DNA of 64,000 nt from Actinomycetota bacterium (GCA_009885805.1 VFJZ01000007.1:10059-74058), one strand, 5' to 3'. Positions 1-64,000 are shown, counted from the first letter of the stretch. Numbers and translations: made by a program. Notes: generated from the letters alone by a model not told the origin.

Positions 1-1149
1 GCAGGCTGCGACGGCTGGTCGACCGCCGAGCTGGAGCCGTTCCTCCGTGCGTCGAACCGGCGCCTGCGCGTCACGACGCCGTCGCGCGACGTCCTGACGC
101 CGTTCCAGGCCGCCGCGCACGCCGCGATCGAGGCGATGGGCATTCCCGCGACCGACGACCTGAACGACCTCGACGAGCCGCAGGGCGTCTCGCCGACACC
201 GGTCAACATCGACGGCGGCGTGCGGTTCAACACGGCGTTCGCCTACCTCGACCCGGTGCGCGGAGCGCCGGAACTGACGATCGCTGGCGACGCGCTGGCC
301 GATCGGCTAGTCGTCTCGGCCGGCCGGGTGGTCGGCGCCGAGGTGATCGTCGACGGACGACGGGTCCGGATCGACGCCGGGCGGACGATCGTCTGCGGCG
401 GCGCGTACGGTTCGCCGGCGATCCTCGAACGTTCCGGTATCGGCGACCCCGTCGTGCTCGCCGCGGCTGGCATCGCCGTCACCCACGCGCTGCCCGGCGT
501 CGGTGCGAACCTGCACGACCACCCGGCGGTGAACTTCTTCTTCACCGGCACCGACGAGCTTGTCGCGCAGATGCGCGCGCGGGCCACCGAAGGGTTCTGC
601 CCGGAGGAGCAGGTGATCGCGAAGGTGCGCTCGCCGCTCGCGACGGAGGCGTTCGACCTGCACGTCTACCCGGTTGGCGGGCCGTACCGCGACGGCCGCG
701 ACGGCTACTTCTTCGAGCTGCCGGTCGCATGCATGAACCCCGTCTCGCGCGGCACGTGCCACGTCGTCTCGGCCGATCCCGAGGCGCTGCCGGTCCTCGA
801 CCACGGCTTCCTCACCGACCCGGACGGTCACGACGCGGCAGTGCTGCGAGCCGGGCTCGACTTCGTGCGCGACATGGCGACGCGCGAGCCTTTCGCGTCA
901 CTGATCGGCCGCGAGGCGTCGGCGCCGCCGGACGACCTACGCGAGGCGTGGATCCATTACTACCACCCAGTCGGCAGCTGCAAGATGGGTCCGGCGCACG
1001 ACTCGGCGGCCGTCGTCGACCCGCGGGGCCGCATCCACGGGCTCGATGGCGGCTACGTGGCGGACTGCGCGATCATTCCGCAGGTCCCGCGCGCCAACAC
1101 CAACGTCCCCGCGGTTATGATCGCCGAGCGCATCGTCACCTGGCTCTAG
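1..1149 (+). CDS. GMC-family FAD oxidoreductase, C-terminal part (5' end lies outside the window)
   Basis: Frame 1 is open from base 1, with no stop before the first ATG at 136. C-terminal GMC region HYYHPVGSCKMGP ... PRANTNVPAVMIAERI. Stop at 1147-1149. Confidence 0.85.
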   Translation, partial: AGCDGWSTAELEPFLRASNRRLRVTTPSRDVLTPFQAAAHAAIEAMGIPATDDLNDLDEPQGVSPTPVNIDGGVRFNTAFAYLDPVRGAPELTIAGDALADRLVVSAGRVVGAEVIVDGRRVRIDAGRTIVCGGAYGSPAILERSGIGDPVVLAAAGIAVTHALPGVGANLHDHPAVNFFFTGTDELVAQMRARATEGFCPEEQVIAKVRSPLATEAFDLHVYPVGGPYRDGRDGYFFELPVACMNPVSRGTCHVVSADPEALPVLDHGFLTDPDGHDAAVLRAGLDFVRDMATREPFASLIGREASAPPDDLREAWIHYYHPVGSCKMGPAHDSAAVVDPRGRIHGLDGGYVADCAIIPQVPRANTNVPAVMIAERIVTWL

Positions 1150-1159
1150 GAGGACAGCA

Positions 1160-2686
1160 ATGGCGGACGACTTCGACTACGTGGTTGTGGGCGGCGGGAC
1201 GGCGGGAGCGATCGTCGCTGCCCGGCTCACCGAGGACCCGTCGACGACCGTCTGCCTGCTCGAATGGGGACAGTCCGACGTCGGCGACGATGACGTCCTC
1301 CTGATCCGCCGCTGGCTCGGCCTCCTCGAGGGCCCGATCGACCTCGCCTACCGCACGACGCTGCAGCCGCGCGGCAACGCGCACATCGTCCACTCCCGGG
1401 CGAAGGTGCTCGGCGGGTGTTCGTCGCACAACACGATGATCTGGTTCAAGCCGTTCCCGGATGACTGGAACGACTGGGTCTCGCTCGGCGCCGCTGGCTG
1501 GTCGAACGACGAGGTCGACCCGTACTACGACCGCATCCCCGGCCCGCACGGCATCGTCGAGGCGAAGGATCGCAACCCGATCCTGTTCGACTGGATCCGC
1601 GCGTGCGGCTCGGCGCTCGGGGTGACGGAGAACGTCGACTGGAACGCCGCGCCGTATCGCGACGGCGCGGGATTCCTCGACGTCGGCTACAACCCCGCGA
1701 ACGGCGTCCGCTCGTCCTCCTCCGTGATGTACCTGCACGGCATCATGGATCGCCCGAACCTGTCGATCCAGACGGGCTCCCGGGCAATGCGCGTCGAGAC
1801 GAAGGGCGGCCGCGCGGTCGCTGTCGACGTGCTGCGCGACTCGGGCGTGCGCGACCGCGTCTCGGCCCGGAAGGAGATCGTGCTCTGCGCGGGCTCGATC
1901 GACACGCCCCGGCTGCTCAACTACTCCGGGATCGGCCGCCGGGCAGATCTCGAACGCCTCGGGATCGACTGCGTCCACGACCTGCCCGGCGTCGGCGAGA
2001 ACCTGATCGACCATCCGGAGTCGATCATCATCTGGAAGCTCCGCAAGCCGATGGGGCCCGAGGGCTGCATGGACGCCGACTGCGCCCTGTTCGTGAACCG
2101 ACTCGGCGCGGACGATCGACCGGACCTGATGTACCACACCTACCAGATGCCGTTCACGTTCAACACCGAGCGGCTCGGCTACGAGGTGCCCGAGGACCGC
2201 TGGTGTATCTGCATGACGCCGAACATCCCGCGCTCACGGTCGAAGGGTCGGATGTACCTGCTCTCGAAAGACCCCGACATCAAGCCGGCGCTCGACTTCC
2301 GCTACTTCACCGACGAGGCCGGCTACGACGAGCAGACGATCGTCGATGGTCTCAAGCTCGCCCGCAAGGTCGCCGCCGAGGGGGCGCTCGCCGACTGGAT
2401 CGAGCGCGAAATCGCTCCGGGGCCGGGCGTGACGAGCGACAGCGCCCTGTCGGAGTACGGACGCGCCGTGCACCACACCGTCTACCACCCTTCGGGGACC
2501 TGTCGCATGGGCGACGGCGGCGACGACCTCGCGGTCGTCGACCCGACGCTCGCCGTACGGGGAATCGCGGGACTGTCGATCGCCGACGGCTCGATCTTCC
2601 CGGAGATGCCGACCGTCAACCCGGTGGTGGGGACGTTCATGATCGGCGAGCGCGCGGTCGACCTGATCCGCGCCCGGAACTCGTAG
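1160..2686 (+). CDS. GMC-family FAD oxidoreductase (choline dehydrogenase/oxidase-like)
   Basis: 508 aa. N-terminal Rossmann motif DYVVVGGGTAGAIVAARL. C-terminal HHTVYHPSGTCRMG and NPVVGTFMIGERA. aggagga RBS just upstream of the ATG. Confidence 0.9.
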   Translation: MADDFDYVVVGGGTAGAIVAARLTEDPSTTVCLLEWGQSDVGDDDVLLIRRWLGLLEGPIDLAYRTTLQPRGNAHIVHSRAKVLGGCSSHNTMIWFKPFPDDWNDWVSLGAAGWSNDEVDPYYDRIPGPHGIVEAKDRNPILFDWIRACGSALGVTENVDWNAAPYRDGAGFLDVGYNPANGVRSSSSVMYLHGIMDRPNLSIQTGSRAMRVETKGGRAVAVDVLRDSGVRDRVSARKEIVLCAGSIDTPRLLNYSGIGRRADLERLGIDCVHDLPGVGENLIDHPESIIIWKLRKPMGPEGCMDADCALFVNRLGADDRPDLMYHTYQMPFTFNTERLGYEVPEDRWCICMTPNIPRSRSKGRMYLLSKDPDIKPALDFRYFTDEAGYDEQTIVDGLKLARKVAAEGALADWIEREIAPGPGVTSDSALSEYGRAVHHTVYHPSGTCRMGDGGDDLAVVDPTLAVRGIAGLSIADGSIFPEMPTVNPVVGTFMIGERAVDLIRARNS

Positions 2687-2830
2687 CGCTCAACAAGGAC
2701 ACGAGCTTGGTGCGCCTGCGCGGTGTCGTCCAGTCGCACCATGGCCAGCGTGCGGCAACCGCCGTCGATGGTGGGCGCCGCTGGTGCGATAGACCGATGG
2801 CGTCGTACCGCACCACGGCAATCGCGTCGT

Positions 2831-3169
2831 TCAGCCCCAGCCGAGCTCCTCGAGCCGGTCGTCATCGATGCCGAAGTGGTGTGCGATCTCGTGCAGCACC
2901 GTGACGCGTACCTCCTCGGCGAGCTCGTCGGGGTCGTCGCCGAAGTCCTCGACCAGCGGCAGTCGGTACAGGTGGATCCGCGCCGGTTCGATCGGCTCGC
3001 CGCCCTCCCGGTCGGGCAGCGCGACGCCGTCGTAGACGCCGTACAGGTCGGGATCGTCCGGGTCGGCGTCCTCGAACAGCAGGATGACGTTCGCCAGGTG
3101 GTCGCGGGCGAAGGGCGGCAACTCCGCGAGCGCGGCGCGGGCGAGTCGCTCGAAGTCGGCGGCCGTCAC
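2831..3169 (-). CDS. small zincin-like metallopeptidase-fold protein (HExxH)
   Basis: 112 aa, acidic, with HEIAHHFG (HExxH) near the C-terminus. GTG start at 3169. Confidence 0.7.
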   Translation of the reverse strand: MTAADFERLARAALAELPPFARDHLANVILLFEDADPDDPDLYGVYDGVALPDREGGEPIEPARIHLYRLPLVEDFGDDPDELAEEVRVTVLHEIAHHFGIDDDRLEELGWG

Positions 3170-3221
3170 GGGCGGAAGGCTAGCGACCGTCCGCCGCGCA
3201 CCACCGTGATCGCCGACGAGG

Positions 3222-3272
3222 CACGGTCGACCGACGCCACGTCACGGTCGACCGGCGCCACGTCACGGTCGT
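3222..3272. repeat. 21-bp direct tandem repeat, about 2.4 copies
   Basis: cacggtcgaccgacgccacgt (3222-3242), cacggtcgaccggcgccacgt (3243-3263), then partial cacggtcgtca. Lies in the intergenic region between the divergent metallopeptidase gene and tRNA-Pro. Confidence 0.8.
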
Positions 3273-3370
3273 CAGGCCAGGGCACGTCGTGGCGCTCAAT
3301 CTCGTGTCCGGCGGCGTCTGAGCGAGCCGGCGGCGTCCGTCACCCGGCGAGGGCTATACTCGGTCTCGTA

Positions 3371-3446
<76 letters not shown>

Positions 3447-3459
3447 ACGGTTCACGCGG

Positions 3460-3765
3460 TCAGTCGAGCACGCGATACGCGCCCACGACCGTCGCGTCGA
3501 GTCCGAGCGGCCCCTCGTCGCACCGCGTCTCGATGTCGCGTGTGAAGTCGCGGAACTCCTCGAGCGCCGACAGCGGGTTGGAGCCGTCGTCCGTCTCGAT
3601 CGACGCGACGTGGACAAACGTCAGGCCGTCCGACAGGCGGAAACTCGCGTACCGCAGGCCGTCCGGCCGCGTCTCGTCGAGCTTTGCGAACACCCGCTCG
3701 ATCAGCCGCTGATTCTCATCGGCCTGATCAGGCTTGACGCGATATCGCACGACGACTCGTTTCAT
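3460..3765 (-). CDS. small ABM/Dabb-like (ferredoxin-fold) protein, function unknown
   Basis: Internal ATG (MKRVVVRYRVKPDQ...) is preceded by ggagcgaaccc. The upstream 77 codons of the 178-aa ORF are Arg-rich junk. About 100 aa with beta-alpha-beta composition. Confidence 0.55.
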   Translation of the reverse strand: MKRVVVRYRVKPDQADENQRLIERVFAKLDETRPDGLRYASFRLSDGLTFVHVASIETDDGSNPLSALEEFRDFTRDIETRCDEGPLGLDATVVGAYRVLD

Positions 3766-4103
3766 CGGGTTCGCTCCTCGCTGACGATCAGGCCCCCGCC
3801 CGCGAAGACGCGACCGGGCTCGACGTGGCTCAGCGTACCCCACACGTCCTCGACCGGAGCACCCAGCCCGGCGGCGGCGGCCTCGCACGCAGCCGACAGC
3901 ACGGCGCCGTCGACCGTGGCGTCGCGCGACAGCATCCACGGGTCGAGGTAGACGATCTGCGGCTCGGCGATATCGAGCGGCGCGAACGTGCACCACGTGC
4001 CGGCTGGATCCTCGCCGATGACCGCGGCGACGGCTGTCCGTACGCCGTTGATCGCGTCAGCGACTCCCGGGCGGGGCGTGGCGCGGAGGTGGATCACCGG
4101 CAC
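3762..4103 (-). CDS. tautomerase-superfamily-like protein (Met-Pro N-terminus)
   Basis: 113 aa starting MPVIHL. The second half resembles a 4-OT-like unit (LGAPVEDVWGTLSHVEPGRVFAGG). ATGA overlap with the downstream gene. Confidence 0.45.
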   Translation of the reverse strand: MPVIHLRATPRPGVADAINGVRTAVAAVIGEDPAGTWCTFAPLDIAEPQIVYLDPWMLSRDATVDGAVLSAACEAAAAGLGAPVEDVWGTLSHVEPGRVFAGGGLIVSEERTR

Positions 4104-4122
4104 GGCCGGATCGTACCGAGCC

Positions 4123-4959
4123 TCACGCCGCGGCGATCAGCGCCACGCCGACGAACGTTACGCCCGCTCCCGCCTTCTGCAGGATCGTCAGCCGCTCGTG
4201 GAGTACGAAGCGCGCCAGCAGGACCGTGATCGCCGGGTAGAGCGCAGTCAGCACCGCGACCAGGGAGAGGAAGCCCTCGCGGAGCGCGAGGACGGACAGG
4301 AACCAGCCGGCGCCGTTGGCGATGCCGATGCCACAGACGGCCGCGCCGAGCCGGCGTTGGGGCAGCGGGATGCGGCGCGCGAGCACGATCACGGCGAGCG
4401 GCGCCGCTGCGAACAGTTGGCCGAGCGCGACGAACCAGAGCGGCCCGTCCCCGGCCCCCTCCTTGGCGACGATGTAGTACGCGCCCAGCGTGCCGGCCGA
4501 GGCGACCGCGAGAATGATCGACAGGCGCGGGTTGGTCGCCGCCTGCACCGACGTGTCGGCGACGGCCCTGGCGATCACCACCACGCCGGCCACGACGAGC
4601 GCGACGCCGCCGAGTTGGCCGACGCTCGGCCGCTCCCCCTGCGCGAGGCCGACGATGACCGGGACGGCCGCGCCGGCGCAGGAGATCGGTGCGACGGTGC
4701 CGATCACGCCGATCGAGAGGGCGTGGAAGAACATCGTCACGCCGAGACCGGTCGTCGCGCCCGCGAGCAGCGCGAGGACGATGGTGCGCCCGCTCGGAGC
4801 CTCCTCGGTCAGTGCCGCGATGCCGAGCGAGATCAGGCCACCGAAGCCGAGCACGATCATCGTCACGAGCACCGTCGATGCCTGCCGCGACTTGATGCCG
4901 CCGGAGAAGTCCGCAAAGCCCCAGGCGAGGGCCGCACCGAGGGCGAGCGCGATCTCCAC
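4123..4959 (-). CDS. EamA/DMT-family membrane transporter
   Basis: 278 aa, about ten hydrophobic segments. Gly/Ala-rich two-fold repeat typical of EamA. Confidence 0.8.
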   Translation of the reverse strand: MEIALALGAALAWGFADFSGGIKSRQASTVLVTMIVLGFGGLISLGIAALTEEAPSGRTIVLALLAGATTGLGVTMFFHALSIGVIGTVAPISCAGAAVPVIVGLAQGERPSVGQLGGVALVVAGVVVIARAVADTSVQAATNPRLSIILAVASAGTLGAYYIVAKEGAGDGPLWFVALGQLFAAAPLAVIVLARRIPLPQRRLGAAVCGIGIANGAGWFLSVLALREGFLSLVAVLTALYPAITVLLARFVLHERLTILQKAGAGVTFVGVALIAAA

Positions 4960-4996
4960 GGCGCGGCATCGTAGGTGACATGCCTACGATGCTGCC

Positions 4997-6253
4997 GTGG
5001 ATGTGCCCCGCAGCGCCGAGGTCGTGGTCGTCGGAGCCGGTGCGATCGGCGCTTCGGCTGCGCTGCAGCTCGCCCTCGATCGGCGAGAGGTGCTGCTGCT
5101 CGACCGGGGCGCCGTCGGGCACGGAGCGTCGGCCGGCACCGCCTGCCTGATCACCCCCAGCCACGCCGAGAGGCTCGCCAACCGCGGCGCGCTGGTCGAG
5201 GGCATCCGCTTCCTCCCCGACCCGTCCGGGCCCTTGTCGATCCGGCCGTCTCTGCGGCTGGCGCCGTGGCTGGCGCGCTTCACGATCGCCTCGCTCCGTC
5301 AGCGAGCGGCCGAGGACGGGACGTCCGTGCTCCGCAGCGCCTGCCTCGAAAGCGTCGCGCTGCACCGGACCTGGGCCGAACGCTACGAGACCGGGCTCGT
5401 CTGCGACGGCGTCCTGAACGTCTGGACGACGGCCGCTGGACTGGAGCACCGCAACCGCTGGGCGGCCGAGCACCGGGCCGCGGGCATCGACGTGCAGCTA
5501 CTCGATGCCGCCGAGACACGCGAGGCGGAGCCGCTGCTGCGGGACGCGGCCGGCGGCTCGCTCTATCCAGGCGACGCGCACGTCGACTCGCTCGGCTACG
5601 TCGAGGCCGTCGCCGCCGCGGCGGCCGCCCACGGCGCCCGCGTCGTGACCGGCGTCGACGTCCTCCGGCTCGTAGCGTCGGCCACGGGCGTCCGCCTCGA
5701 CACGACCGCCGGCCCGATCGCCGCGCAGCAGGTCGTGATCGCCGCCGGGGCATGGTCGTCCAGCCTCGCCCGCGACGTTGGCGTGACGCTGCCGATCGCG
5801 TTCGCCAAGGGCTACCACGTCGAGTACTCCACCGTTCCGGCGCCGCGGCGGCCCGTCTTCCTCGGCGAGACCCGTGTGGTCGCGACACCGCTCGCGGGGC
5901 GCATCCGGCTCGCGGGGACGCTGGAGTTCGGCGGGCACCCCGACGCCGTCGACCACCGGCGCGTTGACGCCATCGAGCGGGCCGCGGCGACGCTGCTCGA
6001 CGGCTACGCCGGAGCGACCCCGAGTGCCGTCTGGCGCGGGCCCCGCCCGGTCACCGCGGACGGGATGCCGATGGTCGGCCGCGCCCCGGGCGCGGAGCGG
6101 GTGATCCTCGCCGCCGGACACGCGATGCTCGGTATCACGATGGCCCCGATCACCGCCACCTGGGTCTCGCGCCTCGCCGCCGGCGAGAGCCTCGCCCCGG
6201 AGCTCGCCGCGCTCGCGCCCGGGCGTTTCCACCGGATTCCTCTGTTCGGATGA
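4997..6253 (+). CDS. FAD-dependent oxidoreductase (DAO/DadA-type amino-acid dehydrogenase family)
   Basis: 418 aa. N-terminal VVVVGAGAIGASAALQLA dinucleotide-binding motif; C-terminal ILAAGHAMLGITMAP. Confidence 0.8.
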   Translation: MDVPRSAEVVVVGAGAIGASAALQLALDRREVLLLDRGAVGHGASAGTACLITPSHAERLANRGALVEGIRFLPDPSGPLSIRPSLRLAPWLARFTIASLRQRAAEDGTSVLRSACLESVALHRTWAERYETGLVCDGVLNVWTTAAGLEHRNRWAAEHRAAGIDVQLLDAAETREAEPLLRDAAGGSLYPGDAHVDSLGYVEAVAAAAAAHGARVVTGVDVLRLVASATGVRLDTTAGPIAAQQVVIAAGAWSSSLARDVGVTLPIAFAKGYHVEYSTVPAPRRPVFLGETRVVATPLAGRIRLAGTLEFGGHPDAVDHRRVDAIERAAATLLDGYAGATPSAVWRGPRPVTADGMPMVGRAPGAERVILAAGHAMLGITMAPITATWVSRLAAGESLAPELAALAPGRFHRIPLFG

Positions 6254-7341
6254 CCGCGTCTCCCGGCGTCACCGAGCTGCGCGCGTGGCTCGAGCCTCGG
6301 CTCGATCACTACCTCGAACTGCTGGGCCGGCTCGTCGCGGCCGACGATCTTCCGTCGTCCCGGGCCGCGCTGATCGAGCACCTCGGCGCGCCGACTTGGG
6401 AGCACGACGGCCACCTCGTCTACGGCGACGACGGGCCGCTGCTGGGCTGCCACTACGACACCGTCTGGGCACCGGGAACGGCGAGCGACCGGCCGTTCAC
6501 GATCGCCGAGGGACGCGCCTGCGGACCGGGCACGGCCGACATGAAGGCCGGCATCGTGGTCGCGGTCGCGGCGCGCGACGCGCTCGCGGCACTGCGCCCG
6601 GATGCGGCGTCAACGCTGTCCCTGACGCCGGACGAGGAGGACGGCAACCGGCACACGCGCCCCGACATCGAGCGGCTTGCGCTCCGGGCCGGCTCGATGC
6701 TCGTGCTCGAATGCGCCCTTGCCGACGGTGGGCTGAAGACGGCGCGGAAGGGGCTCGCGGAGGTCAGGGTCGTCGTCCACGGCCGCAGTGCCCACGCCGG
6801 AAACGACCACGTCGGCGCCGCGAACGCCGTCGTCGAGGCCGCTCACGTCGCCGTCCGGGCGGCGGCGCTGCACGATCCGGCGGCGGCGACGGTCAATGTC
6901 GGCGTCTTCCGCGGCGGCGAGCGCCGGAACGTCGTTCCCGACCGCGCCGAGGTCGTCCTCGACGTCCGTGCCTGGGACGTCGCTGCCATCCAGGCCGTGG
7001 TCGACGCCCTGCGCGGCGCCGCGGTGACCGTGCCCGACACGCGGGTCGAGGTCAGCGGCGAGATCCACCGCCCACCGATGCCGCGGACCGAGGCGATCGG
7101 TCGCCTGTTCGGACTCGCCGAGGCGATCGGACGCGATCTGGGACTCGAGCTGATCGAAGCAGCCGTCGGCGGCGGCTCCGAGGCGAACCTCGCCGCCGGC
7201 GTCGGCGTTCCCGTGCTCGATGGCCTCGGGCCGGTCGGCGGCGGCTCCCACGCGCTGTCCGAGCACGTCCTGGTCGACTCGATCGTGCCGCGGGCCGCCC
7301 TCCTCGCGGCACTCATCGACCAGGTAGGATCGCGACCATGA
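6250..7341 (+). CDS. M20-family metallopeptidase/amidohydrolase (carboxypeptidase G2/ArgE-like)
   Basis: 363 aa. HYDTVW and GPGTADMKAGIVV metal-site motifs. 4-nt overlap with the upstream gene. Confidence 0.75.
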   Translation: MTASPGVTELRAWLEPRLDHYLELLGRLVAADDLPSSRAALIEHLGAPTWEHDGHLVYGDDGPLLGCHYDTVWAPGTASDRPFTIAEGRACGPGTADMKAGIVVAVAARDALAALRPDAASTLSLTPDEEDGNRHTRPDIERLALRAGSMLVLECALADGGLKTARKGLAEVRVVVHGRSAHAGNDHVGAANAVVEAAHVAVRAAALHDPAAATVNVGVFRGGERRNVVPDRAEVVLDVRAWDVAAIQAVVDALRGAAVTVPDTRVEVSGEIHRPPMPRTEAIGRLFGLAEAIGRDLGLELIEAAVGGGSEANLAAGVGVPVLDGLGPVGGGSHALSEHVLVDSIVPRAALLAALIDQVGSRP

Positions 7342-8261
7342 AGGTGATCGTCTCCTGTGCCGTCACCGGCTCGATCCACACGCCGTCGATGACGCCGCAC
7401 CTGCCGCTGACGCCAGACGAGATCGCCGACGGCGCGATCGGCGCAGCCCGCGCCGGCGCCGCGATCGTCCATCTGCACGCCCGTGACCCGCACGACGGCC
7501 GGCCGACGCCCGATCCCGACGTCTTCGCACAGTTCCTTCCCCGCGTGGCCGCCGAGTGCGACGCCGTCATCAACATCACGACCGGCGGCGGGCACGGGAT
7601 GACCGTCGAGGAGCGTACGGCGGCCGCCACCCGGTTCCAGCCCGAACTCTGCTCGCTGAACATGGGCTCGATGAACTTCGGGCTCTACCCGGCGCTGCGC
7701 TCGATCAAGGACTTCCGATTCGACTGGGAGGAGCCTTACCTCGAGCGCTCGCGAGACTTCATCTTCCGCAACACGTTCGCCGACATCGAGCGCATCGTCA
7801 GCAACCTCGGCGCGAACGGGACACGGTTCGAGTTCGAGTGCTACGACCTCGGCCACCTCTACAACCTCGCGCACTTCCTCGACCGCGGCATCGTGCAGCC
7901 GCCGCTGTTCGTGCAGACGATCTTCGGCGTGCTCGGTGGCGCCGGCACCGACGCGGAAGACCTCCTCCACCAGAAGCGCACGGCCGACCGACTGTTCGGC
8001 GCCGACTACGTCTGGTCTGTGCTCGGCGCCGGCCGGCATCAGACGCGTCTCGTGACGATGGCGGCGCTGATGGGTGGCTCCGTCCGCGTCGGGCTCGAGG
8101 ACTCCATCTACCTCGCGAAGGGCGTCCTCGCCGAGTCGAACGCCGACCAGGTGGCGAAGATCGTGCGCATCCTCGGCGAACTCTCGCTCGAGGTCGCGAC
8201 GCCGGACGAGGCCCGCGCGCTGCTGGCCCTCAAGGGATCCGCGGCGACGGCCATCCGCTGA
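7338..8261 (+). CDS. beta-keto acid cleavage enzyme (BKACE / 3-keto-5-aminohexanoate cleavage, DUF849 family)
   Basis: In-frame ATG at 7338 overlaps the upstream stop (ATGA). MKVIVSCAVTGSIHTPSMTPHLPLTPDEIADGAIGAARAGAAIVHLHARDP is the family N-terminus. Confidence 0.8.
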   Translation: MKVIVSCAVTGSIHTPSMTPHLPLTPDEIADGAIGAARAGAAIVHLHARDPHDGRPTPDPDVFAQFLPRVAAECDAVINITTGGGHGMTVEERTAAATRFQPELCSLNMGSMNFGLYPALRSIKDFRFDWEEPYLERSRDFIFRNTFADIERIVSNLGANGTRFEFECYDLGHLYNLAHFLDRGIVQPPLFVQTIFGVLGGAGTDAEDLLHQKRTADRLFGADYVWSVLGAGRHQTRLVTMAALMGGSVRVGLEDSIYLAKGVLAESNADQVAKIVRILGELSLEVATPDEARALLALKGSAATAIR

Positions 8262-9367
8262 TGACCTATCCCGTCGTCACGGTCGCCGGTGACGCGCGGA
8301 CGCGTGGTCGCCAGTACGGCGAGCAGGCACGGGAGCGCGTCGGGCGGTCGGTCGAGGCCTACCGCGAGGTGTTCCGCGAGGTCGCCGGCCTCGACTGGGA
8401 GAGCGCTCGGGCGCAGGCGTGCGCCTACATCGACCCGATCCGCGCCTACGCCCCTTCCACCCTGGACGAGATCGCAGGCGTCGCCGAGGGGGCTGGGGTC
8501 GCGTTCGAGGACGTCCTCGCGATCAACACGCGCACCGAGGTCATGTACGCGGCCAAGGCGCGCCAGGCACGCGGCGAGTGCACGGCCTTTGCCGCGCTCG
8601 CGAACGCGACCGCTGACGGGCACCTGCTCGTCGGGCAGAACTGGGACTGGCTTCCCCACGCGGCCGAGACCGTCGTCGTCCTCCGTGTCGACCCGGACGA
8701 CGGGCCGTCGTTCGTCTCGGTCGTCGAGGCCGGGCTGCTGGCCAAGACCGGACTGAACGAGCACGGGATCGGGGTCGTGACGAACGCGCTCGTCTCCGAT
8801 CGCGATGTCGGCGCGCCCGGCGTCCCGTACCACGTCCTCCTGCGCGCGCTGATGACGGCGGAGACGCCGACGGCTGCGCTTGCGCTCCTGCAGGGGCCCT
8901 CCCGGTCCTCCTCGGCGAACTACCTGATCGCCCACCGCGACGGCCAGGCCGTCGATGTCGAGGCGATCCCGGGCGGGTTCGAGGGGCTGGCGCTGCTCTT
9001 CCCCGACGAGCACGGGCTCCTGCTCCACGCCAACCACTTCGTCACTGATCTGCCGGGCACGGCCGTGTCACGCTGGGCGATGCCGTCGAGCCCGTTCCGC
9101 GCCGATCGCCTGCGGCGGCTGATCGCGCCCGACCTCGGCCGCCTGACGCCGGCGCTCCTCGGCGCGGCGCTCGGTGACCACGCCGGCAGCCCGAGCGGGA
9201 TCTGCTGCCACCCCGATCCGGCGGAGCCGTGGTGGGATCAGGGCCTGACGGTCGTCTCCGTTGTCTTGGACGTCACCGCGGGCCGGATCTGGATCGCGCA
9301 CGGCAGCCCGTGCTCCGCACCCTTTGAGGAGATCGCGGGTCCCGGCGGCAACCGCGCCCGATTGTAA
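8261..9367 (+). CDS. C45-family peptidase / acyl-CoA:6-APA acyltransferase-like protein
   Basis: ATG at 8261 overlaps the previous stop. GECTAF (candidate N-terminal nucleophile Cys) and LVGQNWDW motifs. Confidence 0.7.
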   Translation: MTYPVVTVAGDARTRGRQYGEQARERVGRSVEAYREVFREVAGLDWESARAQACAYIDPIRAYAPSTLDEIAGVAEGAGVAFEDVLAINTRTEVMYAAKARQARGECTAFAALANATADGHLLVGQNWDWLPHAAETVVVLRVDPDDGPSFVSVVEAGLLAKTGLNEHGIGVVTNALVSDRDVGAPGVPYHVLLRALMTAETPTAALALLQGPSRSSSANYLIAHRDGQAVDVEAIPGGFEGLALLFPDEHGLLLHANHFVTDLPGTAVSRWAMPSSPFRADRLRRLIAPDLGRLTPALLGAALGDHAGSPSGICCHPDPAEPWWDQGLTVVSVVLDVTAGRIWIAHGSPCSAPFEEIAGPGGNRARL

Positions 9368-9445
9368 GGATTCCATGAGGGGCGCTTGTGCTGTTGCCCG
9401 TCCTCCGCTGTCCTATATCAAGAGGCATCGGACAAGGAGCATGGG

Positions 9446-10153
9446 ATGCGAACACGCTGGATCACCATCGGAGCCCTGACCCTCGCGGCGGTCGTACCGC
9501 TCGGGACGAGCGCGGCGGCGAGCGCCGCCACGAAGGCTCAGTACGGCGCGAAGTGCAACGACGCCTGGACGGGGAAGCGCGGCACCCCCGCCTTCCGTAC
9601 GTACAAGCGTGGATGCATCGCCGCGGCGACCGCGGCGACGGCGGCCGCACACGCCGCGGGCGACAACGACGTCGCCTCGGCGAATGCCGCCCGCGCACGG
9701 GCGGCCTGCGCCGAGGCGTTCCCCGCCCCACGGACGACGGCGGCGAAGCGCAAGGCCTACAGGCTCTGCGTCAAGGCCGCGACGACCGCCCAGAAGGTCT
9801 ACGGCGGCCGGCCGCTGACGGCAACGCTCGCCGGTGACGCGACGACCGACGCGGACGGTGCCGGCACTGCCCGCTTCACCCTCAATCAGGGCCGGAAGCA
9901 GATCTGCTACGACGTGTCGTGGACGAACCTCGACGTCGTGCAGGGGCTCCACATCCATCGCGTCGCCGACAACTCGATCGCGGTCGCGCTCGATGTGGAC
10001 ACCGATCTGACCGACGGCAACGCCAAGGGCTGCGTGAACGAACTCGACCCGGCGCTGATCAAGTCGATCCGCCAGCATCCCGAGCAGTACTACGTCAACG
10101 TCCACAGCGTCGTCTTCGTCGACGGCGCGATCAGGGGCACCCTGACGAAGTAG
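9446..10153 (+). CDS. secreted CHRD-domain protein
   Basis: ATG at 9446 with an aaggag RBS at 9434-9439. Signal peptide MRTRWITIGALTLAAVVPLGTSAAASA. C-terminal CHRD-like GLHIHRV ... QYYVNVHS ... GAIRGTL. Confidence 0.65.
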   Translation: MRTRWITIGALTLAAVVPLGTSAAASAATKAQYGAKCNDAWTGKRGTPAFRTYKRGCIAAATAATAAAHAAGDNDVASANAARARAACAEAFPAPRTTAAKRKAYRLCVKAATTAQKVYGGRPLTATLAGDATTDADGAGTARFTLNQGRKQICYDVSWTNLDVVQGLHIHRVADNSIAVALDVDTDLTDGNAKGCVNELDPALIKSIRQHPEQYYVNVHSVVFVDGAIRGTLTK

Positions 10154-10175
10154 TTCGTGGTGCCGCCGGCGGCGG

Positions 10176-11318
10176 TCAGGCCATCGCTTCGAGCAACGTC
10201 GCGATGCCCTGACCGCCGCCGATGCACTGGGTCGAGACGGCGTAGCGCCCGCCTTCGCGGTGCAGCAGTTGCGCCGCCTTGCCCGTGATGCGGGCGCCGG
10301 TCGCGCCGAGCGGATGGCCGATCGCGATCGCGCCGCCGTCGACGTTCACGCGCGTCTCGTCGATCCCCAGCGCCTCGATGACGGCGACCGACTGCGAGGC
10401 GAAGGCCTCGTTCAGCTCCATCACGTCGATGTCGGCGATCGTCAGGCCCGCGCGCTGCAGGACCTTGCGCACCGCCTCGATCGGCCCGATCCCCATGATC
10501 TCCGGCGCGCAACCGGACACCGCGAACGCCCGGATCGAAGCGAGCGGTTCCAGCCCGGAGCGCCGCGCGAACGACTCGGTCGTGATCAGACAGGCCGTCG
10601 CGCCGTCGGTCAGCGGTGATGACGTGCCCGCGGTCACCGTCCCGTCCGGGCGGAATGCCGGCTTCAGACCGGCGAGGCCTTCAACCGTCGTCGTTGGCCG
10701 CAGACAGCCATCGCTCGTGACTACCTCGTCGCTCGTCTGGACGGGGACGATCTCCGCTGCGAGCCGCCCATCGGCCTGCGCCGCCGCCGCCTTGCGCTGC
10801 GACTCGGTCGCGAAGACCTCCTGCCGCTCGCGCGTCACGCCGTAACGCTCGGCGACGTTCTCGGCCGTCTCGCCCATCGCCAGGTAGATCTGCGGGTAGT
10901 CGTCCATCAGCCCGGGGTGGGGGAGGTAGTTGAAGCCGACCATAGGCACGCGCGACATCGACTCGGTGCCGCCGGCGATGTACGCCTCGCCCATGCCCAT
11001 CGCGATCGAGCCGGCAGCGGTGTGGATCGCCTGCATCGCCGAGCCGCAGAAGCGGTTCACGGTCGCGCCGGCGACGGTTTGCGGCAGGCCTGCGAGCACG
11101 CCGGCGATCCGGCCCACGTTGAACCCCTGCTCCCCCTCCGGGAAGGCACAGCCGAGGGTGACATCCTCGATCGCCGCCGGATCGACGCCCGTGCGCTCGA
11201 CCAGTCCCCGCACCACCTGTCCGGCGAGCTCGTCGGGCCGCACCTCGCGCAGCGCCCCCTTGTGGGCGAAGTGGAACGGCGAGCGGACGTAGCCGGCGAT
11301 GACGACGCGGTCGGCCAT
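10176..11318 (-). CDS. acetyl-CoA C-acetyltransferase (thiolase)
   Basis: 380 aa. VNRFCGSAMQA (active-site Cys), NEAFASQ, and C-terminal CIGGGQGIATLLE. Confidence 0.9.
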   Translation of the reverse strand: MADRVVIAGYVRSPFHFAHKGALREVRPDELAGQVVRGLVERTGVDPAAIEDVTLGCAFPEGEQGFNVGRIAGVLAGLPQTVAGATVNRFCGSAMQAIHTAAGSIAMGMGEAYIAGGTESMSRVPMVGFNYLPHPGLMDDYPQIYLAMGETAENVAERYGVTRERQEVFATESQRKAAAAQADGRLAAEIVPVQTSDEVVTSDGCLRPTTTVEGLAGLKPAFRPDGTVTAGTSSPLTDGATACLITTESFARRSGLEPLASIRAFAVSGCAPEIMGIGPIEAVRKVLQRAGLTIADIDVMELNEAFASQSVAVIEALGIDETRVNVDGGAIAIGHPLGATGARITGKAAQLLHREGGRYAVSTQCIGGGQGIATLLEAMA

Positions 11319-12220
11319 CAGCGCGCCCCCGCCGGCTGCGTGTAGCGCACCGGGGTTGCCCAGACGTCGTCGGCGTGCGCGGCCCAGTAGTCGGCGAGCA
11401 GGCGCGGTCCGATCTCGCCACCCGGCAGGCGACGGCCGTCGACCGAGGCGATCGGCATCACGCCGCCGGCCGTGGAGGTCGCGACGGCCTCGTCCGCACC
11501 TCGCAGTTCGTCCGCGTGGACGTCACGGAGTTCGAGCCGGACACCGCGTCGTTCGAGCAGCTCGATCGCCGTCTGCCGCGTCACGCCCTCGAGGACGCCG
11601 GCGGCCGGCGTGGCCGCGACACCGTCCCTGATCACGAACAGGTTGAAGCCGGGGCCTTCGAGGACGTTGCCGCGGCTGTCGATCAGCACGGCCGTCTCGC
11701 CGCCGCGCTCGTAGGCCTCGAAGAGCCCGCGGACGAGGTCGAGCCAGTGGTAGTTCTTGACCGTCGGATCGACCGCCTGCGCGCGGATGCGCTCGATCGA
11801 GGAGATGATGACGTTCAGTCCGTCGTCGTCGTGCCGTTCGGGCCGCAGGATCCAGACGAACGGCACGGCGAAGACGGCGAATCGGTTCGTCGCCGTGCGC
11901 GGGTCGCGCCCCTGCGGGATGCCGCGCGTGACGAGCATCTCGACGAATGCGTCCTGCAGGTCCGCTCGCGCGACGCAGCCGTGCAGGATCTCCTCGATCG
12001 CGTCACGGTCGTAGGGAATCGAGTAGCGGAGGCGGGCGATGTTGCGCTCGAAGCGATCGAGGTGCTCGTCCAGGCGGAAGAAACGGCCCTGCCAGGTGTG
12101 GGCGACGTCGTAGGTGGCGTCGCTGCGAAGGAAGCCCCAGTCGAGCACGGGGATGCGGCACTCCGCGACCGGCATGTACGCGCCGTCCATGTAGGCGGCG
12201 CCCGCGGCGTAGTCGGTCAC
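11318..12220 (-). CDS. class IV (branched-chain/D-amino-acid) aminotransferase
   Basis: GTG at 12220 is preceded by ggaggttcgac and forms a GTGA overlap with the amidase stop. The family fold is recognisable (DRFERN ..., EGPGFNLFVI, TPAAGVLEGVTR). Confidence 0.8.
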   Translation of the reverse strand: MTDYAAGAAYMDGAYMPVAECRIPVLDWGFLRSDATYDVAHTWQGRFFRLDEHLDRFERNIARLRYSIPYDRDAIEEILHGCVARADLQDAFVEMLVTRGIPQGRDPRTATNRFAVFAVPFVWILRPERHDDDGLNVIISSIERIRAQAVDPTVKNYHWLDLVRGLFEAYERGGETAVLIDSRGNVLEGPGFNLFVIRDGVAATPAAGVLEGVTRQTAIELLERRGVRLELRDVHADELRGADEAVATSTAGGVMPIASVDGRRLPGGEIGPRLLADYWAAHADDVWATPVRYTQPAGAR

Positions 12221-13653
12221 GTCGAACCTCCGTCCAGGTCTGGTCGATTGTGGGCCCACGGCCGTTCGCGCTCGAAGGCGGCCGCCGCCCGAAAGACCGC
12301 GCGGTCATCGTACGAGCGGCCGACGATCTGCATCCCCGTCGGTACGCCCGACGCCGCCCGGCCGCTTGGAACGCTGAGGACCGGCGAACGGCTGCACATG
12401 TTGAAGGGCAGGGTCATGAGGGCGTCGCGGACGATAGCGGTCGGCTCGCCGTCGATGTCGGGGCCGCGGCCGATGTACGAATCGCCGGCGACGAGAGCGG
12501 GAATCGCAAACGTCGGGCAGATCAGAACGCGGTGCCGCTCCAGTACCCGGGCGAGGCCGGTCATCATCGCGCCCTCGACCTCGAGCGCCCGCAGGTACGG
12601 GATCGGCGGATCGCCGCGGAAGTCCTCGACGCGAGCGATCGCGTAGTCCGTCATCAGATCGCGGTGGCGCTCGACGCTCCGCTCGATGTCGGCCCCGAAG
12701 ATGGCGGCGAAATGGGAGCGTGCTGCCGCCAGGATCGTCGGCTTGTCCCAGCCCAGGTCGACCTCGTGGACCGTCGCGCCGGCGGCGCGGAAGGCGTCGG
12801 CCGCTCCCTGCAGGTTGTCGGCGACCTCCCGGGCGACGCGGTAGCCGCCGAGGTCGAGGCTCATCGCGATTCGCCAGCCGCGGATCGATCCGGGATCGGG
12901 CGGAATCGTCAGCTTCGGGCGGATCGCGACCGGGTCGGAGGCGTGCGGCCCGGCCATCACGTTCTGCAGCAGACGGCAGTCCTCGACCGTCCGCGCGAGC
13001 GGGCCCTCGTGGCAGTAGTGGTCGAGGTTGTACGGTGCGAACTCCGGGATCCGTCCGTACGGCGGCTTGAACCCGACGACGCCGCAGCACGACGCCGGCT
13101 GCCGGATCGAACCGCCGATGTCGGATCCGGTCGCAAGCGACGTCATCCCCGCTGCGAGAGCCGCGGCGCCGCCACCGGTGGAGCCGCCGGGCGAGTAGTC
13201 GAGGTTCCACGGGTTGCGCGTGACGCCCCACAGGCGCGAGTGGGTGAACGGCATGCACGAGAACTCGGGCACGGTCGAGCGCGCATGGACGATGCCGCCG
13301 GCACGCAGCACCCGGGCGATGCACTCGGCCGTCTCCGTCGCCACGGTGTCACGGTGGATGAGGGAGCCCTGCGTGAGCGGCTGACCGCGCACGGGCGTCT
13401 CCTCCTTCACCGCCACCGGCAGGCCTTCGAGCGGGCGTGGGCGCGGGCCGCGGCCGGCGTAGCGATCCTCGGCGCTCCGTGCGGCGGCGAGCGCCTCGTC
13501 GAAGAAGCGGACCGGCAGTGCGTTCACCTGGGGGTCGACGGCCTCGATCCGGGCGATCGTCGCCGCCATCACCTCGACCGGGGACAGCCGCCGCTCGCGG
13601 AAAGCAACGAGCGTCTCGGCGGCGGTCATCGTCGTCAGGTCTGCGCCGGCCAT
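12217..13653 (-). CDS. amidase-signature (AS) family amidase
   Basis: GGSTGGGAAALAAG ... GSDIGGSIRQPA signature. Start chosen at MAGADLTTMTAAETLVAFRERRLSP (13653; 13629 is an alternative). The 135 upstream codons of the ORF are Arg-rich junk. Confidence 0.85.
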   Translation of the reverse strand: MAGADLTTMTAAETLVAFRERRLSPVEVMAATIARIEAVDPQVNALPVRFFDEALAAARSAEDRYAGRGPRPRPLEGLPVAVKEETPVRGQPLTQGSLIHRDTVATETAECIARVLRAGGIVHARSTVPEFSCMPFTHSRLWGVTRNPWNLDYSPGGSTGGGAAALAAGMTSLATGSDIGGSIRQPASCCGVVGFKPPYGRIPEFAPYNLDHYCHEGPLARTVEDCRLLQNVMAGPHASDPVAIRPKLTIPPDPGSIRGWRIAMSLDLGGYRVAREVADNLQGAADAFRAAGATVHEVDLGWDKPTILAAARSHFAAIFGADIERSVERHRDLMTDYAIARVEDFRGDPPIPYLRALEVEGAMMTGLARVLERHRVLICPTFAIPALVAGDSYIGRGPDIDGEPTAIVRDALMTLPFNMCSRSPVLSVPSGRAASGVPTGMQIVGRSYDDRAVFRAAAAFERERPWAHNRPDLDGGST

Positions 13654-13674
13654 TCCCGGAAGTATGCTGGCAAC

Positions 13675-14097
13675 ATGCGAACCGTTCTCGTCAGCCTGCT
13701 CGCGACGCTCGTCGTCCCCGGTTCGGCCGGGGCCGCATTCGGCTTCTCGGCCTTCCACTCGCCGTCCCGCAACATCGTCTGCGTCGGTGCGGGGGACCGG
13801 GCGACCGGCAAGCGGATGGAACTGCGCTGCGACATCTCGAGCCACACCTGGACGGCGCCGCCGCAGACGAAGCCGTGCGACGCCGGCGACTACGGCTCGA
13901 GTCTCGGGATGACGCGGCGGGGACGTGCGCGGTTCATCTGCGTGTCCGACGCACCGCCGCCCTCGAAGATACTCGCCTACGGCGAACTCTGGCGGTTCGG
14001 GCCGTTCAAGTGCCGCATGAACACGACCGGTGTGCGCTGCGTCAACGCGGCCGCGCACGGCTGGGCGCTGTCACGGGGCAGCGTCAAGCGCTTCTAG
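13675..14097 (+). CDS. small secreted Cys-containing protein, function unknown
   Basis: In-frame ATG at 13675. Signal peptide MRTVLVSLLATLVVPGSAGAA. 140 aa with 7 Cys. Only 21 nt from the divergent amidase start. Confidence 0.55.
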   Translation: MRTVLVSLLATLVVPGSAGAAFGFSAFHSPSRNIVCVGAGDRATGKRMELRCDISSHTWTAPPQTKPCDAGDYGSSLGMTRRGRARFICVSDAPPPSKILAYGELWRFGPFKCRMNTTGVRCVNAAAHGWALSRGSVKRF

Positions 14098-15474
14098 GCG
14101 CGGCGGCAGGACCTTGTCCGGGTTGAGAATCCCGTTCGGGTCGAGCGCATCCTTGACCGTCCGCATCAGGTCGACGGCCGCCGCGCCGTACTGCCGCACC
14201 AGGTAGCCGCGCTTGTTCAGGCCGATGCCGTGCTCGCCCGAGACCGTCCCATCCATCTCGATCGTGCGCAGGGCGAGGCGCGACGTGAAGCCGTCGGCCG
14301 CGGCCCGGTCGTCGGCGCTGTCTGGATCGACCAGGACGCCGGTATGGAAGTTGCCGTCCGCGACGTGGCCGAAGAGGACGATCTCGAGGCCGGTGGTCGC
14401 TGCATCGGCGGCGGTCAGCTCGACGCACTCGGCGAGGCGCGAGACCGGGACGCAGGCGTCCGTCGAGACGACGCGGAACCCGGGCTGCAGCGCGAGGAGC
14501 GCGAAGTACGCGTTGTGGCGGGCCGCCCAGAGCCGGAGACGATCCTCCTCGCGGGTCGCGAACCGGAAGCCGGCGCCGCCGTGCTCGCCGGCGATCAGGC
14601 CGGCGCGATCGAGCTGGTCGGCGACCGCCTGCTCGGTGCCGTGGAACTCGCAGAAGAGGGTCGGCTGCTCGGCCTCCGCGAGGTCCGCGTGCCGGTTGAC
14701 GGCCGCGATCGCCGGACCATCGACGAACTCGCAGCGCGCGATCGGGATCCCCGTCTGGACGATCTCGGTCGCCGCGGCGACGGCCGCCGCCATCGACGGG
14801 AAGGCGACCGTCGCCGCTGCGATCCGCTCCGGGATGCCGTGGCAACGGACGACGAGTTCCGTGATGACGCCGAGCGTTCCCTCGGAGCCGCACAGCAGGT
14901 GGACGAGGTCGTACCCGGCAGACGTCTTGCGCGCCCGCGTCCCGCACTCGACGACGGTGCCGTCGGCCAGCACGGCCTGCAGTGCGAGCACGTTCTCGCG
15001 GATCGTGCCGTACCGGGCCGTCATCGTCCCCGAGGCGCCGGTCGCCGCCATACCGCCGATCGTCGCGTCGGCGCCCGGGTCGACGGCGAAGAACAGGCCT
15101 TCTTCGCGCAATCTCGCGTTGAGTTGATCCTTGAGGACGCCGGCCTGGACGCGGACGTCGAGGTCCGCCGGCGAGAGGGCCAGGATCCGGTTCATGCGCG
15201 ACAGGTCGAGCGTGACGCCGCCGCGCGTCGGCAGCACGTGGCCTTCGAGCGACGTGCCGACGCCGAAGGCGATGACAGGTGTGCCGGTGGCGTTGCAGGC
15301 GGCCAGAATCCTCGACACCTCCGCGGTCGTCTCCGGGAAGCAGACGGCGTCGGGCGGGCGGGCGGGCAGCGCGGACTCGTCCCGGCCGTGCAGGGCCAGG
15401 ACGGACTCCGACGTGGAAAAGCGTTCGGCGAGCAGGCGGGCGAGCGTGCTGGCGAGCGCGGCGTCAAGAGCCAT
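14071..15474 (-). CDS. FAD-linked oxidase (GlcD / D-lactate dehydrogenase family)
   Basis: 467 aa. FAD-binding PCMH-type N-terminal half (GVGTSLEGH ...) and C-terminal GTVSGEHGIGLNKRGYL ... DPNGILNPDKV. Confidence 0.85.
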   Translation of the reverse strand: MALDAALASTLARLLAERFSTSESVLALHGRDESALPARPPDAVCFPETTAEVSRILAACNATGTPVIAFGVGTSLEGHVLPTRGGVTLDLSRMNRILALSPADLDVRVQAGVLKDQLNARLREEGLFFAVDPGADATIGGMAATGASGTMTARYGTIRENVLALQAVLADGTVVECGTRARKTSAGYDLVHLLCGSEGTLGVITELVVRCHGIPERIAAATVAFPSMAAAVAAATEIVQTGIPIARCEFVDGPAIAAVNRHADLAEAEQPTLFCEFHGTEQAVADQLDRAGLIAGEHGGAGFRFATREEDRLRLWAARHNAYFALLALQPGFRVVSTDACVPVSRLAECVELTAADAATTGLEIVLFGHVADGNFHTGVLVDPDSADDRAAADGFTSRLALRTIEMDGTVSGEHGIGLNKRGYLVRQYGAAAVDLMRTVKDALDPNGILNPDKVLPPRLEALDAAP

Positions 15475-15494
15475 AGCCGGTAGGATGGCAGGCG

Positions 15495-16322
15495 TTGAGA
15501 CGGGTCGCGGTGATCACGGGCGGCGCGCGCGGGATCGGTCTCGCGCTCGGCAAGGCGTGCGCCGCGGACGGGATGGCGGTGGTCCTCAGCGACCTCGCCG
15601 AGGATGAACTCGCCGTCGCGGTCGGTCAGCTCGGCGACGCGGGCGCCGACGTTCTCGGCGTCGCTGCCGACGTCCGCGACGTCTCGGCCATGGTCGGTCT
15701 CCGGGATGCGACCCTTGCCCGCTTCGGGCGTGCCGACCTCGTCTCGCTGAACGCCGGCGTGGCGATCCGCCGCGATATCGCGGACATGACGGAGTCGGAC
15801 TGGGACTGGATCCTCGGCATCAACCTGCGCGGCGTGATCCGGGGCGTCACGGCCTTCCTGCCGGCTCTCGAGGAGCAGGGGGCTGGCCACATCCAGGCGA
15901 CCGCGTCGTTTCACGGGCACGTCGGCGACCCCGAGTTCGCGGGGTACTGCGTGACGAAGTGGGGCGTCGTGGCGTTGATGGAAACGCTCCACCGCGAGCT
16001 GCGCCTGAAGGGATCGCCCGTGTCGGCGTCCGTGCTCTGCCCGGGCTCGACGGTCACCGACCTGATGGTCAACGCCCTCGACCGGTACGGCGATGACGGT
16101 GGCGAGGCGGACGGCGCGGACCTCGACCGCAGCCAGCGCGTCCACGACGACCTGCAGCGCGGCCGCAGCCCGGACGAGGTCGCGGCGATCGCGCTCGCCG
16201 GGATCCGCGACGGGCGCTTCTGCATCTTCACGCACCCGGAGCAGGTCGCCGGGCCGCTGCGGCAGCGCTTCGAGGCACTGGCGCGGGACGGCAGCCTGCC
16301 GCCGCTGCCGTGGTCGGCCTGA
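15495..16322 (+). CDS. short-chain dehydrogenase/reductase (SDR)
   Basis: TTG start. VAVITGGARGIGLALG cofactor motif; Y-x3-K (YCVTK). Confidence 0.85.
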   Translation: MRRVAVITGGARGIGLALGKACAADGMAVVLSDLAEDELAVAVGQLGDAGADVLGVAADVRDVSAMVGLRDATLARFGRADLVSLNAGVAIRRDIADMTESDWDWILGINLRGVIRGVTAFLPALEEQGAGHIQATASFHGHVGDPEFAGYCVTKWGVVALMETLHRELRLKGSPVSASVLCPGSTVTDLMVNALDRYGDDGGEADGADLDRSQRVHDDLQRGRSPDEVAAIALAGIRDGRFCIFTHPEQVAGPLRQRFEALARDGSLPPLPWSA

Positions 16323-16330
16323 GCGCCGCC

Positions 16331-16441
16331 GTGGTGCGACCCCGGAATGGGCTTCTGGAGCGTGAAAGAAAAGGATCAGATCCCGCTCTTTCACGCTCCA
16401 GAAGGCCACGGCGAGCGTCACGCCGTCCGGCGTCGAACCGC
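16331..16441. repeat. 111-bp inverted-repeat-bounded intergenic element (same family as 41518-41674)
   Basis: The left end gtggtgcgaccccggaatgg pairs imperfectly (14 of 20) with the reverse complement of the right end (gcggttcgacgccggacggc). The termini resemble those of the element after cheY. Fills the gap between two convergent stop codons. Confidence 0.5.
16352..16404. terminator. perfect 18-bp stem / 17-nt loop hairpin between convergent genes (candidate bidirectional terminator)
   Basis: cttctggagcgtgaaaga (16352-16369) pairs with tctttcacgctccagaag (16387-16404). No U-tract. Confidence 0.55.
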
Positions 16442-17589
16442 TAGCCGCGCGCCGCGGCGCCCAGCAGGTGGCGCGCGATCACGAGCCGCTGGATCTGGCT
16501 CGTGCCCTCGTACAACTCGGTGATCTTGGCGTCGCGGTAGAGGCGTTCGGCGCCGAACTCGGCCGAGTAGCCGTAGCCGCCGAGCGTCTGCACCGCCACG
16601 TCGGCGGCGTCGACCGCGACGCGGCTCGCGATCAGCTTGGCCTGGGCTCCCGCGAGGCCGTGGGGCTTCCCGGCGGAGCGGAGCGCGGCGGCCCGCAGCA
16701 TCAGCAGCCGTGCACCCTCGAGGCGGGCGGAGATGTCCGCGATCGGGAACTGGACGCCCTGGAACCGTGCGATCGGTCCACCGAAGGCGTGCCGATCGGC
16801 GGCGTAGCGGCAGGCCAGATCGAGTGCCGCTCGGGCGATGCCGCAGGCCTGCGCTGCGATCGTGATGCGCCCGCCGTCGAGCGTGGCCAGCGCAATCTTC
16901 AAACCGTCGTCGCGGACGCCGAGCAGATCGTCCGCGGCGACCCGGAAGCCGTCAAGCACCACCTCCGCGGTCGACGACGTGTGGAGACCGAGTTTCGGGA
17001 TCTCGTGGGAGGAACCGAGGCCCTCGGCCCGCGTCGAGACGAACGCCGAGACGCCCTTCGCACCGCCACCGCCGGTGCGCGCGAACAGGACGAAGAAGTC
17101 GGCGAAGCCGCCGTTCGTGATCCATGTCTTCGTCCCGTCCAGTCGCCACTGACCATCGTCGAGGACAGCCTGCGCGCGGATCGCCGCCGTGTCGGAGCCC
17201 GCGTCGGGTTCGGTCAGGGCGTACGCGCCGAGCAGCTCACCGCTCGCCAGCCGCGGCAGGTAGCGGGCCTGTTGTTCGGGACTGCCGAAGCGGAGCAGTG
17301 GCGCGGCGCAGAGACCACCGTGGACGGCCACGGCCACCGACAGCCCCGCGTCATGGCGGGCGAGCTCCTCCACGACCAGGCACAGCGCGGTGTAGTCGAG
17401 TCCGGCGCCGCCGTGCTCCTCGGGGATGATGACGCCGAGCACGCCGAGGTCTCCGAGCTGGCGCAGCACCGGCACCGGCACGTGGTGCGTGCGGTCCCAG
17501 TCCGCCGTGTGCGGGGCGATCTCGCGTTCGCAGAAGTCGCGGACGAGGGCCGAGAGGTCCTCGTGGACGTCGCTCAGCGCCGGGATCAT
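16441..17589 (-). CDS. acyl-CoA dehydrogenase
   Basis: 382 aa. TEPDAGSD, WITNG, and C-terminal YEGTSQIQRLVIARHLL. Confidence 0.9.
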   Translation of the reverse strand: MIPALSDVHEDLSALVRDFCEREIAPHTADWDRTHHVPVPVLRQLGDLGVLGVIIPEEHGGAGLDYTALCLVVEELARHDAGLSVAVAVHGGLCAAPLLRFGSPEQQARYLPRLASGELLGAYALTEPDAGSDTAAIRAQAVLDDGQWRLDGTKTWITNGGFADFFVLFARTGGGGAKGVSAFVSTRAEGLGSSHEIPKLGLHTSSTAEVVLDGFRVAADDLLGVRDDGLKIALATLDGGRITIAAQACGIARAALDLACRYAADRHAFGGPIARFQGVQFPIADISARLEGARLLMLRAAALRSAGKPHGLAGAQAKLIASRVAVDAADVAVQTLGGYGYSAEFGAERLYRDAKITELYEGTSQIQRLVIARHLLGAAARG

Positions 17590-19181
17590 CAGAAGCGGCC
17601 GGGATCGCGGTAGACGCCGAAGACGTCACGGAAGACGTCGCACAGCTCGCCGAGCGTCGCCCCGCAGCGGGCGGCATCGATCAGCAGCGGCATCACGTTG
17701 GCGTCGCCCGCGCAGCCGTCGCGCACGGCGCGGAGAGCGGCGGCGTGGGCCTCCGCGTCGCGTGCACTGCGCAACGATCGGACGCGCTCGATCTGGCCGC
17801 GCTCGACGCGTGGATCGGCCTCGTGCAGGTCGATCGGTGGCGCCTCGTCGACCGCGAAGGCGTTCACGCCGACGATGACGCGTTCGCCGGACTCGACGGC
17901 CAGTTGAAAGCGGTAGGCCGCCTCGGCGATCTCCCCCTGCGGATAGCCCTGCTCGACGGCGGCGACCATGCCGCCGCGCCGGTCGATCTCGTCCAGATAG
18001 GCCTGCGCTTGCGCCTCGATCTCGTCGGTCAGGCGCTCGACGAACCAGGAGCCGCCCAGCGGGTCGGCGACGCTCGCGGCACCCGACTCGAACGCCAGTA
18101 CCTGCTGGGTGCGGAGCGCCAACGTCGCCGCCTCGAGGGTGGGGATCGCGTAGGTCTCGTCGTAGGAGTTCGTGTGCAGCGACTGGGCGCCGCCCAGGAC
18201 CCCGGCGAGTGCCTCGATCGCCGTCCGGGCGATGTTGAGCAGCGGCTGTTGGGCGGTCAGCGAGACGCCGGACGTCTGGCAGTGGGTGCGCAGCTGCCAG
18301 GAGCGTGGATCGCGGGCGCCGTAGGTCTCCCGGGCGATCCGTGCCCACAGGCGACGCGCAGCGCGGAGCTTCGCGATCTCCTCGAACAGGTCGGAGTGGC
18401 AGTTGAAGAAGAACGAGAACCGCGGCAGGAACCGGTCCGGATCGACACCCCGCGCGACCATCTCGGCGATGTAGGCGGCGCCGTCGGCGAGGGTGAAGGC
18501 GAGCTCCTGCGCGGCCGTGGCGCCGGCCTCACGGATGTGGTACCCGGAGACCGAGATCGGATGCCAGCGCGGCATCTCGTCCGCGCAGAAGGCGATCAGG
18601 TCGCCGACGAGGCGCATACCGGGCCGTTCCGGGACGATCCACTCGCGCTGGGCGATGTACTCCTTGAGGATGTCGGTCTGCAGCGTGCCCGACAGGCCCG
18701 TGCGACCGAAGCCGCGTTCCTCGGCGGCCGCGACGTACATCGCCAGTGCGATCGGCGCCGGCCCCGAGATCGTCATCGACACCGACACCCGGTCGAGGTC
18801 GACGCCTGCGTACAGGCGCCGGAAGTCGTCGACGGTCGCGACCGACACGCCCTCCCGGCCGACTTCGCCGGCCGACATCGCGTGGTCGGGGTCGTAGCCC
18901 ATCAGCGCCGGCATGTCGAACGCGGTCGACAGACCGGTCTGACCCTGCGCGAGCAGGTCGTGGAAGCGGCGATTTGTGTCCTCGGGCGAGCCGAAGCCGG
19001 CGAACATCCGCATCGTCCACAGACGGCTGCGGTACATCTCCTCGTGCAGGCCGCGCGTGTACGGGTAGGTCCCGGCGGCAGGGGCCGCGCCGGTCGCCTC
19101 GCCCGGCCCGTAGGACGCCGCCAGGGGATGGCCGGACATGGTGGTCGTCGGGACGGACGGCGCTGGTCGGAGGTCCGTCAT
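17589..19181 (-). CDS. methylmalonyl-CoA-mutase-family acyl-CoA mutase, large catalytic subunit (no B12-binding domain)
   Basis: Start at MTDLRPAP (19181; MRGP at 19193 is an alternative). YPYTRG ... [12 protein letters not shown] ... [12 protein letters not shown] family motifs. Ends right after the TIM-barrel domain. The upstream 198 codons of the 728-aa ORF are Arg-rich junk. Confidence 0.85.
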
Positions 19182-19273
19182 CGGTCCCCGCATTCTAGTG
19201 GCGCACTGCTGGCGGCCCGACAGCTGCGGCCAAGACAATAATCTATCAAAATCTGCAAAATACCCCACATGGG

Positions 19274-20797
19274 GTGGCATCTCGTCGTATGCTCGTGAGG
19301 ATGACCGCGCCGTCGAACCACCCGCACGACGATCCGGACCTCGGTCGGCTGACCGAGGCGATCGGTCTCGTTGTCGCCTCGGCCGCCATCGTCGGTGGCA
19401 CCGAGTACCCGGTGATCCGGGGCGCAGGCGTGGTGGCGCTGCTCGGAGGCGCACCGCCGGATGGTGACGACGGCGCCGCCGCGTGGCAGAGCCGTGTGCA
19501 TCCGGCGGACGCAGAAGCCTACCGGATCGCCGTCGAGCGGATGGGCGGCGGTCTGTCCGCCGATGTCGAGTATCGCCTCGTCGGCTACGACGGGATCGTC
19601 CGGACGGTCTGGGATCGGTCGCGCGCGCGCCTTCTCGCGGACGGAACGCTGGTCGTCGACCGGTTCGTCCTCGACCTGACCGGCCGGAGGGACGAGCACG
19701 ATCGGCGCGCGGTCGACCTCCGCGAGGACGTCGGCCGCCTCGAGCGGGCGCTGGCCGAGTCCGATCGGCGGTCACGGATCGACGCGCTCACAGGGGTGTA
19801 CAACCGCATGCACCTGGCCGAGGTGATCGAGTCCGAACTCGGTCGCGGCGCGCGACAGGCGACGACGCCAGGGCTCTTCCTCATCGATCTTGACCATTTC
19901 AAGCGTGTCAATGACACCTTCGGCCACCTCCCCGGCGACGCCGTGCTCGTCCAGGCTGCGGCGCGGATTCGCGACGCCGTTCGACCCTACGACTGCGTCG
20001 CCCGTTTCGGTGGCGAGGAGTTCGCCGTCGTCGTCGCCGCGATCACCGACGACGCGGTCCTGCGGACGATCGGCGAGAACCTCCGGCAGGCGATCGCGGC
20101 CGAGCCGTTCGAGGTCGACGACGCGCTGATCTCCCTGACCGGCTCCGTCGGCTGTGTCCGCGCCGATCGCGATACCTGGACGGCCGACGCGCTGATCGCC
20201 GCCTCGGACCGCGCGCTCTATCACGCCAAGGGCGCCGGTCGGAACCGCGTCCACACCGCGCACGACGTCGACGACACGGCTCCGCCAATGGCCGACGCTG
20301 GCATCGAATTGATCGCCGAGGCGCTCGCGGCCGCGGCCGCGGCTCGCGAACGGCGGCCGCTGGAGCCGGCGCGACTCGCCGCCGAACTGGCCGGCATCGC
20401 GAGTTCTGCGCTTGGCCTCGACCTGCGGGCAACGGCGCGTGCGAGCCTCGCGGCCCTGCTGGCCCACGCCGGACCGGTGCCGCTCGATCCGGCCGAGCGC
20501 CTCTCGCCCGTGCCGGACCGCGTCGCCCTCGCCGACCACGCGTTGACGACGGAGGACCTGGTACGGCGTGTCGCGGGCCTTCAGGAGGTGGCCGCGGTCC
20601 TGCGCCAGCAACACGAACGGTTCGACGGTACGGGCGTGCCCGACGGCCTCGCCGGCACCGACATCTCGATCGAGGCGCGGGTCGTCGCGGTCGCCGTCGC
20701 GGCCGCCGTCTTCGGTGACGACAGCCTCGTGGCGGTGCCCGAGGGGGTTCTCGACCCGGCGGTCGTCGCTGCCCTGCAGGGTGCGATCGCGCCGTAG
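19274..20797 (+). CDS. PAS - GGDEF diguanylate cyclase with a degenerate HD-GYP-like C-terminal domain
   Basis: GGEEF with an I-site ([14 protein letters not shown]). PAS-like segment ([18 protein letters not shown]). The C-terminus [15 protein letters not shown] resembles HHExxDGxGYP, but the upstream HD position reads LLAHAG. Start is uncertain (GTG 19274, or ATG 19289/19301). Confidence 0.8.
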
Positions 20798-20809
20798 TAG
20801 GATCTCGAC

Positions 20810-21376
20810 ATGGTGACGTCCGCTGCTTCCGGTCTGAAGCGGCACATCCCGAACGCGCTCACGGTCGCGCGGTTGGCCGCGATCCCGGTCTTCGTCGCCC
20901 TGCTGTGGGATACGGACGGCGGCCATTCGGTCGCCGCCGCCTGGGTGTTCGGCGCGGCCTCGGCGACCGACTACCTCGACGGCTGGCTCGCGCGCCGTTA
21001 CCGGCTCGAGTCGCGCTTCGGGCGGCTCGCCGATCCGCTCGCCGACCGGCTCCTGATCGGCGCCGCCGTCCTGCTGCTCTGGAGCGCGGATCGGATTCCA
21101 GCGCTCGTGCCGCTGCTGGTTGTCGGGCGCGACGTGATCCTCCTGTCCGGGCTCTCCTTCGCCGCCGAACGTGGCTACCAGTTGTCCGTGATCTACATCG
21201 GCAAGGCGGCGACGTTCGTCCTCATGACGGCGCTGGCGATGATCATGCTGACGACTCCGGACACCGTCTGGCCGGACGTCCTGCTGTGGGCCGGTATCGC
21301 GATGTCCGTCTACGCCGGCTCGATCTACGTGTACACGGTGGCGCGACGACTCGGTAAACCCTCAAGCTCGGCTTGA
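20810..21376 (+). CDS. pgsA: CDP-alcohol phosphatidyltransferase (PgsA-type)
   Basis: 188 aa. DYLDGWLARRYRLESRFGRLADPLADRL matches D-x2-DG-x2-AR...G-x3-D-x3-D. Multiple TM segments. Confidence 0.85.
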   Translation: MVTSAASGLKRHIPNALTVARLAAIPVFVALLWDTDGGHSVAAAWVFGAASATDYLDGWLARRYRLESRFGRLADPLADRLLIGAAVLLLWSADRIPALVPLLVVGRDVILLSGLSFAAERGYQLSVIYIGKAATFVLMTALAMIMLTTPDTVWPDVLLWAGIAMSVYAGSIYVYTVARRLGKPSSSA

Positions 21377-21401
21377 AGCTTTTCCGGAACGCACCTATAC
21401 T
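21373..21401 (+). promoter_or_regulatory. near-consensus housekeeping-sigma promoter TTGAAG-N17-TATACT
   Basis: -35 at 21373-21378 and -10 at 21396-21401, in an unusually AT-rich patch. The ATG at 21411 is only 9 nt after the -10, implying a leaderless or very short-leader mRNA. Confidence 0.5.
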
Positions 21402-21410
21402 ACGAGGGCA

Positions 21411-21911
21411 ATGGCAGAGCCGACGCTCACGGACGATGAACTCAAGGACCGGATCCGCGCCATCAAGGGCGACGAGGAGCACCTCTCCTACGAGCGCCGG
21501 ATGTTGCACGGGCGGATCGATGTCGTCCGCAGCGAGATCCTCGCTCGCCTGGATCGCCGCGCCGGCACGGCCGAGGCGTCCGAGGACCCCCTCGCCGATC
21601 TCGTCAAGCGTCTGTCCGAAGCCCTGACGCACGCGGGTCCGCCGCCGATCGCCGCCGAGCTGGAACGGTTCGGTGCGGGTGACGACGCGCCGGCGGCCGC
21701 CAGCGTGGACGCGGACGGAGGTCTGGACGATCTCCTGCCCGAGCTGCACCTGCTCGCCGACACCGAACTCGCTGCCCTCGTGCGGTCGCTGACGGCGCAG
21801 GAGCAGCGCACCTCCGCGCGGCGGCAGGAGCTGCATCGCGAGCTCGATCGCTTCCGTGCCCAGCACGTCGCGCGCCTGCAGGAGCGGTTCGCGGCCACCG
21901 GCGGGGAGTAG
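21411..21911 (+). CDS. helical protein with two E-x3-S-x2-R-x3-H-x3-D motifs (RsiG-like anti-sigma candidate)
   Basis: 166 aa. Motif 1 is E22-D37 (EEHLSYERRMLHGRID); motif 2 is E131-D146 (EQRTSARRQELHRELD). They are separated by a Pro/Ala/Asp-rich linker. The gene itself is well supported (promoter, GC3, tight coupling to the FHA gene); the function is inferred. Confidence 0.55.
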   Translation: MAEPTLTDDELKDRIRAIKGDEEHLSYERRMLHGRIDVVRSEILARLDRRAGTAEASEDPLADLVKRLSEALTHAGPPPIAAELERFGAGDDAPAAASVDADGGLDDLLPELHLLADTELAALVRSLTAQEQRTSARRQELHRELDRFRAQHVARLQERFAATGGE

Positions 21912-21913
21912 GC

Positions 21914-22351
21914 ATGTTCTGCTCCGAGTGCGGCTTCCAGAACGGCGAGGCCGTGAACTTCTGCGCCAAGTGCGGCACGATGATGCACGCCGAGGAACCA
22001 GGCGCCTCGACGACGATGAGCTTCTCGGTCGAGGAGATCGCCGCCGCCGAACCGACGGCCGGCCCCGTGCTCGTCATCCGCGCGGGCGGCGGGCGGGCCG
22101 GCGAGCATCTGCCCCTGCAGGCGCCGAAGGAGACGATCGGCCGGTCGCCGGAAGCGGATCTGTTCCTCGACGACGTGACGGTGTCTCGTGAGCACGCCGT
22201 GATCGAACGGACGGCGGACGGTTTCTACCTCCGCGATCTCGGCTCGCTGAACGGCACGTACGTGAATCGCTCGCGGGTCACGCGCCAGCGACTCGCCGAC
22301 GGCGACGAGGTGCAGGTGGGCAAGTTCAAGCTGACCTTTCTGGAGAGCTGA
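21914..22351 (+). CDS. zinc-ribbon + FHA-domain protein (GarA/OdhI-like)
   Basis: N-terminal CSECGF ... CAKCG ribbon and a Thr-rich ASTTMSF segment. FHA core GRSPEADLFLDDVTVSREHAVI ... DLGSLNGTYVN. Confidence 0.8.
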   Translation: MFCSECGFQNGEAVNFCAKCGTMMHAEEPGASTTMSFSVEEIAAAEPTAGPVLVIRAGGGRAGEHLPLQAPKETIGRSPEADLFLDDVTVSREHAVIERTADGFYLRDLGSLNGTYVNRSRVTRQRLADGDEVQVGKFKLTFLES

Positions 22352-23040
22352 TGGCAACGACCGACACCGCGCGGGAACCGAAGCCGCTGACGATCGGTGC
22401 GGTCTGCCGGCTCCTCAAGGAGGAGTTCGGCGACGTCTCGATCTCCAAGATCCGCTTCCTCGAAGATCAGAACCTCGTCACGCCGCGGCGGACCGCCGGC
22501 GGCTATCGCCTGTACGGGCCCGACGATCTCGAACGACTCCGCACGATCCTGCGCCTGCAGCGGGACGAGTTTCTGCCGCTGCGCGTGATCCGGCAGGAGC
22601 TCGTCGCGGGCGCAACCGATCGTTCCGACCGACCGGTGCGTCGCCGCAACGCGATGATCGAGGACCAGCGCAGCCTCGCGCGTGAGGATCTGATGCGCGA
22701 GAGCGGGGCGGACGCCGACTTCGTCCGCGAGCTGGAGGACTTCGGCCTGATCTCGCCGGCGGGCAGCGGTGGCGGTTACGGTGATCTCGAACTCGATGTC
22801 GTGCGCATCGCCCTCCAGCTCGCCGGCTACGGCCTCGGTCCGCGGCATCTGAAGCAGTTCCACACGGCCGTCGTCCGTGCGGCTGGCCTGCTCGACGGCG
22901 TCGTCGCGCCGTCGCTGCGATCGCGCAATGCCGACCGTCGCGAGGCCGGCCTCGAGGACCTCGCGAACCTCTCCCGCCTCGCGGCCGACCTGACCGAGCG
23001 CATCCTGCTGCGCGAGGTCCACGGAGCCTCCGGCGCCTGA
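22351..23040 (+). CDS. MerR-family transcriptional regulator
   Basis: N-terminal HTH (LTIGAVCRLLKEEFGDVSISKIRFLEDQNLVTPRRTAGGYRLY). 1-nt overlap with the FHA gene. Confidence 0.8.
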   Translation: MATTDTAREPKPLTIGAVCRLLKEEFGDVSISKIRFLEDQNLVTPRRTAGGYRLYGPDDLERLRTILRLQRDEFLPLRVIRQELVAGATDRSDRPVRRRNAMIEDQRSLAREDLMRESGADADFVRELEDFGLISPAGSGGGYGDLELDVVRIALQLAGYGLGPRHLKQFHTAVVRAAGLLDGVVAPSLRSRNADRREAGLEDLANLSRLAADLTERILLREVHGASGA

Positions 23041-23795
23041 TGGCGGCCAGGCACGTCGTCGTCACCGGCGCCGGCACCGGCATCGGCCGGGCGATCGCCA
23101 CTCGACTCGCTGCTGACGGCGCCTCGCTGACGCTACTCGGTCGTGATGGCACGCGCCTGGCCGCCGTCGCGTCCGCGCTCGAAGGGGCCGTCGCGATCTC
23201 CTGCGACATCCGTGACCGGGCGGCGGTCGATGCCGCGTTCGACCGGGCCGCGGCGACACATGGGCCGATCGACGCCCTCGTCGCGAACGCGGGTGTCGGT
23301 GGGTCGAACGAGCCGGGCGAGGCCGACCGCTTCGACGACATCGTCGCAACCAATGTCACCGGTACCTACTCGTGCTTACGGGCCGCGCAGCGTCATCTCG
23401 TGGAGGCGCCGTCACCCGGCCACCTCGTCGTCATCTCGTCCGTCCTGGCACGGATCGGCGTGCCCGGCTACACGGCGTACTGCGCGTCGAAGACGGCGCT
23501 CCTTGGCCTCGTCCGCGCTCTCGCCGCCGAGTTGGCGCCGGCGGCCGTCCAGGTGAACGCTATCTGCCCCGGCTGGGTCGACACCGAGATGGCGCGCGAG
23601 GGCATCGCCGCTATCGCAGCCGGCCGCGACATCTCCTACGCCGCGGCGCTTCACGACGCGATGTCGGCCGTCCCGCTCGGGCGGATGTCCGACCCGGCGG
23701 ATGTGGCGGGCGTCGTCGCCTGGCTGCTGTCGCCGGACGCGCGCGGCGTCACCGGCCAGGCGATCGACATCAACGGTGGCGCCTACATGGGCTGA
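23040..23795 (+). CDS. SDR-family oxidoreductase (FabG-like)
   Basis: VVVTGAGTGIGRAIA and YCASK motifs. Overlaps the previous stop. Confidence 0.85.
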   Translation: MAARHVVVTGAGTGIGRAIATRLAADGASLTLLGRDGTRLAAVASALEGAVAISCDIRDRAAVDAAFDRAAATHGPIDALVANAGVGGSNEPGEADRFDDIVATNVTGTYSCLRAAQRHLVEAPSPGHLVVISSVLARIGVPGYTAYCASKTALLGLVRALAAELAPAAVQVNAICPGWVDTEMAREGIAAIAAGRDISYAAALHDAMSAVPLGRMSDPADVAGVVAWLLSPDARGVTGQAIDINGGAYMG

Positions 23796-23829
23796 CCGAC
23801 GACCGGCGCCGGCGCTATCCTTGCCGACC

Positions 23830-24354
23830 GTGGCCGACCTTCGTGCGCTCATCCGCGACGTTCCCGGGTTCCCCAAGCCGGGCATCGTGTTCAAGGACAT
23901 CATGCCGCTCCTCGCCGACGCGGCCGCCCTTCGCCAGACGGTGTCGGAACTGGCGGCGTTCGCGCGGCCGCTCGAGCCGGCGATCATCCTCGGCGCAGAG
24001 GCTCGTGGCTTCATCTTCGGCTCGGCGCTCGCCTACGAGTTGGGAATCGGGTTCGCTGCAGCGCGCAAACCCGGCAAGCTCCCTCACCGGACGATCCGGG
24101 CCACCTACGCTCTCGAGTACGGCACCGACGCGCTGGAGTTGCACGAGGACGCGATCCAGCCCGGGATGCGGGTCCTGATTCACGACGATCTGCTCGCGAC
24201 CGGCGGGACGGCGAAGGCGAAGGTGGATCTCGTCGAGCAACTCGGCGGCGTCGTCGTCGGCGCGGCCTTCGTGATCGAACTCGCGTTCCTCAACGGCCGC
24301 GCGACGATCGCCGACGTGCCCGTGCACAGTCTGATCGCGTACGACGCCGAGTGA
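23830..24354 (+). CDS. apt: adenine phosphoribosyltransferase
   Basis: IRDVPGFPKPGIVFKDIMPLL and the PRPP motif VLIHDDLLATGGTA. Start is GTG 23830 or TTG 23821. Confidence 0.85.
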   Translation: MADLRALIRDVPGFPKPGIVFKDIMPLLADAAALRQTVSELAAFARPLEPAIILGAEARGFIFGSALAYELGIGFAAARKPGKLPHRTIRATYALEYGTDALELHEDAIQPGMRVLIHDDLLATGGTAKAKVDLVEQLGGVVVGAAFVIELAFLNGRATIADVPVHSLIAYDAE

Positions 24355-24794
24355 TCCGGCCGGGCCGGCCGGCGGACGCGGGCGGCATCGGGGCCCTGTT
24401 CGACGCCTACCGAACGGAGCTAGCGGCGGCGGGGCGGCCCGAGCCTCGCGATACCGCGACGTGGCGGCGCTGGCTCGACCGCCGGATCTCCGCCGGCGAC
24501 GTGCGCGTCGTCGTCGAGGAGGAGGATGTCGTCGGTTACATCGCGTGGGCGCTGCGTGCCGCTGTCGACCGCCGCGTGCTGTCAGTGACCGATCTCTACG
24601 TCCTGCCGAGCGAGCGCGGCGTCCGCCACGGCGCCGGGCTCCTCGCGCGCGCTCTCGACCGCGCGCGTGCGGACGGCGTCGCCGAGATCGAGGTCACGGC
24701 GGGCCTGGACGATGACGCCGCCCATGGGCTCGTGCGGTCGTTCGGCTTCGTTGCGGTCGACGGCCGTCTCGTGCTCGCCCTCGACGCAGTCTGA
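24351..24794 (+). CDS. GNAT-family N-acetyltransferase
   Basis: 147 aa. VLPSERGVRHGAGLLARAL acetyl-CoA-binding-type segment. GTGA overlap with apt. Confidence 0.75.
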   Translation: MIRPGRPADAGGIGALFDAYRTELAAAGRPEPRDTATWRRWLDRRISAGDVRVVVEEEDVVGYIAWALRAAVDRRVLSVTDLYVLPSERGVRHGAGLLARALDRARADGVAEIEVTAGLDDDAAHGLVRSFGFVAVDGRLVLALDAV

Positions 24795-24874
24795 GATGTC
24801 GACGGCGCTTGTGCGAAACAGCACCACCGTGCTACGCTGCCATCACATCGATCCGACGGAAGGAGGTGTCGCCG

Positions 24875-25114
24875 ATGGATGTCACCGCACAGATCGCCGA
24901 GGGGCGGTCGCTGCTCGCGAGCGGTGATGTGCGCGCGGCGGCGTGGGTTCTCACCGAGGCCGCCGTGCATGTGCGTGATCCGGAGCTGGCGAGGCAGGTC
25001 CTGGTCCTCGCCGAAGAGGGCCTGTCGCGCGCTGGCCGGTTCTCGAAAGGACAGTGGAAAGAGGTGATGCGGCTTGCGGAGCTGCACGGAGCCGTCCACG
25101 CTCACAGCGCGTAG
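24875..25114 (+). CDS. small helical protein, function unknown
   Basis: ATG at 24875 is preceded by ggaaggagg. 79 aa. 13-nt tail-to-tail overlap with the next gene. Confidence 0.5.
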   Translation: MDVTAQIAEGRSLLASGDVRAAAWVLTEAAVHVRDPELARQVLVLAEEGLSRAGRFSKGQWKEVMRLAELHGAVHAHSA

Positions 25115-25713
25115 CGGTTCCGCTCCTCATCGAAGGCGCCCGACCACAGCTCGTGCGTGAAACGTTCCAGCGACGTCGCCCCGCTTGCCAGCGGTCGGTC
25201 GACGTAGCGCAGCGTCCGGTCGTGGTAGAACGGCTCGTCGAGGTGACGCTGCGAGACCAGGTTGATCGACATGCCACTGCAGCACGCGCACCGCACCGCC
25301 ACCCCGACGAGCCGTTCGTCCGCCGGCTCGAGGCGGGCGAGATGCGATGGGTAGCCGGGGCGGATCTCGTGTTCGCAGGCGCAGTAGAAGGTCCACGGCC
25401 AGTTGCCGCGGCGCAGATGTGACTCGGCGACGTCGGTGAACTCGTCGGCGACCCGTTCGCTGCGGCCGGTGAGGACGTTGACGAACGTGATGTCGCCGTG
25501 CGGCGTGACCGGGCCGCAGTCGAGGTCGTGCTCCGACATCAGCGTCGGGTGCTGGTCGCCGCAGATCGCGCAGACGTAGGCCACGTGGTAGACGGCCGGG
25601 TGCGTGGTGCCCGCGACTCGCTCGACGCTGCGAAACGCCGACAGCGGCCGGTCTTGCTCGGTCCCGGCCTCGGGACAGGTCAAGCGGTAGCGGTTACGCA
25701 GCGGATCGAACAT
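25102..25713 (-). CDS. Cys-rich protein with an internal duplication (putative double zinc-binding module), function unknown
   Basis: ATG at 25713 is preceded by ggaggtgccgcc. 203 aa. Repeated segments VAYVCAICGDQHPTLMSEHDLD and VAVRCACCSGMSINLVSQRHLD. N- and C-terminal RNRY(R/A)L. Confidence 0.6.
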   Translation of the reverse strand: MFDPLRNRYRLTCPEAGTEQDRPLSAFRSVERVAGTTHPAVYHVAYVCAICGDQHPTLMSEHDLDCGPVTPHGDITFVNVLTGRSERVADEFTDVAESHLRRGNWPWTFYCACEHEIRPGYPSHLARLEPADERLVGVAVRCACCSGMSINLVSQRHLDEPFYHDRTLRYVDRPLASGATSLERFTHELWSGAFDEERNRYAL

Positions 25714-25757
25714 GGCGGCACCTCCACTCGTTGTATCGGCGTTCGCGGACGACCAGA

Positions 25758-26600
25758 TTACCCCGCTCGGCGTTCGAGCCACTGGCGGCCGGGCCGTTCC
25801 ACCGACAACGCGACCTGATCGCGACCGTCCCGCTTCGCCCGGTACAGCGCGGCGTCGGCCACCGCGAACAGTTCGTCACTGCTCCGGGCATCCGCCGGAA
25901 ACTCCGCCACGCCGGCCGAGACCGTGGTACCGACGGGGCGGCGGCCACGGCTCGGTACGACCCGTGTCCCCGCCACCGCCTCGCGGATCCGGTCGGCCAG
26001 CCGCCCCGCACTGTCGGCGTCACCCGGCACGAGCACGACCAGTTCCTCGCCGCCGTACCTGGCAGCGATGTCGCTGTCCCGCGTCGCACGCCGCACGACG
26101 ACACCGAACCGCGCCAGCAGATCGTTGCCCGCGGCATGGCCGTAGCGGTCGTTGAACTCCTTGAACCGGTCGAGGTCGAGAATGATCAGCGAGCAGGTGC
26201 CGCCGTAGCGTCGTGTTCTCGCGACCTCGCGCTGGAGCGCGTCGACGAAGAAGGCGTACGTGCGCAGACCGGTGAGGCGGTCCGTGAACGCCTCCCGCTC
26301 GACGCGGTCGGACTCGGTGTCGCGGCGCGACGCGCGGTCGAAGATCGCGACTGCGCCGACGGCGAACGCGACCCGCAGCGGGGTGTCGAGCGGCGCCAGA
26401 CCTGCACCGAAGACGCCGACGAGCAGCCCCGCGACGCCGCCGCCGGAGGCGGCGAACCCGACGCCTGCGGCAACGAGTGCCGCCTGCGCCCTCGGCTCGA
26501 TGGCAGCGGTGAGGTGCGCGGCGACGAGGAGTGCGACCGCCACCCCGATCGTCGCCACGCGGAAGCGCCGTCGTCGCACGGCCAGGCTTGCCACGCCCAA
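25758..26600 (-). CDS. membrane-anchored GGDEF diguanylate cyclase
   Basis: 280 aa with an N-terminal hydrophobic region of about 100 aa. GGEEL active-site variant with an I-site (RDSD-IAARY-GGEEL). DLDRFKEFNDRYGH. Confidence 0.8.
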   Translation of the reverse strand: MGVASLAVRRRRFRVATIGVAVALLVAAHLTAAIEPRAQAALVAAGVGFAASGGGVAGLLVGVFGAGLAPLDTPLRVAFAVGAVAIFDRASRRDTESDRVEREAFTDRLTGLRTYAFFVDALQREVARTRRYGGTCSLIILDLDRFKEFNDRYGHAAGNDLLARFGVVVRRATRDSDIAARYGGEELVVLVPGDADSAGRLADRIREAVAGTRVVPSRGRRPVGTTVSAGVAEFPADARSSDELFAVADAALYRAKRDGRDQVALSVERPGRQWLERRAG

Positions 26601-26636
26601 AGTTGTACCAACGCCGTCGGCTGCCGCTCAGCCGAA

Positions 26637-26867
26637 TCAGAGCAGGCGGAGCGCGATCCGGCCCTCGCTGATCGCGTCGACGACGAGCGTGACCGTTGCG
26701 CCCACCGCGAGGGGTGCGTCGGTCGCGGCGGTGACCTCGACGCCGGCCACGGCGAGCACGGCCCGGCCGCCGTCGACGGCGACGACGCGTGCGCGCAGGC
26801 GCCGGCCCGGGAGCAGGCGCAGCTCACCGCCGCCGCCGTTCACGAGGATTCCCGCCAAGTCGCTCAA
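26637..26867 (-). CDS. 76-aa beta-rich protein, function unknown (upstream of the GGDEF gene, divergent from the flagellar operon)
   Basis: High GC3. TTG start is uncertain. 36 nt upstream of the GGDEF gene on the same strand. No family recognised with confidence. Confidence 0.45.
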   Translation of the reverse strand: MSDLAGILVNGGGGELRLLPGRRLRARVVAVDGGRAVLAVAGVEVTAATDAPLAVGATVTLVVDAISEGRIALRLL

Positions 26868-26890
26868 CTATCTGAAATCCATGCCGATAT
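26864..26890 (+). promoter_or_regulatory. sigma-28 (FliA/SigD/WhiG)-type promoter candidate TCAA-N15-GCCGATAT
   Basis: -10 GCCGATAT at 26883-26890 matches the class consensus GCCGATAA/T. -35 TCAA (3 of 4 versus TAAA) at 26864-26867 with a 15-nt spacer. 31 nt upstream of the first flagellar gene. Confidence 0.5.
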
Positions 26891-26921
26891 CACTTTCAAC
26901 CAGTATGGATCGGAGGACCTC

Positions 26922-27653
26922 GTGGAACGAGGGCTCTTCATTGCCGCCTCAGGGATGCTCGCGGCCCAGATCCGACAGGATGTCATCGCAAATCGCTTGG
27001 CGAACGCTACGACGCCGGGCTTCAAAGGTGAGACTCTGGCGCAGGTCGCCTTCGGCGACATGCTGCTCTCGAACACGTTGACGGGTGCCGGCATCGGTCC
27101 ACTCAACGTCGGCACGCTCATCACGGAGATCAAGCCGAACCTCACGAACGCCGGCTTCCGGTGGACGCAGAACACGCTCGACCTCGCGATCGGCGGTGAT
27201 GGCTGGTTCGCCGTGCAGACCCCACAGGGCGTTCGCTACACGAGAAACGGCGCGTTCACGACCGATGCCGAGGGGTTCATCACGACGGCGCAGGGCGACC
27301 GCGTACTCGGTACCGACGGGCAGGGAATCAACGTCGCCGGCGGCGGTCGCGTGACCATCGCCCGCACCGGCGAGGTCCGTGTCGGCGATCGTGTCGCCGG
27401 CAGGGTCGCCGTGATCGCGCTCGATCCCGAGTCCGTCCGCAAAGAGGGCCAGAACTACGTCAGTGGCACCGTGAATGCCGGCGCCCGCGTCGGCTCAGTC
27501 GCGCAGGGTGCTCTCGAATCGTCCAACGTCAACACGGTCTCCGAGATGGTCGCGCTGATCGAGAACATGCGCACCTTCGAGGCCGACCAGAAGGTGATCC
27601 GCGCGCTCGACGACTCGCTCGACCGCGCAGCCAACCAGATCGGGAGAGTCTGA
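26922..27653 (+). CDS. flagellar basal-body rod protein (FlgF/FlgG family)
   Basis: GTG at 26922 with a ggagga RBS. N-terminal GLFIAASGMLAAQIRQDVIANRLANATTPGFK; C-terminal GALESSNVNTVSEMVALIENMRTFEA. Confidence 0.85.
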   Translation: MERGLFIAASGMLAAQIRQDVIANRLANATTPGFKGETLAQVAFGDMLLSNTLTGAGIGPLNVGTLITEIKPNLTNAGFRWTQNTLDLAIGGDGWFAVQTPQGVRYTRNGAFTTDAEGFITTAQGDRVLGTDGQGINVAGGGRVTIARTGEVRVGDRVAGRVAVIALDPESVRKEGQNYVSGTVNAGARVGSVAQGALESSNVNTVSEMVALIENMRTFEADQKVIRALDDSLDRAANQIGRV

Positions 27654-28426
27654 TGCTCGACGCGCTCTACACGGCAGCCAGCGGCATGCTGGCCCAGCAG
27701 ATCGGGCTCGACGTTATCGCCAACAACCTGTCGAACATCAACACCGTCGGCTACAAGGCGCAGCGGGCGGCGTTCGAGGACCTGCTCTACAACACCATCT
27801 CGACCAACCAGGGCGCGACGCAGGGCCAGCAGATGGGCCTCGGCGTCGCGGTCGCCGGCATCCAGGCCCAGTTCGACGAGGGGTCGATGCAGACGACCGG
27901 CGTCCAGACGGACTTCATGATCACCGGCGGCCAGGGCTTCTTCGCCGTCCGCAAGCCCGACGGGACGACGGCGTACACACGGGCCGGCAACTTCGGCGTC
28001 GACGCGGCCGGGCAACTGGTGACCCAGCAGGGCGACCTCGTGCTCGACGCAGCCGGCCGCCCGATCGCCTTCCCGAACGATACGAAGCAGATCGAGATCG
28101 ATCCGGCGGGGAACATGGTCGCGGTCACGCAGACCGGCCGTCAGGCCGTCGGGCGGCTCGGCGTGATCGCCTTCACGAACCCGGCCGGCCTCGAGTTGGC
28201 CGGGCAGAGCCAGTTCCGTGAGACCGCGAACTCGGGCGCGCCCCGCTCCGTGACGTCCGGTGAAAGCGCCGGCAAGGTCGTCCAGGGGGTCCTCGAGATG
28301 TCGAACGTGAAGGCCGTCGACGAGATGGTCAACATGATCGCGACCCAGCGCGCCTTCGAGTCCGTCTCCAAGGTCGTCCAGGCGTCCGACGAGATGCTCG
28401 GCACCGCGAACAGCCTGAGGCGCTGA
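27653..28426 (+). CDS. flgG: flagellar basal-body rod protein FlgG
   Basis: 257 aa. MLDALYTAASGMLAQQIGLDVIANNLSNINTVGYK; C-terminal GVLEMSNVKAVDEMVNMIATQRAFES. TGATG overlap with the upstream gene. Confidence 0.9.
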   Translation: MLDALYTAASGMLAQQIGLDVIANNLSNINTVGYKAQRAAFEDLLYNTISTNQGATQGQQMGLGVAVAGIQAQFDEGSMQTTGVQTDFMITGGQGFFAVRKPDGTTAYTRAGNFGVDAAGQLVTQQGDLVLDAAGRPIAFPNDTKQIEIDPAGNMVAVTQTGRQAVGRLGVIAFTNPAGLELAGQSQFRETANSGAPRSVTSGESAGKVVQGVLEMSNVKAVDEMVNMIATQRAFESVSKVVQASDEMLGTANSLRR

Positions 28427-28794
28427 TGTCGGTCGCCGCGATCTCCTCGACGATGTCGACCTCGCCGATCGGCCCGCTGCCGGCCGGCGTCGCCGCGCCG
28501 AAGACCGAGCCCGAGAAGGCGCTCTACGAGGCGTGCAAGCAATTCGAAGCCGTGTTCGTCCGGCAGCTCGTCAGCGGTTGGATGAAGAGCGCCCGCGGCG
28601 AGAGCGCGGCCGACGGCGTTCAGGCCGTCTACCAGGACATGGCCGACTCGACGATGACGCAGAATCTCGTCGAGGGTGGCATCTTCGGTCTCGCCGGCAC
28701 GGTGTACGGCCAGCTTCGGGCCGTCGCCGGTCCGGTCACGCCGACCGCAGATCCACCTCCAGGCGTCACGCCGACACTGCCGGTGGTCGCATGA
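28426..28794 (+). CDS. flagellar rod-binding protein (FlgJ N-terminal-like, no muramidase domain)
   Basis: 122 aa. CKQFEAVFVRQLVSGWMKSAR ... IFGLAGTVYGQL matches the Rod_binding pattern. Confidence 0.7.
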   Translation: MSVAAISSTMSTSPIGPLPAGVAAPKTEPEKALYEACKQFEAVFVRQLVSGWMKSARGESAADGVQAVYQDMADSTMTQNLVEGGIFGLAGTVYGQLRAVAGPVTPTADPPPGVTPTLPVVA

Positions 28795-29279
28795 ACGAGA
28801 CACTCCGGCAGCTGATCGCCGTCCTGCGCGCCCAGGCCGACTCGCTCGAGCAGGCGCTGGCGTTGACCGAGCGACAGACCGACTGCATCGTCCGCCGTGA
28901 TCTCGAGCAGATCAACGGGCTCTCGTCGAGCCTCGAGCGCGAGGTGCTCGCAGGGCGCCGCCTCGAGGAGCGCCGGCTTGGCTTCGCGGCCGAGCTCGCC
29001 GCCGCGCTCGGCATCGATCCGGAGGCGACGACGCTCGGGACGATCGCGGCCGCGCTGCCGCGCAACGAGTCGCGGGCACTCCTCGCCGCCGGCGACACGG
29101 TCATCCGCACGGTCGAGCGGCTCGCGCGCCGATCTGCTGCCAACCGGCAGCTGCTCGAGCACGAGCTCCAGGTGATCGACCAGGTGATGCGGATCGCCCA
29201 CCGCGGTGAGCGGACGACCTACGCCGGCGGCGGTACGTACGCCGAGACCACCATCTCGCTCCTGGACGCGCGCGCCTGA
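28791..29279 (+). CDS. FlgN-like flagellar export chaperone
   Basis: In-frame ATG at 28791 (ATGA overlap). 162-aa all-helical protein directly upstream of flgK-flgL (MNETLRQLIAVLRAQADSLEQALALTERQ...). Confidence 0.65.
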   Translation: MNETLRQLIAVLRAQADSLEQALALTERQTDCIVRRDLEQINGLSSSLEREVLAGRRLEERRLGFAAELAAALGIDPEATTLGTIAAALPRNESRALLAAGDTVIRTVERLARRSAANRQLLEHELQVIDQVMRIAHRGERTTYAGGGTYAETTISLLDARA

Positions 29280-30736
29280 TGGGCGTCTCGACCTTCAACG
29301 GCATCAACATCGCGCTGCGCGGCCTGCTCGCTCAGCAACGCGCGCTCGACGTCACGACGCACAACATCGCAAACGCCTCGACCGAGGGGTACACGCGGCA
29401 GGAGGCACTCCTCCAGGCAGCAGACCCGATCTCGAACGTGTCGCTCTGGGGCATGGTCTTCCCGGGGCAACTCGGGCAGGGCGTCACGGTCGACTCGTAC
29501 CGTCGGATCCGCGACGTCTTCAACGACGTGCAGCTGCGGGGCGCGGCGTCCGAGCAGGCGTCGCTTGACGTCCGCTACCGCGAGCTCCACGCGATCTCGC
29601 TGGCGATGCCGGAGCCGTCGGACTACGGACTGCGTTCGCAGCTCCAGCGCTTCTTCGAGTCGTGGCACGAGGTCGCGAACGCCCCCGAGTCGCTGGCGGC
29701 GCGGCACGCCCTCGCACAGTCCGGCCAGTCACTCGCGACGACCTTCAACCACACCGCCCGCGTCCTCGCCGACATGCGGGTCAACGACGACGCGGAGATC
29801 ACGGCCGGCATCGGCGAAATGAACGCGATCCTGGCCGGGGTCGCCGAGCTCAACACGCAGATCGGCCAGCTCGTCCTCGCCGGCGCCGAGCTGGACCCGG
29901 CGACGCTGCAGATCGTCCGTCCCGGTCAGGCCCCGAACGACCTCCTCGACCGTCGCGACCTCTTGCTCGACAAACTCGCGGAGATCGCTGACATCACGAG
30001 CGTCACCTACGACGACCAAAACCGCGCAACCGTCGTCGTCGCGGGACTGACGGTCGTGACGCCGGCGGCCGGCGCAACCCCCGTGACGCGAGCGCAGCTG
30101 GACGCGCAGTTCGCCAGCGCGACCCTGACGGGCGGTCAGCTCCACGGGCTGCTGGAGGCGCATGGCAACATGCTGAACGAGGCCAACCCGGCGTCGTACA
30201 TCTCCCAGCTCAACCTCCTCGCGCAATCGCTTCACGATGCCGTCAACGCCCAGCACGCCCTCGGCATCGATCTGAGCGGCACGGCCGGTGGGGTGTTCTT
30301 CGACATGTCGGCGCCCGCGGGCCCGCCGGGTGCGGCGACGCGACTGCGGATGTCGGCCGCGCTGCTGGCGACGCCGAACCTGATCGCCGCTGGCGGCGCC
30401 GGTCAGGGCCCCGGCTCAGCCACGAACGCGAATGCGATGATCGCGCTCCAGGACGCGCTCACGACGGGCGGCGCCACGTTCCGCAACTACTACAACGGCC
30501 TGCAGTCGGGACTCGGTGCGACGACGCAGAGCACGCAGCGGTCGCTCGAGGCGCAGGGCATCATCGTCGGTGGGCTGGCCGATCGCCGTTCCTCGACGTC
30601 GGACGTCTCGCTCGACGAGGAGATGACCAGCATGATCCGCTTCCAGCATGCGTACGCCGCGGCGTCGCGCATCCTCAGCGCGATGGACGAGAACCTCGAT
30701 CGCCTGATCAATGGCACCGGGCGGGTCGGTCTCTGA
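29279..30736 (+). CDS. flgK: flagellar hook-associated protein 1 FlgK
   Basis: 485 aa. N-terminal STFNGINIALRGLLAQQRALDVTTHNIANAST.GYTRQ; C-terminal VSLDEEMTSMIRFQHAYAAASRIL. Confidence 0.9.
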   Translation: MGVSTFNGINIALRGLLAQQRALDVTTHNIANASTEGYTRQEALLQAADPISNVSLWGMVFPGQLGQGVTVDSYRRIRDVFNDVQLRGAASEQASLDVRYRELHAISLAMPEPSDYGLRSQLQRFFESWHEVANAPESLAARHALAQSGQSLATTFNHTARVLADMRVNDDAEITAGIGEMNAILAGVAELNTQIGQLVLAGAELDPATLQIVRPGQAPNDLLDRRDLLLDKLAEIADITSVTYDDQNRATVVVAGLTVVTPAAGATPVTRAQLDAQFASATLTGGQLHGLLEAHGNMLNEANPASYISQLNLLAQSLHDAVNAQHALGIDLSGTAGGVFFDMSAPAGPPGAATRLRMSAALLATPNLIAAGGAGQGPGSATNANAMIALQDALTTGGATFRNYYNGLQSGLGATTQSTQRSLEAQGIIVGGLADRRSSTSDVSLDEEMTSMIRFQHAYAAASRILSAMDENLDRLINGTGRVGL

Positions 30737-31632
30737 TGCGGACGACGAACAACGTCATCTCCAGCCACGTATTGCACGACCTCCAGACGGTCGCCGAGCG
30801 GCTCGCGCGGACGCAACGCAAGCTCTCGACCGGCAGGGAGATCGGACAGGTCGAGGACGACCCGGTCGGCGCCGGACGCGCGATGTTCCTCCGCGGTCAG
30901 TTGGAGGACCTGCGCCAGTTCGATCGCAACATCGACGAGGCGCAGGGGTGGATGGCGGCGTCGGAGCTGTCGATGTCCGCGGTGCAGGACATGATGAAGC
31001 GCGCCAAGGAACTGGTCGTCCAGGCCGCGAACGGCACCATCGACCAGAGCGGCCTCAACAACATCGCAGCCGAGATCACACAGCTGATCGGAGCCGCTCG
31101 CCAGGCGATGAACGGGACGTTCGCGGGGCGCTACGTCTTCTCAGGGACGGCGACCCTCGCGCAGCCCTACCCACCGCCGGGGCTGGCGTACGCGGGTGAC
31201 GCGAACACCATGCTGCGCGTCGTCGGTCAGGGCGAGCTGATCGACGTGAACATTCGTGGATACGAGGCCTTCTCGGTGCCACCGACGGCGGCCGGTCAGA
31301 CCGTCCTCGAGCTCCTCGAGCAGATCCGTGCCGACCTCGTCGCTGGCAACCGCGCCGCGATCGGAGGTGCCGATCTCCAGGGCATCGACGCGATGGTGGA
31401 CGGCCTCTCCTCGGCACGGGCGCTCGTCGGTGCGCGCATCAACCGGCTCGACACGCAGCAGTCGACGCTAAAGGACCTGGCCCTGAACGTCGAAGATCTG
31501 CTGTCGAAGACCGAGGACGCCGACATGGCCAAGACCATGATCGACTACTCGATGCAGCAGTCCATCTACGAGTCCGCATTGCAGTCCGGCGCGCGCGTCA
31601 TGCAGCCGTCCCTGCTCGACTTCCTGCGGTAA
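30736..31632 (+). CDS. flgL: flagellar hook-associated protein 3 FlgL
   Basis: 298 aa. Flagellin-like N-terminus (LARTQRKLSTGREI ... DDPVGA) and C-terminus (DADMAKTMIDYSMQQSIYESALQ). Confidence 0.85.
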   Translation: MRTTNNVISSHVLHDLQTVAERLARTQRKLSTGREIGQVEDDPVGAGRAMFLRGQLEDLRQFDRNIDEAQGWMAASELSMSAVQDMMKRAKELVVQAANGTIDQSGLNNIAAEITQLIGAARQAMNGTFAGRYVFSGTATLAQPYPPPGLAYAGDANTMLRVVGQGELIDVNIRGYEAFSVPPTAAGQTVLELLEQIRADLVAGNRAAIGGADLQGIDAMVDGLSSARALVGARINRLDTQQSTLKDLALNVEDLLSKTEDADMAKTMIDYSMQQSIYESALQSGARVMQPSLLDFLR

Positions 31633-31640
31633 GGAGCGCG

Positions 31641-32150
31641 ATGCCGCCCGTTACGATCGAGTCCACCCGCTTCGGCACCGTCGAGATCGAAGACGACATC
31701 GTGCTGACGCTCGAACAGGGGATGATCGGCTTCCCCGATCAGCGGCGGTACGCGATTCTCAAGCAGCGCGAAGACTCGGTGTTCATGTGGCTCCACGGCG
31801 TTGACGACGGGTCGCTCGCGTTCCCGATCGTCCTGCCGTGGGTCTTCTACTGGGACTACGAGGTCGATCTGGCCGACGCCGACATGGCCGCGATCGGTGT
31901 CGAGCGGGCAGATCAGATCTCGATCTACTGCGTGGTCAACGTCGGCGCCGACGTACGGAACGCGACGATCAACCTGTTCTCGCCGATCGTCGTCAACAAT
32001 GGCGATCGTCGCGCACGGCAGGTCATCAACACGATCGATGCGTACACGACCCGCGACCAACTGTTCCGCGATACCGACAGCCCGACGCCGGTGGCGATGC
32101 ACGAATCGGACGCGCCGAACGTCACGGTGCTGTCCCCCGGGTTCCAGTAG
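31641..32150 (+). CDS. fliW: flagellar assembly factor FliW
   Basis: 169 aa. [35 protein letters not shown] ... FMWLHGVDD ... FPIVLP. Confidence 0.85.
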
Positions 32151-32179
32151 GATCCGGTGGCAACGCCAGGGAGGGCACC

Positions 32180-32404
32180 GTGCTCGTACTGACCAGGAAG
32201 ATCGGCGAGACGTTCGTCGTCGGCGACGACATCACCGTGACGGTGATCGACATCGTCGGCGGCAACAAGGTGCGGATCGGTATCAACGCGCCCTCGAGCG
32301 TCCCCGTGTACCGCGAAGAGATCTGGCTCCAGATCCAGGAGGAGAACCGGCAGGCTGCCGCCGCCGGCCCGGATCTGCTCGACCAGCTCGAGTCATCCAC
32401 GTAA
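32180..32404 (+). CDS. csrA: carbon storage regulator CsrA (FliW-partner type)
   Basis: GTG at 32180 after gggaggg. (M)[48 protein letters not shown], plus a C-terminal extension. Confidence 0.9.
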
Positions 32405-32428
32405 GGCGCGCCGCTAACGTCGTCGGCC

Positions 32429-32887
32429 GTGGCGGCCGACAAGGAAGTGATGACGGCGCGCACGCGCAACTGCAGGGAGTGCGGAGACGCCTTCCCGCTG
32501 ACCAGGATCGATCAGGTTCTCTGCGTCGCGTGCGTCGACGATGATCGCGACGTCCGCCTGATCGTCCAGACCCTCGTGAGCGCACGGCGTCCGACGCTCT
32601 CGGCCGTGGCGCTCGCGACGGGGATCTCGCTCGCTCGCATCCATGAACTCACCGCGGCCGGTCGCCTCTCGGGTGTGTCCGTCGGCACGGACTCCCCGGC
32701 GGGCGATGACCTCGTCATCGCCACGTCTTGCGTCTGTCAGCCCGGCACGGTCGGGCGGTGCATCCACTGCCAGATGCGGCTCGCGAAGACGTTCGCCGAC
32801 GCCACGTCCGGGGCGACGCCGCACGTTGCGACCGCACGAAGAGGCATGCACAACCGGCCGTCCGACGGCGGTCGACGGCGCTCCTAA
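32429..32887 (+). CDS. YvyF-like flagellar-operon zinc-ribbon protein
   Basis: N-terminal CRECG ... CVAC, a central HTH-like segment (PTLSAVALATGISLARIHELTAAGRL), and C-terminal CVCQ ... CIHCQ. This is the architecture I recall for Bacillus YvyF (TIGR03826). Start is 32429 or 32450. Confidence 0.5.
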   Translation: MAADKEVMTARTRNCRECGDAFPLTRIDQVLCVACVDDDRDVRLIVQTLVSARRPTLSAVALATGISLARIHELTAAGRLSGVSVGTDSPAGDDLVIATSCVCQPGTVGRCIHCQMRLAKTFADATSGATPHVATARRGMHNRPSDGGRRRS

Positions 32888-32912
32888 AGGAAACGTCTGC
32901 GTCGGCCGATTG
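32885..32912 (+). promoter_or_regulatory. sigma-28-type promoter candidate TAAA-N16-GCCGATTG
   Basis: -35 TAAA at 32885-32888 (overlaps the upstream stop codon). -10 GCCGATTG at 32905-32912. 41 nt upstream of the cheW GTG, which has an aaggag RBS at 32942-32947. Confidence 0.5.
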
Positions 32913-32953
32913 TATCGCGTACAGCGCGCCCGTTCGACCCCAAGGAGCCTCTC

Positions 32954-33385
32954 GTGCACCAGCTCGTCGTCTTCTCCCTCGGATCCGAGGAGTACGGACT
33001 CCCGATCACCGCGGTCCAGGAGATCATCCGTTACTCGCGGCCACGGACGATCCCTTCGGCCCCATCGAGCGTCCGCGGCGTGATCAACCTGCGCGGCCGT
33101 ATCATCCCCGTCGTCGATCTGAAGAGCCGCCTCTGTCTCCATGGCGGCGACGCGGACGAGTCGAAGATCGTCATCATCGAGGCGGGAGACGTCACGGCCG
33201 GCCTGATCGTCGACGACGTCGACGAGGTCATCACGGTTGACGAGGACACGCTCGAGCAGGCTCCGAGCGGCGACGTCGGCTACATCTCGGCGGTCGCCAA
33301 GGTCGGCGATCGGCTGCTCGTCCTCCTCGACCTCGAGGCGATGTTCGCCGGCGAGGCGTTCGACGCCGATCTCGCAGCGGCCTGA
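32954..33385 (+). CDS. cheW: chemotaxis coupling protein CheW
   Basis: 143 aa. LVVFSLGSEEYGLPITAVQEIIR ... VRGVINLRGRIIPVVDL. Confidence 0.9.
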   Translation: MHQLVVFSLGSEEYGLPITAVQEIIRYSRPRTIPSAPSSVRGVINLRGRIIPVVDLKSRLCLHGGDADESKIVIIEAGDVTAGLIVDDVDEVITVDEDTLEQAPSGDVGYISAVAKVGDRLLVLLDLEAMFAGEAFDADLAAA

Positions 33386-33392
33386 CGCCCCC

Positions 33393-34499
33393 GTGACACT
33401 CGGCTCTGCAACCGCTGCCCGTCCGCGCGTTCGCGCACTCGTGGTTGACGACTCGCCGTTCATGCGCAAGCTGCTCAACGACACCCTTCGCACCTGCGGG
33501 GTCGAAGTCGTCGGCGAGGCCGGCAACGGCGCGGATGCGCTCGCCGCCTGCGCCCGTCTCAACCCGGACGTGATGACGCTCGACCTGCAGATGCCCGGTT
33601 TGTCCGGTATGGACGTGCTGCGGAAGCTACCCCCCGGCGGCCCGGGCGTTCTCGTCGTGTCGGCGCACACCGACGAGGGCTCCACGCTCGCCGTCGAGGC
33701 GCTGTCGATCGGCGCTGCCGAGGTGATCCGAAAGCCGGCGATCGACGGCTCGATGAGCGAGTTCGCGGCTGATCTGAAGGCCGGGGTCGAGGCCGCTGCC
33801 GCCGCTCGCCGCCGACCGGCGCGGCCGTGCCTGGCGCGGCCGCACGCGGCGCCGTCCCCGCCGGCTGCGAGCCCCCGCGCTGGTCGTGTCAGGCGACCGG
33901 TCGCGGCGCCGCCCGGCCCGCGCGACTCGATCCGCGCCCTCAACCGGCCGATCGTCGTGATCGCCTCTTCGACCGGCGGCCCGCAGGCGCTCGCCGAGGT
34001 CGTGCCGAGGCTGACGAACCCCTGCGGCGCGGGCGTCCTGATCGTGCAGCACATGCCGTCCGGATTCACCCGCTTGCTCGCGGAGCGCCTGAACACCATG
34101 AGCGAGCTCGAGGTCCGCGAGGCCGTCAGCGGCGATCGTGTCCGGCCCGGTCTCGCGCTACTCGCTCCGGGCGGACTCCACCTGCGCCTCGCCGGCGGCA
34201 TCGTGACGTTGACCGAGGAACCGCCGATCGGCGGGTTGCGTCCTCGCGCCGACCTGACAATCGAGGATGTCGCACGCGAGTGGCGCGACCGCTGCGTGCT
34301 GATCGTCCTGACCGGCATGGGCGACGACGGGACGCGGGGCGCACAGGCGCTCAAGGGTGCCGGCGGCGTGATCCTGACCGAGGCCGAGGAGACCTGCGTC
34401 GTCTTCGGGATGCCGCGCTCGATCAACGAGGCCGGGCTCACAGACATCATCCGGCCGCTCGGCGCCCTGCCGGCGGCGCTGAAGCAGGTGATGCGCTGA
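33393..34499 (+). CDS. cheB: chemotaxis response regulator protein-glutamate methylesterase CheB
   Basis: Receiver domain (VRALVVDDSPFMRKLL ... DVMTLDLQMPGLSG) plus methylesterase (VVIASSTGGPQAL ... VQHMP ... GMGDDG). GTG 33393 chosen as the start (uncertain). Confidence 0.9.
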   Translation: MTLGSATAARPRVRALVVDDSPFMRKLLNDTLRTCGVEVVGEAGNGADALAACARLNPDVMTLDLQMPGLSGMDVLRKLPPGGPGVLVVSAHTDEGSTLAVEALSIGAAEVIRKPAIDGSMSEFAADLKAGVEAAAAARRRPARPCLARPHAAPSPPAASPRAGRVRRPVAAPPGPRDSIRALNRPIVVIASSTGGPQALAEVVPRLTNPCGAGVLIVQHMPSGFTRLLAERLNTMSELEVREAVSGDRVRPGLALLAPGGLHLRLAGGIVTLTEEPPIGGLRPRADLTIEDVAREWRDRCVLIVLTGMGDDGTRGAQALKGAGGVILTEAEETCVVFGMPRSINEAGLTDIIRPLGALPAALKQVMR

Positions 34500-35275
34500 T
34501 GGCCGACGAGTACATCGACTTCAGCACGGGCCTGAAACGTCTCACCGGGATCGATCTCGGGTCGTACAAGCGCCAGCAGATGGAGCGACGGATCCGCTCC
34601 TACGTCGATCGCATGCCCGTCAGCGGTCTCGCCGAATTCCTCCGGCTGATCGAGAAGTCGCAGGAGGAGCTGGACACGTTCCTCGACCGGATCACCATCA
34701 ACGTCTCGGAGCTGTACCGCAACCCGGAGCAGTACGAGACGCTCCGCACCAAGGTCGTCCCGGAACTCCGGGCAGCGAACCCGATACGCGTCTGGAGTGC
34801 AGGCTGCTCCTACGGCGCGGAGGCCTTCACCGTCGCGTGCATGCTCTCGGAAGAGCTCGGCGGGACGGCTCACTTCGAGATCGTCGGGTCGGACATCGAT
34901 CGCCGCGTCGTGCACCGGGCGGAGCGCGGGTTCTTCTCCGACGCCGACATGCGGAGCGTGCCCGCGAAGGTCCGCGAACGCTGGTTCGAGCGGCAGGACA
35001 GCGGCTTCCAGGCGCGCGAGCAGTTGAAGCACCACCTCCGGTTCCGGCGTGAGGATCTCCTCCACGACCGCTTCCAGAATGGCTGGGATCTCGTCCTGTG
35101 CCGGAACGTCGTCATCTACTTCACCGACAAGGCTCGCGACCAGGTCCACCAGGGCCTCGCGAAGGTCCTGCGCCCCGGCGGCTACCTGATGGTCGGCTCG
35201 ACCGAGCGGGTTGCCGATCCGCACGCGATCGGACTCGAGCCCGCATACCCGTTCATTTACCGGAAGGTCGCCTGA
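34499..35275 (+). CDS. cheR: chemotaxis protein methyltransferase CheR
   Basis: ATG at 34499 overlaps the cheB stop. ITINVSELYRNPEQYE ... IRVWSAGCSYGAEAFTVA. Confidence 0.9.
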   Translation: MADEYIDFSTGLKRLTGIDLGSYKRQQMERRIRSYVDRMPVSGLAEFLRLIEKSQEELDTFLDRITINVSELYRNPEQYETLRTKVVPELRAANPIRVWSAGCSYGAEAFTVACMLSEELGGTAHFEIVGSDIDRRVVHRAERGFFSDADMRSVPAKVRERWFERQDSGFQAREQLKHHLRFRREDLLHDRFQNGWDLVLCRNVVIYFTDKARDQVHQGLAKVLRPGGYLMVGSTERVADPHAIGLEPAYPFIYRKVA

Positions 35276-37323
35276 TGGAGCTCTCTGACTACCTACCCAT
35301 GTTCCTGGCCGAAGGGCGCGAGCATCTTCAGACGCTCAACCTCTCACTGGTCAAGATCGAGCAGGAACCGCGCGACGTCGAGACGATCAACGACATCTTC
35401 CGCGTTGCCCACACCCTCAAGGGGATGAGCGCGACGATGGGTTTCGCTCGCATGGCGTCGCTCACGCACGAGATGGAAAACGTGATGGAAGGCATGAAGA
35501 GCCGCGCCGATGGCCTCGGCCAGGACGCGCTCGACGCCCTCTTCGGCTGCCTCGACAGCCTCGAGAAGATGGTCGACGAGATCGAGGAGCACGGGGCGGA
35601 GCAGAGCGACCCGGCCGACCTCGTCGGTCAGCTCAAGCGGCTGCTCGACGCCGGCGCCACCGCTCCCGGCGACGAGACCGCGCCGGGCGACGACCCTGCC
35701 CCGTCGGGAGCGCTCGTGCTCGATGCGGAGGTCGTCGCCAGCGTCGAGGACTCTGGGCTCTACGTCGCGCATGTCCACATCGTCCTGGCTGACGATGTCG
35801 ATATGCCGGGCGTGCGCGGCTTTCTCGCCGTCCGGAAGGCCGAGGAGCACGGTGAGCTCCTGCTGTGCGTTCCGGAGATCGCCGTGATCGAGGCTGGGGA
35901 CGGCGAGGGCGCCGACATCCACTTGTACGTAGCGACGTCCGACGACGCCGACCGAATCGCCGCCGGGGTGCTCGCGCTCGAGGGGCTCGGCAGCTGCGTC
36001 GCGGCGCGCTACGACGTGGCGGCGGCGGCTACGGCTCCAGCCGAGGCGGCGGTCGCCGAGGAGCCGCCGGCAGCGGACGCGTCCGTCGCGGTCGCGGCGG
36101 CTGCCGTTCCGGCCCCCGCGGGCACGCCGGCGCCGAAGGCTGCCGCACCGGCGAAGGTCAAGGCGCACACGGTCCGTGTCGAAGCCGAGCGCCTCGATCA
36201 GCTGATGCACATGATGGGCGAGATGGTCGTCCAGCGCACGCGCCTCGAGTCGATCGCCCAGAACTCGCTGCACAGCGACCTGCACGGCGCTGTCAACGAC
36301 CTCTCACGGGTGTCGCAGTCCCTGCAGCAGCTCGTCATGCAGGTGCGGATGGTCCCGGTCGAGACCGTGTTCATGCGGTTCCCGCGCATGGTTCGCGACA
36401 TCGCCGCCAAGCTCGGCAAGCAGGTCGACCTGAAGATCAAGGGCGAGGACACTGAGCTCGACCGCACCGTCGTCGAAGCGCTGGGCGATCCGCTCGTCCA
36501 CCTCGTCCGTAACGCGATGGACCACGGGCTGGAGACGCCGGAGGAGCGAGCCGAGTCCGGCAAGCCGCTGATCGGCACGCTCGAGATCTCGGCCGAGCAC
36601 GCCGGCGGCGAGGTGCTGATCCGCGTCATCGAGGACGGACGCGGCGTCAACGCCGCGAAGGTCGGCAAGATCGCCGTCTCGCGCGGGCTGCTCACGGCCG
36701 AGCAGGCAGAGGGTCTGACGATCGAGGAGGCGATCGAGCTGCTGTTCTCGCCGGGCTTCTCGACGGCGGAGGTCACGACGGACATCTCCGGACGCGGCGT
36801 CGGTATGGATGCGGTGCGGACGATGGTGCGGAACCTCGGCGGAGACTGCTTCGTCAGGTCAGTGCTCGGACAGGGTTCGACGGCGACGATCCGCCTGCCC
36901 CTGAGCCTGGCGATCATGCCCACACTCCTGGTCGAGGCCGATGGCGCGCCGTACGCGTTGCAGCTCGACCGCGTCGAGCAGACGATCCGGATCGCGGACT
37001 ACACGCTACGCTCGATCAAGGGCGCGAACGCGATCGTGCTGCGTGGTCGGATCCTGCCGCTGTTCGACCTCGGCAGCATGCTCGGCGGTTCGTCGGTCGA
37101 CCCGCTGAACGCGAGCGCGGTGGTCTGCCGGACGGGTGCCACGCGCATCGGCCTGATGGTGGAGTCGCTCGTCGGCCAGCAGGAGCTCGTCACCCGGCCA
37201 TTGCCCGCGGTCACCGACGCGCAGCGGGCACTCGTGTCCGGTGGCGCGGTGCTCGGCAACGGTCAGATCGCGCTCATCATCGACCTCGATGCGATCGGCA
37301 AGCAGGCGAGGATGGTGGCCTGA
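35275..37323 (+). CDS. cheA: chemotaxis histidine kinase CheA
   Basis: HPt motif FRVAHTLKGMSATMGF. Dimerisation and HATPase regions (HLVRNAMDHGLE ... DDGRG ... SGRGVGMD). C-terminal CheW-like domain. Confidence 0.9.
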   Translation: MELSDYLPMFLAEGREHLQTLNLSLVKIEQEPRDVETINDIFRVAHTLKGMSATMGFARMASLTHEMENVMEGMKSRADGLGQDALDALFGCLDSLEKMVDEIEEHGAEQSDPADLVGQLKRLLDAGATAPGDETAPGDDPAPSGALVLDAEVVASVEDSGLYVAHVHIVLADDVDMPGVRGFLAVRKAEEHGELLLCVPEIAVIEAGDGEGADIHLYVATSDDADRIAAGVLALEGLGSCVAARYDVAAAATAPAEAAVAEEPPAADASVAVAAAAVPAPAGTPAPKAAAPAKVKAHTVRVEAERLDQLMHMMGEMVVQRTRLESIAQNSLHSDLHGAVNDLSRVSQSLQQLVMQVRMVPVETVFMRFPRMVRDIAAKLGKQVDLKIKGEDTELDRTVVEALGDPLVHLVRNAMDHGLETPEERAESGKPLIGTLEISAEHAGGEVLIRVIEDGRGVNAAKVGKIAVSRGLLTAEQAEGLTIEEAIELLFSPGFSTAEVTTDISGRGVGMDAVRTMVRNLGGDCFVRSVLGQGSTATIRLPLSLAIMPTLLVEADGAPYALQLDRVEQTIRIADYTLRSIKGANAIVLRGRILPLFDLGSMLGGSSVDPLNASAVVCRTGATRIGLMVESLVGQQELVTRPLPAVTDAQRALVSGGAVLGNGQIALIIDLDAIGKQARMVA

Positions 37324-37919
37324 TGAGCGCCGTCCCGCGCTACAACGCGCTCGAGCTGTCAGCCGTGCAGGAGATCGCCAACATCGGCGCCGGCAGCGCT
37401 GCCACCGCGCTCTCGCTGCTCGTGGGACGGCCCGTCGACATCGGCGTGCCGGCCGTCGAGCTCGTCTCGCTGGCCGTCGCCTCCGAGCGCATCGGGCCGG
37501 CCGAGGCCCGCGTCGCCGCGGTGCTGACGCCCGTCAAGGGGGACGTCCCGGCGAGCCTGCTGCTGGCGTTCCCCGACGACGCGGCGGCCGTGCTCTGCGG
37601 GCTGCTCGGGACGACCGCGGACAGCGACATGGGCCGTTCGTGTCTCCAGGAGATCGGCAACATCCTGACGGGGTCGTACACGACCGCGATCGCCGGGATG
37701 ACCGGACTCGCGATCGAGCCCGAGCCGCCCCTGCTCGCGGTCGACATGCTGGGCTCCGTCATGGACGCGGTGTTGTCGCTCGCCGTCGAGGCGGCGGACA
37801 GCGTGCTGTTCCTCCAGACGGCGATCCGGATCGAGGGCGTCGAGTGCTCGTTCGGCTTCCTGTTCGTCCCGTCCGAAAATGCGATCCCCGCCCTCCTCGC
37901 CGCGCTGGGGCTGGCATGA
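37323..37919 (+). CDS. cheC: CheY-P phosphatase CheC
   Basis: 198 aa with two intact S-x3-E-x2-N-x22-P sites (SAVQEIAN...P and SCLQEIGN...P). Confidence 0.8.
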   Translation: MSAVPRYNALELSAVQEIANIGAGSAATALSLLVGRPVDIGVPAVELVSLAVASERIGPAEARVAAVLTPVKGDVPASLLLAFPDDAAAVLCGLLGTTADSDMGRSCLQEIGNILTGSYTTAIAGMTGLAIEPEPPLLAVDMLGSVMDAVLSLAVEAADSVLFLQTAIRIEGVECSFGFLFVPSENAIPALLAALGLA

Positions 37920-38407
37920 GCGGTGCCCGGCACATGGTGCGGATGGCCGAGCAGGTGGTGTCGAGCGACCCCACCGACATGCTCGTCTCGCTCGGCCTCG
38001 GGTCGTGCATCGGTCTGGCCATCGTCGACGAGGGAGCGCGCGTGGCCGGTCTCGTCCACATCGTGCTGCCGAAGGCGCCGGCGGGAGTCAACGGCGCCCT
38101 CGCCCCGAAGTTCGCCGACTTGGCCGTACCGAAGCTGCTCGAGGACGTGATGGCGGCCGGCGGACGGAGCGGCAACCTGCGCGCCGTCCTGTGCGGCGGC
38201 GCCCACATGTTCGGGAATGCCGGCACCAATCCGATCATGCAGATCGGCAGCCGGAATGCCGCTGCGACGATGGAGATGCTGCAGAAGCTCCGCATCCGCG
38301 TCCGCGCGCACGACACCGGGGGCAGCTCGGGCCGGTCGATCGAGGTTCGCGTCGCCACCGGCGAGGTCTACGTCCGCGGTGTCGGGCAGCAGCCGAGGCA
38401 GCTGTAG
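37916..38407 (+). CDS. cheD: chemoreceptor glutamine deamidase CheD
   Basis: ATG at 37916 (ATGA overlap). LGLGSCIGLAIVDEGARVAGLVHIVLP. Confidence 0.85.
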   Translation: MSGARHMVRMAEQVVSSDPTDMLVSLGLGSCIGLAIVDEGARVAGLVHIVLPKAPAGVNGALAPKFADLAVPKLLEDVMAAGGRSGNLRAVLCGGAHMFGNAGTNPIMQIGSRNAAATMEMLQKLRIRVRAHDTGGSSGRSIEVRVATGEVYVRGVGQQPRQL

Positions 38408-38410
38408 GGC

Positions 38411-38599
38411 ATGGGCGACGAGATCCTCTCCCAGAGCGCGATCGACGCGCTGCTCGCGTCGCTGGCGGCCGCAGACGAGCCGGCCGCCGCGGCCCAAACG
38501 CCCGTGGACCCGGAGTCCGACGAGCCGTCGCCGCCCGGCGGCAGGCGGAGGGCCCTGGCTGTGACCGGCGATGACCAGCAGGCGGAGGACGCCGCCTAG
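38411..38599 (+). CDS. 62-aa mini-ORF carrying a FliM-type N-terminal LSQSxIDALL peptide
   Basis: MGDEILSQSAIDALLASL followed by an acidic/Pro-rich tail. Same reading frame as fliM, separated from it by TAG (38597-38599) plus 9 nt. Translation is unproven. Confidence 0.4.
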   Translation: MGDEILSQSAIDALLASLAAADEPAAAAQTPVDPESDEPSPPGGRRRALAVTGDDQQAEDAA

Positions 38600-38608
38600 G
38601 CGGTTCGC

Positions 38609-39631
38609 GTGGCACACGGCAACGACACCCTCTCGCAGTCCGAGATCGACGCGCTGCTCGCGGTGGTCGCCAGCGAACCGTCCCTAGCTGGATCCGGCGA
38701 GTCGCACACGAGCGTGCGCGTCCAGGCGATGGACTTCCGGCGTCCGTCGAAGTTCAACAAGGACCAGCTGCGGACGCTCGAGATGCTGCACGACACGTTC
38801 GCGCGGCTCGCCGCGACGTACCTGTCGGGCGCGCTGCGCTCCGTTGCCGACATCTCGGTGCTCGGAGCCGAGCAGGTCACCTACGGCGAGTTCATCTCGT
38901 CCCTGCCGGTACCCGCCTTCACGAACATCCTCCAGCTCGACCCGCTCGGCACCAACGCGATCCTGGCGCTTGATTTGCCGCTCATCTTCTCGATGATCGA
39001 CCGCCTCCTCGGCGGGCCGGGACAGGGCGCGACGCGGCTCCGCGAGCTGACCGACATCGAGATGTCGCTGTCGCGGACGGTCATGAACCGGATGCTGGCG
39101 GAGCTGTCGACGTCGTGGTCGGAGCTGGTCGGCGTCGATTTCAGTCTCCGCCACACCGAGATGAACCCCCAGTTCGCGCAGATCGCGCCGCCGACCGAGC
39201 TGTCGGTGCTCCTGTCCTTCCAGATCCGGCTCGGCGACTCCACCGGTGTGATGACGCTGTGCCTACCGTGGCGGTCGATCGAGTCGGTCGCGCCGAGCCT
39301 GACCGCAAGCTCCTACTTCTCCGGCCAGCGCACCGGCGCCGAGATCCTCGATCTCCGGCCGCCGCTCGACGACGTCACGATCGGTGTGCGCGCCGAGGTC
39401 GGCGCGGTCGAGCTGACGATCGACGAGGTGCTGTCGCTGCGCGAGGGTGACGTCGTGCGTCTCGGTGTGCCCGTCGATCGACCCCTCGTCCTCTACGCCG
39501 GCAACACGCCGACGTACCACGTCGTTCCCGGCACGCACCGGCGTCAGCTCGCCGTGCAGGTCCACGACCGCGTGCCCCGGCCGCACCATGACGCGGTCGA
39601 GGCGGAGCCGGTCGCGGAGGAGGCACCGTGA
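38609..39631 (+). CDS. fliM: flagellar motor switch protein FliM
   Basis: GTG start. 340 aa. N-terminal TLSQSEIDALL (CheY-P-binding peptide), then MDFRRPSKFNKDQLRTLEMLHDTFAR, then the C-terminal SpoA-like domain. Confidence 0.9.
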   Translation: MAHGNDTLSQSEIDALLAVVASEPSLAGSGESHTSVRVQAMDFRRPSKFNKDQLRTLEMLHDTFARLAATYLSGALRSVADISVLGAEQVTYGEFISSLPVPAFTNILQLDPLGTNAILALDLPLIFSMIDRLLGGPGQGATRLRELTDIEMSLSRTVMNRMLAELSTSWSELVGVDFSLRHTEMNPQFAQIAPPTELSVLLSFQIRLGDSTGVMTLCLPWRSIESVAPSLTASSYFSGQRTGAEILDLRPPLDDVTIGVRAEVGAVELTIDEVLSLREGDVVRLGVPVDRPLVLYAGNTPTYHVVPGTHRRQLAVQVHDRVPRPHHDAVEAEPVAEEAP

Positions 39632-41136
39632 ACGCGGCCGATGCCGTCGCGCGCGCGGTGACCCTGAACGCGGCCGCCTGCGCCCGCGTGATCGGGACCC
39701 TGTACGGCCAGCCCGGCTCGTTCGGCGAGGTCGTCGTCGAGGAGACGCCCGACAACACGTGGGAGGCGTTCACATTCCCGCTCGTCTGCGTCCGGATCCA
39801 CTGGATCGAGGGCATTACTGGCGAGAACATGTTCGTCCTCACACCGGAGCAGGCGCGGCACCTCGCGACGGCGATGATGGGCATGGCCGACTCCGACGCC
39901 GAGGGCGAGCTGAACGACATCGAGATGTCCGCGGTGTCCGAGGCGATGAACCAGATGATGGGCTCAGTCGCGACGGCCATGGCCGAGGCGCTGGGCCTGA
40001 CGACCGACATCGCGACCCCGACCACGATCATCCTCAAGAGCCGCGAAGAGGCGGAGGCCCTGAGCGAGGCGCGTTATGCCGCCAAATTCACCGTTACCGC
40101 GGGCAGCCTGGACGCGACGATTGTGCAAGTCATTCCACTGGAGTTCGCGGCGATGCTGGAGACGGCGTTCACGACGGCTGAAGTCGCGGACGAGGTTCTC
40201 GGCGGGATGCACTCGGAGAAGATCGGCCGCCTCAACGACGACACCTACTCGGCCGTCGAACGAACGGCGCGGATCGCCGCGGAGTCGTCCGCCGACGTGC
40301 TGACGACCCTGCTCGGCGTGAAGGTGACGGCGACGCTGCCGGAGATCGAGACGGCGCCGAAGGATCCGCTCGCGGAGCTGGCATACCCGCTGGTGACGGT
40401 CGAGGTCTCGTACGTGTCCGGCGTGAACGGCGCCAACCTGTTCGCCCTCACGCCCGCACAGGCCGCCACCTTAGCGGCCGTGATGATGGGCTCGGATGAG
40501 CCTCTCGGCGACGGGCTGTCGGACCTCGAGCTGTCGGCAGTCTCCGAGGCCATGAACCAGATGATGGGCGCGGCGACGAACATCCTCGCCGACACCCTGT
40601 CGCTCGAGATCGAAGTCGCGCCGCCGATCTGCGTCGTCATCCAGAACGTCGAGGAGGCGCGCGCGACGTTCGAGCACCCGGCCTACTGCTCGCGGTTCCG
40701 GATCGTCTCGGACAAGCTCACCGCCGACGTCGTGCAGCTCGTACCGGCCGATTTTGCACTGCATCTCCAGGCAGCGTTCGCGGCTGCCGAGGCGGCCCGG
40801 TCGATCGGTGCCGAGGCCGCTGCGCCCTCGCAGACGGACTCGTCCGCAACCGCCAATGCCGCGGCCGCGCAGACCCCGACGGGCGCCGTCAGTGTCGCCG
40901 CGCTGCGAACGGTCGGCGTGCGCTTCTCCGCGGAACTCGGGCGCGCCAGGATCGACATCGCCAGCGCCATGAACCTTCCCCCGGGCGCGATCGTCGAACT
41001 CGATCGAATGCCCGACGACCCGATTGACGTGCTCGTCAACGGGCGCGCCTTTGAGCGCGCCAGGCTCGTGCTCGTGGATGGCGAGTATGCCGTCCAGATC
41101 GTCTCGCTCGATCCCCCGAAGCTGCTGGCAGGCTGA
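39628..41136 (+). CDS. fliY: flagellar motor switch phosphatase FliY (two CheC-like units + FliN/SpoA domain)
   Basis: 502 aa. SAVSEAMNQMMG-x-P (S-x3-E-x2-N-x22-P) occurs twice, about 200 aa apart. C-terminal FliN domain (VRFSAELGRARIDIASAMNLPPGAIVELDR ... VLVNGRAFERARLV). GTGA overlap with fliM. Confidence 0.85.
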   Translation: MNAADAVARAVTLNAAACARVIGTLYGQPGSFGEVVVEETPDNTWEAFTFPLVCVRIHWIEGITGENMFVLTPEQARHLATAMMGMADSDAEGELNDIEMSAVSEAMNQMMGSVATAMAEALGLTTDIATPTTIILKSREEAEALSEARYAAKFTVTAGSLDATIVQVIPLEFAAMLETAFTTAEVADEVLGGMHSEKIGRLNDDTYSAVERTARIAAESSADVLTTLLGVKVTATLPEIETAPKDPLAELAYPLVTVEVSYVSGVNGANLFALTPAQAATLAAVMMGSDEPLGDGLSDLELSAVSEAMNQMMGAATNILADTLSLEIEVAPPICVVIQNVEEARATFEHPAYCSRFRIVSDKLTADVVQLVPADFALHLQAAFAAAEAARSIGAEAAAPSQTDSSATANAAAAQTPTGAVSVAALRTVGVRFSAELGRARIDIASAMNLPPGAIVELDRMPDDPIDVLVNGRAFERARLVLVDGEYAVQIVSLDPPKLLAG

Positions 41137-41158
41137 AACACCCCTAGGAGGTGCCAGA

Positions 41159-41518
41159 ATGGCTCGTATTCTCGTAGTAGACGACGCGGCGTTCATGCGG
41201 ATGATGGTGAGCAACATCCTCACGCAGAACGGGCATGAGGTCGTTGGCGAGGCCGAGAACGGCGCGCAGGCAGTCACGAAGTACGCCGAACTGAAGCCCG
41301 ACGTGACGACGATGGACATCACGATGCCCGAGCAGGACGGCATCGCAGCGCTGAAGGCGATCCTCGCGAACGATCCGGCGGCGAAGATCGTGATGTGCTC
41401 GGCACTCGGCCAGGAGGCCAAGGTGATCGAGTCGATCCGCTCCGGCGCGAAGGACTTCGTCGTCAAGCCGTTCCAGCAGGATCGCGTGCTGTCGGCGGTC
41501 GCGAAGGCGCTCGGCTAG
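41159..41518 (+). CDS. cheY: chemotaxis response regulator CheY
   Basis: aggagg RBS. MARILVVDDAAFMRMM ... DVTTMDITMPEQDG ... KDFVVKPF. Confidence 0.9.
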   Translation: MARILVVDDAAFMRMMVSNILTQNGHEVVGEAENGAQAVTKYAELKPDVTTMDITMPEQDGIAALKAILANDPAAKIVMCSALGQEAKVIESIRSGAKDFVVKPFQQDRVLSAVAKALG

Positions 41519-41674
41519 TGGTGCGACACGGAAATGGCGCGGTGTCCGGAGGCCCCTGGATCGCGGATCACTCGCCCGCCGCTTGGACTTGCTCCGGCAA
41601 GCCCTGCGCGACGGGCGGAGCGTCCCGCTCGCGGAAGGCTCCTCGACCACAACACCATTTCCGTGTCGAACCAC
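41518..41674. repeat. 157-bp element bounded by 22-bp inverted repeats (full copy)
   Basis: The left end gtggtgcgacacggaaatggcg matches the reverse complement of the right end (gtggttcgacacggaaatggtg) at 20 of 22 positions. The interior carries nested palindromes (cgcccg...cgggcg; cttgc-tccg-gcaag). Begins at the last base of the cheY stop codon. Confidence 0.65.
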
Positions 41675-41815
41675 TAGGGACGTCCGCGCGAAGCCGTTCG
41701 ACCGCTCGACCGTCCGTTCTGCACTCCTGACCGTCAGCCGGCCTGCGGTCGAAGCGCTGACCGCATCGCCGTCACGCTGCGGCGACCGTCTGCTGCGCCG
41801 CCGCGGGCTTCGCGG

Positions 41816-41922
41816 GTGACCCGCCCGCCGCTTGCACTTGCTCCGGCAAGCCCTGCGCGACGGGCGAGCCTCCCGCTCGCTCCAGGAATCTCGACCACAA
41901 CGCCATTGCCGTGTCGAACCAC
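41816..41922. repeat. second, left-truncated copy of the same element (about 107 bp, roughly 90% identical by eye to 41567-41674)
   Basis: cgcccgccgcttgCacttgctccggcaagccctgcgcgacgggcg ... tcgaccacaacGccattGccgtgtcgaaccac aligns base for base with the first copy. No left inverted repeat is present. Confidence 0.65.
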
Positions 41923-41933
41923 CAGCACCGCGA

Positions 41934-41968
41934 GGTGGAACGAAGGAGCCTGGCCCCTTCGTTCCACC
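41934..41968 (+). terminator. 13-bp perfect stem / 9-nt loop hairpin
   Basis: ggtggaacgaagg (41934-41946) pairs with ccttcgttccacc (41956-41968). No U-tract. Confidence 0.45.
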
Positions 41969-42032
41969 GCCGCGAGGCGCGCCGCTACCACCACTCAAGC
42001 GCATGTCGATATGCGCCGAAGAGAGTACGGAT

Positions 42033-43112
42033 ATGACCCTGGCAGCACACATGCCGGTTCGGCTCGCTCTCGTCGGCGCGGGCTACTGGGGCGTGAAACT
42101 GGCGCGCAACATCGCCGACTCGCCGCACACCGAGCTGACGGCGATCTGCGACGCGGACGCCGTCCGGCTGGCGGCGGCCGTCCGGCGACACCCCGGCGCC
42201 GTCGCGGCCGGCCTGTTCGCCGACCTGCTGACCGAGGTCGACGTGGATGGCGTTGTCCTCGCGACGCCACCGTGCGATCACGCCTGGCAGGCCGAGGCGG
42301 CACTGCGGGCGGGGCTGCACGTGCTCGTCGAGAAGCCGCTCGCACTGTCGACAAAGGACGCCGATCGACTCTGCGCGCTCGCCGACAGCCAGCGGCGGAC
42401 GCTGATGACTGGACACACCTTCCTCTTCTCGGAACCGGTGCGGGTCCTGCGCGGCCTGATCGAGCGTGGCGAGCTCGGTCGCATCCTCTACCTGTCGGGG
42501 CAGCGCCTGCACCTGGGCGCGTTCCGACTCGACCACTCGGCGCTCTGGGACCTCGGTCCGCACGACGTCTCGATCATCTCGTACCTGCTCGGCGCGGCGC
42601 CGTTTGCCGTCGCATGCCGCCAGTTCTCGCTGATCGGCGCGCCCGTCGAGGACGTCGCCTTCGTGACGCTGGAGTACCCAGGCGGCGTCGTCGCCCAGTT
42701 CCAGAACTCGCGCCTCGATCCGCGGAAGGTTCGTCAGCTCACCGTCGTCGGCGACCGCAAGATGGCCGTCTACGACGACACCGACCCGGAGTGGCCGATC
42801 CGCGTGTACGACAAGGGCGTCGAGCGAGCCGAGCTGCCGATGAGCGTCGACGACGTCGAGGATGGCTTCGGCCAGTTCAAGTTCGAGGTCCGCAGCGGTG
42901 ACGTGTGGGCCCCGAAGGTCCGTGCGCGCGAACCGCTCCGCGAGGAGATCGACCACTTCGCGGCATGCGTGCTGAACGGCACGCGTCCGATCGCGGACGG
43001 CCCGGCCGGCCGCGACGTCGTGGCGGTGCTCGAGGCCGCCGAGCGATCGGCTGCCGACGGCGGGCGCCGTGTCGACGTGGAGGGCCGCCTTGTCGCGCAT
43101 ACGGCTGCTTGA
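42033..43112 (+). CDS. Gfo/Idh/MocA-family NAD-dependent sugar dehydrogenase
   Basis: VRLALVGAGYWG Rossmann motif and the EKPLALS motif. Start is ATG 42033 (42003 and 42051 are alternatives). Confidence 0.8.
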   Translation: MTLAAHMPVRLALVGAGYWGVKLARNIADSPHTELTAICDADAVRLAAAVRRHPGAVAAGLFADLLTEVDVDGVVLATPPCDHAWQAEAALRAGLHVLVEKPLALSTKDADRLCALADSQRRTLMTGHTFLFSEPVRVLRGLIERGELGRILYLSGQRLHLGAFRLDHSALWDLGPHDVSIISYLLGAAPFAVACRQFSLIGAPVEDVAFVTLEYPGGVVAQFQNSRLDPRKVRQLTVVGDRKMAVYDDTDPEWPIRVYDKGVERAELPMSVDDVEDGFGQFKFEVRSGDVWAPKVRAREPLREEIDHFAACVLNGTRPIADGPAGRDVVAVLEAAERSAADGGRRVDVEGRLVAHTAA

Positions 43113-44217
43113 TCTCGATCGTCAGCACCGCGACCTCGCCGCCGACCTCGACTCCGCGATCGCCGCCGTGATCGCGAGCGGGCGGTTCGTCGACGGACCG
43201 GCGATCGAGGCGTTCGAGCACGAGTTCGCGCTGTTCTGCATGGCGCGCCACTGTGTCGGCACCTCCAGCGGGACGTCGGCGCTGGCGCTCGCCCTGCGCG
43301 CCGCCGGCATCGGCGCCGGCGCCGAGGTGATCACGTCAGCGATGACGTTCATCGCGACGGCGGGCGCGATCGTCGAGGCTGGTGCGACGCCCGTCCTCGT
43401 CGACCCCGACCTCGACACCGGCCTGATCTCACCGGCGGCTGCGTCTGCCGCGATCTCCTCCAGGACGCGCGCGATCGTGCCGGTGCACCTCTGGGGGCAG
43501 CCGGTCGACCTGGCAGGCTTCAGGGCGGTCTGCGACCGGCATCGGCTGTTCCTGCTGGAAGACGCCTGCCAGGCGCACGGTGCCTGGGCGGGCGGCCTGC
43601 GAGCCGGGAGCGTCGGCGACGCCGCCGCCTTCTCGTTCTATCCGGGCAAGAACCTGGGCGCGATCGGCGACGCGGGCGGCGTGGTCACCTCCGACGGCGC
43701 CCTCGCAACGCGCCTGAGGGCGCTGCGCGATCATGGTCGAACCGGCCACACGGAGCACGCCATCGCCGGCACCAACGCCCGCATGGCGGCGATCCAGGCT
43801 GCAGTGCTGTCGGTCAAGTTGCCCCACGTCGAGCGCTGGAACGGCCGCCGACGGCAGACGGCGGCGCTGTACGACGCGGCGCTCGCCGACGTCGCCGGCG
43901 TGACGCCGATCGGTCGCCGCCCGGATGCCGTGTCGGCGAACCATCACTACGTCGTGCGGTGCGACGACCGGGCCGCGGTCGCCGATCACCTCGCGGCCCG
44001 ATCGATCGCGAGCGGTGTCCACTATCCGGTCCCGCTGCACCAGCACCCGGCGCTGGCGGGCGTCGTGGTTCCGGCGGGCCCGTTGCCGGTCGCCGAGCGT
44101 CTCGCCCGGGAGGTCCTGTCGGTGCCGGTCCACCAGGACCTCGCGCCCGCAGACGCCGAGCAGGTGATCGACGCGCTGGTCACGGCCGCGGCCGCCGCCG
44201 TGAAGCGGGCGGCGTGA
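43069..44217 (+). CDS. DegT/DnrJ/EryC1-family PLP-dependent sugar aminotransferase
   Basis: LDLDRQHRDL ..., FVDGPAIEAFEHEF, and FSFYPGKNLGAIGDAGG (PLP lysine context). The start may be TTG 43090. Confidence 0.85.
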   Translation: MSTWRAALSRIRLLDLDRQHRDLAADLDSAIAAVIASGRFVDGPAIEAFEHEFALFCMARHCVGTSSGTSALALALRAAGIGAGAEVITSAMTFIATAGAIVEAGATPVLVDPDLDTGLISPAAASAAISSRTRAIVPVHLWGQPVDLAGFRAVCDRHRLFLLEDACQAHGAWAGGLRAGSVGDAAAFSFYPGKNLGAIGDAGGVVTSDGALATRLRALRDHGRTGHTEHAIAGTNARMAAIQAAVLSVKLPHVERWNGRRRQTAALYDAALADVAGVTPIGRRPDAVSANHHYVVRCDDRAAVADHLAARSIASGVHYPVPLHQHPALAGVVVPAGPLPVAERLAREVLSVPVHQDLAPADAEQVIDALVTAAAAAVKRAA

Positions 44218-45122
44218 TGGACGAGCGGCTGGCGGGCGCTCCGGACGAGGCGGTGGTGCGTCGGCGATACCGGCAACTGCGGGCGATTCGACGCTTCGAG
44301 GAGCGTGTGCTGGCGGCGTTCGACGACGGCGTCCTGACCGGGACGACGCATGCCTGCGTCGGGCAGGAAGCCAACGCCGTCGCGATCGCCGAGGCGCTCG
44401 GTGACGACGATCACGTGTTCTCGAATCACCGCTGCCACGGCCACTACCTCGCGCGAACCTGGGACGTCGCCGGGCTCTGGGGCGAGCTGACCGGGCGACC
44501 CGACGGCGTCTGCGGCGGCGTCGGCGGCAGCCAGCACCTGTCTGCACCGGGCTTCCGCTCGAACGGCGTCCAGGGCGGTATCGTGCCGGCGGCGGCGGGC
44601 ATCGCGCTGTCGCGGGCCCTGAGCGGGCGCGACGGCCTGTCGGTCGTCTTCTGCGGCGACGGTACCTTCGGCGAGGGCGTGGTCTACGAGACGCTCAACA
44701 TCGCCGCCCTCTGGCGTCTACCGCTCCTGGTCGTGGTGGAGGACAACGGCTGGGCACAGTCGACGCCGGCCGCGCTGAACCGGGCGGGAGATCTGCCGGC
44801 GCGGATCGCGGCGTTCGGGATCCCGGTCGATGACGTCGACTCGACGGACGTCGAGATTCTCGCGACCGCGTCGGCCCGCGCCGTCGCGACGACGCGAGCA
44901 GGCGGTCCGGCAGCGCTGGTGATCCGGACCTACCGCCTCTGCCACCACTCGAAGAACGACGACGCCCGTCCCGCCGACGAGGTGTCGGCGCGCTGGGCGT
45001 TCGATCCGGTCGCGATCCAGGCCGGACGGCTCGACGGCGCGGCGCGCCTCCAGATCGACGGTGAGGTCGAGGCGGCGCTCGCCGAGACGATGGGCTCCGT
45101 ACCGGCAGCGGTGGCCGCATGA
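44217..45122 (+). CDS. thiamine-diphosphate-dependent 2-oxoacid dehydrogenase E1 alpha subunit
   Basis: ATG at 44217 overlaps the upstream stop. RAIRRFEERV ... HACVGQEA ... and the TPP motif CGDGTFGEGVVYETLNIAALWRLPLLVVVEDNGWA. Confidence 0.85.
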   Translation: MDERLAGAPDEAVVRRRYRQLRAIRRFEERVLAAFDDGVLTGTTHACVGQEANAVAIAEALGDDDHVFSNHRCHGHYLARTWDVAGLWGELTGRPDGVCGGVGGSQHLSAPGFRSNGVQGGIVPAAAGIALSRALSGRDGLSVVFCGDGTFGEGVVYETLNIAALWRLPLLVVVEDNGWAQSTPAALNRAGDLPARIAAFGIPVDDVDSTDVEILATASARAVATTRAGGPAALVIRTYRLCHHSKNDDARPADEVSARWAFDPVAIQAGRLDGAARLQIDGEVEAALAETMGSVPAAVAA

Positions 45123-46129
45123 TCTACGCGCGCGCCCTGGGAGCGGCCCTGCATGACTGCCTTGCCCGCGACCCGCGGGTCGTCCTGCTCGGCGAGGACA
45201 TCGCCGACCCGTACGGTGGCGCGTTCAAGGTGACGCGTGGGCTGTCGACCGCGTTCGGCGAGCGGGTGCGGACGACGCCGATCTCCGAGGCGGCAGTCGC
45301 CGGCATCGCCGCCGGGCTGGCACTGGACGGCATGCGACCGATCGCCGAGGTGATGTTCGGCGACTTCATCACGCTCTGCGCGGACCAGCTCGTCAACCAC
45401 ATCGCGAAGTACCGCGGGATGTACGGCGTCGACACGAGCTGCCCCGTCATCGTCCGCACGCCGATGGGTGGTGGCCGTGGCTACGGCCCGACCCACTCGC
45501 AGTCGCTGGAGAAGCATCTCCTCGGAGTACCCGGTCTGCAGGTCGTCGCTGCCTCGCCCTTCGAACACCCCGCGGCGATCTACGATCGCCTGCTCGCGCA
45601 GGACGATCCGGCCGTGGTGATCGAGCACAAGCTGCTGTACGGCCACGAGGCGATCGAGCCGGGAGCTAGCCGCGTCGGGCCGCTGCGGCTGCGCTACGAG
45701 GGCGGAGTCGACGGCTGGCCCGTTGCCGTCCTCGCCCCGGTGCCGCGTGAGCAGTGCCGGGTGACCGTGGTCGCGTACGGCTGGCAGGCAGAGGGGGCGC
45801 GCGCGGTCGTCGAGCGGCTCGCCGTCGACGACGAGCTGTTCTGCGAGCTCCTCTGCCCGCTGCGACTGTCGCCCCTCGATCTGACGGCCGTGATCGCGTC
45901 GGTTGCAGCGACGGGGGCGTTGGTCACGGTGGAGGAGGGGACGCGGGGCTTCGGCTTCGGCTCCGAGGTCGCCGCCGGTGTGGCACACGCGCTCCACGGA
46001 CGCCTGCGGCGACCGACAGTCCGCGTCTCTTCCGACGACGGCGTCGTCCCGGGAGCGCGTGCACTCGAGCGCGCGATGCTTGTCGCGGCGGCCGACGTCG
46101 TCGCTGCGGTCCGGGCGGTGGCGGCATGA
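45119..46129 (+). CDS. 2-oxoacid dehydrogenase E1 beta subunit (transketolase-like)
   Basis: 336 aa. LLGEDIADPYGGAFKVTRGL ... RTPISEAAVAGIAAG ... RTPMGGGRGYGPTHSQS. Confidence 0.85.
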   Translation: MIYARALGAALHDCLARDPRVVLLGEDIADPYGGAFKVTRGLSTAFGERVRTTPISEAAVAGIAAGLALDGMRPIAEVMFGDFITLCADQLVNHIAKYRGMYGVDTSCPVIVRTPMGGGRGYGPTHSQSLEKHLLGVPGLQVVAASPFEHPAAIYDRLLAQDDPAVVIEHKLLYGHEAIEPGASRVGPLRLRYEGGVDGWPVAVLAPVPREQCRVTVVAYGWQAEGARAVVERLAVDDELFCELLCPLRLSPLDLTAVIASVAATGALVTVEEGTRGFGFGSEVAAGVAHALHGRLRRPTVRVSSDDGVVPGARALERAMLVAAADVVAAVRAVAA

Positions 46130-47223
46130 TCGAGGTGCGCATCCCGGTCAGCGACGTCAACTCGCGAAGCGCCGTGATCGTGGCCTGGCACGCGGCCGAC
46201 CTGGCGGCGGTCGCGGCCGGCGACCTGATCTGCGAGGCGGAGACCACGAAGGCGGTGGTCGAGGTGCGCGCCCCCGTCGCGGGGATCCTGCGACGGCTGA
46301 CGACCACCGATGCACGCGTCGACCTCGCCGATCCGGTGGCGGTCGTGGCCCCAGATCTTGCCGCTGCCAGGGCCTTCAGCCCGGCGGCGGCCGACGCGAC
46401 GAGCGGGATCGGCGCGACCGCGACGCGCGCGGCGATCGCGCTCGCCGGGCAGCTCGGCGTCGATCTGGCCGGCATCGCCGCCGACGGGCTCGTCACGGCG
46501 GCGATGGTCGCCGAGGCCGCACGATCGGGGTCGCGCCCCGACCTCCTCGACCCGCTCGTCGCGCCGCCGGGAGCCCGGCGCGTCGTGATCGTCGGCGCCG
46601 GTCTCGGTGCAACGCAGGTGGCCGACATCCTCGACCACCACGACGATCTGGCGCCCATCGCCGTCCTCGATGACGATCCCGGCCGTTGGGGCGCCGAGGT
46701 CGCCGGCCTCCCCGTCGTCGGTGGTGTGCAGCGCGTCGCCGAGCTGAGCGGCGCCTTCGACGCGGCGATCATTGCCATCTCCAGCTCGGTCGGCGCACGC
46801 GCCGCGCTGCGCGCGCGCCTGCAGTCGGTCGGCCTGCCGCTCGTGAGCGCGATCGACCCGACCGTCCGCGTCGCCCGCGGAGCGACGGTCGGCGACGGTT
46901 GCGTGATCTGCGCGTTCTCGCATCTCGGCGTCGAGTCCCGCGTCGGTGCGAACACGTTTCTGTCGGCGTACACGTCGATCGACCACCACTCCGTCGTCGG
47001 CGCCGACTGCTCGGGCGGTCCCGGCTGTATGACGTCGGGCTGCGTCACGATCGGTGATCGCGTTCGGCTCGGCACTGGCATCTTCGTCCAGCCGCTCGTC
47101 ACGATCGGCGACGACGCGATGATCGCGTCGGGCGCGATCGTGACGGAGCACGTCCCGGCCGGGTATGCCGTCAAGACGCGGATCGCCGCCACCGTCATCG
47201 TCGCGCCGCGGAGGGCGGCGTGA
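46126..47223 (+). CDS. chimeric E2-like protein: lipoyl domain + PSBD-like segment + PglD/NeuD-type hexapeptide sugar N-acyltransferase
   Basis: Residues 1-76 form a lipoyl-type domain (GDLICEAETTKAVVEVRAPVAGIL; Lys42 codon at 46249-46251). Then ATRAAIALAGQLGVDLAGIAADGLVTAAMV, which resembles an E3/E1-binding domain. Then VVIVGAGLGATQVADIL ... VLDDDP ... SIDHHSVVG plus left-handed beta-helix repeats, in place of an E2 catalytic core. Confidence 0.8.
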   Translation: MIEVRIPVSDVNSRSAVIVAWHAADLAAVAAGDLICEAETTKAVVEVRAPVAGILRRLTTTDARVDLADPVAVVAPDLAAARAFSPAAADATSGIGATATRAAIALAGQLGVDLAGIAADGLVTAAMVAEAARSGSRPDLLDPLVAPPGARRVVIVGAGLGATQVADILDHHDDLAPIAVLDDDPGRWGAEVAGLPVVGGVQRVAELSGAFDAAIIAISSSVGARAALRARLQSVGLPLVSAIDPTVRVARGATVGDGCVICAFSHLGVESRVGANTFLSAYTSIDHHSVVGADCSGGPGCMTSGCVTIGDRVRLGTGIFVQPLVTIGDDAMIASGAIVTEHVPAGYAVKTRIAATVIVAPRRAA

Positions 47224-47936
47224 GCGAGTCGTCGCGCCTCGAGGACGTTGCGACCCGGTACTCGGGGCACGACGGGTTCGACGCAGTCCTCGTCCGCTAC
47301 TCCGTCGGCCGTCTCCTCCGGCAGATGCCGCGCGGTGCCTGCCTCGAACTGGGCCCGGCCGATGGCGCCTCGACTGCGATCCTGGCCCGCGAGTACGGCA
47401 CGATCGCCTGCGTCGAGGGATCGCCGACGCTCGCGGCCGCCCTCCGCGCCCGGCTCGGGGAGCGGGTCTCGGTCACCTGCTCGCTGTTCGAGGACTTTGC
47501 TTCCGCCGACCGTTTCGACGCGATCTACGCGATCCAGGTACTCGAGCACCTCGCCGATCCGGTTGGCGTCCTGCGCCGCGCCGGCGACTGGTTGGCTGCT
47601 GACGGACGGATCGCGATCTCCGTCCCCAATGCCGCCTCGCTGCATCGCCTGCTCGGGGTCGAGATGGGTCTGCTGGCGTCGGCCGACGGCCTGACGGCGC
47701 GCGACCACGACCTCGGCCACCGGCGCGTCTACACCAGGGCGCTCCTCGACGAGCACCTGTGCGAGGCCGGCCTCGATGTCCTCTGGCGCGGCTCGTCATT
47801 CCTCAAGCCGCTCTCCAACAGCCAACTCGAGGAACTGGCGGACGACCAGCTGTACGACGCCCTCGACCGTCTGGTGGACGGCTTTCCCGACCACGGCGCC
47901 GACCTCCTCGTCGTCGCACAACGAAGGAAGACATGA
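47220..47936 (+). CDS. class I SAM-dependent methyltransferase
   Basis: GTG start overlapping the previous stop. CLELGPADG motif I; FDAIYAIQVLEHL. Confidence 0.8.
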   Translation: MSESSRLEDVATRYSGHDGFDAVLVRYSVGRLLRQMPRGACLELGPADGASTAILAREYGTIACVEGSPTLAAALRARLGERVSVTCSLFEDFASADRFDAIYAIQVLEHLADPVGVLRRAGDWLAADGRIAISVPNAASLHRLLGVEMGLLASADGLTARDHDLGHRRVYTRALLDEHLCEAGLDVLWRGSSFLKPLSNSQLEELADDQLYDALDRLVDGFPDHGADLLVVAQRRKT

Positions 47937-49084
47937 CCGCAACGCGCATTCCCGTCGCCCGCCCGCCGATCGATCCGGCCGATCTCGAGGCTCTCCGTCC
48001 CGCCTTCGAGTCGGGCTGGATCACGATGGGTCCTGCGGTTCAGGAGTTCGAGGCCGCCGTCGCGAAGGTCGCGGGAGCGGACGCCGTCGCGACGACATCG
48101 GCGACCTCGGCCATGCATCTCGCGCTCCTCGCCTGGGGCATCGGGCCGGGCGACGAGGTGATCGTGCCGGCCTACACGTTCGTGGCATCGGCGCACGCCG
48201 TCGCCCAGACGGGCGCGACGCCGGTCTTCTGCGACGTCGATCCCGGCACCCTCAACATCGACGCCGCGTCTGCAGCGGCAGCCGTGACCGAGCGGACGCG
48301 GGCGATCATGGCCGTGCACCTGTTCGGGACGCCGGCGCCGATGGCTGCCCTCCGCGCTATCTGCCGCGAGCACGAGCTGTGGCTACTCGAGGATGCCGCC
48401 TGCGCGCTCGGTTCGACGCTCGACGGGACGCCCTGCGGCGCCCTCGGCGACGCCGCCGCGTTCTCGTTCCATCCCCGGAAGGTGATCACGACCGGTGAAG
48501 GTGGGATGCTGACCAGCGGCGACGCCGACCTGCTCACCCGCGCCCGCGCCCAGCGCAACCACGGTGCGGAGATGAGCGCGTTCGACCGGCATCAGCTCGG
48601 CATCGGCGTCTATCCGACCTTCGATCTGCTCGGCTTCAACTACCGCCTGACGGACATCCAGGCGCGACTGGGACTCGCGCAGATGGCGCGGCTCGACTCG
48701 ATCCTCGCCGAGCGTCGACGCCAGGCGGAGCACTACTTCGACGCGCTCGCTGGGGTCGACGGCCTCGGCTTGCCGGCGCTGCCGGCCGGCGCCACCAGCT
48801 GCTGGCAGAGCTTCGCCGTCCAGGTGCGCGGCCGGTCGCGCGCCGCCGTCCAGGCGCACCTCGCCGCCGGCGGTGTGTCGGCTGTCGAGTCGTGTCAGCT
48901 GGTCCCGGCGCTCGGCTACTACGCGACCCGCTCCGGTTACGTCGCCGGAGCGTTCCCGGCCGCCGAGGCGCTTGCCCGAAATGCACTGTCGATCCCGCTC
49001 TACGTCGGGCTCGCCGAGGCGGACCAGGAGCGAGTCGTCGCTCTCCTCACCGAGGCGATGGCGTCCGTGGCGGTGGCGGCATGA
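47933..49084 (+). CDS. DegT/DnrJ/EryC1-family sugar aminotransferase (second copy)
   Basis: ATG at 47933 (gaaggaag RBS, ATGA overlap). IPVARPPIDPADLEALRPAFESGWITMGP ... FSFHPRKVITTGEGGM. Confidence 0.85.
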   Translation: MTATRIPVARPPIDPADLEALRPAFESGWITMGPAVQEFEAAVAKVAGADAVATTSATSAMHLALLAWGIGPGDEVIVPAYTFVASAHAVAQTGATPVFCDVDPGTLNIDAASAAAAVTERTRAIMAVHLFGTPAPMAALRAICREHELWLLEDAACALGSTLDGTPCGALGDAAAFSFHPRKVITTGEGGMLTSGDADLLTRARAQRNHGAEMSAFDRHQLGIGVYPTFDLLGFNYRLTDIQARLGLAQMARLDSILAERRRQAEHYFDALAGVDGLGLPALPAGATSCWQSFAVQVRGRSRAAVQAHLAAGGVSAVESCQLVPALGYYATRSGYVAGAFPAAEALARNALSIPLYVGLAEADQERVVALLTEAMASVAVAA

Positions 49085-50019
49085 AGGTCGCGATCTGCGG
49101 AGCGCTCGGGTTCGTCGGCACGCGCGTCGCGCGCGACCTGGCCGCGGCCGGGCACGAGCCGCTCCTGCTCGACGTGGCCCCGCGCTCGCCGCACCCGCTC
49201 GCCGAGACGCTCCTGCGGCGGCACGAGTTCCGTCGCTGCGACCTCACCGACCCGATGTCGACGCGAATCGCCCTGGCCGGTGCCGACGCCGTCTTCCACG
49301 CCGCCGCGCTCGGCGCCAAGGTCGAGCGTGACCGCCCGTGGGAGACGGCGCATCTCAACCTGATGGGCGCCGTCAACGTCCTCGAGTCGGCTCGCCGCGA
49401 GCAGGTCTCCCGTTTCGTGTTCGCGTCGTCGGCGGTCGTCTACGGTGACCGTTTCGGAACGACGGCCGTCGCCGAGAGCGACCCGCGCCCGCCCGCGACG
49501 ACGATTTACGCCGCGACCAAGGCGGCAGGCGAGGACCTCGTTGCCGCCTACGGCGCCCAGTTCGGTCTCAGCGGCCTCTGCCTTCGCTTCATGAACGTCT
49601 ACGGGTTCCAGCCGGCGACGATGGTGCAGCGTGAGTTGACCGCGCGGGTGCTCGAGCGCGTCGAGGCCGGCGAGCCGCCCCTGATCTTCGGCGACGGCTC
49701 AGCAGCATTCGACTTCGTCCACGTCGACGACGTAGCGCGGGCGGTCTGCTCCGCGCTGACCGCCGACGCGACGGGGACCCTCAACGTGGGCACGGGGTCG
49801 GCGACGACCGTGCGCGACCTGGTCGAACTCGTGCTCCGCGAGACGGGCTCGGGGCTCGCTCCGGAGTACCGGCCGGGAGGCGCGTCGCCGACGACGCTGC
49901 GCGCCGACACCGCTGCCGCCGACGCTGCCCTCGGCTTCAGGGCGGCGATCACGTTGCCGGAGGGCATCCGGCAGACGATCGCCGAGTTCCGCAACGCGGC
50001 GGAGCCGTGCGCCGCCTGA
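49081..50019 (+). CDS. NAD-dependent nucleotide-sugar epimerase/dehydratase (extended SDR)
   Basis: MKVAICGALGFVGTRVARDL and YAATK catalytic motif. ATGA overlap. Confidence 0.85.
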   Translation: MKVAICGALGFVGTRVARDLAAAGHEPLLLDVAPRSPHPLAETLLRRHEFRRCDLTDPMSTRIALAGADAVFHAAALGAKVERDRPWETAHLNLMGAVNVLESARREQVSRFVFASSAVVYGDRFGTTAVAESDPRPPATTIYAATKAAGEDLVAAYGAQFGLSGLCLRFMNVYGFQPATMVQRELTARVLERVEAGEPPLIFGDGSAAFDFVHVDDVARAVCSALTADATGTLNVGTGSATTVRDLVELVLRETGSGLAPEYRPGGASPTTLRADTAAADAALGFRAAITLPEGIRQTIAEFRNAAEPCAA

Positions 50020-50020
50020 C

Positions 50021-50941
50021 ATGTCGCGGATCCTCCTGATCGGCGGCCAGGCCCGCGGCCTTGCACTGTTCGACCTCCTGGTCGAGCGCGGCCGTCCGCC
50101 GCTGCTGGTGCACGCGCTCGCGGAGGATCCCCATGAGCCCCCTGGCCCCGGCGCGGCCCTCCTCACACGCTGCCGGGAGCGGGACATCGCCTGCGTCTCC
50201 GGACGCCGGATCGATGACGATGGGGCCGAGGCGATCGCGGCGATCGCACCGGACCTCGTCTGCGTCTGCGGTTGGCGGACGATGATTCCGATGCGTGCCT
50301 TCGCGAGCGCCGGAGCGGCTGTCGGTGCCCACGACTCCCTGCTGCCGCGTTACCGAGGGTTCGCGCCGAGTGCCTGGGCGCTGATCAACGGTGAGACGCA
50401 GAGTGGGGTGACGCTATTTCACCTCTCGACCGGGATGGACGAGGGTGACATCGTCGGGCAGCGGCAGATTCCGATCGCGCCACGCACCAACGCCGCGGAA
50501 CTCGCTGATGCGGTCGCGACGGCAACGGTCTCGCTCTTCGACGAGTACCTCGACGGTCTGCTCGACGGCACGGCCCCACGGCGCTCGCAGGATCACGCCG
50601 CCGCCACGTATGGCTGTGCTCGCACACCTGACGATGGCGCGATCGACTGGTCACGGCCGACGGTGGAGATCGACCGCCTCGTCCGCGCCCTCTCCGAGCC
50701 GCTGCCCGGCGCGTTCACCTCGCACGACGGCGAGCGTCTGGTGGTCTGGGAGGCCGAGCCGGTCGTGCCGGCGCCGGTGTACGCCGGGCGCGTGGACGGC
50801 CGTGTGGTCGCAGTCCGGCCCGACGGTGCCGTGGACGTGCTGACCGGCGACGGCGTGCTGCGCCTGCTCCGGGTCGGCGCTCCGTCCGGCCGGGCCGCGG
50901 AGCGGATCCGCTCCGTCCGGACGAGGCTCGGCGATGGCTGA
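50021..50941 (+). CDS. formyltransferase (Fmt/ArnA-type; candidate sugar N-formyltransferase)
   Basis: 306 aa. AHDSLLPRYRGFAPSAWALINGETQSGVTLFHLSTGMDEGDIV matches the H-x-SLLP-x-x-RG and D catalytic motifs. Confidence 0.8.
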   Translation: MSRILLIGGQARGLALFDLLVERGRPPLLVHALAEDPHEPPGPGAALLTRCRERDIACVSGRRIDDDGAEAIAAIAPDLVCVCGWRTMIPMRAFASAGAAVGAHDSLLPRYRGFAPSAWALINGETQSGVTLFHLSTGMDEGDIVGQRQIPIAPRTNAAELADAVATATVSLFDEYLDGLLDGTAPRRSQDHAAATYGCARTPDDGAIDWSRPTVEIDRLVRALSEPLPGAFTSHDGERLVVWEAEPVVPAPVYAGRVDGRVVAVRPDGAVDVLTGDGVLRLLRVGAPSGRAAERIRSVRTRLGDG

Positions 50942-52763
50942 TCTCCGCGTCCTGCTGCCCCAGCGTCTCGACATCCAGAGCCGGATGATGGACACGAACG
51001 TCCTCGGCCACTGGCTCGGGCTCGCCGAGGCCTGCGACGTCGTGCTGCACGGGCCCGGCCTCGAGGGCTACGACGACCGCCCGCTCGGCACTGTCGCCCG
51101 TGACGCTGACTGCGACCTGATCCTCCTGCCCGATCTCCATCACGCCATCCCCGGCATCTGGGACGACCTCTGGAGTGGGACGCAGACGACGGGCGTCCCG
51201 GTCTGCTGGTACCTGACGGACTTCGGATCCGAGCTCGCCGCGCGCCGCACCGTGTTCGAGCGTGTGCGGCCGGAACTGGTGCTGATCTCCGGTGATCCGA
51301 GTGCGTACCGGGCGTACGACGATCTGTTCGCGGCAATCGGAGCGCGCCTCGTCGTCGTGCCGCTCGGCTACGACCCGGCCCTCTTTCACCTGCCGCCAGC
51401 GGGCAGCGGCCGCGACATCGACATCCTCGTCGCCGGCGCCGACCGTCCGAGCGACGTGTACCCGACGCGCGGGCCGATGAAGGCGGCCGCGCGCCTGCTG
51501 GCCGGATCCTTCAACGTCGTCGAACTCGACCATCCCGGCTACTGGGAGTGCGACCCGGGGCGCCCGCAGGCCCGTGGGCAGTGCGAGCTCGCGGGTCTGA
51601 TGCGGCGCGCGCGTCTCGTCATCTGCGGCTCGGCGTTCGGCTGCTACGTGCGCAAGTACTACGAGACGGCCGCGTCAGGGGCCGTGCCGGTCGGAGACCT
51701 TCCAGAGCACCCCGACGTCGATCGTTTCCGCGGTGTCAGCGTCGAGATCGCCGCCGGTGCCACGCCTGAGGCGATCGCGGAGACCATCGCGGCGGTGCTC
51801 CGGGACCGGCCAGCCTGCGCGGCGCTCGGTGCCGCCGCTGCGTCGCGCCTCGAGGGAGCCGACCACGCCGCCCGCGGCGAGCAGACGGCGGCCGCGCTCG
51901 CAGCGGCTCTTGACCTGCAGCCACGTCGTCGACGCCCGCGTACGACGCCGCCGCCACCGCCGGCGTTGCTCGTGATCGCGAGCGCAGACCCCGGAGCCGT
52001 GCCCGCCCCTCGCACCGACTGGGTCGACATCTGGCGCGACGAGACATCCATGTCCCGCACGCGCCTGGTCGAGCGGGCGCTCGCCGCGGGCGACGCCGAC
52101 ATCGCGGTGCTCGCCCTCGACCCGGACGCCGCTCTGCCGGCAGATGCCCTGTGGCTCGCGGAGACCGCACGGCGCGCTGGCGGGTGCGTCGTGATCCGCC
52201 CGATGCGGCCGGGGTCGGGGGATCTTGTCGGCGACGGCATCGCGCTCGTCGCCGCACCACGGCGGGCGCTGCTCGCAGCGGTTGCGGGCGAGCGCGGTCG
52301 CGTCGGCCTCGAACGCGCGCTGCTGACGCTCTGCGCCACGTCGGTGCCGGTCGTCCTCGCGGAGCCGGGCGCTGCCGGCGCGGCCGCGGATCTCGCGCTC
52401 GTCGAGGCCGCGATCGGACCGGTGGCGGCGCAGGCAGCCACCGGTGTCGATGGCCCGGTCGGCCCGCCGCAGGACCCCGAGCTGACCGTCTCGCCCGTCG
52501 CGGGCGCGGTGCTCGTCGAGCTCGACCCGACGACGCTCGGTGATCTCGCGCGCCAGGCCGCAACGGGTGTCGCGACGGAGATCGCCGTCCCGGTCGCACT
52601 CGGCCTCTCGCCGGACGAGGCCGCCGACGTCGTCGTCGCGGCGCTCGATCGGGCCGGTGTCGATCTCGATGCGGCCGACCTCGTCCTCCTCGAACGCCCC
52701 CTCCACGCCGCCGAGATCGCCTGGCTGCGGCGCCGCGGTCGCCGTCAGGAGCGGGCGGCGTGA
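50934..52763 (+). CDS. CgeB-like glycosyltransferase domain + roughly 270-aa unrecognised Ala-rich C-terminal region
   Basis: 609 aa. RARLVICGSAFGCYVRKYYETAASGAVPVGD resembles the Glyco_trans_1_2/CgeB family. The C-terminal part has no motif I recognise. Confidence 0.55.
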   Translation: MADLRVLLPQRLDIQSRMMDTNVLGHWLGLAEACDVVLHGPGLEGYDDRPLGTVARDADCDLILLPDLHHAIPGIWDDLWSGTQTTGVPVCWYLTDFGSELAARRTVFERVRPELVLISGDPSAYRAYDDLFAAIGARLVVVPLGYDPALFHLPPAGSGRDIDILVAGADRPSDVYPTRGPMKAAARLLAGSFNVVELDHPGYWECDPGRPQARGQCELAGLMRRARLVICGSAFGCYVRKYYETAASGAVPVGDLPEHPDVDRFRGVSVEIAAGATPEAIAETIAAVLRDRPACAALGAAAASRLEGADHAARGEQTAAALAAALDLQPRRRRPRTTPPPPPALLVIASADPGAVPAPRTDWVDIWRDETSMSRTRLVERALAAGDADIAVLALDPDAALPADALWLAETARRAGGCVVIRPMRPGSGDLVGDGIALVAAPRRALLAAVAGERGRVGLERALLTLCATSVPVVLAEPGAAGAAADLALVEAAIGPVAAQAATGVDGPVGPPQDPELTVSPVAGAVLVELDPTTLGDLARQAATGVATEIAVPVALGLSPDEAADVVVAALDRAGVDLDAADLVLLERPLHAAEIAWLRRRGRRQERAA

Positions 52764-54919
52764 GAACGGTCAGCGTCATCATCTGTACCCGGAACCGCGT
52801 CGCCCAACTCGAGCGCGCAGTCGTCGCGGTCCTCGACCAGTTGCCAGCGAGTGGCGAGCTGCTGGTGGTCGACTCTGCCTCGACTGAGGCGGCGGCGATC
52901 GACGCGGCCCGTCGTCTCGCGAGCGATCCGCGCGTCCGGCTCGTCGAGCTCGAGGTCGCCGGCCTGTCCGCCGCACGCAACGCGGGTGCCGCTGCAGCCA
53001 GCGGGGCGCTGCTCGTCTACCTGGACGACGACGCGGTGCCGTCACCCGGGTGGCTGGAGGCTCTCGTCGCGGCGTTCGACGATCCCGCAGTCGCGATCGC
53101 GGGTGGCCCGATCCTTCCCGCATGGGAGGGGCCGGCGCCGGACGAGGAGCGCCTGCCGTCGGCCTACCGCGGGTACCTCGGCATCCTCGACCGTGGCGGC
53201 GACGATCACGACCTCGCGCCCGACGATGGCCCCTGGGGCGGCAATTACGCGATTCGCGCCACGGTGCTGACGGCCGTCGGCGGGTTCGACGAATCGCTCG
53301 GCGTGTCGCCCGACGCGGCGATCGGCGGCGAAGAGGTAGCGGTGTCGGAGCACGTGGCCGCGAACGGACTCGGCCGCGCCGCCTACATCGCCGCGGCGGC
53401 CGTGCAGCACGACACGCCGGTTGAGCGGTTGGAGCGGGGCTACCTGCTCGGCCGCGCGTTCAAGAGCGGTGCGGAGCAGGTGGCGCGGGCGTCGCGGCGT
53501 GGGGCTGTCGACGGCGAGCGGTGGCTGTCTGCGGCTGCCGCGGTCGTTGCGGACATCGTCCCGCCGGGAGCGTCTGACGTGGATTGCCTGCTCGGCCGCA
53601 TCGACCGCGGCCCGCTCGCTCTCGTCGAGGCGATCGGCGCCGCGTTCGCCGCGGGCGAGGTTGCGGCACTGGTCATAGCCGGCGGTGGCGACAGCGTCAC
53701 CTTCCCCGGCCCTCGCCTGGTGCGGATCGCGGCGCACCACGCGCGCGGCGTGGTCGCGCCGGTGCCGTATCGACGCCCTGGCGTCGTCCGTGCCGACGCC
53801 GAACGCACGGTGCTCGTCTTCGAGACGGTGCCGGAGCCGACGACCTGCGGCGCCTACCTGCGCGCGACGGAGATGCTCGCTGCGCTCGCCCGGCTCGGGC
53901 AGGAGCCCGTGTTGCTCGCCCTCGGCGACGGCGCGGACGCGACGATCGACGCGCTGGCGGCAGTTGGCTGCGAGGTGATCGTCGCCGGTCGCGCGCGGAA
54001 TGCTCCGGCGCTCGTCTCCGAGACGCTCGCCCGCGGCTTCGGCGTCGCGATTCTCTCGTTCTTCCACGTCGCGGAGCCGCTGCTGCCGATCCTCCGCAGC
54101 GAGGCGCCGCAGACGGCGCTCGTCATCGACTCCGTCGACATCGTTCACCTTCGGCTCGAGCGCCAGGCCGCCGTGTCGCGGGCTCCGGCCGACGTTCGGC
54201 TGGCTGCGGAGACCCGTACACGGGAGCTCGCTGCCTACCGCCGCGCCGACGTCGTGCTCGCCATCAGCGAGGCCGAGCAGGATCTGCTCGCCGCGGCGCT
54301 GCCCGGGATCCCGGTCGGCGTCGTGCCCAACGTCCACCGCCCGTCTGCGGCCCCGACCGGTCCGGCCGGGCGCCGCGGCGCACTGTTCGTCGGCACGTAC
54401 TGGCACCCGCCGAACGTCGACGCGGTGCACGTTCTCGGCGGGGAGATCCTGCCGCGGCTGCGGGCGCGCGGCTACACCGAGCCGGTCGCGATCGCCGGAG
54501 CGCGCCTGGACGACGCCCTGGCGGCCGCGGCGCGGGACTACGGACTGGACGTGCTGGGCTTCCTGCCGTCCGTGGAGGCTGAACTCCGCCGCTGGCGCCT
54601 CTCGATCGCGCCGCTGCGGTTCGGCGCGGGCCTGAAGGGCAAGGTGGGGGAGGCACTCGGCTACGGCGTCCCCGTGATCGGCACTGCGATCGCCGCCGAG
54701 GGCTACGGCGCCGAGCCGCCCGGTCTCGTCGTGGTCGAGGACTGGGATAGCTTCGCGGACGCGATCATCACCCTGAGCGCGGACGACGGCCGCTGGCAGT
54801 CCCTGTCCGACGCCGGACGCGCTGCGATCGCGGCGTCCCTGGGGCCGGCACGCTGCGAGGCCGAGCTCGCGGACCTGATCGAACACCTCGGCGGGCGAGT
54901 CGAGCGGGTTGCGGCATGA
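52760..54919 (+). CDS. bifunctional glycosyltransferase (N-terminal GT2 + C-terminal GT1/GT4-like)
   Basis: VSVIICTRNR ... LLVVDSAS ... YLDDDAVP (GT2 DxD), and C-terminal FVGTYWHPPN ... GAGLKGKVGEALGYGVPVIGT. Confidence 0.8.
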   Translation: MRTVSVIICTRNRVAQLERAVVAVLDQLPASGELLVVDSASTEAAAIDAARRLASDPRVRLVELEVAGLSAARNAGAAAASGALLVYLDDDAVPSPGWLEALVAAFDDPAVAIAGGPILPAWEGPAPDEERLPSAYRGYLGILDRGGDDHDLAPDDGPWGGNYAIRATVLTAVGGFDESLGVSPDAAIGGEEVAVSEHVAANGLGRAAYIAAAAVQHDTPVERLERGYLLGRAFKSGAEQVARASRRGAVDGERWLSAAAAVVADIVPPGASDVDCLLGRIDRGPLALVEAIGAAFAAGEVAALVIAGGGDSVTFPGPRLVRIAAHHARGVVAPVPYRRPGVVRADAERTVLVFETVPEPTTCGAYLRATEMLAALARLGQEPVLLALGDGADATIDALAAVGCEVIVAGRARNAPALVSETLARGFGVAILSFFHVAEPLLPILRSEAPQTALVIDSVDIVHLRLERQAAVSRAPADVRLAAETRTRELAAYRRADVVLAISEAEQDLLAAALPGIPVGVVPNVHRPSAAPTGPAGRRGALFVGTYWHPPNVDAVHVLGGEILPRLRARGYTEPVAIAGARLDDALAAAARDYGLDVLGFLPSVEAELRRWRLSIAPLRFGAGLKGKVGEALGYGVPVIGTAIAAEGYGAEPPGLVVVEDWDSFADAIITLSADDGRWQSLSDAGRAAIAASLGPARCEAELADLIEHLGGRVERVAA

Positions 54920-56436
54920 ACGCCTCCGTCCTGCTCGTCGCGCGGGAGGATGCCACCGCCTTCGCCGCCCTCGTCGAGTCGCTCGCTGCGTCGAATCTCG
55001 GGTCCGACGTCGAGGTGGTGATCGCGGACGACTGCGCCGTCGGCCCCGTCCGCCGTGTCCTCGACCAGTTGGCCGGTGACGTCGAGATCGTTCGGGTTGG
55101 CGAGGTCGTCTCGGGGCGGCGAGTCGCCCTCGCGGCGGCTGCTACGGCCGCCCGCGCGGACGTCTGCATCGCCCTCTCGACGCGGGCGCGGGTGCGACCG
55201 GGGTTCGACCTCGCGCTCGCTGCGGCCGTGCGCGGCGGCGCGGACATCGCCGGGCCGGAGCAGGTGCTGACCCTCGACTGCGTGGCGGCGCGCCGCGAGT
55301 GGTTCGCCTCGGGCCTCGCGCCGATGCGACCACTCGACGGCTCCTACGAGGCCATGCTGACCCGCGGACTGGCGCACGCGCACGTCCCGGACGTCGTCGG
55401 CCGGACGAGCGTCGGCCCACCGGCGAGCGTCATCATCTGCACGCGCGACCGTGCCGCCGATCTGACGCCGTGCGTCGAGGCAGTCGTCGCCCAGGGGGCG
55501 GATGACGTCGTCCTCGTCGACAGCTGCTCGTCCGACGCCACGCCGACCGTCTGCGCAGCCCTCGTCGAGCGCTTCGGTGGCGTCGTCACGGTAGTCCGCG
55601 AAGCCCAACCCGGCCTGTCGCGCGCCCGCAACAGCGGCGCCCGCCACGCGCGGCACGACGTGCTCCTCTATCTCGACGACGACGCTCGTCCCGTTGCCGG
55701 GTGGCTGGACGCGATGCGCGATGCGTTCGCGGATCCGGCGAACGCTATTGCCGGTGGTCCGATCCATGCGCTCGCCGACGGCCCCGTCGACACGGGGGAG
55801 CTGCCCGACGCCTGGGCCTTCCTCGTGTCGGCCCTGTCGCTGGGCGACGCCGACGCGGCAATCCCGGCTTCGCGCGGCCCGTGGGGCGCCAACTGGGGCT
55901 GTCGCCGCGACGTGCTCGACGCCGTCGGTGGGTTCGACGAGCGCTTCGGCCCCGGGCCGACATCGGCGATCGGCGGGGAGGAGTCGCAGGTCGGGCGCCT
56001 GGTCGAGCGGACTGGCCGCGGCGACATCGCCTACCGCGTCGGCGCTGTCGTCGGGCATCGTGTACCTCGCTCTCGCGTCGCCCGTGGTTACCTGGCGATG
56101 AGGGCGTTTCGGGTCGGCGTCGGCGAGGTGCTCGTCCGGGCGGACGATGACGCGCGAGCGCACCTGTCCGTCGCCGCCGAGCACGTGGGAGCGGCGATCG
56201 GTCGCGAGGCGCGGGGGACGGCCGATGCCGTGCTGGCGGCGATCACGGCCGCCGATCTGCCCGCGACGGAGCGTCTCTATGCCGCTGCGCGCCTGGGCAA
56301 CATCGCTGCCTGTGCGCTCCGGCTCGGACTGGACTCGGTTCGCGTCCCGGGCGGCGGGCGTATCGCGATCCACCCTCGCCACGGCAGGGGGTTCGTCGAG
56401 CAGCCCGGGTCGGGCCCGATGGCCGCTGGCTGGTAG
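54916..56436 (+). CDS. glycosyltransferase family 2 protein (degenerate GT2-like N-half + intact GT2)
   Basis: ASVIICTRDR ... VVLVDSCSSD ... LYLDDDARP. The N-terminal half has a weaker GT2-like pattern (VVIADDCAVG). Confidence 0.7.
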   Translation: MNASVLLVAREDATAFAALVESLAASNLGSDVEVVIADDCAVGPVRRVLDQLAGDVEIVRVGEVVSGRRVALAAAATAARADVCIALSTRARVRPGFDLALAAAVRGGADIAGPEQVLTLDCVAARREWFASGLAPMRPLDGSYEAMLTRGLAHAHVPDVVGRTSVGPPASVIICTRDRAADLTPCVEAVVAQGADDVVLVDSCSSDATPTVCAALVERFGGVVTVVREAQPGLSRARNSGARHARHDVLLYLDDDARPVAGWLDAMRDAFADPANAIAGGPIHALADGPVDTGELPDAWAFLVSALSLGDADAAIPASRGPWGANWGCRRDVLDAVGGFDERFGPGPTSAIGGEESQVGRLVERTGRGDIAYRVGAVVGHRVPRSRVARGYLAMRAFRVGVGEVLVRADDDARAHLSVAAEHVGAAIGREARGTADAVLAAITAADLPATERLYAAARLGNIAACALRLGLDSVRVPGGGRIAIHPRHGRGFVEQPGSGPMAAGW

Positions 56437-56437
56437 C

Positions 56438-57157
56438 TCAGGCGGCCTGCGGCAGTGCGCGGGCCTGGCTCGCAGCGTCCGCGAAGAGCAGTGCGAGAAT
56501 CGTCTGCAGCTCGTTGTCACGGTCGTTCGATCGCGTCAACGTGAGGTCGCCGTGCTCGAATCCGGCCGTGCCGAGGAACGTCGCCATCTCCGCGATCGTC
56601 CACTCGCGCACGTGGCAGGGATTCGGTGGCGGGCCGCTGTGATCGGCACCCCAGGTGAGCGTGCGTTCGGGTGTCGAGAGGACGACCGCCGCGCAGTGCC
56701 CGAGCGCAGCGGCGAGCTTCGCCAGCAGCAACTCGGGGCGGCGGAGGTGCTCGATGACGTCGGAGCAGACGACGACGGCGCCGGCGAGCTGCTCGTGCGT
56801 CAGTGGCAGCGGCTCGTCCCGATCGAGGTCGTGCTCGAGCCACGTCCCGAACGGGTAGCGCGAGCGGACGACATCGAGGTTCGCGCCGAAGTCGATGCCG
56901 ACGATCGCGAAACCCGGGTGCAGCGCCACGAGCTTGACGCCGTCACCCGAGCCGATGTCGACGATGCGCGTCGCGCCGAGTCGCGTCGCGATTCGCGCGG
57001 CGTCGTGGTACACGTCGGGTTGCCAGGTGATGTCCTGCCGAGCGGCCGAGTCGTCGTGGTAGTAGTCGGGCTCGTCGCGGTGGACGTAGCCGTCGCGGAT
57101 GCCGTAGGCGTCGGGCACGGCCCATCCATCGGCAGGCTCGGCCGTTGCCTTGACCAC
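56438..57157 (-). CDS. class I SAM-dependent methyltransferase
   Basis: RIVDIGSGDGVKL motif I; VVCSDVIEHL. Start chosen at GTG 57157 (uncertain). The rest of the 498-aa ORF is Arg-rich junk antisense to the next gene. Confidence 0.7.
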   Translation of the reverse strand: MVKATAEPADGWAVPDAYGIRDGYVHRDEPDYYHDDSAARQDITWQPDVYHDAARIATRLGATRIVDIGSGDGVKLVALHPGFAIVGIDFGANLDVVRSRYPFGTWLEHDLDRDEPLPLTHEQLAGAVVVCSDVIEHLRRPELLLAKLAAALGHCAAVVLSTPERTLTWGADHSGPPPNPCHVREWTIAEMATFLGTAGFEHGDLTLTRSNDRDNELQTILALLFADAASQARALPQAA

Positions 57158-57177
57158 GTGCTGCGCCGCGGTCGCCG

Positions 57178-58488
57178 CTACAGCGACGGGCAGGCGGTGA
57201 GCTGCGGGAGCAGCGGGAGACCGGCGACGCGGACCGCGCGGCGGACGACGCCGACGGGCAGGCGCTCGCCGACGGCGAGTTCGATCGCGACGGCCCGCTC
57301 GGTCAGCCGATGACCATCGAGGGCAGCGACGACCCGATCGGCGAGATCGACCGCGAAACCCCGCGGGAGCGCGACGACGATCGAGGCGGCGGCATCTGCC
57401 GACATCGCCGCGGCGAGTTTGCGGACGAGGTCGTGGTCGGTCGTGAGCGCGTCCGCGCGGACGACGTACGGGCGCGGCCCGCCCTCGTCGCCCGGGTCGT
57501 CCGGCCGTCGGGCGAGAGCCTCCAGTGCCGCGAGCGACTCGCCGTCGCGGGGATCGCAGGCGATGGCCGCCGCGAGCGCGGCCGCTGTCGCGGCGTCGGC
57601 GCCCTCCGCGATCGCCGCTGCCGCGAGCGCGCGGTGGCCGCTTGCGGCGATGCGTTCGTCGCCCGTGACTGCCGCCTCCTCGCCCAACTGGAGCCGAACC
57701 TCCTCCAGGTCGCGCAGGAGAACGGCCGTGCCGGCGGCGATCTCGGCCGGCTCGAGGCTCGTCAGATCGAGCGCCTGCAGGAACCAGCGGCGGAACGCGG
57801 CGTTGCGAGCCGTCAGGCGCGACCGGCCGACGGCGCCCAGATTCATGTTCGCGGCATGCCGCCGGTAGCGATGCAGCGGCTCGCGGACCACGGCGACCTC
57901 CGTCACGCCGGCGACTGCGAGCGCGATGAACCAATCCTGCGCCGGTGCTGCCGCTTGCACCGGCTCGAAGCGTCCCCGCAGGGCGGCCCGCACCATCAGC
58001 GTCGCCGGGATGAAGTTGTGCTGGATGAGCGAGCCGAGGACGCGGCCCTCCAGCGGGGTGATGCCCATCGCCGCGAAGAACGACGGCGCCGTACGGTGAC
58101 CGTCCGCGTCCATCAGTTCGAGATCGCTGTAGACGAGCCCCGTGCCCGGTCGATCGGCGAGGACCTCTGCCTGGCGGCGCACCTTGTCTGGCCGCAGGAC
58201 GTCGTCGGCGTCGAGAAAGGTGATCAGATCGCCCGTCGCCAGCTCCAGTCCGGTTCCCACCGCTGCGCAGAGGCCGCCGTTCAGACGCTGCACGGTCACG
58301 ACGCGGTCACGGTAGGTGTCGATCACGGCCGCCGTCCCGTCGGTGGAGCCGTCGTCGACAACGACGATCTCGAGGTCGCCGGCCGGCCACTCCTGCGCCA
58401 GCGCACTGTCCAGCGCCGCCGCCAGGAAGGGCGCCGCGTTGAAGGCCGGGACGATGATCGAGACGCGTGGCGCCACCGGCCAGTGCAT
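57178..58488 (-). CDS. glycosyltransferase family 2 protein with a C-terminal extension
   Basis: ATG at 58488 (MHWPVAPRVSIIVPAFN ... VVVDDGSTDGT ... FLDADD). Confidence 0.75.
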   Translation of the reverse strand: MHWPVAPRVSIIVPAFNAAPFLAAALDSALAQEWPAGDLEIVVVDDGSTDGTAAVIDTYRDRVVTVQRLNGGLCAAVGTGLELATGDLITFLDADDVLRPDKVRRQAEVLADRPGTGLVYSDLELMDADGHRTAPSFFAAMGITPLEGRVLGSLIQHNFIPATLMVRAALRGRFEPVQAAAPAQDWFIALAVAGVTEVAVVREPLHRYRRHAANMNLGAVGRSRLTARNAAFRRWFLQALDLTSLEPAEIAAGTAVLLRDLEEVRLQLGEEAAVTGDERIAASGHRALAAAAIAEGADAATAAALAAAIACDPRDGESLAALEALARRPDDPGDEGGPRPYVVRADALTTDHDLVRKLAAAMSADAAASIVVALPRGFAVDLADRVVAALDGHRLTERAVAIELAVGERLPVGVVRRAVRVAGLPLLPQLTACPSL

Positions 58489-58544
58489 CGGTTCCGACGG
58501 GAGGTCGCTTGAGGCCGGCACCGACGGCGCCGATACCGGGACGG

Positions 58545-61500
58545 ATGCAGCCGCCCGCGCCACGTGTCACCCTGGCGATCGCGACCTTCAACGGCGAGCG
58601 GTTCCTGCACGAGGCGCTGGCGAGCGCCCTCGCGCAGAGCTACACCGACTACGAGGTCCTGGTCGTCGACGACGGATCCACGGACGGGACGGCCGCGGTC
58701 CTCGATACGTTCGGTGACGACCGCCTCCGGCGGCTGCGAAACGACGTCAACCTCGGCATCCCGGCGACCTACAACCGGATCGTCGCGGAGGCGCGCGGCG
58801 AACTGATTGCGCGCCTCGGCCACGACGACGTCGCCCGTCCCGACTGGTTGGAGCGTGCGGTGGCGGTGTTCGACCGCTTCCCGAACACCGCGGTCGCGTA
58901 CGGCGATGCCATCGTCGTCGACGCCAACGGCCGTCAGACCGACCGGTGGCCGACGGGCGGCCTCGCACGAACGCGACCGCTGGACGTCCTCGTCCGTCGC
59001 ACCGGCGCGCTGATCGACCCCGCGACGGTCGTGCATCGCCGCGTCTACGCCGCGATCGGGGGCTACGCGGCCGACCTCCCGTCGACGTGCGACTTCGATC
59101 TCTGGCTGCGGGCGGCCCGCCACTTCGCCTTCCGGCACGTTCCCGGCGGGCCCGTGATCGCGTTTCGGCGTCACGGCGGCAACTTCTCCGACGAGCGTCA
59201 TCACGCCCGCGAGATCGCCGAGCTCGAGATCTGCCTGGGCCGCCTCGTCGACGAGACGCCGCTGGCCGAGCTCGTTCCCGAGATCGACTGGGCCGTCCTC
59301 GATACCGCGACGGCCGAGCGGGCGGCCCTGCACGTGCTGGCTGCCGCGCTCGATCGGCGCGGCGTCCCGATCCTCGCGGAGCGCGTCCGGCTGCGGTCGG
59401 TCGCAGCGGCACCCGCACCGTTGCCCGCACGGCGAGGCAGCGTGCTGTTCACGATGTTCGGCTTCGACGATCCCGGCGGCGGCACGTTGCTGCCCCGGTT
59501 GGCTGCGAAGTCCCTCGCCGCCCGGGGCTTCGACGTCACGGTCTTCCACGCCGCCGTCGGGGCGCTGGAGGGCGCGCCCGCGTACGCGATCGGCGAGTGG
59601 GAGTCCGACGGGGTTCGCCTGATCGGCGTCCATAACAGGCCGAGCGCCCTGCTCGACCCCGGCAACCCGGGCCGTGAGGTGGACGATCCCGCGATCGCCG
59701 ACGCCTTCGGGGCGGTGCTCGACCGCCTGCGCCCGGACGTCGTGCACTTCCACAACCTCCACAACCTCGGTCTGTCGCTCGTCGACGAGACGGCCTCCCG
59801 CGGCATCCGCTCCTACTTCACGCCGCACAACTTCTGGCTCGCCTGCGCCCGCAACCACTTCGTCCGTGAGGGCGGCGTCCTCTGCGAGGGCGGCGCCGAC
59901 GGCGGGCGCGTGTGCGCACCATGTACCGGCACGCGCGACGGCGAGGGCTATGCCCGGCGCCAGCTCGAGATGCGGGAGCGGATCAGCTGGCGCGTCGAGG
60001 CGATCCTCCCGGTCACCGAGACCGTTGCGACGGTGCTCGCCGGGGCCGGCTTCGACCGCTCGTCGCTCCACGTGCAGCGCCTCGCCGCGCCGGAGGCGGC
60101 GCGCCTGTGGGCGGAGACCGGCTCGAAGCGGCCGCGCGGCCGGGTCGGCGAGGTGCTGACGGTCGGCTTCATCGGGTCGCTCGCCGGCCACAAGGGCGCC
60201 GACCTGCTCGTCGCGGCGGCGCAGGAGGTCGCGGCGCCGCTGCGCGTCGAGTTGCATGGCGACATCCCTGCTCTCCGCGACCGCGACCGCCTGCTCTGCG
60301 CCGACAGCCGTGGCGTCGTCGACATCCACGGCCCGTACGCGCCGGCCAGCCTCCCCCGGATCCTGGCGGGCATCGACGTCGCCGTGCTGCCCTCGCTCGT
60401 CTGGGAGACGGCCGGGCTGACGGTGCTCGAGTGCCTGGCAGCGGGCGTCCCGGTCGTCGTCGCGAGGATGGGCGGGCTGATCGAGGGCGTCCGTGACGGC
60501 GTCGACGGGCTCGTCGTCGACGGGCGCTCGCCAGCGGCCGTGGCCGCTGCGCTGCAGCGGCTCGCGACCGAGCCTGATCTGCTCGAAGCCCTGCAGACGG
60601 CGATCGAACCGCCCCGACTGTTCGCGGACTACGTGGACGAGCTCGACCGGCTGTACACCACGGGCGCGCTGCCGGTGGTCGTTCCGTGCCCGCTTGAAAT
60701 CGCCGTCCGCTGGACCGGCGACCAGGCGGCCGTCTCCAGCCTGGCGACCATCAACCGCGAGGTGACCGGGCGACTGGGGCCGGGATTCGTCGTCGAGCGC
60801 AACGGCCTCGATGGTCCGTCGGGCGACCCGCCGCTGCCGCGGCCGGCCGACATCGAGGTGCGACATCAGTGGCCGCCGGACTTCACCTCGCGCGGCGTCG
60901 GGCGGCTCGCGCTGATTCAGCCCTGGGAGTTCGGATCCCTGCCGCGCGACTGGCAGGCGCCACTGACGGGCGCCGTCGACGAGGTCTGGGTGCCGAGTGA
61001 CTACGTCGCGCAGATGTACCGCGACGCAGGCGTCGCCGGGGACCGCGTTCACGTCGTCCCGAACGCCGTCGACCTCGACCGCTTCCGGCCCGAGGGAGCG
61101 CGACTCGAGTTGCCGCCAGCGGGGCTGCGTCTGCTGTTCGTCGGCGGCACGATCTACCGGAAGGGCATCGACCTGCTGATCGAGGCCTTCGGCGAGGCGT
61201 TCGGCCCGGGCGACGACGTGCAGCTGGTCGTGAAGGACATCGGCGGCGCCAGCTTCTACCAGGGCATCAACCTCGGCGAGCGGATCCGCTCGCTGGAGGC
61301 GTCCGGGCGCGTCGTCTACATCGATCGCGACCTCGACGACGACGAGATCGCGGCCCTGTACCGGGCGTGCGATGTGCTCGTCCATCCGTATCGCGGCGAG
61401 GGGTTCGCGATGCCGGTCCTCGAGGCGATGGCGTGCGGGCTCCCGGTGGTCGTGACCGCCGGCGGGCCGACCGACGAGTTCGTCCCCGACAGCGCCTGCT

Positions 61501-62171
61501 GGCGTGTGGCGTCGGTGCGGCGACCGTTCACGCGTGTCGGCATGGAGTGCGTCGATCCCCCCTGGATGCTGGAGCCCGACCCGACGTCGCTGGTCGGGGC
61601 GCTGCGGCTGGCGACGGCGGCTGCCGCCGAACGTGAGGCCCGTGGCGCGGCTGGCCAGCGGGCGGCGCAGGCGTACGGCTGGGATGCGATCGCGGCCATG
61701 TACGGTGAGCGGCTGCGGTCGCTCGCCCTGCGGGCGCCGCGATTCGCGGCCGCGCCGATCGAGCCGCTGGTGCTGCCGGGGCGGCGCGGCCTGAACGTCC
61801 TCGCGACACCGGCATGGCGTGGCACCGATCGGCTCGACGCGCTGCTCCGGGGCTGGGCCGACGCGTTCGGCGGGGGCGAGGACGCCATTCTCTATCTGCT
61901 TGCCGATCCGGCGGTGGACGGGACGCCGGAGCGCTGGGAAGAGCACGTCCTCGCCGCAGCCGGGCGCGCCGGCGTCGACCTCGGCGAGATGGCGGACATC
62001 TCGGTGCTCGACCACGAGGTGCACGGCGACGACCTACGGCGCATTCACGCCGCGATGGACGCGTACGTGCCGCTGCACGATGCCTGCGGCGGGCACCGCC
62101 GCCTCGCGCGGTGCGTCGCCGGCACCGACGCCGCCGCCCTGCGGTCGCTGTCCACACGCCGAGCCGCCTGA
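58545..62171 (+). CDS. giant three-module glycosyltransferase (GT2 + GT4 + GT4)
   Basis: ATG at 58545. RVTLAIATFNGERF ... LVVDDGSTDGT (GT2). Then FIGSLAGHKG ... WETAGLTVLECLAAGVPVV (GT4). Then LLFVGGTIYRKG ... GEGFAMPVLEAMACGLPVV (GT4). Confidence 0.8.
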   Translation: MQPPAPRVTLAIATFNGERFLHEALASALAQSYTDYEVLVVDDGSTDGTAAVLDTFGDDRLRRLRNDVNLGIPATYNRIVAEARGELIARLGHDDVARPDWLERAVAVFDRFPNTAVAYGDAIVVDANGRQTDRWPTGGLARTRPLDVLVRRTGALIDPATVVHRRVYAAIGGYAADLPSTCDFDLWLRAARHFAFRHVPGGPVIAFRRHGGNFSDERHHAREIAELEICLGRLVDETPLAELVPEIDWAVLDTATAERAALHVLAAALDRRGVPILAERVRLRSVAAAPAPLPARRGSVLFTMFGFDDPGGGTLLPRLAAKSLAARGFDVTVFHAAVGALEGAPAYAIGEWESDGVRLIGVHNRPSALLDPGNPGREVDDPAIADAFGAVLDRLRPDVVHFHNLHNLGLSLVDETASRGIRSYFTPHNFWLACARNHFVREGGVLCEGGADGGRVCAPCTGTRDGEGYARRQLEMRERISWRVEAILPVTETVATVLAGAGFDRSSLHVQRLAAPEAARLWAETGSKRPRGRVGEVLTVGFIGSLAGHKGADLLVAAAQEVAAPLRVELHGDIPALRDRDRLLCADSRGVVDIHGPYAPASLPRILAGIDVAVLPSLVWETAGLTVLECLAAGVPVVVARMGGLIEGVRDGVDGLVVDGRSPAAVAAALQRLATEPDLLEALQTAIEPPRLFADYVDELDRLYTTGALPVVVPCPLEIAVRWTGDQAAVSSLATINREVTGRLGPGFVVERNGLDGPSGDPPLPRPADIEVRHQWPPDFTSRGVGRLALIQPWEFGSLPRDWQAPLTGAVDEVWVPSDYVAQMYRDAGVAGDRVHVVPNAVDLDRFRPEGARLELPPAGLRLLFVGGTIYRKGIDLLIEAFGEAFGPGDDVQLVVKDIGGASFYQGINLGERIRSLEASGRVVYIDRDLDDDEIAALYRACDVLVHPYRGEGFAMPVLEAMACGLPVVVTAGGPTDEFVPDSACWRVASVRRPFTRVGMECVDPPWMLEPDPTSLVGALRLATAAAAEREARGAAGQRAAQAYGWDAIAAMYGERLRSLALRAPRFAAAPIEPLVLPGRRGLNVLATPAWRGTDRLDALLRGWADAFGGGEDAILYLLADPAVDGTPERWEEHVLAAAGRAGVDLGEMADISVLDHEVHGDDLRRIHAAMDAYVPLHDACGGHRRLARCVAGTDAAALRSLSTRRAA

Positions 62172-62226
62172 GCGGACCGCCGTATCCGCTCAAGTCGGTA
62201 CGCACCTGCGCCGACAGTGGTACGAC

Positions 62227-64000
62227 ATGGCCCTGAAGATCGTCCGAGCGACCGATGACGACCGGCTCGCCAATCCCCTGCGCCTCTGGTACAGCGGTCG
62301 TCGTGCCGAGGCACTGGCCGTGCTCGCCGCGCCCGACGCCGCCCAGTTCGCCGACGAGGCGCCGAAACTGCTGGCGCTCGCGCTCGCCGACGACCCGTCG
62401 CACGCACCCGCCATCGGCACCGCGCTCGTCGCCTGGGAGGACGAGATCGCCGCCTACCGCGTGCTGAAGGGCCTGATCGAGTCGCTGATCGACGAGATCG
62501 GCCCGCACGGCGTCGCGCGCTGGTCCGCGCGTGGCGTGGCGCTGCTCGCCCTCGTCCGGCCGTGGTTCGAGCGCCATCCGGCCGAGCCGGTGCTCCTGAA
62601 CTACGCCGGTGTTGCCCTGTACGGACTCAACGAGGCCTCGCTCGCGCTGCGCCTGTTCGGCGCCGCCGGCGCGATCGACGCGGCCCTCGAGAACCTCGCC
62701 GGCAACACGGCGGCGGCGAAGGAGCGCGTGCGGCGGCCGATCAAGTTGACGCTCGGCCCGCGCGAGCGGTCGACGCTGACGGCGCTCCGCCCCTTCTTCA
62801 AGGCGCTCCCGGCGCGCGCGGCGGCGGCGCGCGACGAGGTCAGGATCTCGCTCTGCATGATCGTCAAGGACGAGGAGGAGATGCTGCCCGACTGCCTCGC
62901 CTCCTGTGCCGCGGGCGTCGACGAGATGGTCATTGTCGACACCGGCTCGAGCGACCGCACCGTCGAGATCGCGGAGTCGTTCGGGGCGCGCGTGCTCCAC
63001 TTCCCCTGGAACGGCTCGTTCTCGGATGCCCGCAATCACGGGCTCGACGAGGCGACCGGGACGCACATCCTCTGGCTGGACGCCGACGAGCGGCTCGAGG
63101 ACGGCGACGCCGAGGCGCTGCGCGACCTGGCCGCGCAGCCGTATCGCGAGGCGCACTGGCTGGTCGAGACGAATTTCACCGGCCAGGAGGAGGTCGGCAC
63201 GGCCGCGAACCACCTGGCGCTGCGCCTGTGGCGCAGCCGGGCTCCGTTCCGGTTCAGCGGCGCAATTCACGAGCAGATCCGCATCTCGATGCCGATCGAC
63301 CTGCCGGAGCGGTTCGCGATCTCCAGGCTCCGGATCCGGCACTACGGGTATCTGAAGAGCCGCATCGAGGAGCGCGACAAGCACGCCCGCAACCTGGAAC
63401 TGCTCCTGCAGGAGCTGCAGCGGCAGCCGCGGAACGCGTTCACGCACTTCAATCTCGGCACCGAGTACGTGTCGATGGACGACATGCCGAAGGCGCTCGA
63501 GCACCTGTCGCTGTCGTACGAACTGATCCAGGCGGAGCAGGGCTGGCACGAGATCGCCTACACCTCGCTGCTCGCGACGCGCCTGATCGGCGTTCGCCGC
63601 CGCAGCGGCGATGTCGCCGGAGCCGACCTGCTCGCAGAGGAACTGCTCCAGCTCTTCCCGACCTTCACCGACCTCGTCTTCGAGCGCGGACTGGCCGCTC
63701 GCGAGCGCGGCGACAACGACGGCGCCGTGGCCCTGTTCGAGCGTTGCCTGCAGATGGGCGACGCGCCGGCCCGGTTCGCTGGCATGGTCGGCCGCGGCTC
63801 GTTCCTCGCACTGGCGGCCCTGGCGAGTCTCGAACTGGCGCGCGGCGACCAGGCGTCGGCGCTCGGTCGGCTCCAGGAGAGCCTCGACCGGTATCCCGCC
63901 TACCTGCCAGCCGGCCTCGACCTCGCCGATGCGCTGCTCGCCGTACCCGACGCCGATCCCGAGCAGGTGCTCGAACGGCTCGACCGCGGCGGCAACGACA
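62227..64000 (+). CDS. GT2 glycosyltransferase flanked by helical/TPR-like regions (3' end outside the window)
   Basis: Not in the supplied ORF track because it has no stop in the window. My own translation from ATG 62227 stays open to base 64000. ISLCMIVKDEEEMLPDCL ... VIVDTGSSDRT ... WLDADE (GT2), followed by TPR-like helical repeats (AFTHFNLGTEYVSMDDMPKALEHL ...). Confidence 0.75.
   Translation, partial: MALKIVRATDDDRLANPLRLWYSGRRAEALAVLAAPDAAQFADEAPKLLALALADDPSHAPAIGTALVAWEDEIAAYRVLKGLIESLIDEIGPHGVARWSARGVALLALVRPWFERHPAEPVLLNYAGVALYGLNEASLALRLFGAAGAIDAALENLAGNTAAAKERVRRPIKLTLGPRERSTLTALRPFFKALPARAAAARDEVRISLCMIVKDEEEMLPDCLASCAAGVDEMVIVDTGSSDRTVEIAESFGARVLHFPWNGSFSDARNHGLDEATGTHILWLDADERLEDGDAEALRDLAAQPYREAHWLVETNFTGQEEVGTAANHLALRLWRSRAPFRFSGAIHEQIRISMPIDLPERFAISRLRIRHYGYLKSRIEERDKHARNLELLLQELQRQPRNAFTHFNLGTEYVSMDDMPKALEHLSLSYELIQAEQGWHEIAYTSLLATRLIGVRRRSGDVAGADLLAEELLQLFPTFTDLVFERGLAARERGDNDGAVALFERCLQMGDAPARFAGMVGRGSFLALAALASLELARGDQASALGRLQESLDRYPAYLPAGLDLADALLAVPDADPEQVLERLDRGGND

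Follow-up and report, generated by a model that had tools for sequence, protein, structure and literature searches.

The window, the whole 64,000-nucleotide stretch analysed from an Actinomycetota bacterium (GCA_009885805.1, VFJZ01000007.1:10059-74058), carries a series of overlapping genes in which those for an E1 alpha-like subunit, an E1 beta-like subunit and a fusion protein lie among genes for sugar modification (Table 1). Starts and stops overlap at TGATG (44215-44219), ATGA (45119-45122), ATGA (46126-46129) and GTGA (47220-47223), and NCBI records exist for all three products with identical lengths (301, 336 and 365 aa). The start of the Gfo/Idh/MocA gene is uncertain, with ATG codons at 42003, 42033 or 42051.

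Table 1. Features of the three-gene module and the surrounding gene series, with positions counted from the first nucleotide of the window
Feature	Position	Strand	Details
Gfo/Idh/MocA oxidoreductase, probable NDP-sugar 3-dehydrogenase	42033..43112	+	Pfam GFO_IDH_MocA 1.3e-22
DegT-family aminotransferase, C3-aminotransferase type	43069..44217	+	Pfam DegT 2e-109
E1 alpha-like ThDP subunit, NRPS/PKS-cassette (QncN/RenH) subtype	44217..45122	+	301 aa; Pfam E1_dh 8e-45
E1 beta-like subunit, NRPS/PKS-cassette subtype	45119..46129	+	336 aa; Transket_pyr 4.5e-30, Transketolase_C 1.4e-17
Fusion: lipoyl + binding-domain-like + PglD_N + left-handed beta-helix acyltransferase	46126..47223	+	365 aa
Lipoyl domain, residues 1-76	46126..46353	+	Biotin_lipoyl 30.2 bits; Foldseek TM 0.77-0.79
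Lys42 codon AAG, predicted lipoylation site	46249..46251	+	context E-T-T-K-A
Peripheral-subunit-binding-like helix-loop-helix, residues 96-135	46411..46530	+	model helices 101-110, 125-134
PglD_N nucleotide-sugar-binding domain, residues 152-230	46579..46815	+	PglD_N 27 bits
Left-handed beta-helix acyltransferase domain, residues ~240-350	46843..47175	+	Hexapep 4.9e-13; alignments to PerB, VioB
SAM-dependent methyltransferase, start overlapping the fusion's stop	47220..47936	+	Methyltransf_23 9.6e-15
Second DegT aminotransferase, PseC/ArnB-like	47933..49084	+	Pfam, NCBIfam
NAD-dependent epimerase/dehydratase	49081..50019	+	Pfam
ArnA-type sugar N-formyltransferase	50021..50941	+	Formyl_trans_N, Formyl_trans_C; NF005414 186 bits
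609-aa protein without Pfam match and two glycosyltransferases (GT2+GT4; GT2)	50934..56436	+	same overlapping gene series

An earlier note on this DNA had taken the first 76 residues of the fusion for a lipoyl domain, and this is borne out: Pfam Biotin_lipoyl matches residues 9-73 above its cut-off of 22.1 bits, and in an AlphaFold2 model (pLDDT 81) the N-terminus resembles the solved lipoyl domains 2q8i_B, 3crk_C and 1ghj with an rmsd of about 2 Å. In this model Lys42 sits in the hairpin that joins strand 34-39 to strand 44-48; it is kept by 120/120 close homologues and by 123/125 more distant ones, the latter being about 125 fused representatives with mutual identity of 50% or less. The best matches of this part are lipoyl domains of E2 and protein-X, the top NCBIfam match is the AcoC model NF011457 (37.6 bits, residues 3-82), and the biotinyl MKM motif was not found in the domain, all of which supports the view that Lys42 is a lipoyl-type and not a biotinyl-type lysine; it is predicted to be lipoylated. 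Least certain is the assignment of residues 96-135 as a peripheral-subunit-binding segment. At the level of the family this suggestion finds support, a family profile matching canonical binding domains with 96% hhalign probability, whereas the window's own protein has no Pfam E3_binding match and its segment is degenerate, with I-A-L in place of the Arg cluster; in 5/9 homologues E3_binding scored under threshold (16-21 bits).

No 2-oxoacid_dh core was found in the Pfam search of the fusion. In its place, as the sequence had first suggested, stands a PglD/NeuD-type acyltransferase: PglD_N matches residues 152-220 above its cut-off of 23.4 bits, Hexapep matches follow, and the C-terminal half of the model matches PerB with a TM score of 0.86. 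The residues that line up with VioB's nucleotide ligands, G157, G161, D182 and R225, show conservation, D182 and R225 being kept in 123/125 representatives each. His287 of the SIDHH motif (codon at 46984-46986) falls, in the alignments, on the catalytic histidines His141 (PerB) and His135 (VioB) and is kept in 124/125 distant representatives which, together with the retention of Lys42, points to selection on both catalytic ends of the fusion.

The characterised PglD, PerB and VioB enzymes all use acetyl-CoA (PMC9271549), and the beta-helix domain might likewise be CoA-linked, either as a substitute E2 core passing the acyl group from lipoyl to CoA or as an acyl-CoA-dependent N-acyltransferase merely tethered or regulated by the lipoyl and binding part. 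K350, near the C-terminus, is conserved and is a possible equivalent of the VioB CoA-phosphate ligand Lys206, so that the residues at the CoA site do not all point one way. Non-canonical E2 cores also have a precedent in AcoC, the very model matched best by the lipoyl part. We nevertheless consider a CoA-linked role improbable: 123/125 (98%) fused representatives have Glu or Gln where VioB has another CoA-phosphate ligand, Arg170, the conserved nucleotide-sugar residues and catalytic His are those expected of a sugar-modifying enzyme, and pure tethering would leave the invariant lipoyl lysine unexplained. Moreover, no other cytoplasmic N-acyltransferase was found near the aminotransferase in the minimal loci of Catellatospora (L003), Actinoplanes (L010) and Limnocylindria (L009), where the fusion is the only candidate for this function and a second enzyme to consume an acyl-CoA product is missing.

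The identification of the two upstream genes as a thiamine diphosphate-dependent E1 alpha, with its GDG...EDNG motif, and an E1 beta stands on the Pfam matches of Table 1. In a reading along the lines first offered, this E1 would be a true 2-oxoacid decarboxylase whose substrate is pyruvate, 2-oxobutyrate, hydroxypyruvate or an acid of the branched-chain kind, with the acyl-lipoyl product (acetyl, propionyl etc.) passed directly to an amino sugar. The best curated model of E1 alpha is indeed PDH E1 alpha (TIGR03182) and the best solved structure that of human PDH E1 alpha (135 bits), the thiamine motif is conserved, as are the histidines in the HS and HSQ motifs, and the arguments for lipoyl-to-amine transfer hold equally; the TIGR03182 score of 190 bits, however, is far under the cut-off of 394. 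The top plasmid match of E1 alpha was RenH of the renieramycin cluster, followed by ACP-E1a-E1b-E2 cassettes of NRPS/PKS clusters; E1 alpha is 44% identical along its full length to RenH's N-terminal half (241 bits), and E1 beta 38% identical to the C-terminal half (251 bits). With these cassettes E1 alpha has in common the motifs GTTHxCxGQE, SNHRCHGH, GGSQH and HSKxDD, the last two missing from canonical E1, E1 beta an insertion of about 12 residues and further indels absent from canonical E1, and the lipoyl/binding half an ETSK motif and a shortened binding-domain loop absent from canonical counterparts. A neighbour-joining tree split the module and cassettes from canonical E1 in 200/200 bootstraps. 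As judged from these motifs and indels, E1 and the lipoyl/binding half are of the NRPS/PKS-cassette type and not of the pyruvate-dehydrogenase (nor, for E1, the BCKDH or Aco-like) type, so that the ordinary 2-oxoacid-dehydrogenase start envisaged in the earlier note is not supported.

QncN/L/M are reported to direct a glycolicacyl unit, which in the case of the homologous SclQ1-4 has been proposed to come from a ketose phosphate (PMC6335953). Because members of the cassette type are reported to make glycolyl-lipoyl from ketose phosphate, the module's donor appears by analogy more likely to be a ketose phosphate than a 2-oxo acid such as pyruvate, 2-oxobutyrate or one with a branched chain, and glycolyl the more likely acyl group. 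The link to QncN and SclQ rests on the RenH/RenI sequences, cassette architecture and a secondary citation, and at only 38-51% identity between module and cassettes the substrate could differ. Acetyl-, propionyl- and succinyl-CoA are abundant, and a three-gene bypass of these would be hard to explain. A 2-oxo acid as acyl source, not supported as originally written, thus seems rather unlikely, the cassette-type affinity pointing to ketose phosphate.

More than 400 full-length homologues of the fusion were found, and the module occurs in at least eight phyla (Actinomycetota, Chloroflexota, Pseudomonadota, Planctomycetota, Verrucomicrobiota, Acidobacteriota, Nitrospinota and Thermodesulfobacteriota). 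In the loci whose flanks reach 9 kb or more in both directions (full-flank loci, n=37), E1a and E1b were each present in 37/37, always in the order E1a-E1b-fusion, so that the fused architecture does co-occur with E1 alpha/beta. The module is conserved and not a one-off; the kept order supports the view that the genes work as a unit, in agreement with the translational coupling initially read from the start/stop overlaps. Neither a canonical E2 core nor E3 is among the recurrent neighbours of module loci, and no E3 gene lies close by. Alternatively, the E1 pair could add a two-carbon C-branch to a keto sugar, which the Gfo/Idh/MocA enzyme would supply, with the fusion acting separately; such branching has been proposed for the PDH-like E1 alpha/beta pairs AviB1/AviB2 and Pau11/Pau12 of sugar pathways (PMC4425429). 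Those pairs, however, are described without a lipoyl partner, while here the gene immediately downstream, with overlapping start and stop, always encodes a lipoyl domain whose lysine is invariant, and E1 belongs to the subtype seen in lipoyl-dependent cassettes, which makes C-branching very improbable.

The best NCBIfam model of the Gfo/Idh/MocA protein is UDP-GlcNAc 3-dehydrogenase (134 bits, below cut-off), and the closest solved chains of the adjacent DegT protein are 2oga (which we take to be DesV), QdtB and WbpE. The two look like a C3-dehydrogenase/C3-aminotransferase pair, which favours the earlier proposal that they could make an amino sugar, with DegT probably forming the amine to be acylated. 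DegT was nearby in 32/37 full-flank loci and not found within 10 kb in 5/37; further neighbours across module loci are Gfo, epimerases, glycosyltransferases and Wzx or Wzy. The methyltransferase that follows the fusion has a counterpart in 0/64 module loci. The window's module likely sits in a flagellin glycosylation island.

On this basis of architecture, conservation, synteny and subfamily affinity, we regard as on balance probable a CoA-independent N-acylation of an NDP-amino sugar by a three-gene thiamine/lipoyl machine with a ketose-phosphate donor, probably an N-glycolylation; the lipoylation, direct lipoyl-to-amine transfer, donor, acyl group and acceptor are inferred. E1 alpha/beta with thiamine diphosphate would remove two carbons as a unit from a ketose phosphate, for instance xylulose 5-phosphate, this substrate being preferred to a 2-oxo acid because of the homology with the QncN/QncL, SclQ and RenH/RenI cassettes, and would oxidise it onto the Lys42 lipoyl group to give glycolyl-S-dihydrolipoyl. 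The binding-domain-like segment may tether E1 and possibly a housekeeping E3. The lipoyl arm would enter the trimeric PglD/PerB-type beta-helix domain in place of the pantetheine arm of acetyl-CoA, where His287 would deprotonate the amine of the NDP-amino sugar supplied by the adjacent 3-dehydrogenase and C3-type DegT, and the acyl group would pass to the nitrogen. A housekeeping lipoamide dehydrogenase would re-oxidise the dihydrolipoyl group, and the glycosyltransferases encoded downstream in the apparent flagellin glycosylation island would then use the N-acyl sugar, which is probably N-glycolyl. A literature search found no published description of a lipoyl-armed sugar N-acyltransferase module, just as the earlier note knew of no characterised example.

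The closest known systems are the C2-unit cassettes QncN/QncL/QncM, SclQ1-4 (scleric acid), RenH/RenI (renieramycin) and unnamed ones in Streptomyces, S. cattleya and Paenibacillus, which share with the module the E1 subtype, the ETSK lipoyl type with shortened binding-domain segment and the order E1a-E1b-lipoyl protein, and in which, as proposed here, the lipoyl arm gives up its acyl group to a non-CoA acceptor. They differ in having a canonical 2-oxoacid_dh (CAT-like) core that passes the unit to an ACP for a peptide/polyketide line, whereas the module has a PglD-type nucleotide-sugar N-acyltransferase, no ACP and a glycan-synthesis context. Sugar N-acetyltransferases of 'type I' (PglD, PerB, VioB, PglB-ATD, WeeI) resemble the fusion in their N-terminal nucleotide-binding domain with glycine loop, Asp and Arg, their left-handed beta-helix and their aligned catalytic His, but are stand-alone, acetyl-CoA-using proteins of about 200 residues without the ~150 extra N-terminal residues carrying the lipoyl arm; besides the change at Arg170, the fusion family has Ser for a 'strictly conserved' Asn and His-His for His-Asp/Glu/Gly. 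Pyruvate, 2-oxoglutarate and branched-chain E2s, encoded after E1 alpha/beta, have the same succession of lipoyl, peripheral-subunit-binding and trimer-forming acyltransferase domains; the fusion, in contrast, lacks the CAT-like core and, in its binding domain, the GxGxxGR loop, its lineage has ETSK against ETDK, and its predicted acceptor is a sugar amine and not CoA. AcoC, the E2 of acetoin dehydrogenase, is a precedent for a lipoyl domain fused to a non-CAT catalytic domain, but this has an alpha/beta hydrolase fold and yields acetyl-CoA, and the match to the fusion is limited to the lipoyl part. The probable Gfo/Idh/MocA 3-dehydrogenase and C3-type DegT beside the module would fit the routes by which WbpB/WbpE/WbpD and GnnA/GnnB lead to 3-amino and 3-acetamido sugars, but there the beta-helix enzyme has no lipoyl arm and N-acylates from acetyl-CoA. 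In antibiotic sugar pathways, AviB1/AviB2 and Pau11/Pau12 also draw a two-carbon unit from central metabolism (PMC4425429).

The window's fusion is the most divergent member of its family: it departs from the family at 16/92 highly conserved positions, where the median is 1, and has 46-52% identity to all other members, which average 63% among themselves. Together with the loss of the basic cluster from the binding segment, this might indicate a module that is decaying or re-purposed in this genome, a family outlier contributing nothing specific to the glycan. Such decay is, however, highly unlikely, as all reading frames are intact and still overlap at their starts and stops, E1 alpha and beta show no unusual divergence (on average 59% and 55% identical to other members), and the catalytic motifs of E1 are retained together with Lys42, His287, His288, Ser280 and Gly305.

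The module in the window comprises E1alpha, E1beta and a fusion protein in which a lipoyl domain (Lys42) and a binding-domain-like segment (residues 96-135) are followed by PglD_N and a beta-helix acyltransferase (His287). The coordinates, gene overlaps and motifs given in the earlier note were confirmed, and NCBI has the same three products. In Pfam, E1alpha matches E1_dh, and E1beta matches Transket_pyr and Transketolase_C. Pfam searches of the 365-aa product agree with the domain order read there for Biotin_lipoyl (residues 9-73, 30.2 bits vs. a cut-off of 22.1), PglD_N (residues 152-220) and Hexapep, all above their cut-offs, but gave no match to E3_binding. Five of nine homologues reach 16-21 bits with E3_binding, below the cut-off of 23.7, and a comparison of the family profile with six canonical binding domains gave an hhalign probability of 96%; the segment has a shortened loop and is weakly recognisable. 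An AlphaFold2 model of the fusion (pLDDT 81) contains a lipoyl barrel, a middle segment with two helices, a Rossmann-like domain and a beta-helix. The N-terminus does model as a lipoyl domain (TM 0.77-0.79 to solved lipoyl domains, Foldseek), and Lys42 occupies the hairpin turn that links strands 34-39 and 44-48. By alignment, the same region matches protein X and E2o lipoyl domains. Model confidence is low over the last 65 residues of the fusion, which might reflect a trimer interface being folded as a monomer. A biotinyl domain was rejected, because the MKM motif is missing, the best domain matches are all lipoyl domains of E2 or protein X, and the partner proteins are thiamine enzymes, not carboxylases.

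The same architecture was found in more than 400 full-length relatives in a search of 5.8 billion proteins, and exhaustive searching of 1.84 billion representatives (50% identity) with a profile returned 589 matches at E<=1e-30. These independent homologues, together with an NCBI gene call that is likewise 365 aa long, led us to reject an assembly or frameshift artefact as the source of the fusion. Fragmented loci L069-L071, from metagenome-assembled genomes, look like frameshift errors and not like variants. In NCBI the relatives bear only the name "biotin/lipoyl-containing protein". A scan with one genome per species yielded 67 module loci. On the Actinomycetota side the carriers are Micromonosporaceae (Actinoplanes, Dactylosporangium, Micromonospora, Catellatospora and others), Solirubrobacterales, Gaiellaceae, Acidimicrobiia and Streptosporangiaceae; further carriers are Chloroflexota, Alpha- and Deltaproteobacteria, Pirellulaceae, Nitrospinales, Verrucomicrobiota, Thermoanaerobaculum and Thermodesulfobacteriota. 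The earlier note had allowed that the architecture might prove common and already assigned to a different role; it is indeed common across phyla. Full-text literature searches returned no paper describing the fusion, in keeping with the earlier note, whose author knew of no characterised example. The word "lipoyl" in PMC4875605 refers to fatty acylation, and a paper on Actinoplanes exopolysaccharides deals with clusters other than the module loci.

The C-terminal half of the fusion lacks a CAT-like core: as had been claimed from the sequence, no 2-oxoacid_dh core was found by Pfam (no PF00198 match), whereas RenI of the renieramycin cluster does match PF00198. Instead this half aligns with the solved sugar N-acyltransferases PerB, VioB, WeeI, PglB-ATD and PglD, with a TM of 0.86 to PerB (Foldseek); TIGR03570 scores 131.5 bits vs. 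a cut-off of 160.8. Conservation was assessed on about 125 full-length fusions among the best 150 of the 589 matches. Lys42 is present in 123 of the 125, as are each of the nucleotide-binding residues Asp182 and Arg225, and His287, which aligns with the catalytic H141 of PerB and H135 of VioB, in 124. The elements with which VioB holds its nucleotide (glycine loop, Asp and Arg) are retained. The active site nevertheless differs from that of the type I enzymes, which have no lipoyl arm and carry a conserved Asn that forms a water bridge to the sugar amine; at this position the fusion has Ser280 (Ser in 99/125, Ala in 16 and Asn in one). A second His directly after His287 is a further family-specific change. 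The position of VioB Arg170, a ligand of the CoA phosphate, is occupied by Glu or Gln in 123 of the 125 members, which would fit a protein domain docking at the place of the ADP part of CoA. The position of VioB R189 is variable in the family, but a possible equivalent of VioB K206 (K350) is retained, so that the residues of the CoA site give mixed signals on the use of acetyl-CoA.

Co-occurrence with E1alpha and E1beta, which the earlier note had suggested searching for, is constant: in each of the 37 loci flanked by 9 kb or more on either side, the two genes lie immediately upstream of the fusion in the same order. A DegT gene occurs within 10 kb in 32 of these loci, and a Gfo/Idh/MocA gene similar to that of the window in 16. 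No ACP gene or 2-oxoacid_dh domain was found in the module, and neither a canonical E2 core nor an E3 recurs among the clustered neighbouring ORFs of module loci. A catabolic 2-oxoacid or acetoin dehydrogenase without any link to glycans was considered and rejected, since the neighbourhoods do not agree with it. In Catellatospora, Actinoplanes regularis and one Limnocylindria genome no other cytoplasmic N-acyltransferase was found near the aminotransferase, leaving the fusion as the sole candidate for N-acylation there. Sulfotransferase genes accompany the module in an uncultured bacterium (L004, 16424-21134) and in a Limnocylindria locus (L009, 16062-17093), which suggests sulfated glycans at both. 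Many carriers belong to the Micromonosporaceae (L010, L016, L017, L021-L023, L025-L027, L031, L032, L035, L043, L045, L049, L054-L057, L060 and L065). The muramic acid in the peptidoglycan of this family is known from chemotaxonomy to be N-glycolylated; this may be a coincidence, and the module adjoins sugar aminotransferases, not murein genes.

The earlier note had proposed a 2-oxo acid as the acyl source, and on this point our results lead elsewhere. The window's E1 pair contains the motifs GDG-x27-EDN, HHS, PISE and THSQS, conserved in 58-61 module members; GDG...N is the thiamine/Mg motif, which the alpha subunit has along with its HS His, and PISE and THSQS carry the pyrimidine-binding Glu and the HSQ His of the beta subunit. 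In a translated search of plasmid records, the best match of E1alpha was RenH (44% identity over 99% of the query), followed by unnamed genes in Nonomuraea, S. cattleya, Streptomyces and Paenibacillus. RenH is an E1alpha-E1beta fusion (pairwise scores of 241 bits with E1alpha and 251 bits with E1beta) and RenI consists of a lipoyl domain and a canonical E2 core; the Streptomyces and Paenibacillus matches are ACP-E1a-E1b-E2 cassettes within NRPS/PKS clusters, and that of S. cattleya is an E1a-E1b-E2 set. Module and cassettes have in common the E1alpha features GT(T/V)HxCxGQE, SNHR(C/G)HGH, GGSQH (for GGSMH) and HSKxDDxR, and in E1beta the sequence GGxRGYGPTHSQS, an additional Pro within DPYGGAFK and two insertions, one of about 12 residues and one of a single residue, all of which are absent from four canonical E1 systems, human PDH and Pyrobaculum E1beta. 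The usual lipoyl motif is ETDK, and the canonical E2s compared have ET[A/D/E]K; the N-terminal half of the fusion and the cassette E2s share an ETSK motif, an N-containing first loop, a one-residue deletion and a binding segment without the GxGxxGR loop. In a neighbour-joining analysis of concatenated E1alpha and E1beta, module and cassettes were split from canonical E1 in 200/200 bootstraps, and the module formed a clade in 199/200. These shared motifs and indels, together with what is reported for such cassettes, make a ketose phosphate the more likely donor. According to a secondary source (PMC6335953), a glycolicacyl unit is supplied by QncN/L/M, and for the homologous SclQ1-4 a ketose phosphate is proposed as the origin of the unit; the sizes and order of the module genes (301, 336 and 365 aa) match those given there. 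Architecture, RenH/RenI and this secondary account together suggest, by analogy, a link between the module and Qnc.

Homologues of the Streptomyces cassette E1alpha are very common in actinomycetes: of the candidates scored, at least 4561 proteins reach E<=1e-30, and every one bears a generic PDH or acetoin-dehydrogenase name. Another non-canonical E1/lipoyl arrangement, again without an E2 core, is found on the Thermus thermophilus plasmid pAA2-2b (L079, 3956-6143), where the genes after E1alpha and E1beta encode an 82-aa "biotin/lipoyl-containing protein" that stands alone and a TRAP transporter. On the Streptomyces fungicidicus plasmid p1 (L076, 3983-7525), pdhA, E1beta and E2 directly precede an acyl carrier protein gene and adjoin acsA; the E1 of this set is canonical by its motifs, though the set is ACP-linked.

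In the window, which has a G+C content of about 71%, the module belongs to a series of same-strand genes that starts at about 42.0 kb, the majority of them overlapping by 1-4 nt, in the order Gfo/Idh/MocA, DegT, E1alpha, E1beta, fusion, methyltransferase, second DegT, epimerase/dehydratase, ArnA-type formyltransferase and glycosyltransferases, with further glycosyltransferases up to the window end (50934-64000). No flippase, polymerase or ABC exporter was seen there, and no flagellin gene was identified in the window. The flagellar and chemotaxis genes upstream and the glycosyltransferases without an exporter downstream suggest a flagellin glycosylation island.

Features of the window around the module (positions in the window)
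Feature	Position	Size	Remark
FlgG-like rod protein	27623-28426		upstream of sugar operon; Pfam
FlgK	29279-30736		upstream of sugar operon; Pfam
CheW, CheB, CheA, FliM, FliN-like protein, CheY	within 27623-41518		upstream of sugar operon; read from translations
Intergenic region	41515-41968		cheY-like gene to sugar operon
Inverted partial repeat copy	41515-41544	30 nt	
Direct repeat copies	41561-41677, 41810-41925	~117 nt each	83-93% identical
Hairpin	41934-41968		near-perfect
E1alpha	44217-45122 (+)	301 aa	
E1beta	45119-46129 (+)	336 aa	
Fusion protein	46126-47223 (+)	365 aa	
Methyltransferase	47220-47936		overlaps fusion stop (GTGA)
Protein in overlapping gene series	50934-52763	609 aa	no Pfam family at E<=1e-4
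GT2+GT4+GT4 protein	58545-62171	1208 aa	
GT2-TPR protein	from 62215		

The flanking genes had been suggested to make the amino sugar, and they do resemble a 3-dehydrogenase and a C3-aminotransferase. Of the curated models, UDP-GlcNAc 3-dehydrogenase fits the Gfo/Idh/MocA protein best, and the closest solved chains of the DegT next to E1alpha are 2oga (which we take to be DesV), QdtB and WbpE, all C3-aminotransferases. Combined with the retained VioB-type nucleotide residues, this points to an NDP-3-amino sugar as the most likely acceptor in the window. At some other loci the partners of the module are a DegT and an SDR of the dehydratase type, a pair expected to yield a 4-amino-6-deoxy sugar. 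In the window, a separate N-formyl group would be explained by the formyltransferase and the second DegT.

From the architecture, conservation and affinities observed, we infer the following course of events. E1 would form a ThDP-bound C2 unit, probably out of a ketose phosphate, and oxidise it onto lipoyl-Lys42; the lipoyl arm, standing in for the pantetheine arm of CoA, would then bring the glycolyl (or other acyl) group to the active site of the beta-helix, where His287 would activate the sugar amine, and the lipoyl group would be recycled by a housekeeping E3. As read from the genes, the module would resemble the Qnc, Scl and Ren cassettes in the steps that lead to acyl-lipoyl, and PglD and PerB in those that follow. 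It differs from the Qnc-type cassettes in having neither their ACP acceptor nor their CAT-like core, although Qnc offers a precedent for an acceptor other than CoA (ACP). AcoC is a precedent for an E2 with a non-CAT core.

We tentatively propose, as a possibility that we would not yet call probable, that a thiamine/lipoyl module derived from glycolyl-unit natural-product cassettes takes a C2 unit from a ketose of the pentose phosphate pathway and uses it to N-glycolylate an NDP-amino sugar, with the lipoyl arm of a PglD-type enzyme as acyl carrier instead of CoA, in an O2-independent route present in many phyla of soil and aquatic bacteria. Such a route would be distinct from hydroxylation of an N-acetyl group, the NamH or CMAH type of N-glycolyl formation. 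Among bacterial glycans we know of no N-glycolyl (or other unusual N-acyl) amino sugar whose synthesis needs neither CoA nor oxygen; the predicted product would be new there. To our knowledge, all sugar N-acyltransferases of the PglD-type fold characterised so far use acyl-CoA; direct feeding of the enzyme by the lipoyl arm would thus represent a new carrier logic for glycan tailoring, a new role of lipoate outside central metabolism and a clear instance of domains being swapped between secondary metabolism and glycan synthesis. If the proposal holds, the glycans of flagellin or the cell wall in Actinoplanes, Micromonospora, Dactylosporangium, Chloroflexota and others should bear an N-acyl group, probably glycolyl, which can be checked by mass spectrometry. 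The compact module (three genes, ~3 kb) might also serve as a tool for enzymatic synthesis of N-glycolyl or unusual N-acyl nucleotide sugars, and hundreds of proteins could receive a specific annotation in place of their present name.

The window's own fusion is an outlier in this family. It is 46-52% identical to all other members, which average 63% among themselves, forms its own 50% cluster and is altered at 16 of 92 highly conserved positions vs. a median of one, with I-A-L in place of the Arg cluster of the binding segment. The E1 subunits of the window are not unusually divergent. Since all catalytic residues of the module are kept and the reading frames are intact, the fusion appears to be a deep-branching functional member, perhaps with an acceptor different from that of the rest of the family.

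The methyltransferase gene that overlaps the fusion stop is absent in 64/64 related loci; methyltransferases are also represented by RenJ, which adjoins RenI, and by one gene of the Paenibacillus cassette. The acyl hydroxyl or the sugar might be the target of methylation. The repeats between the cheY-like gene and the sugar operon gave no match in Rfam, and their 20-nt core occurs three times vs. zero expected.
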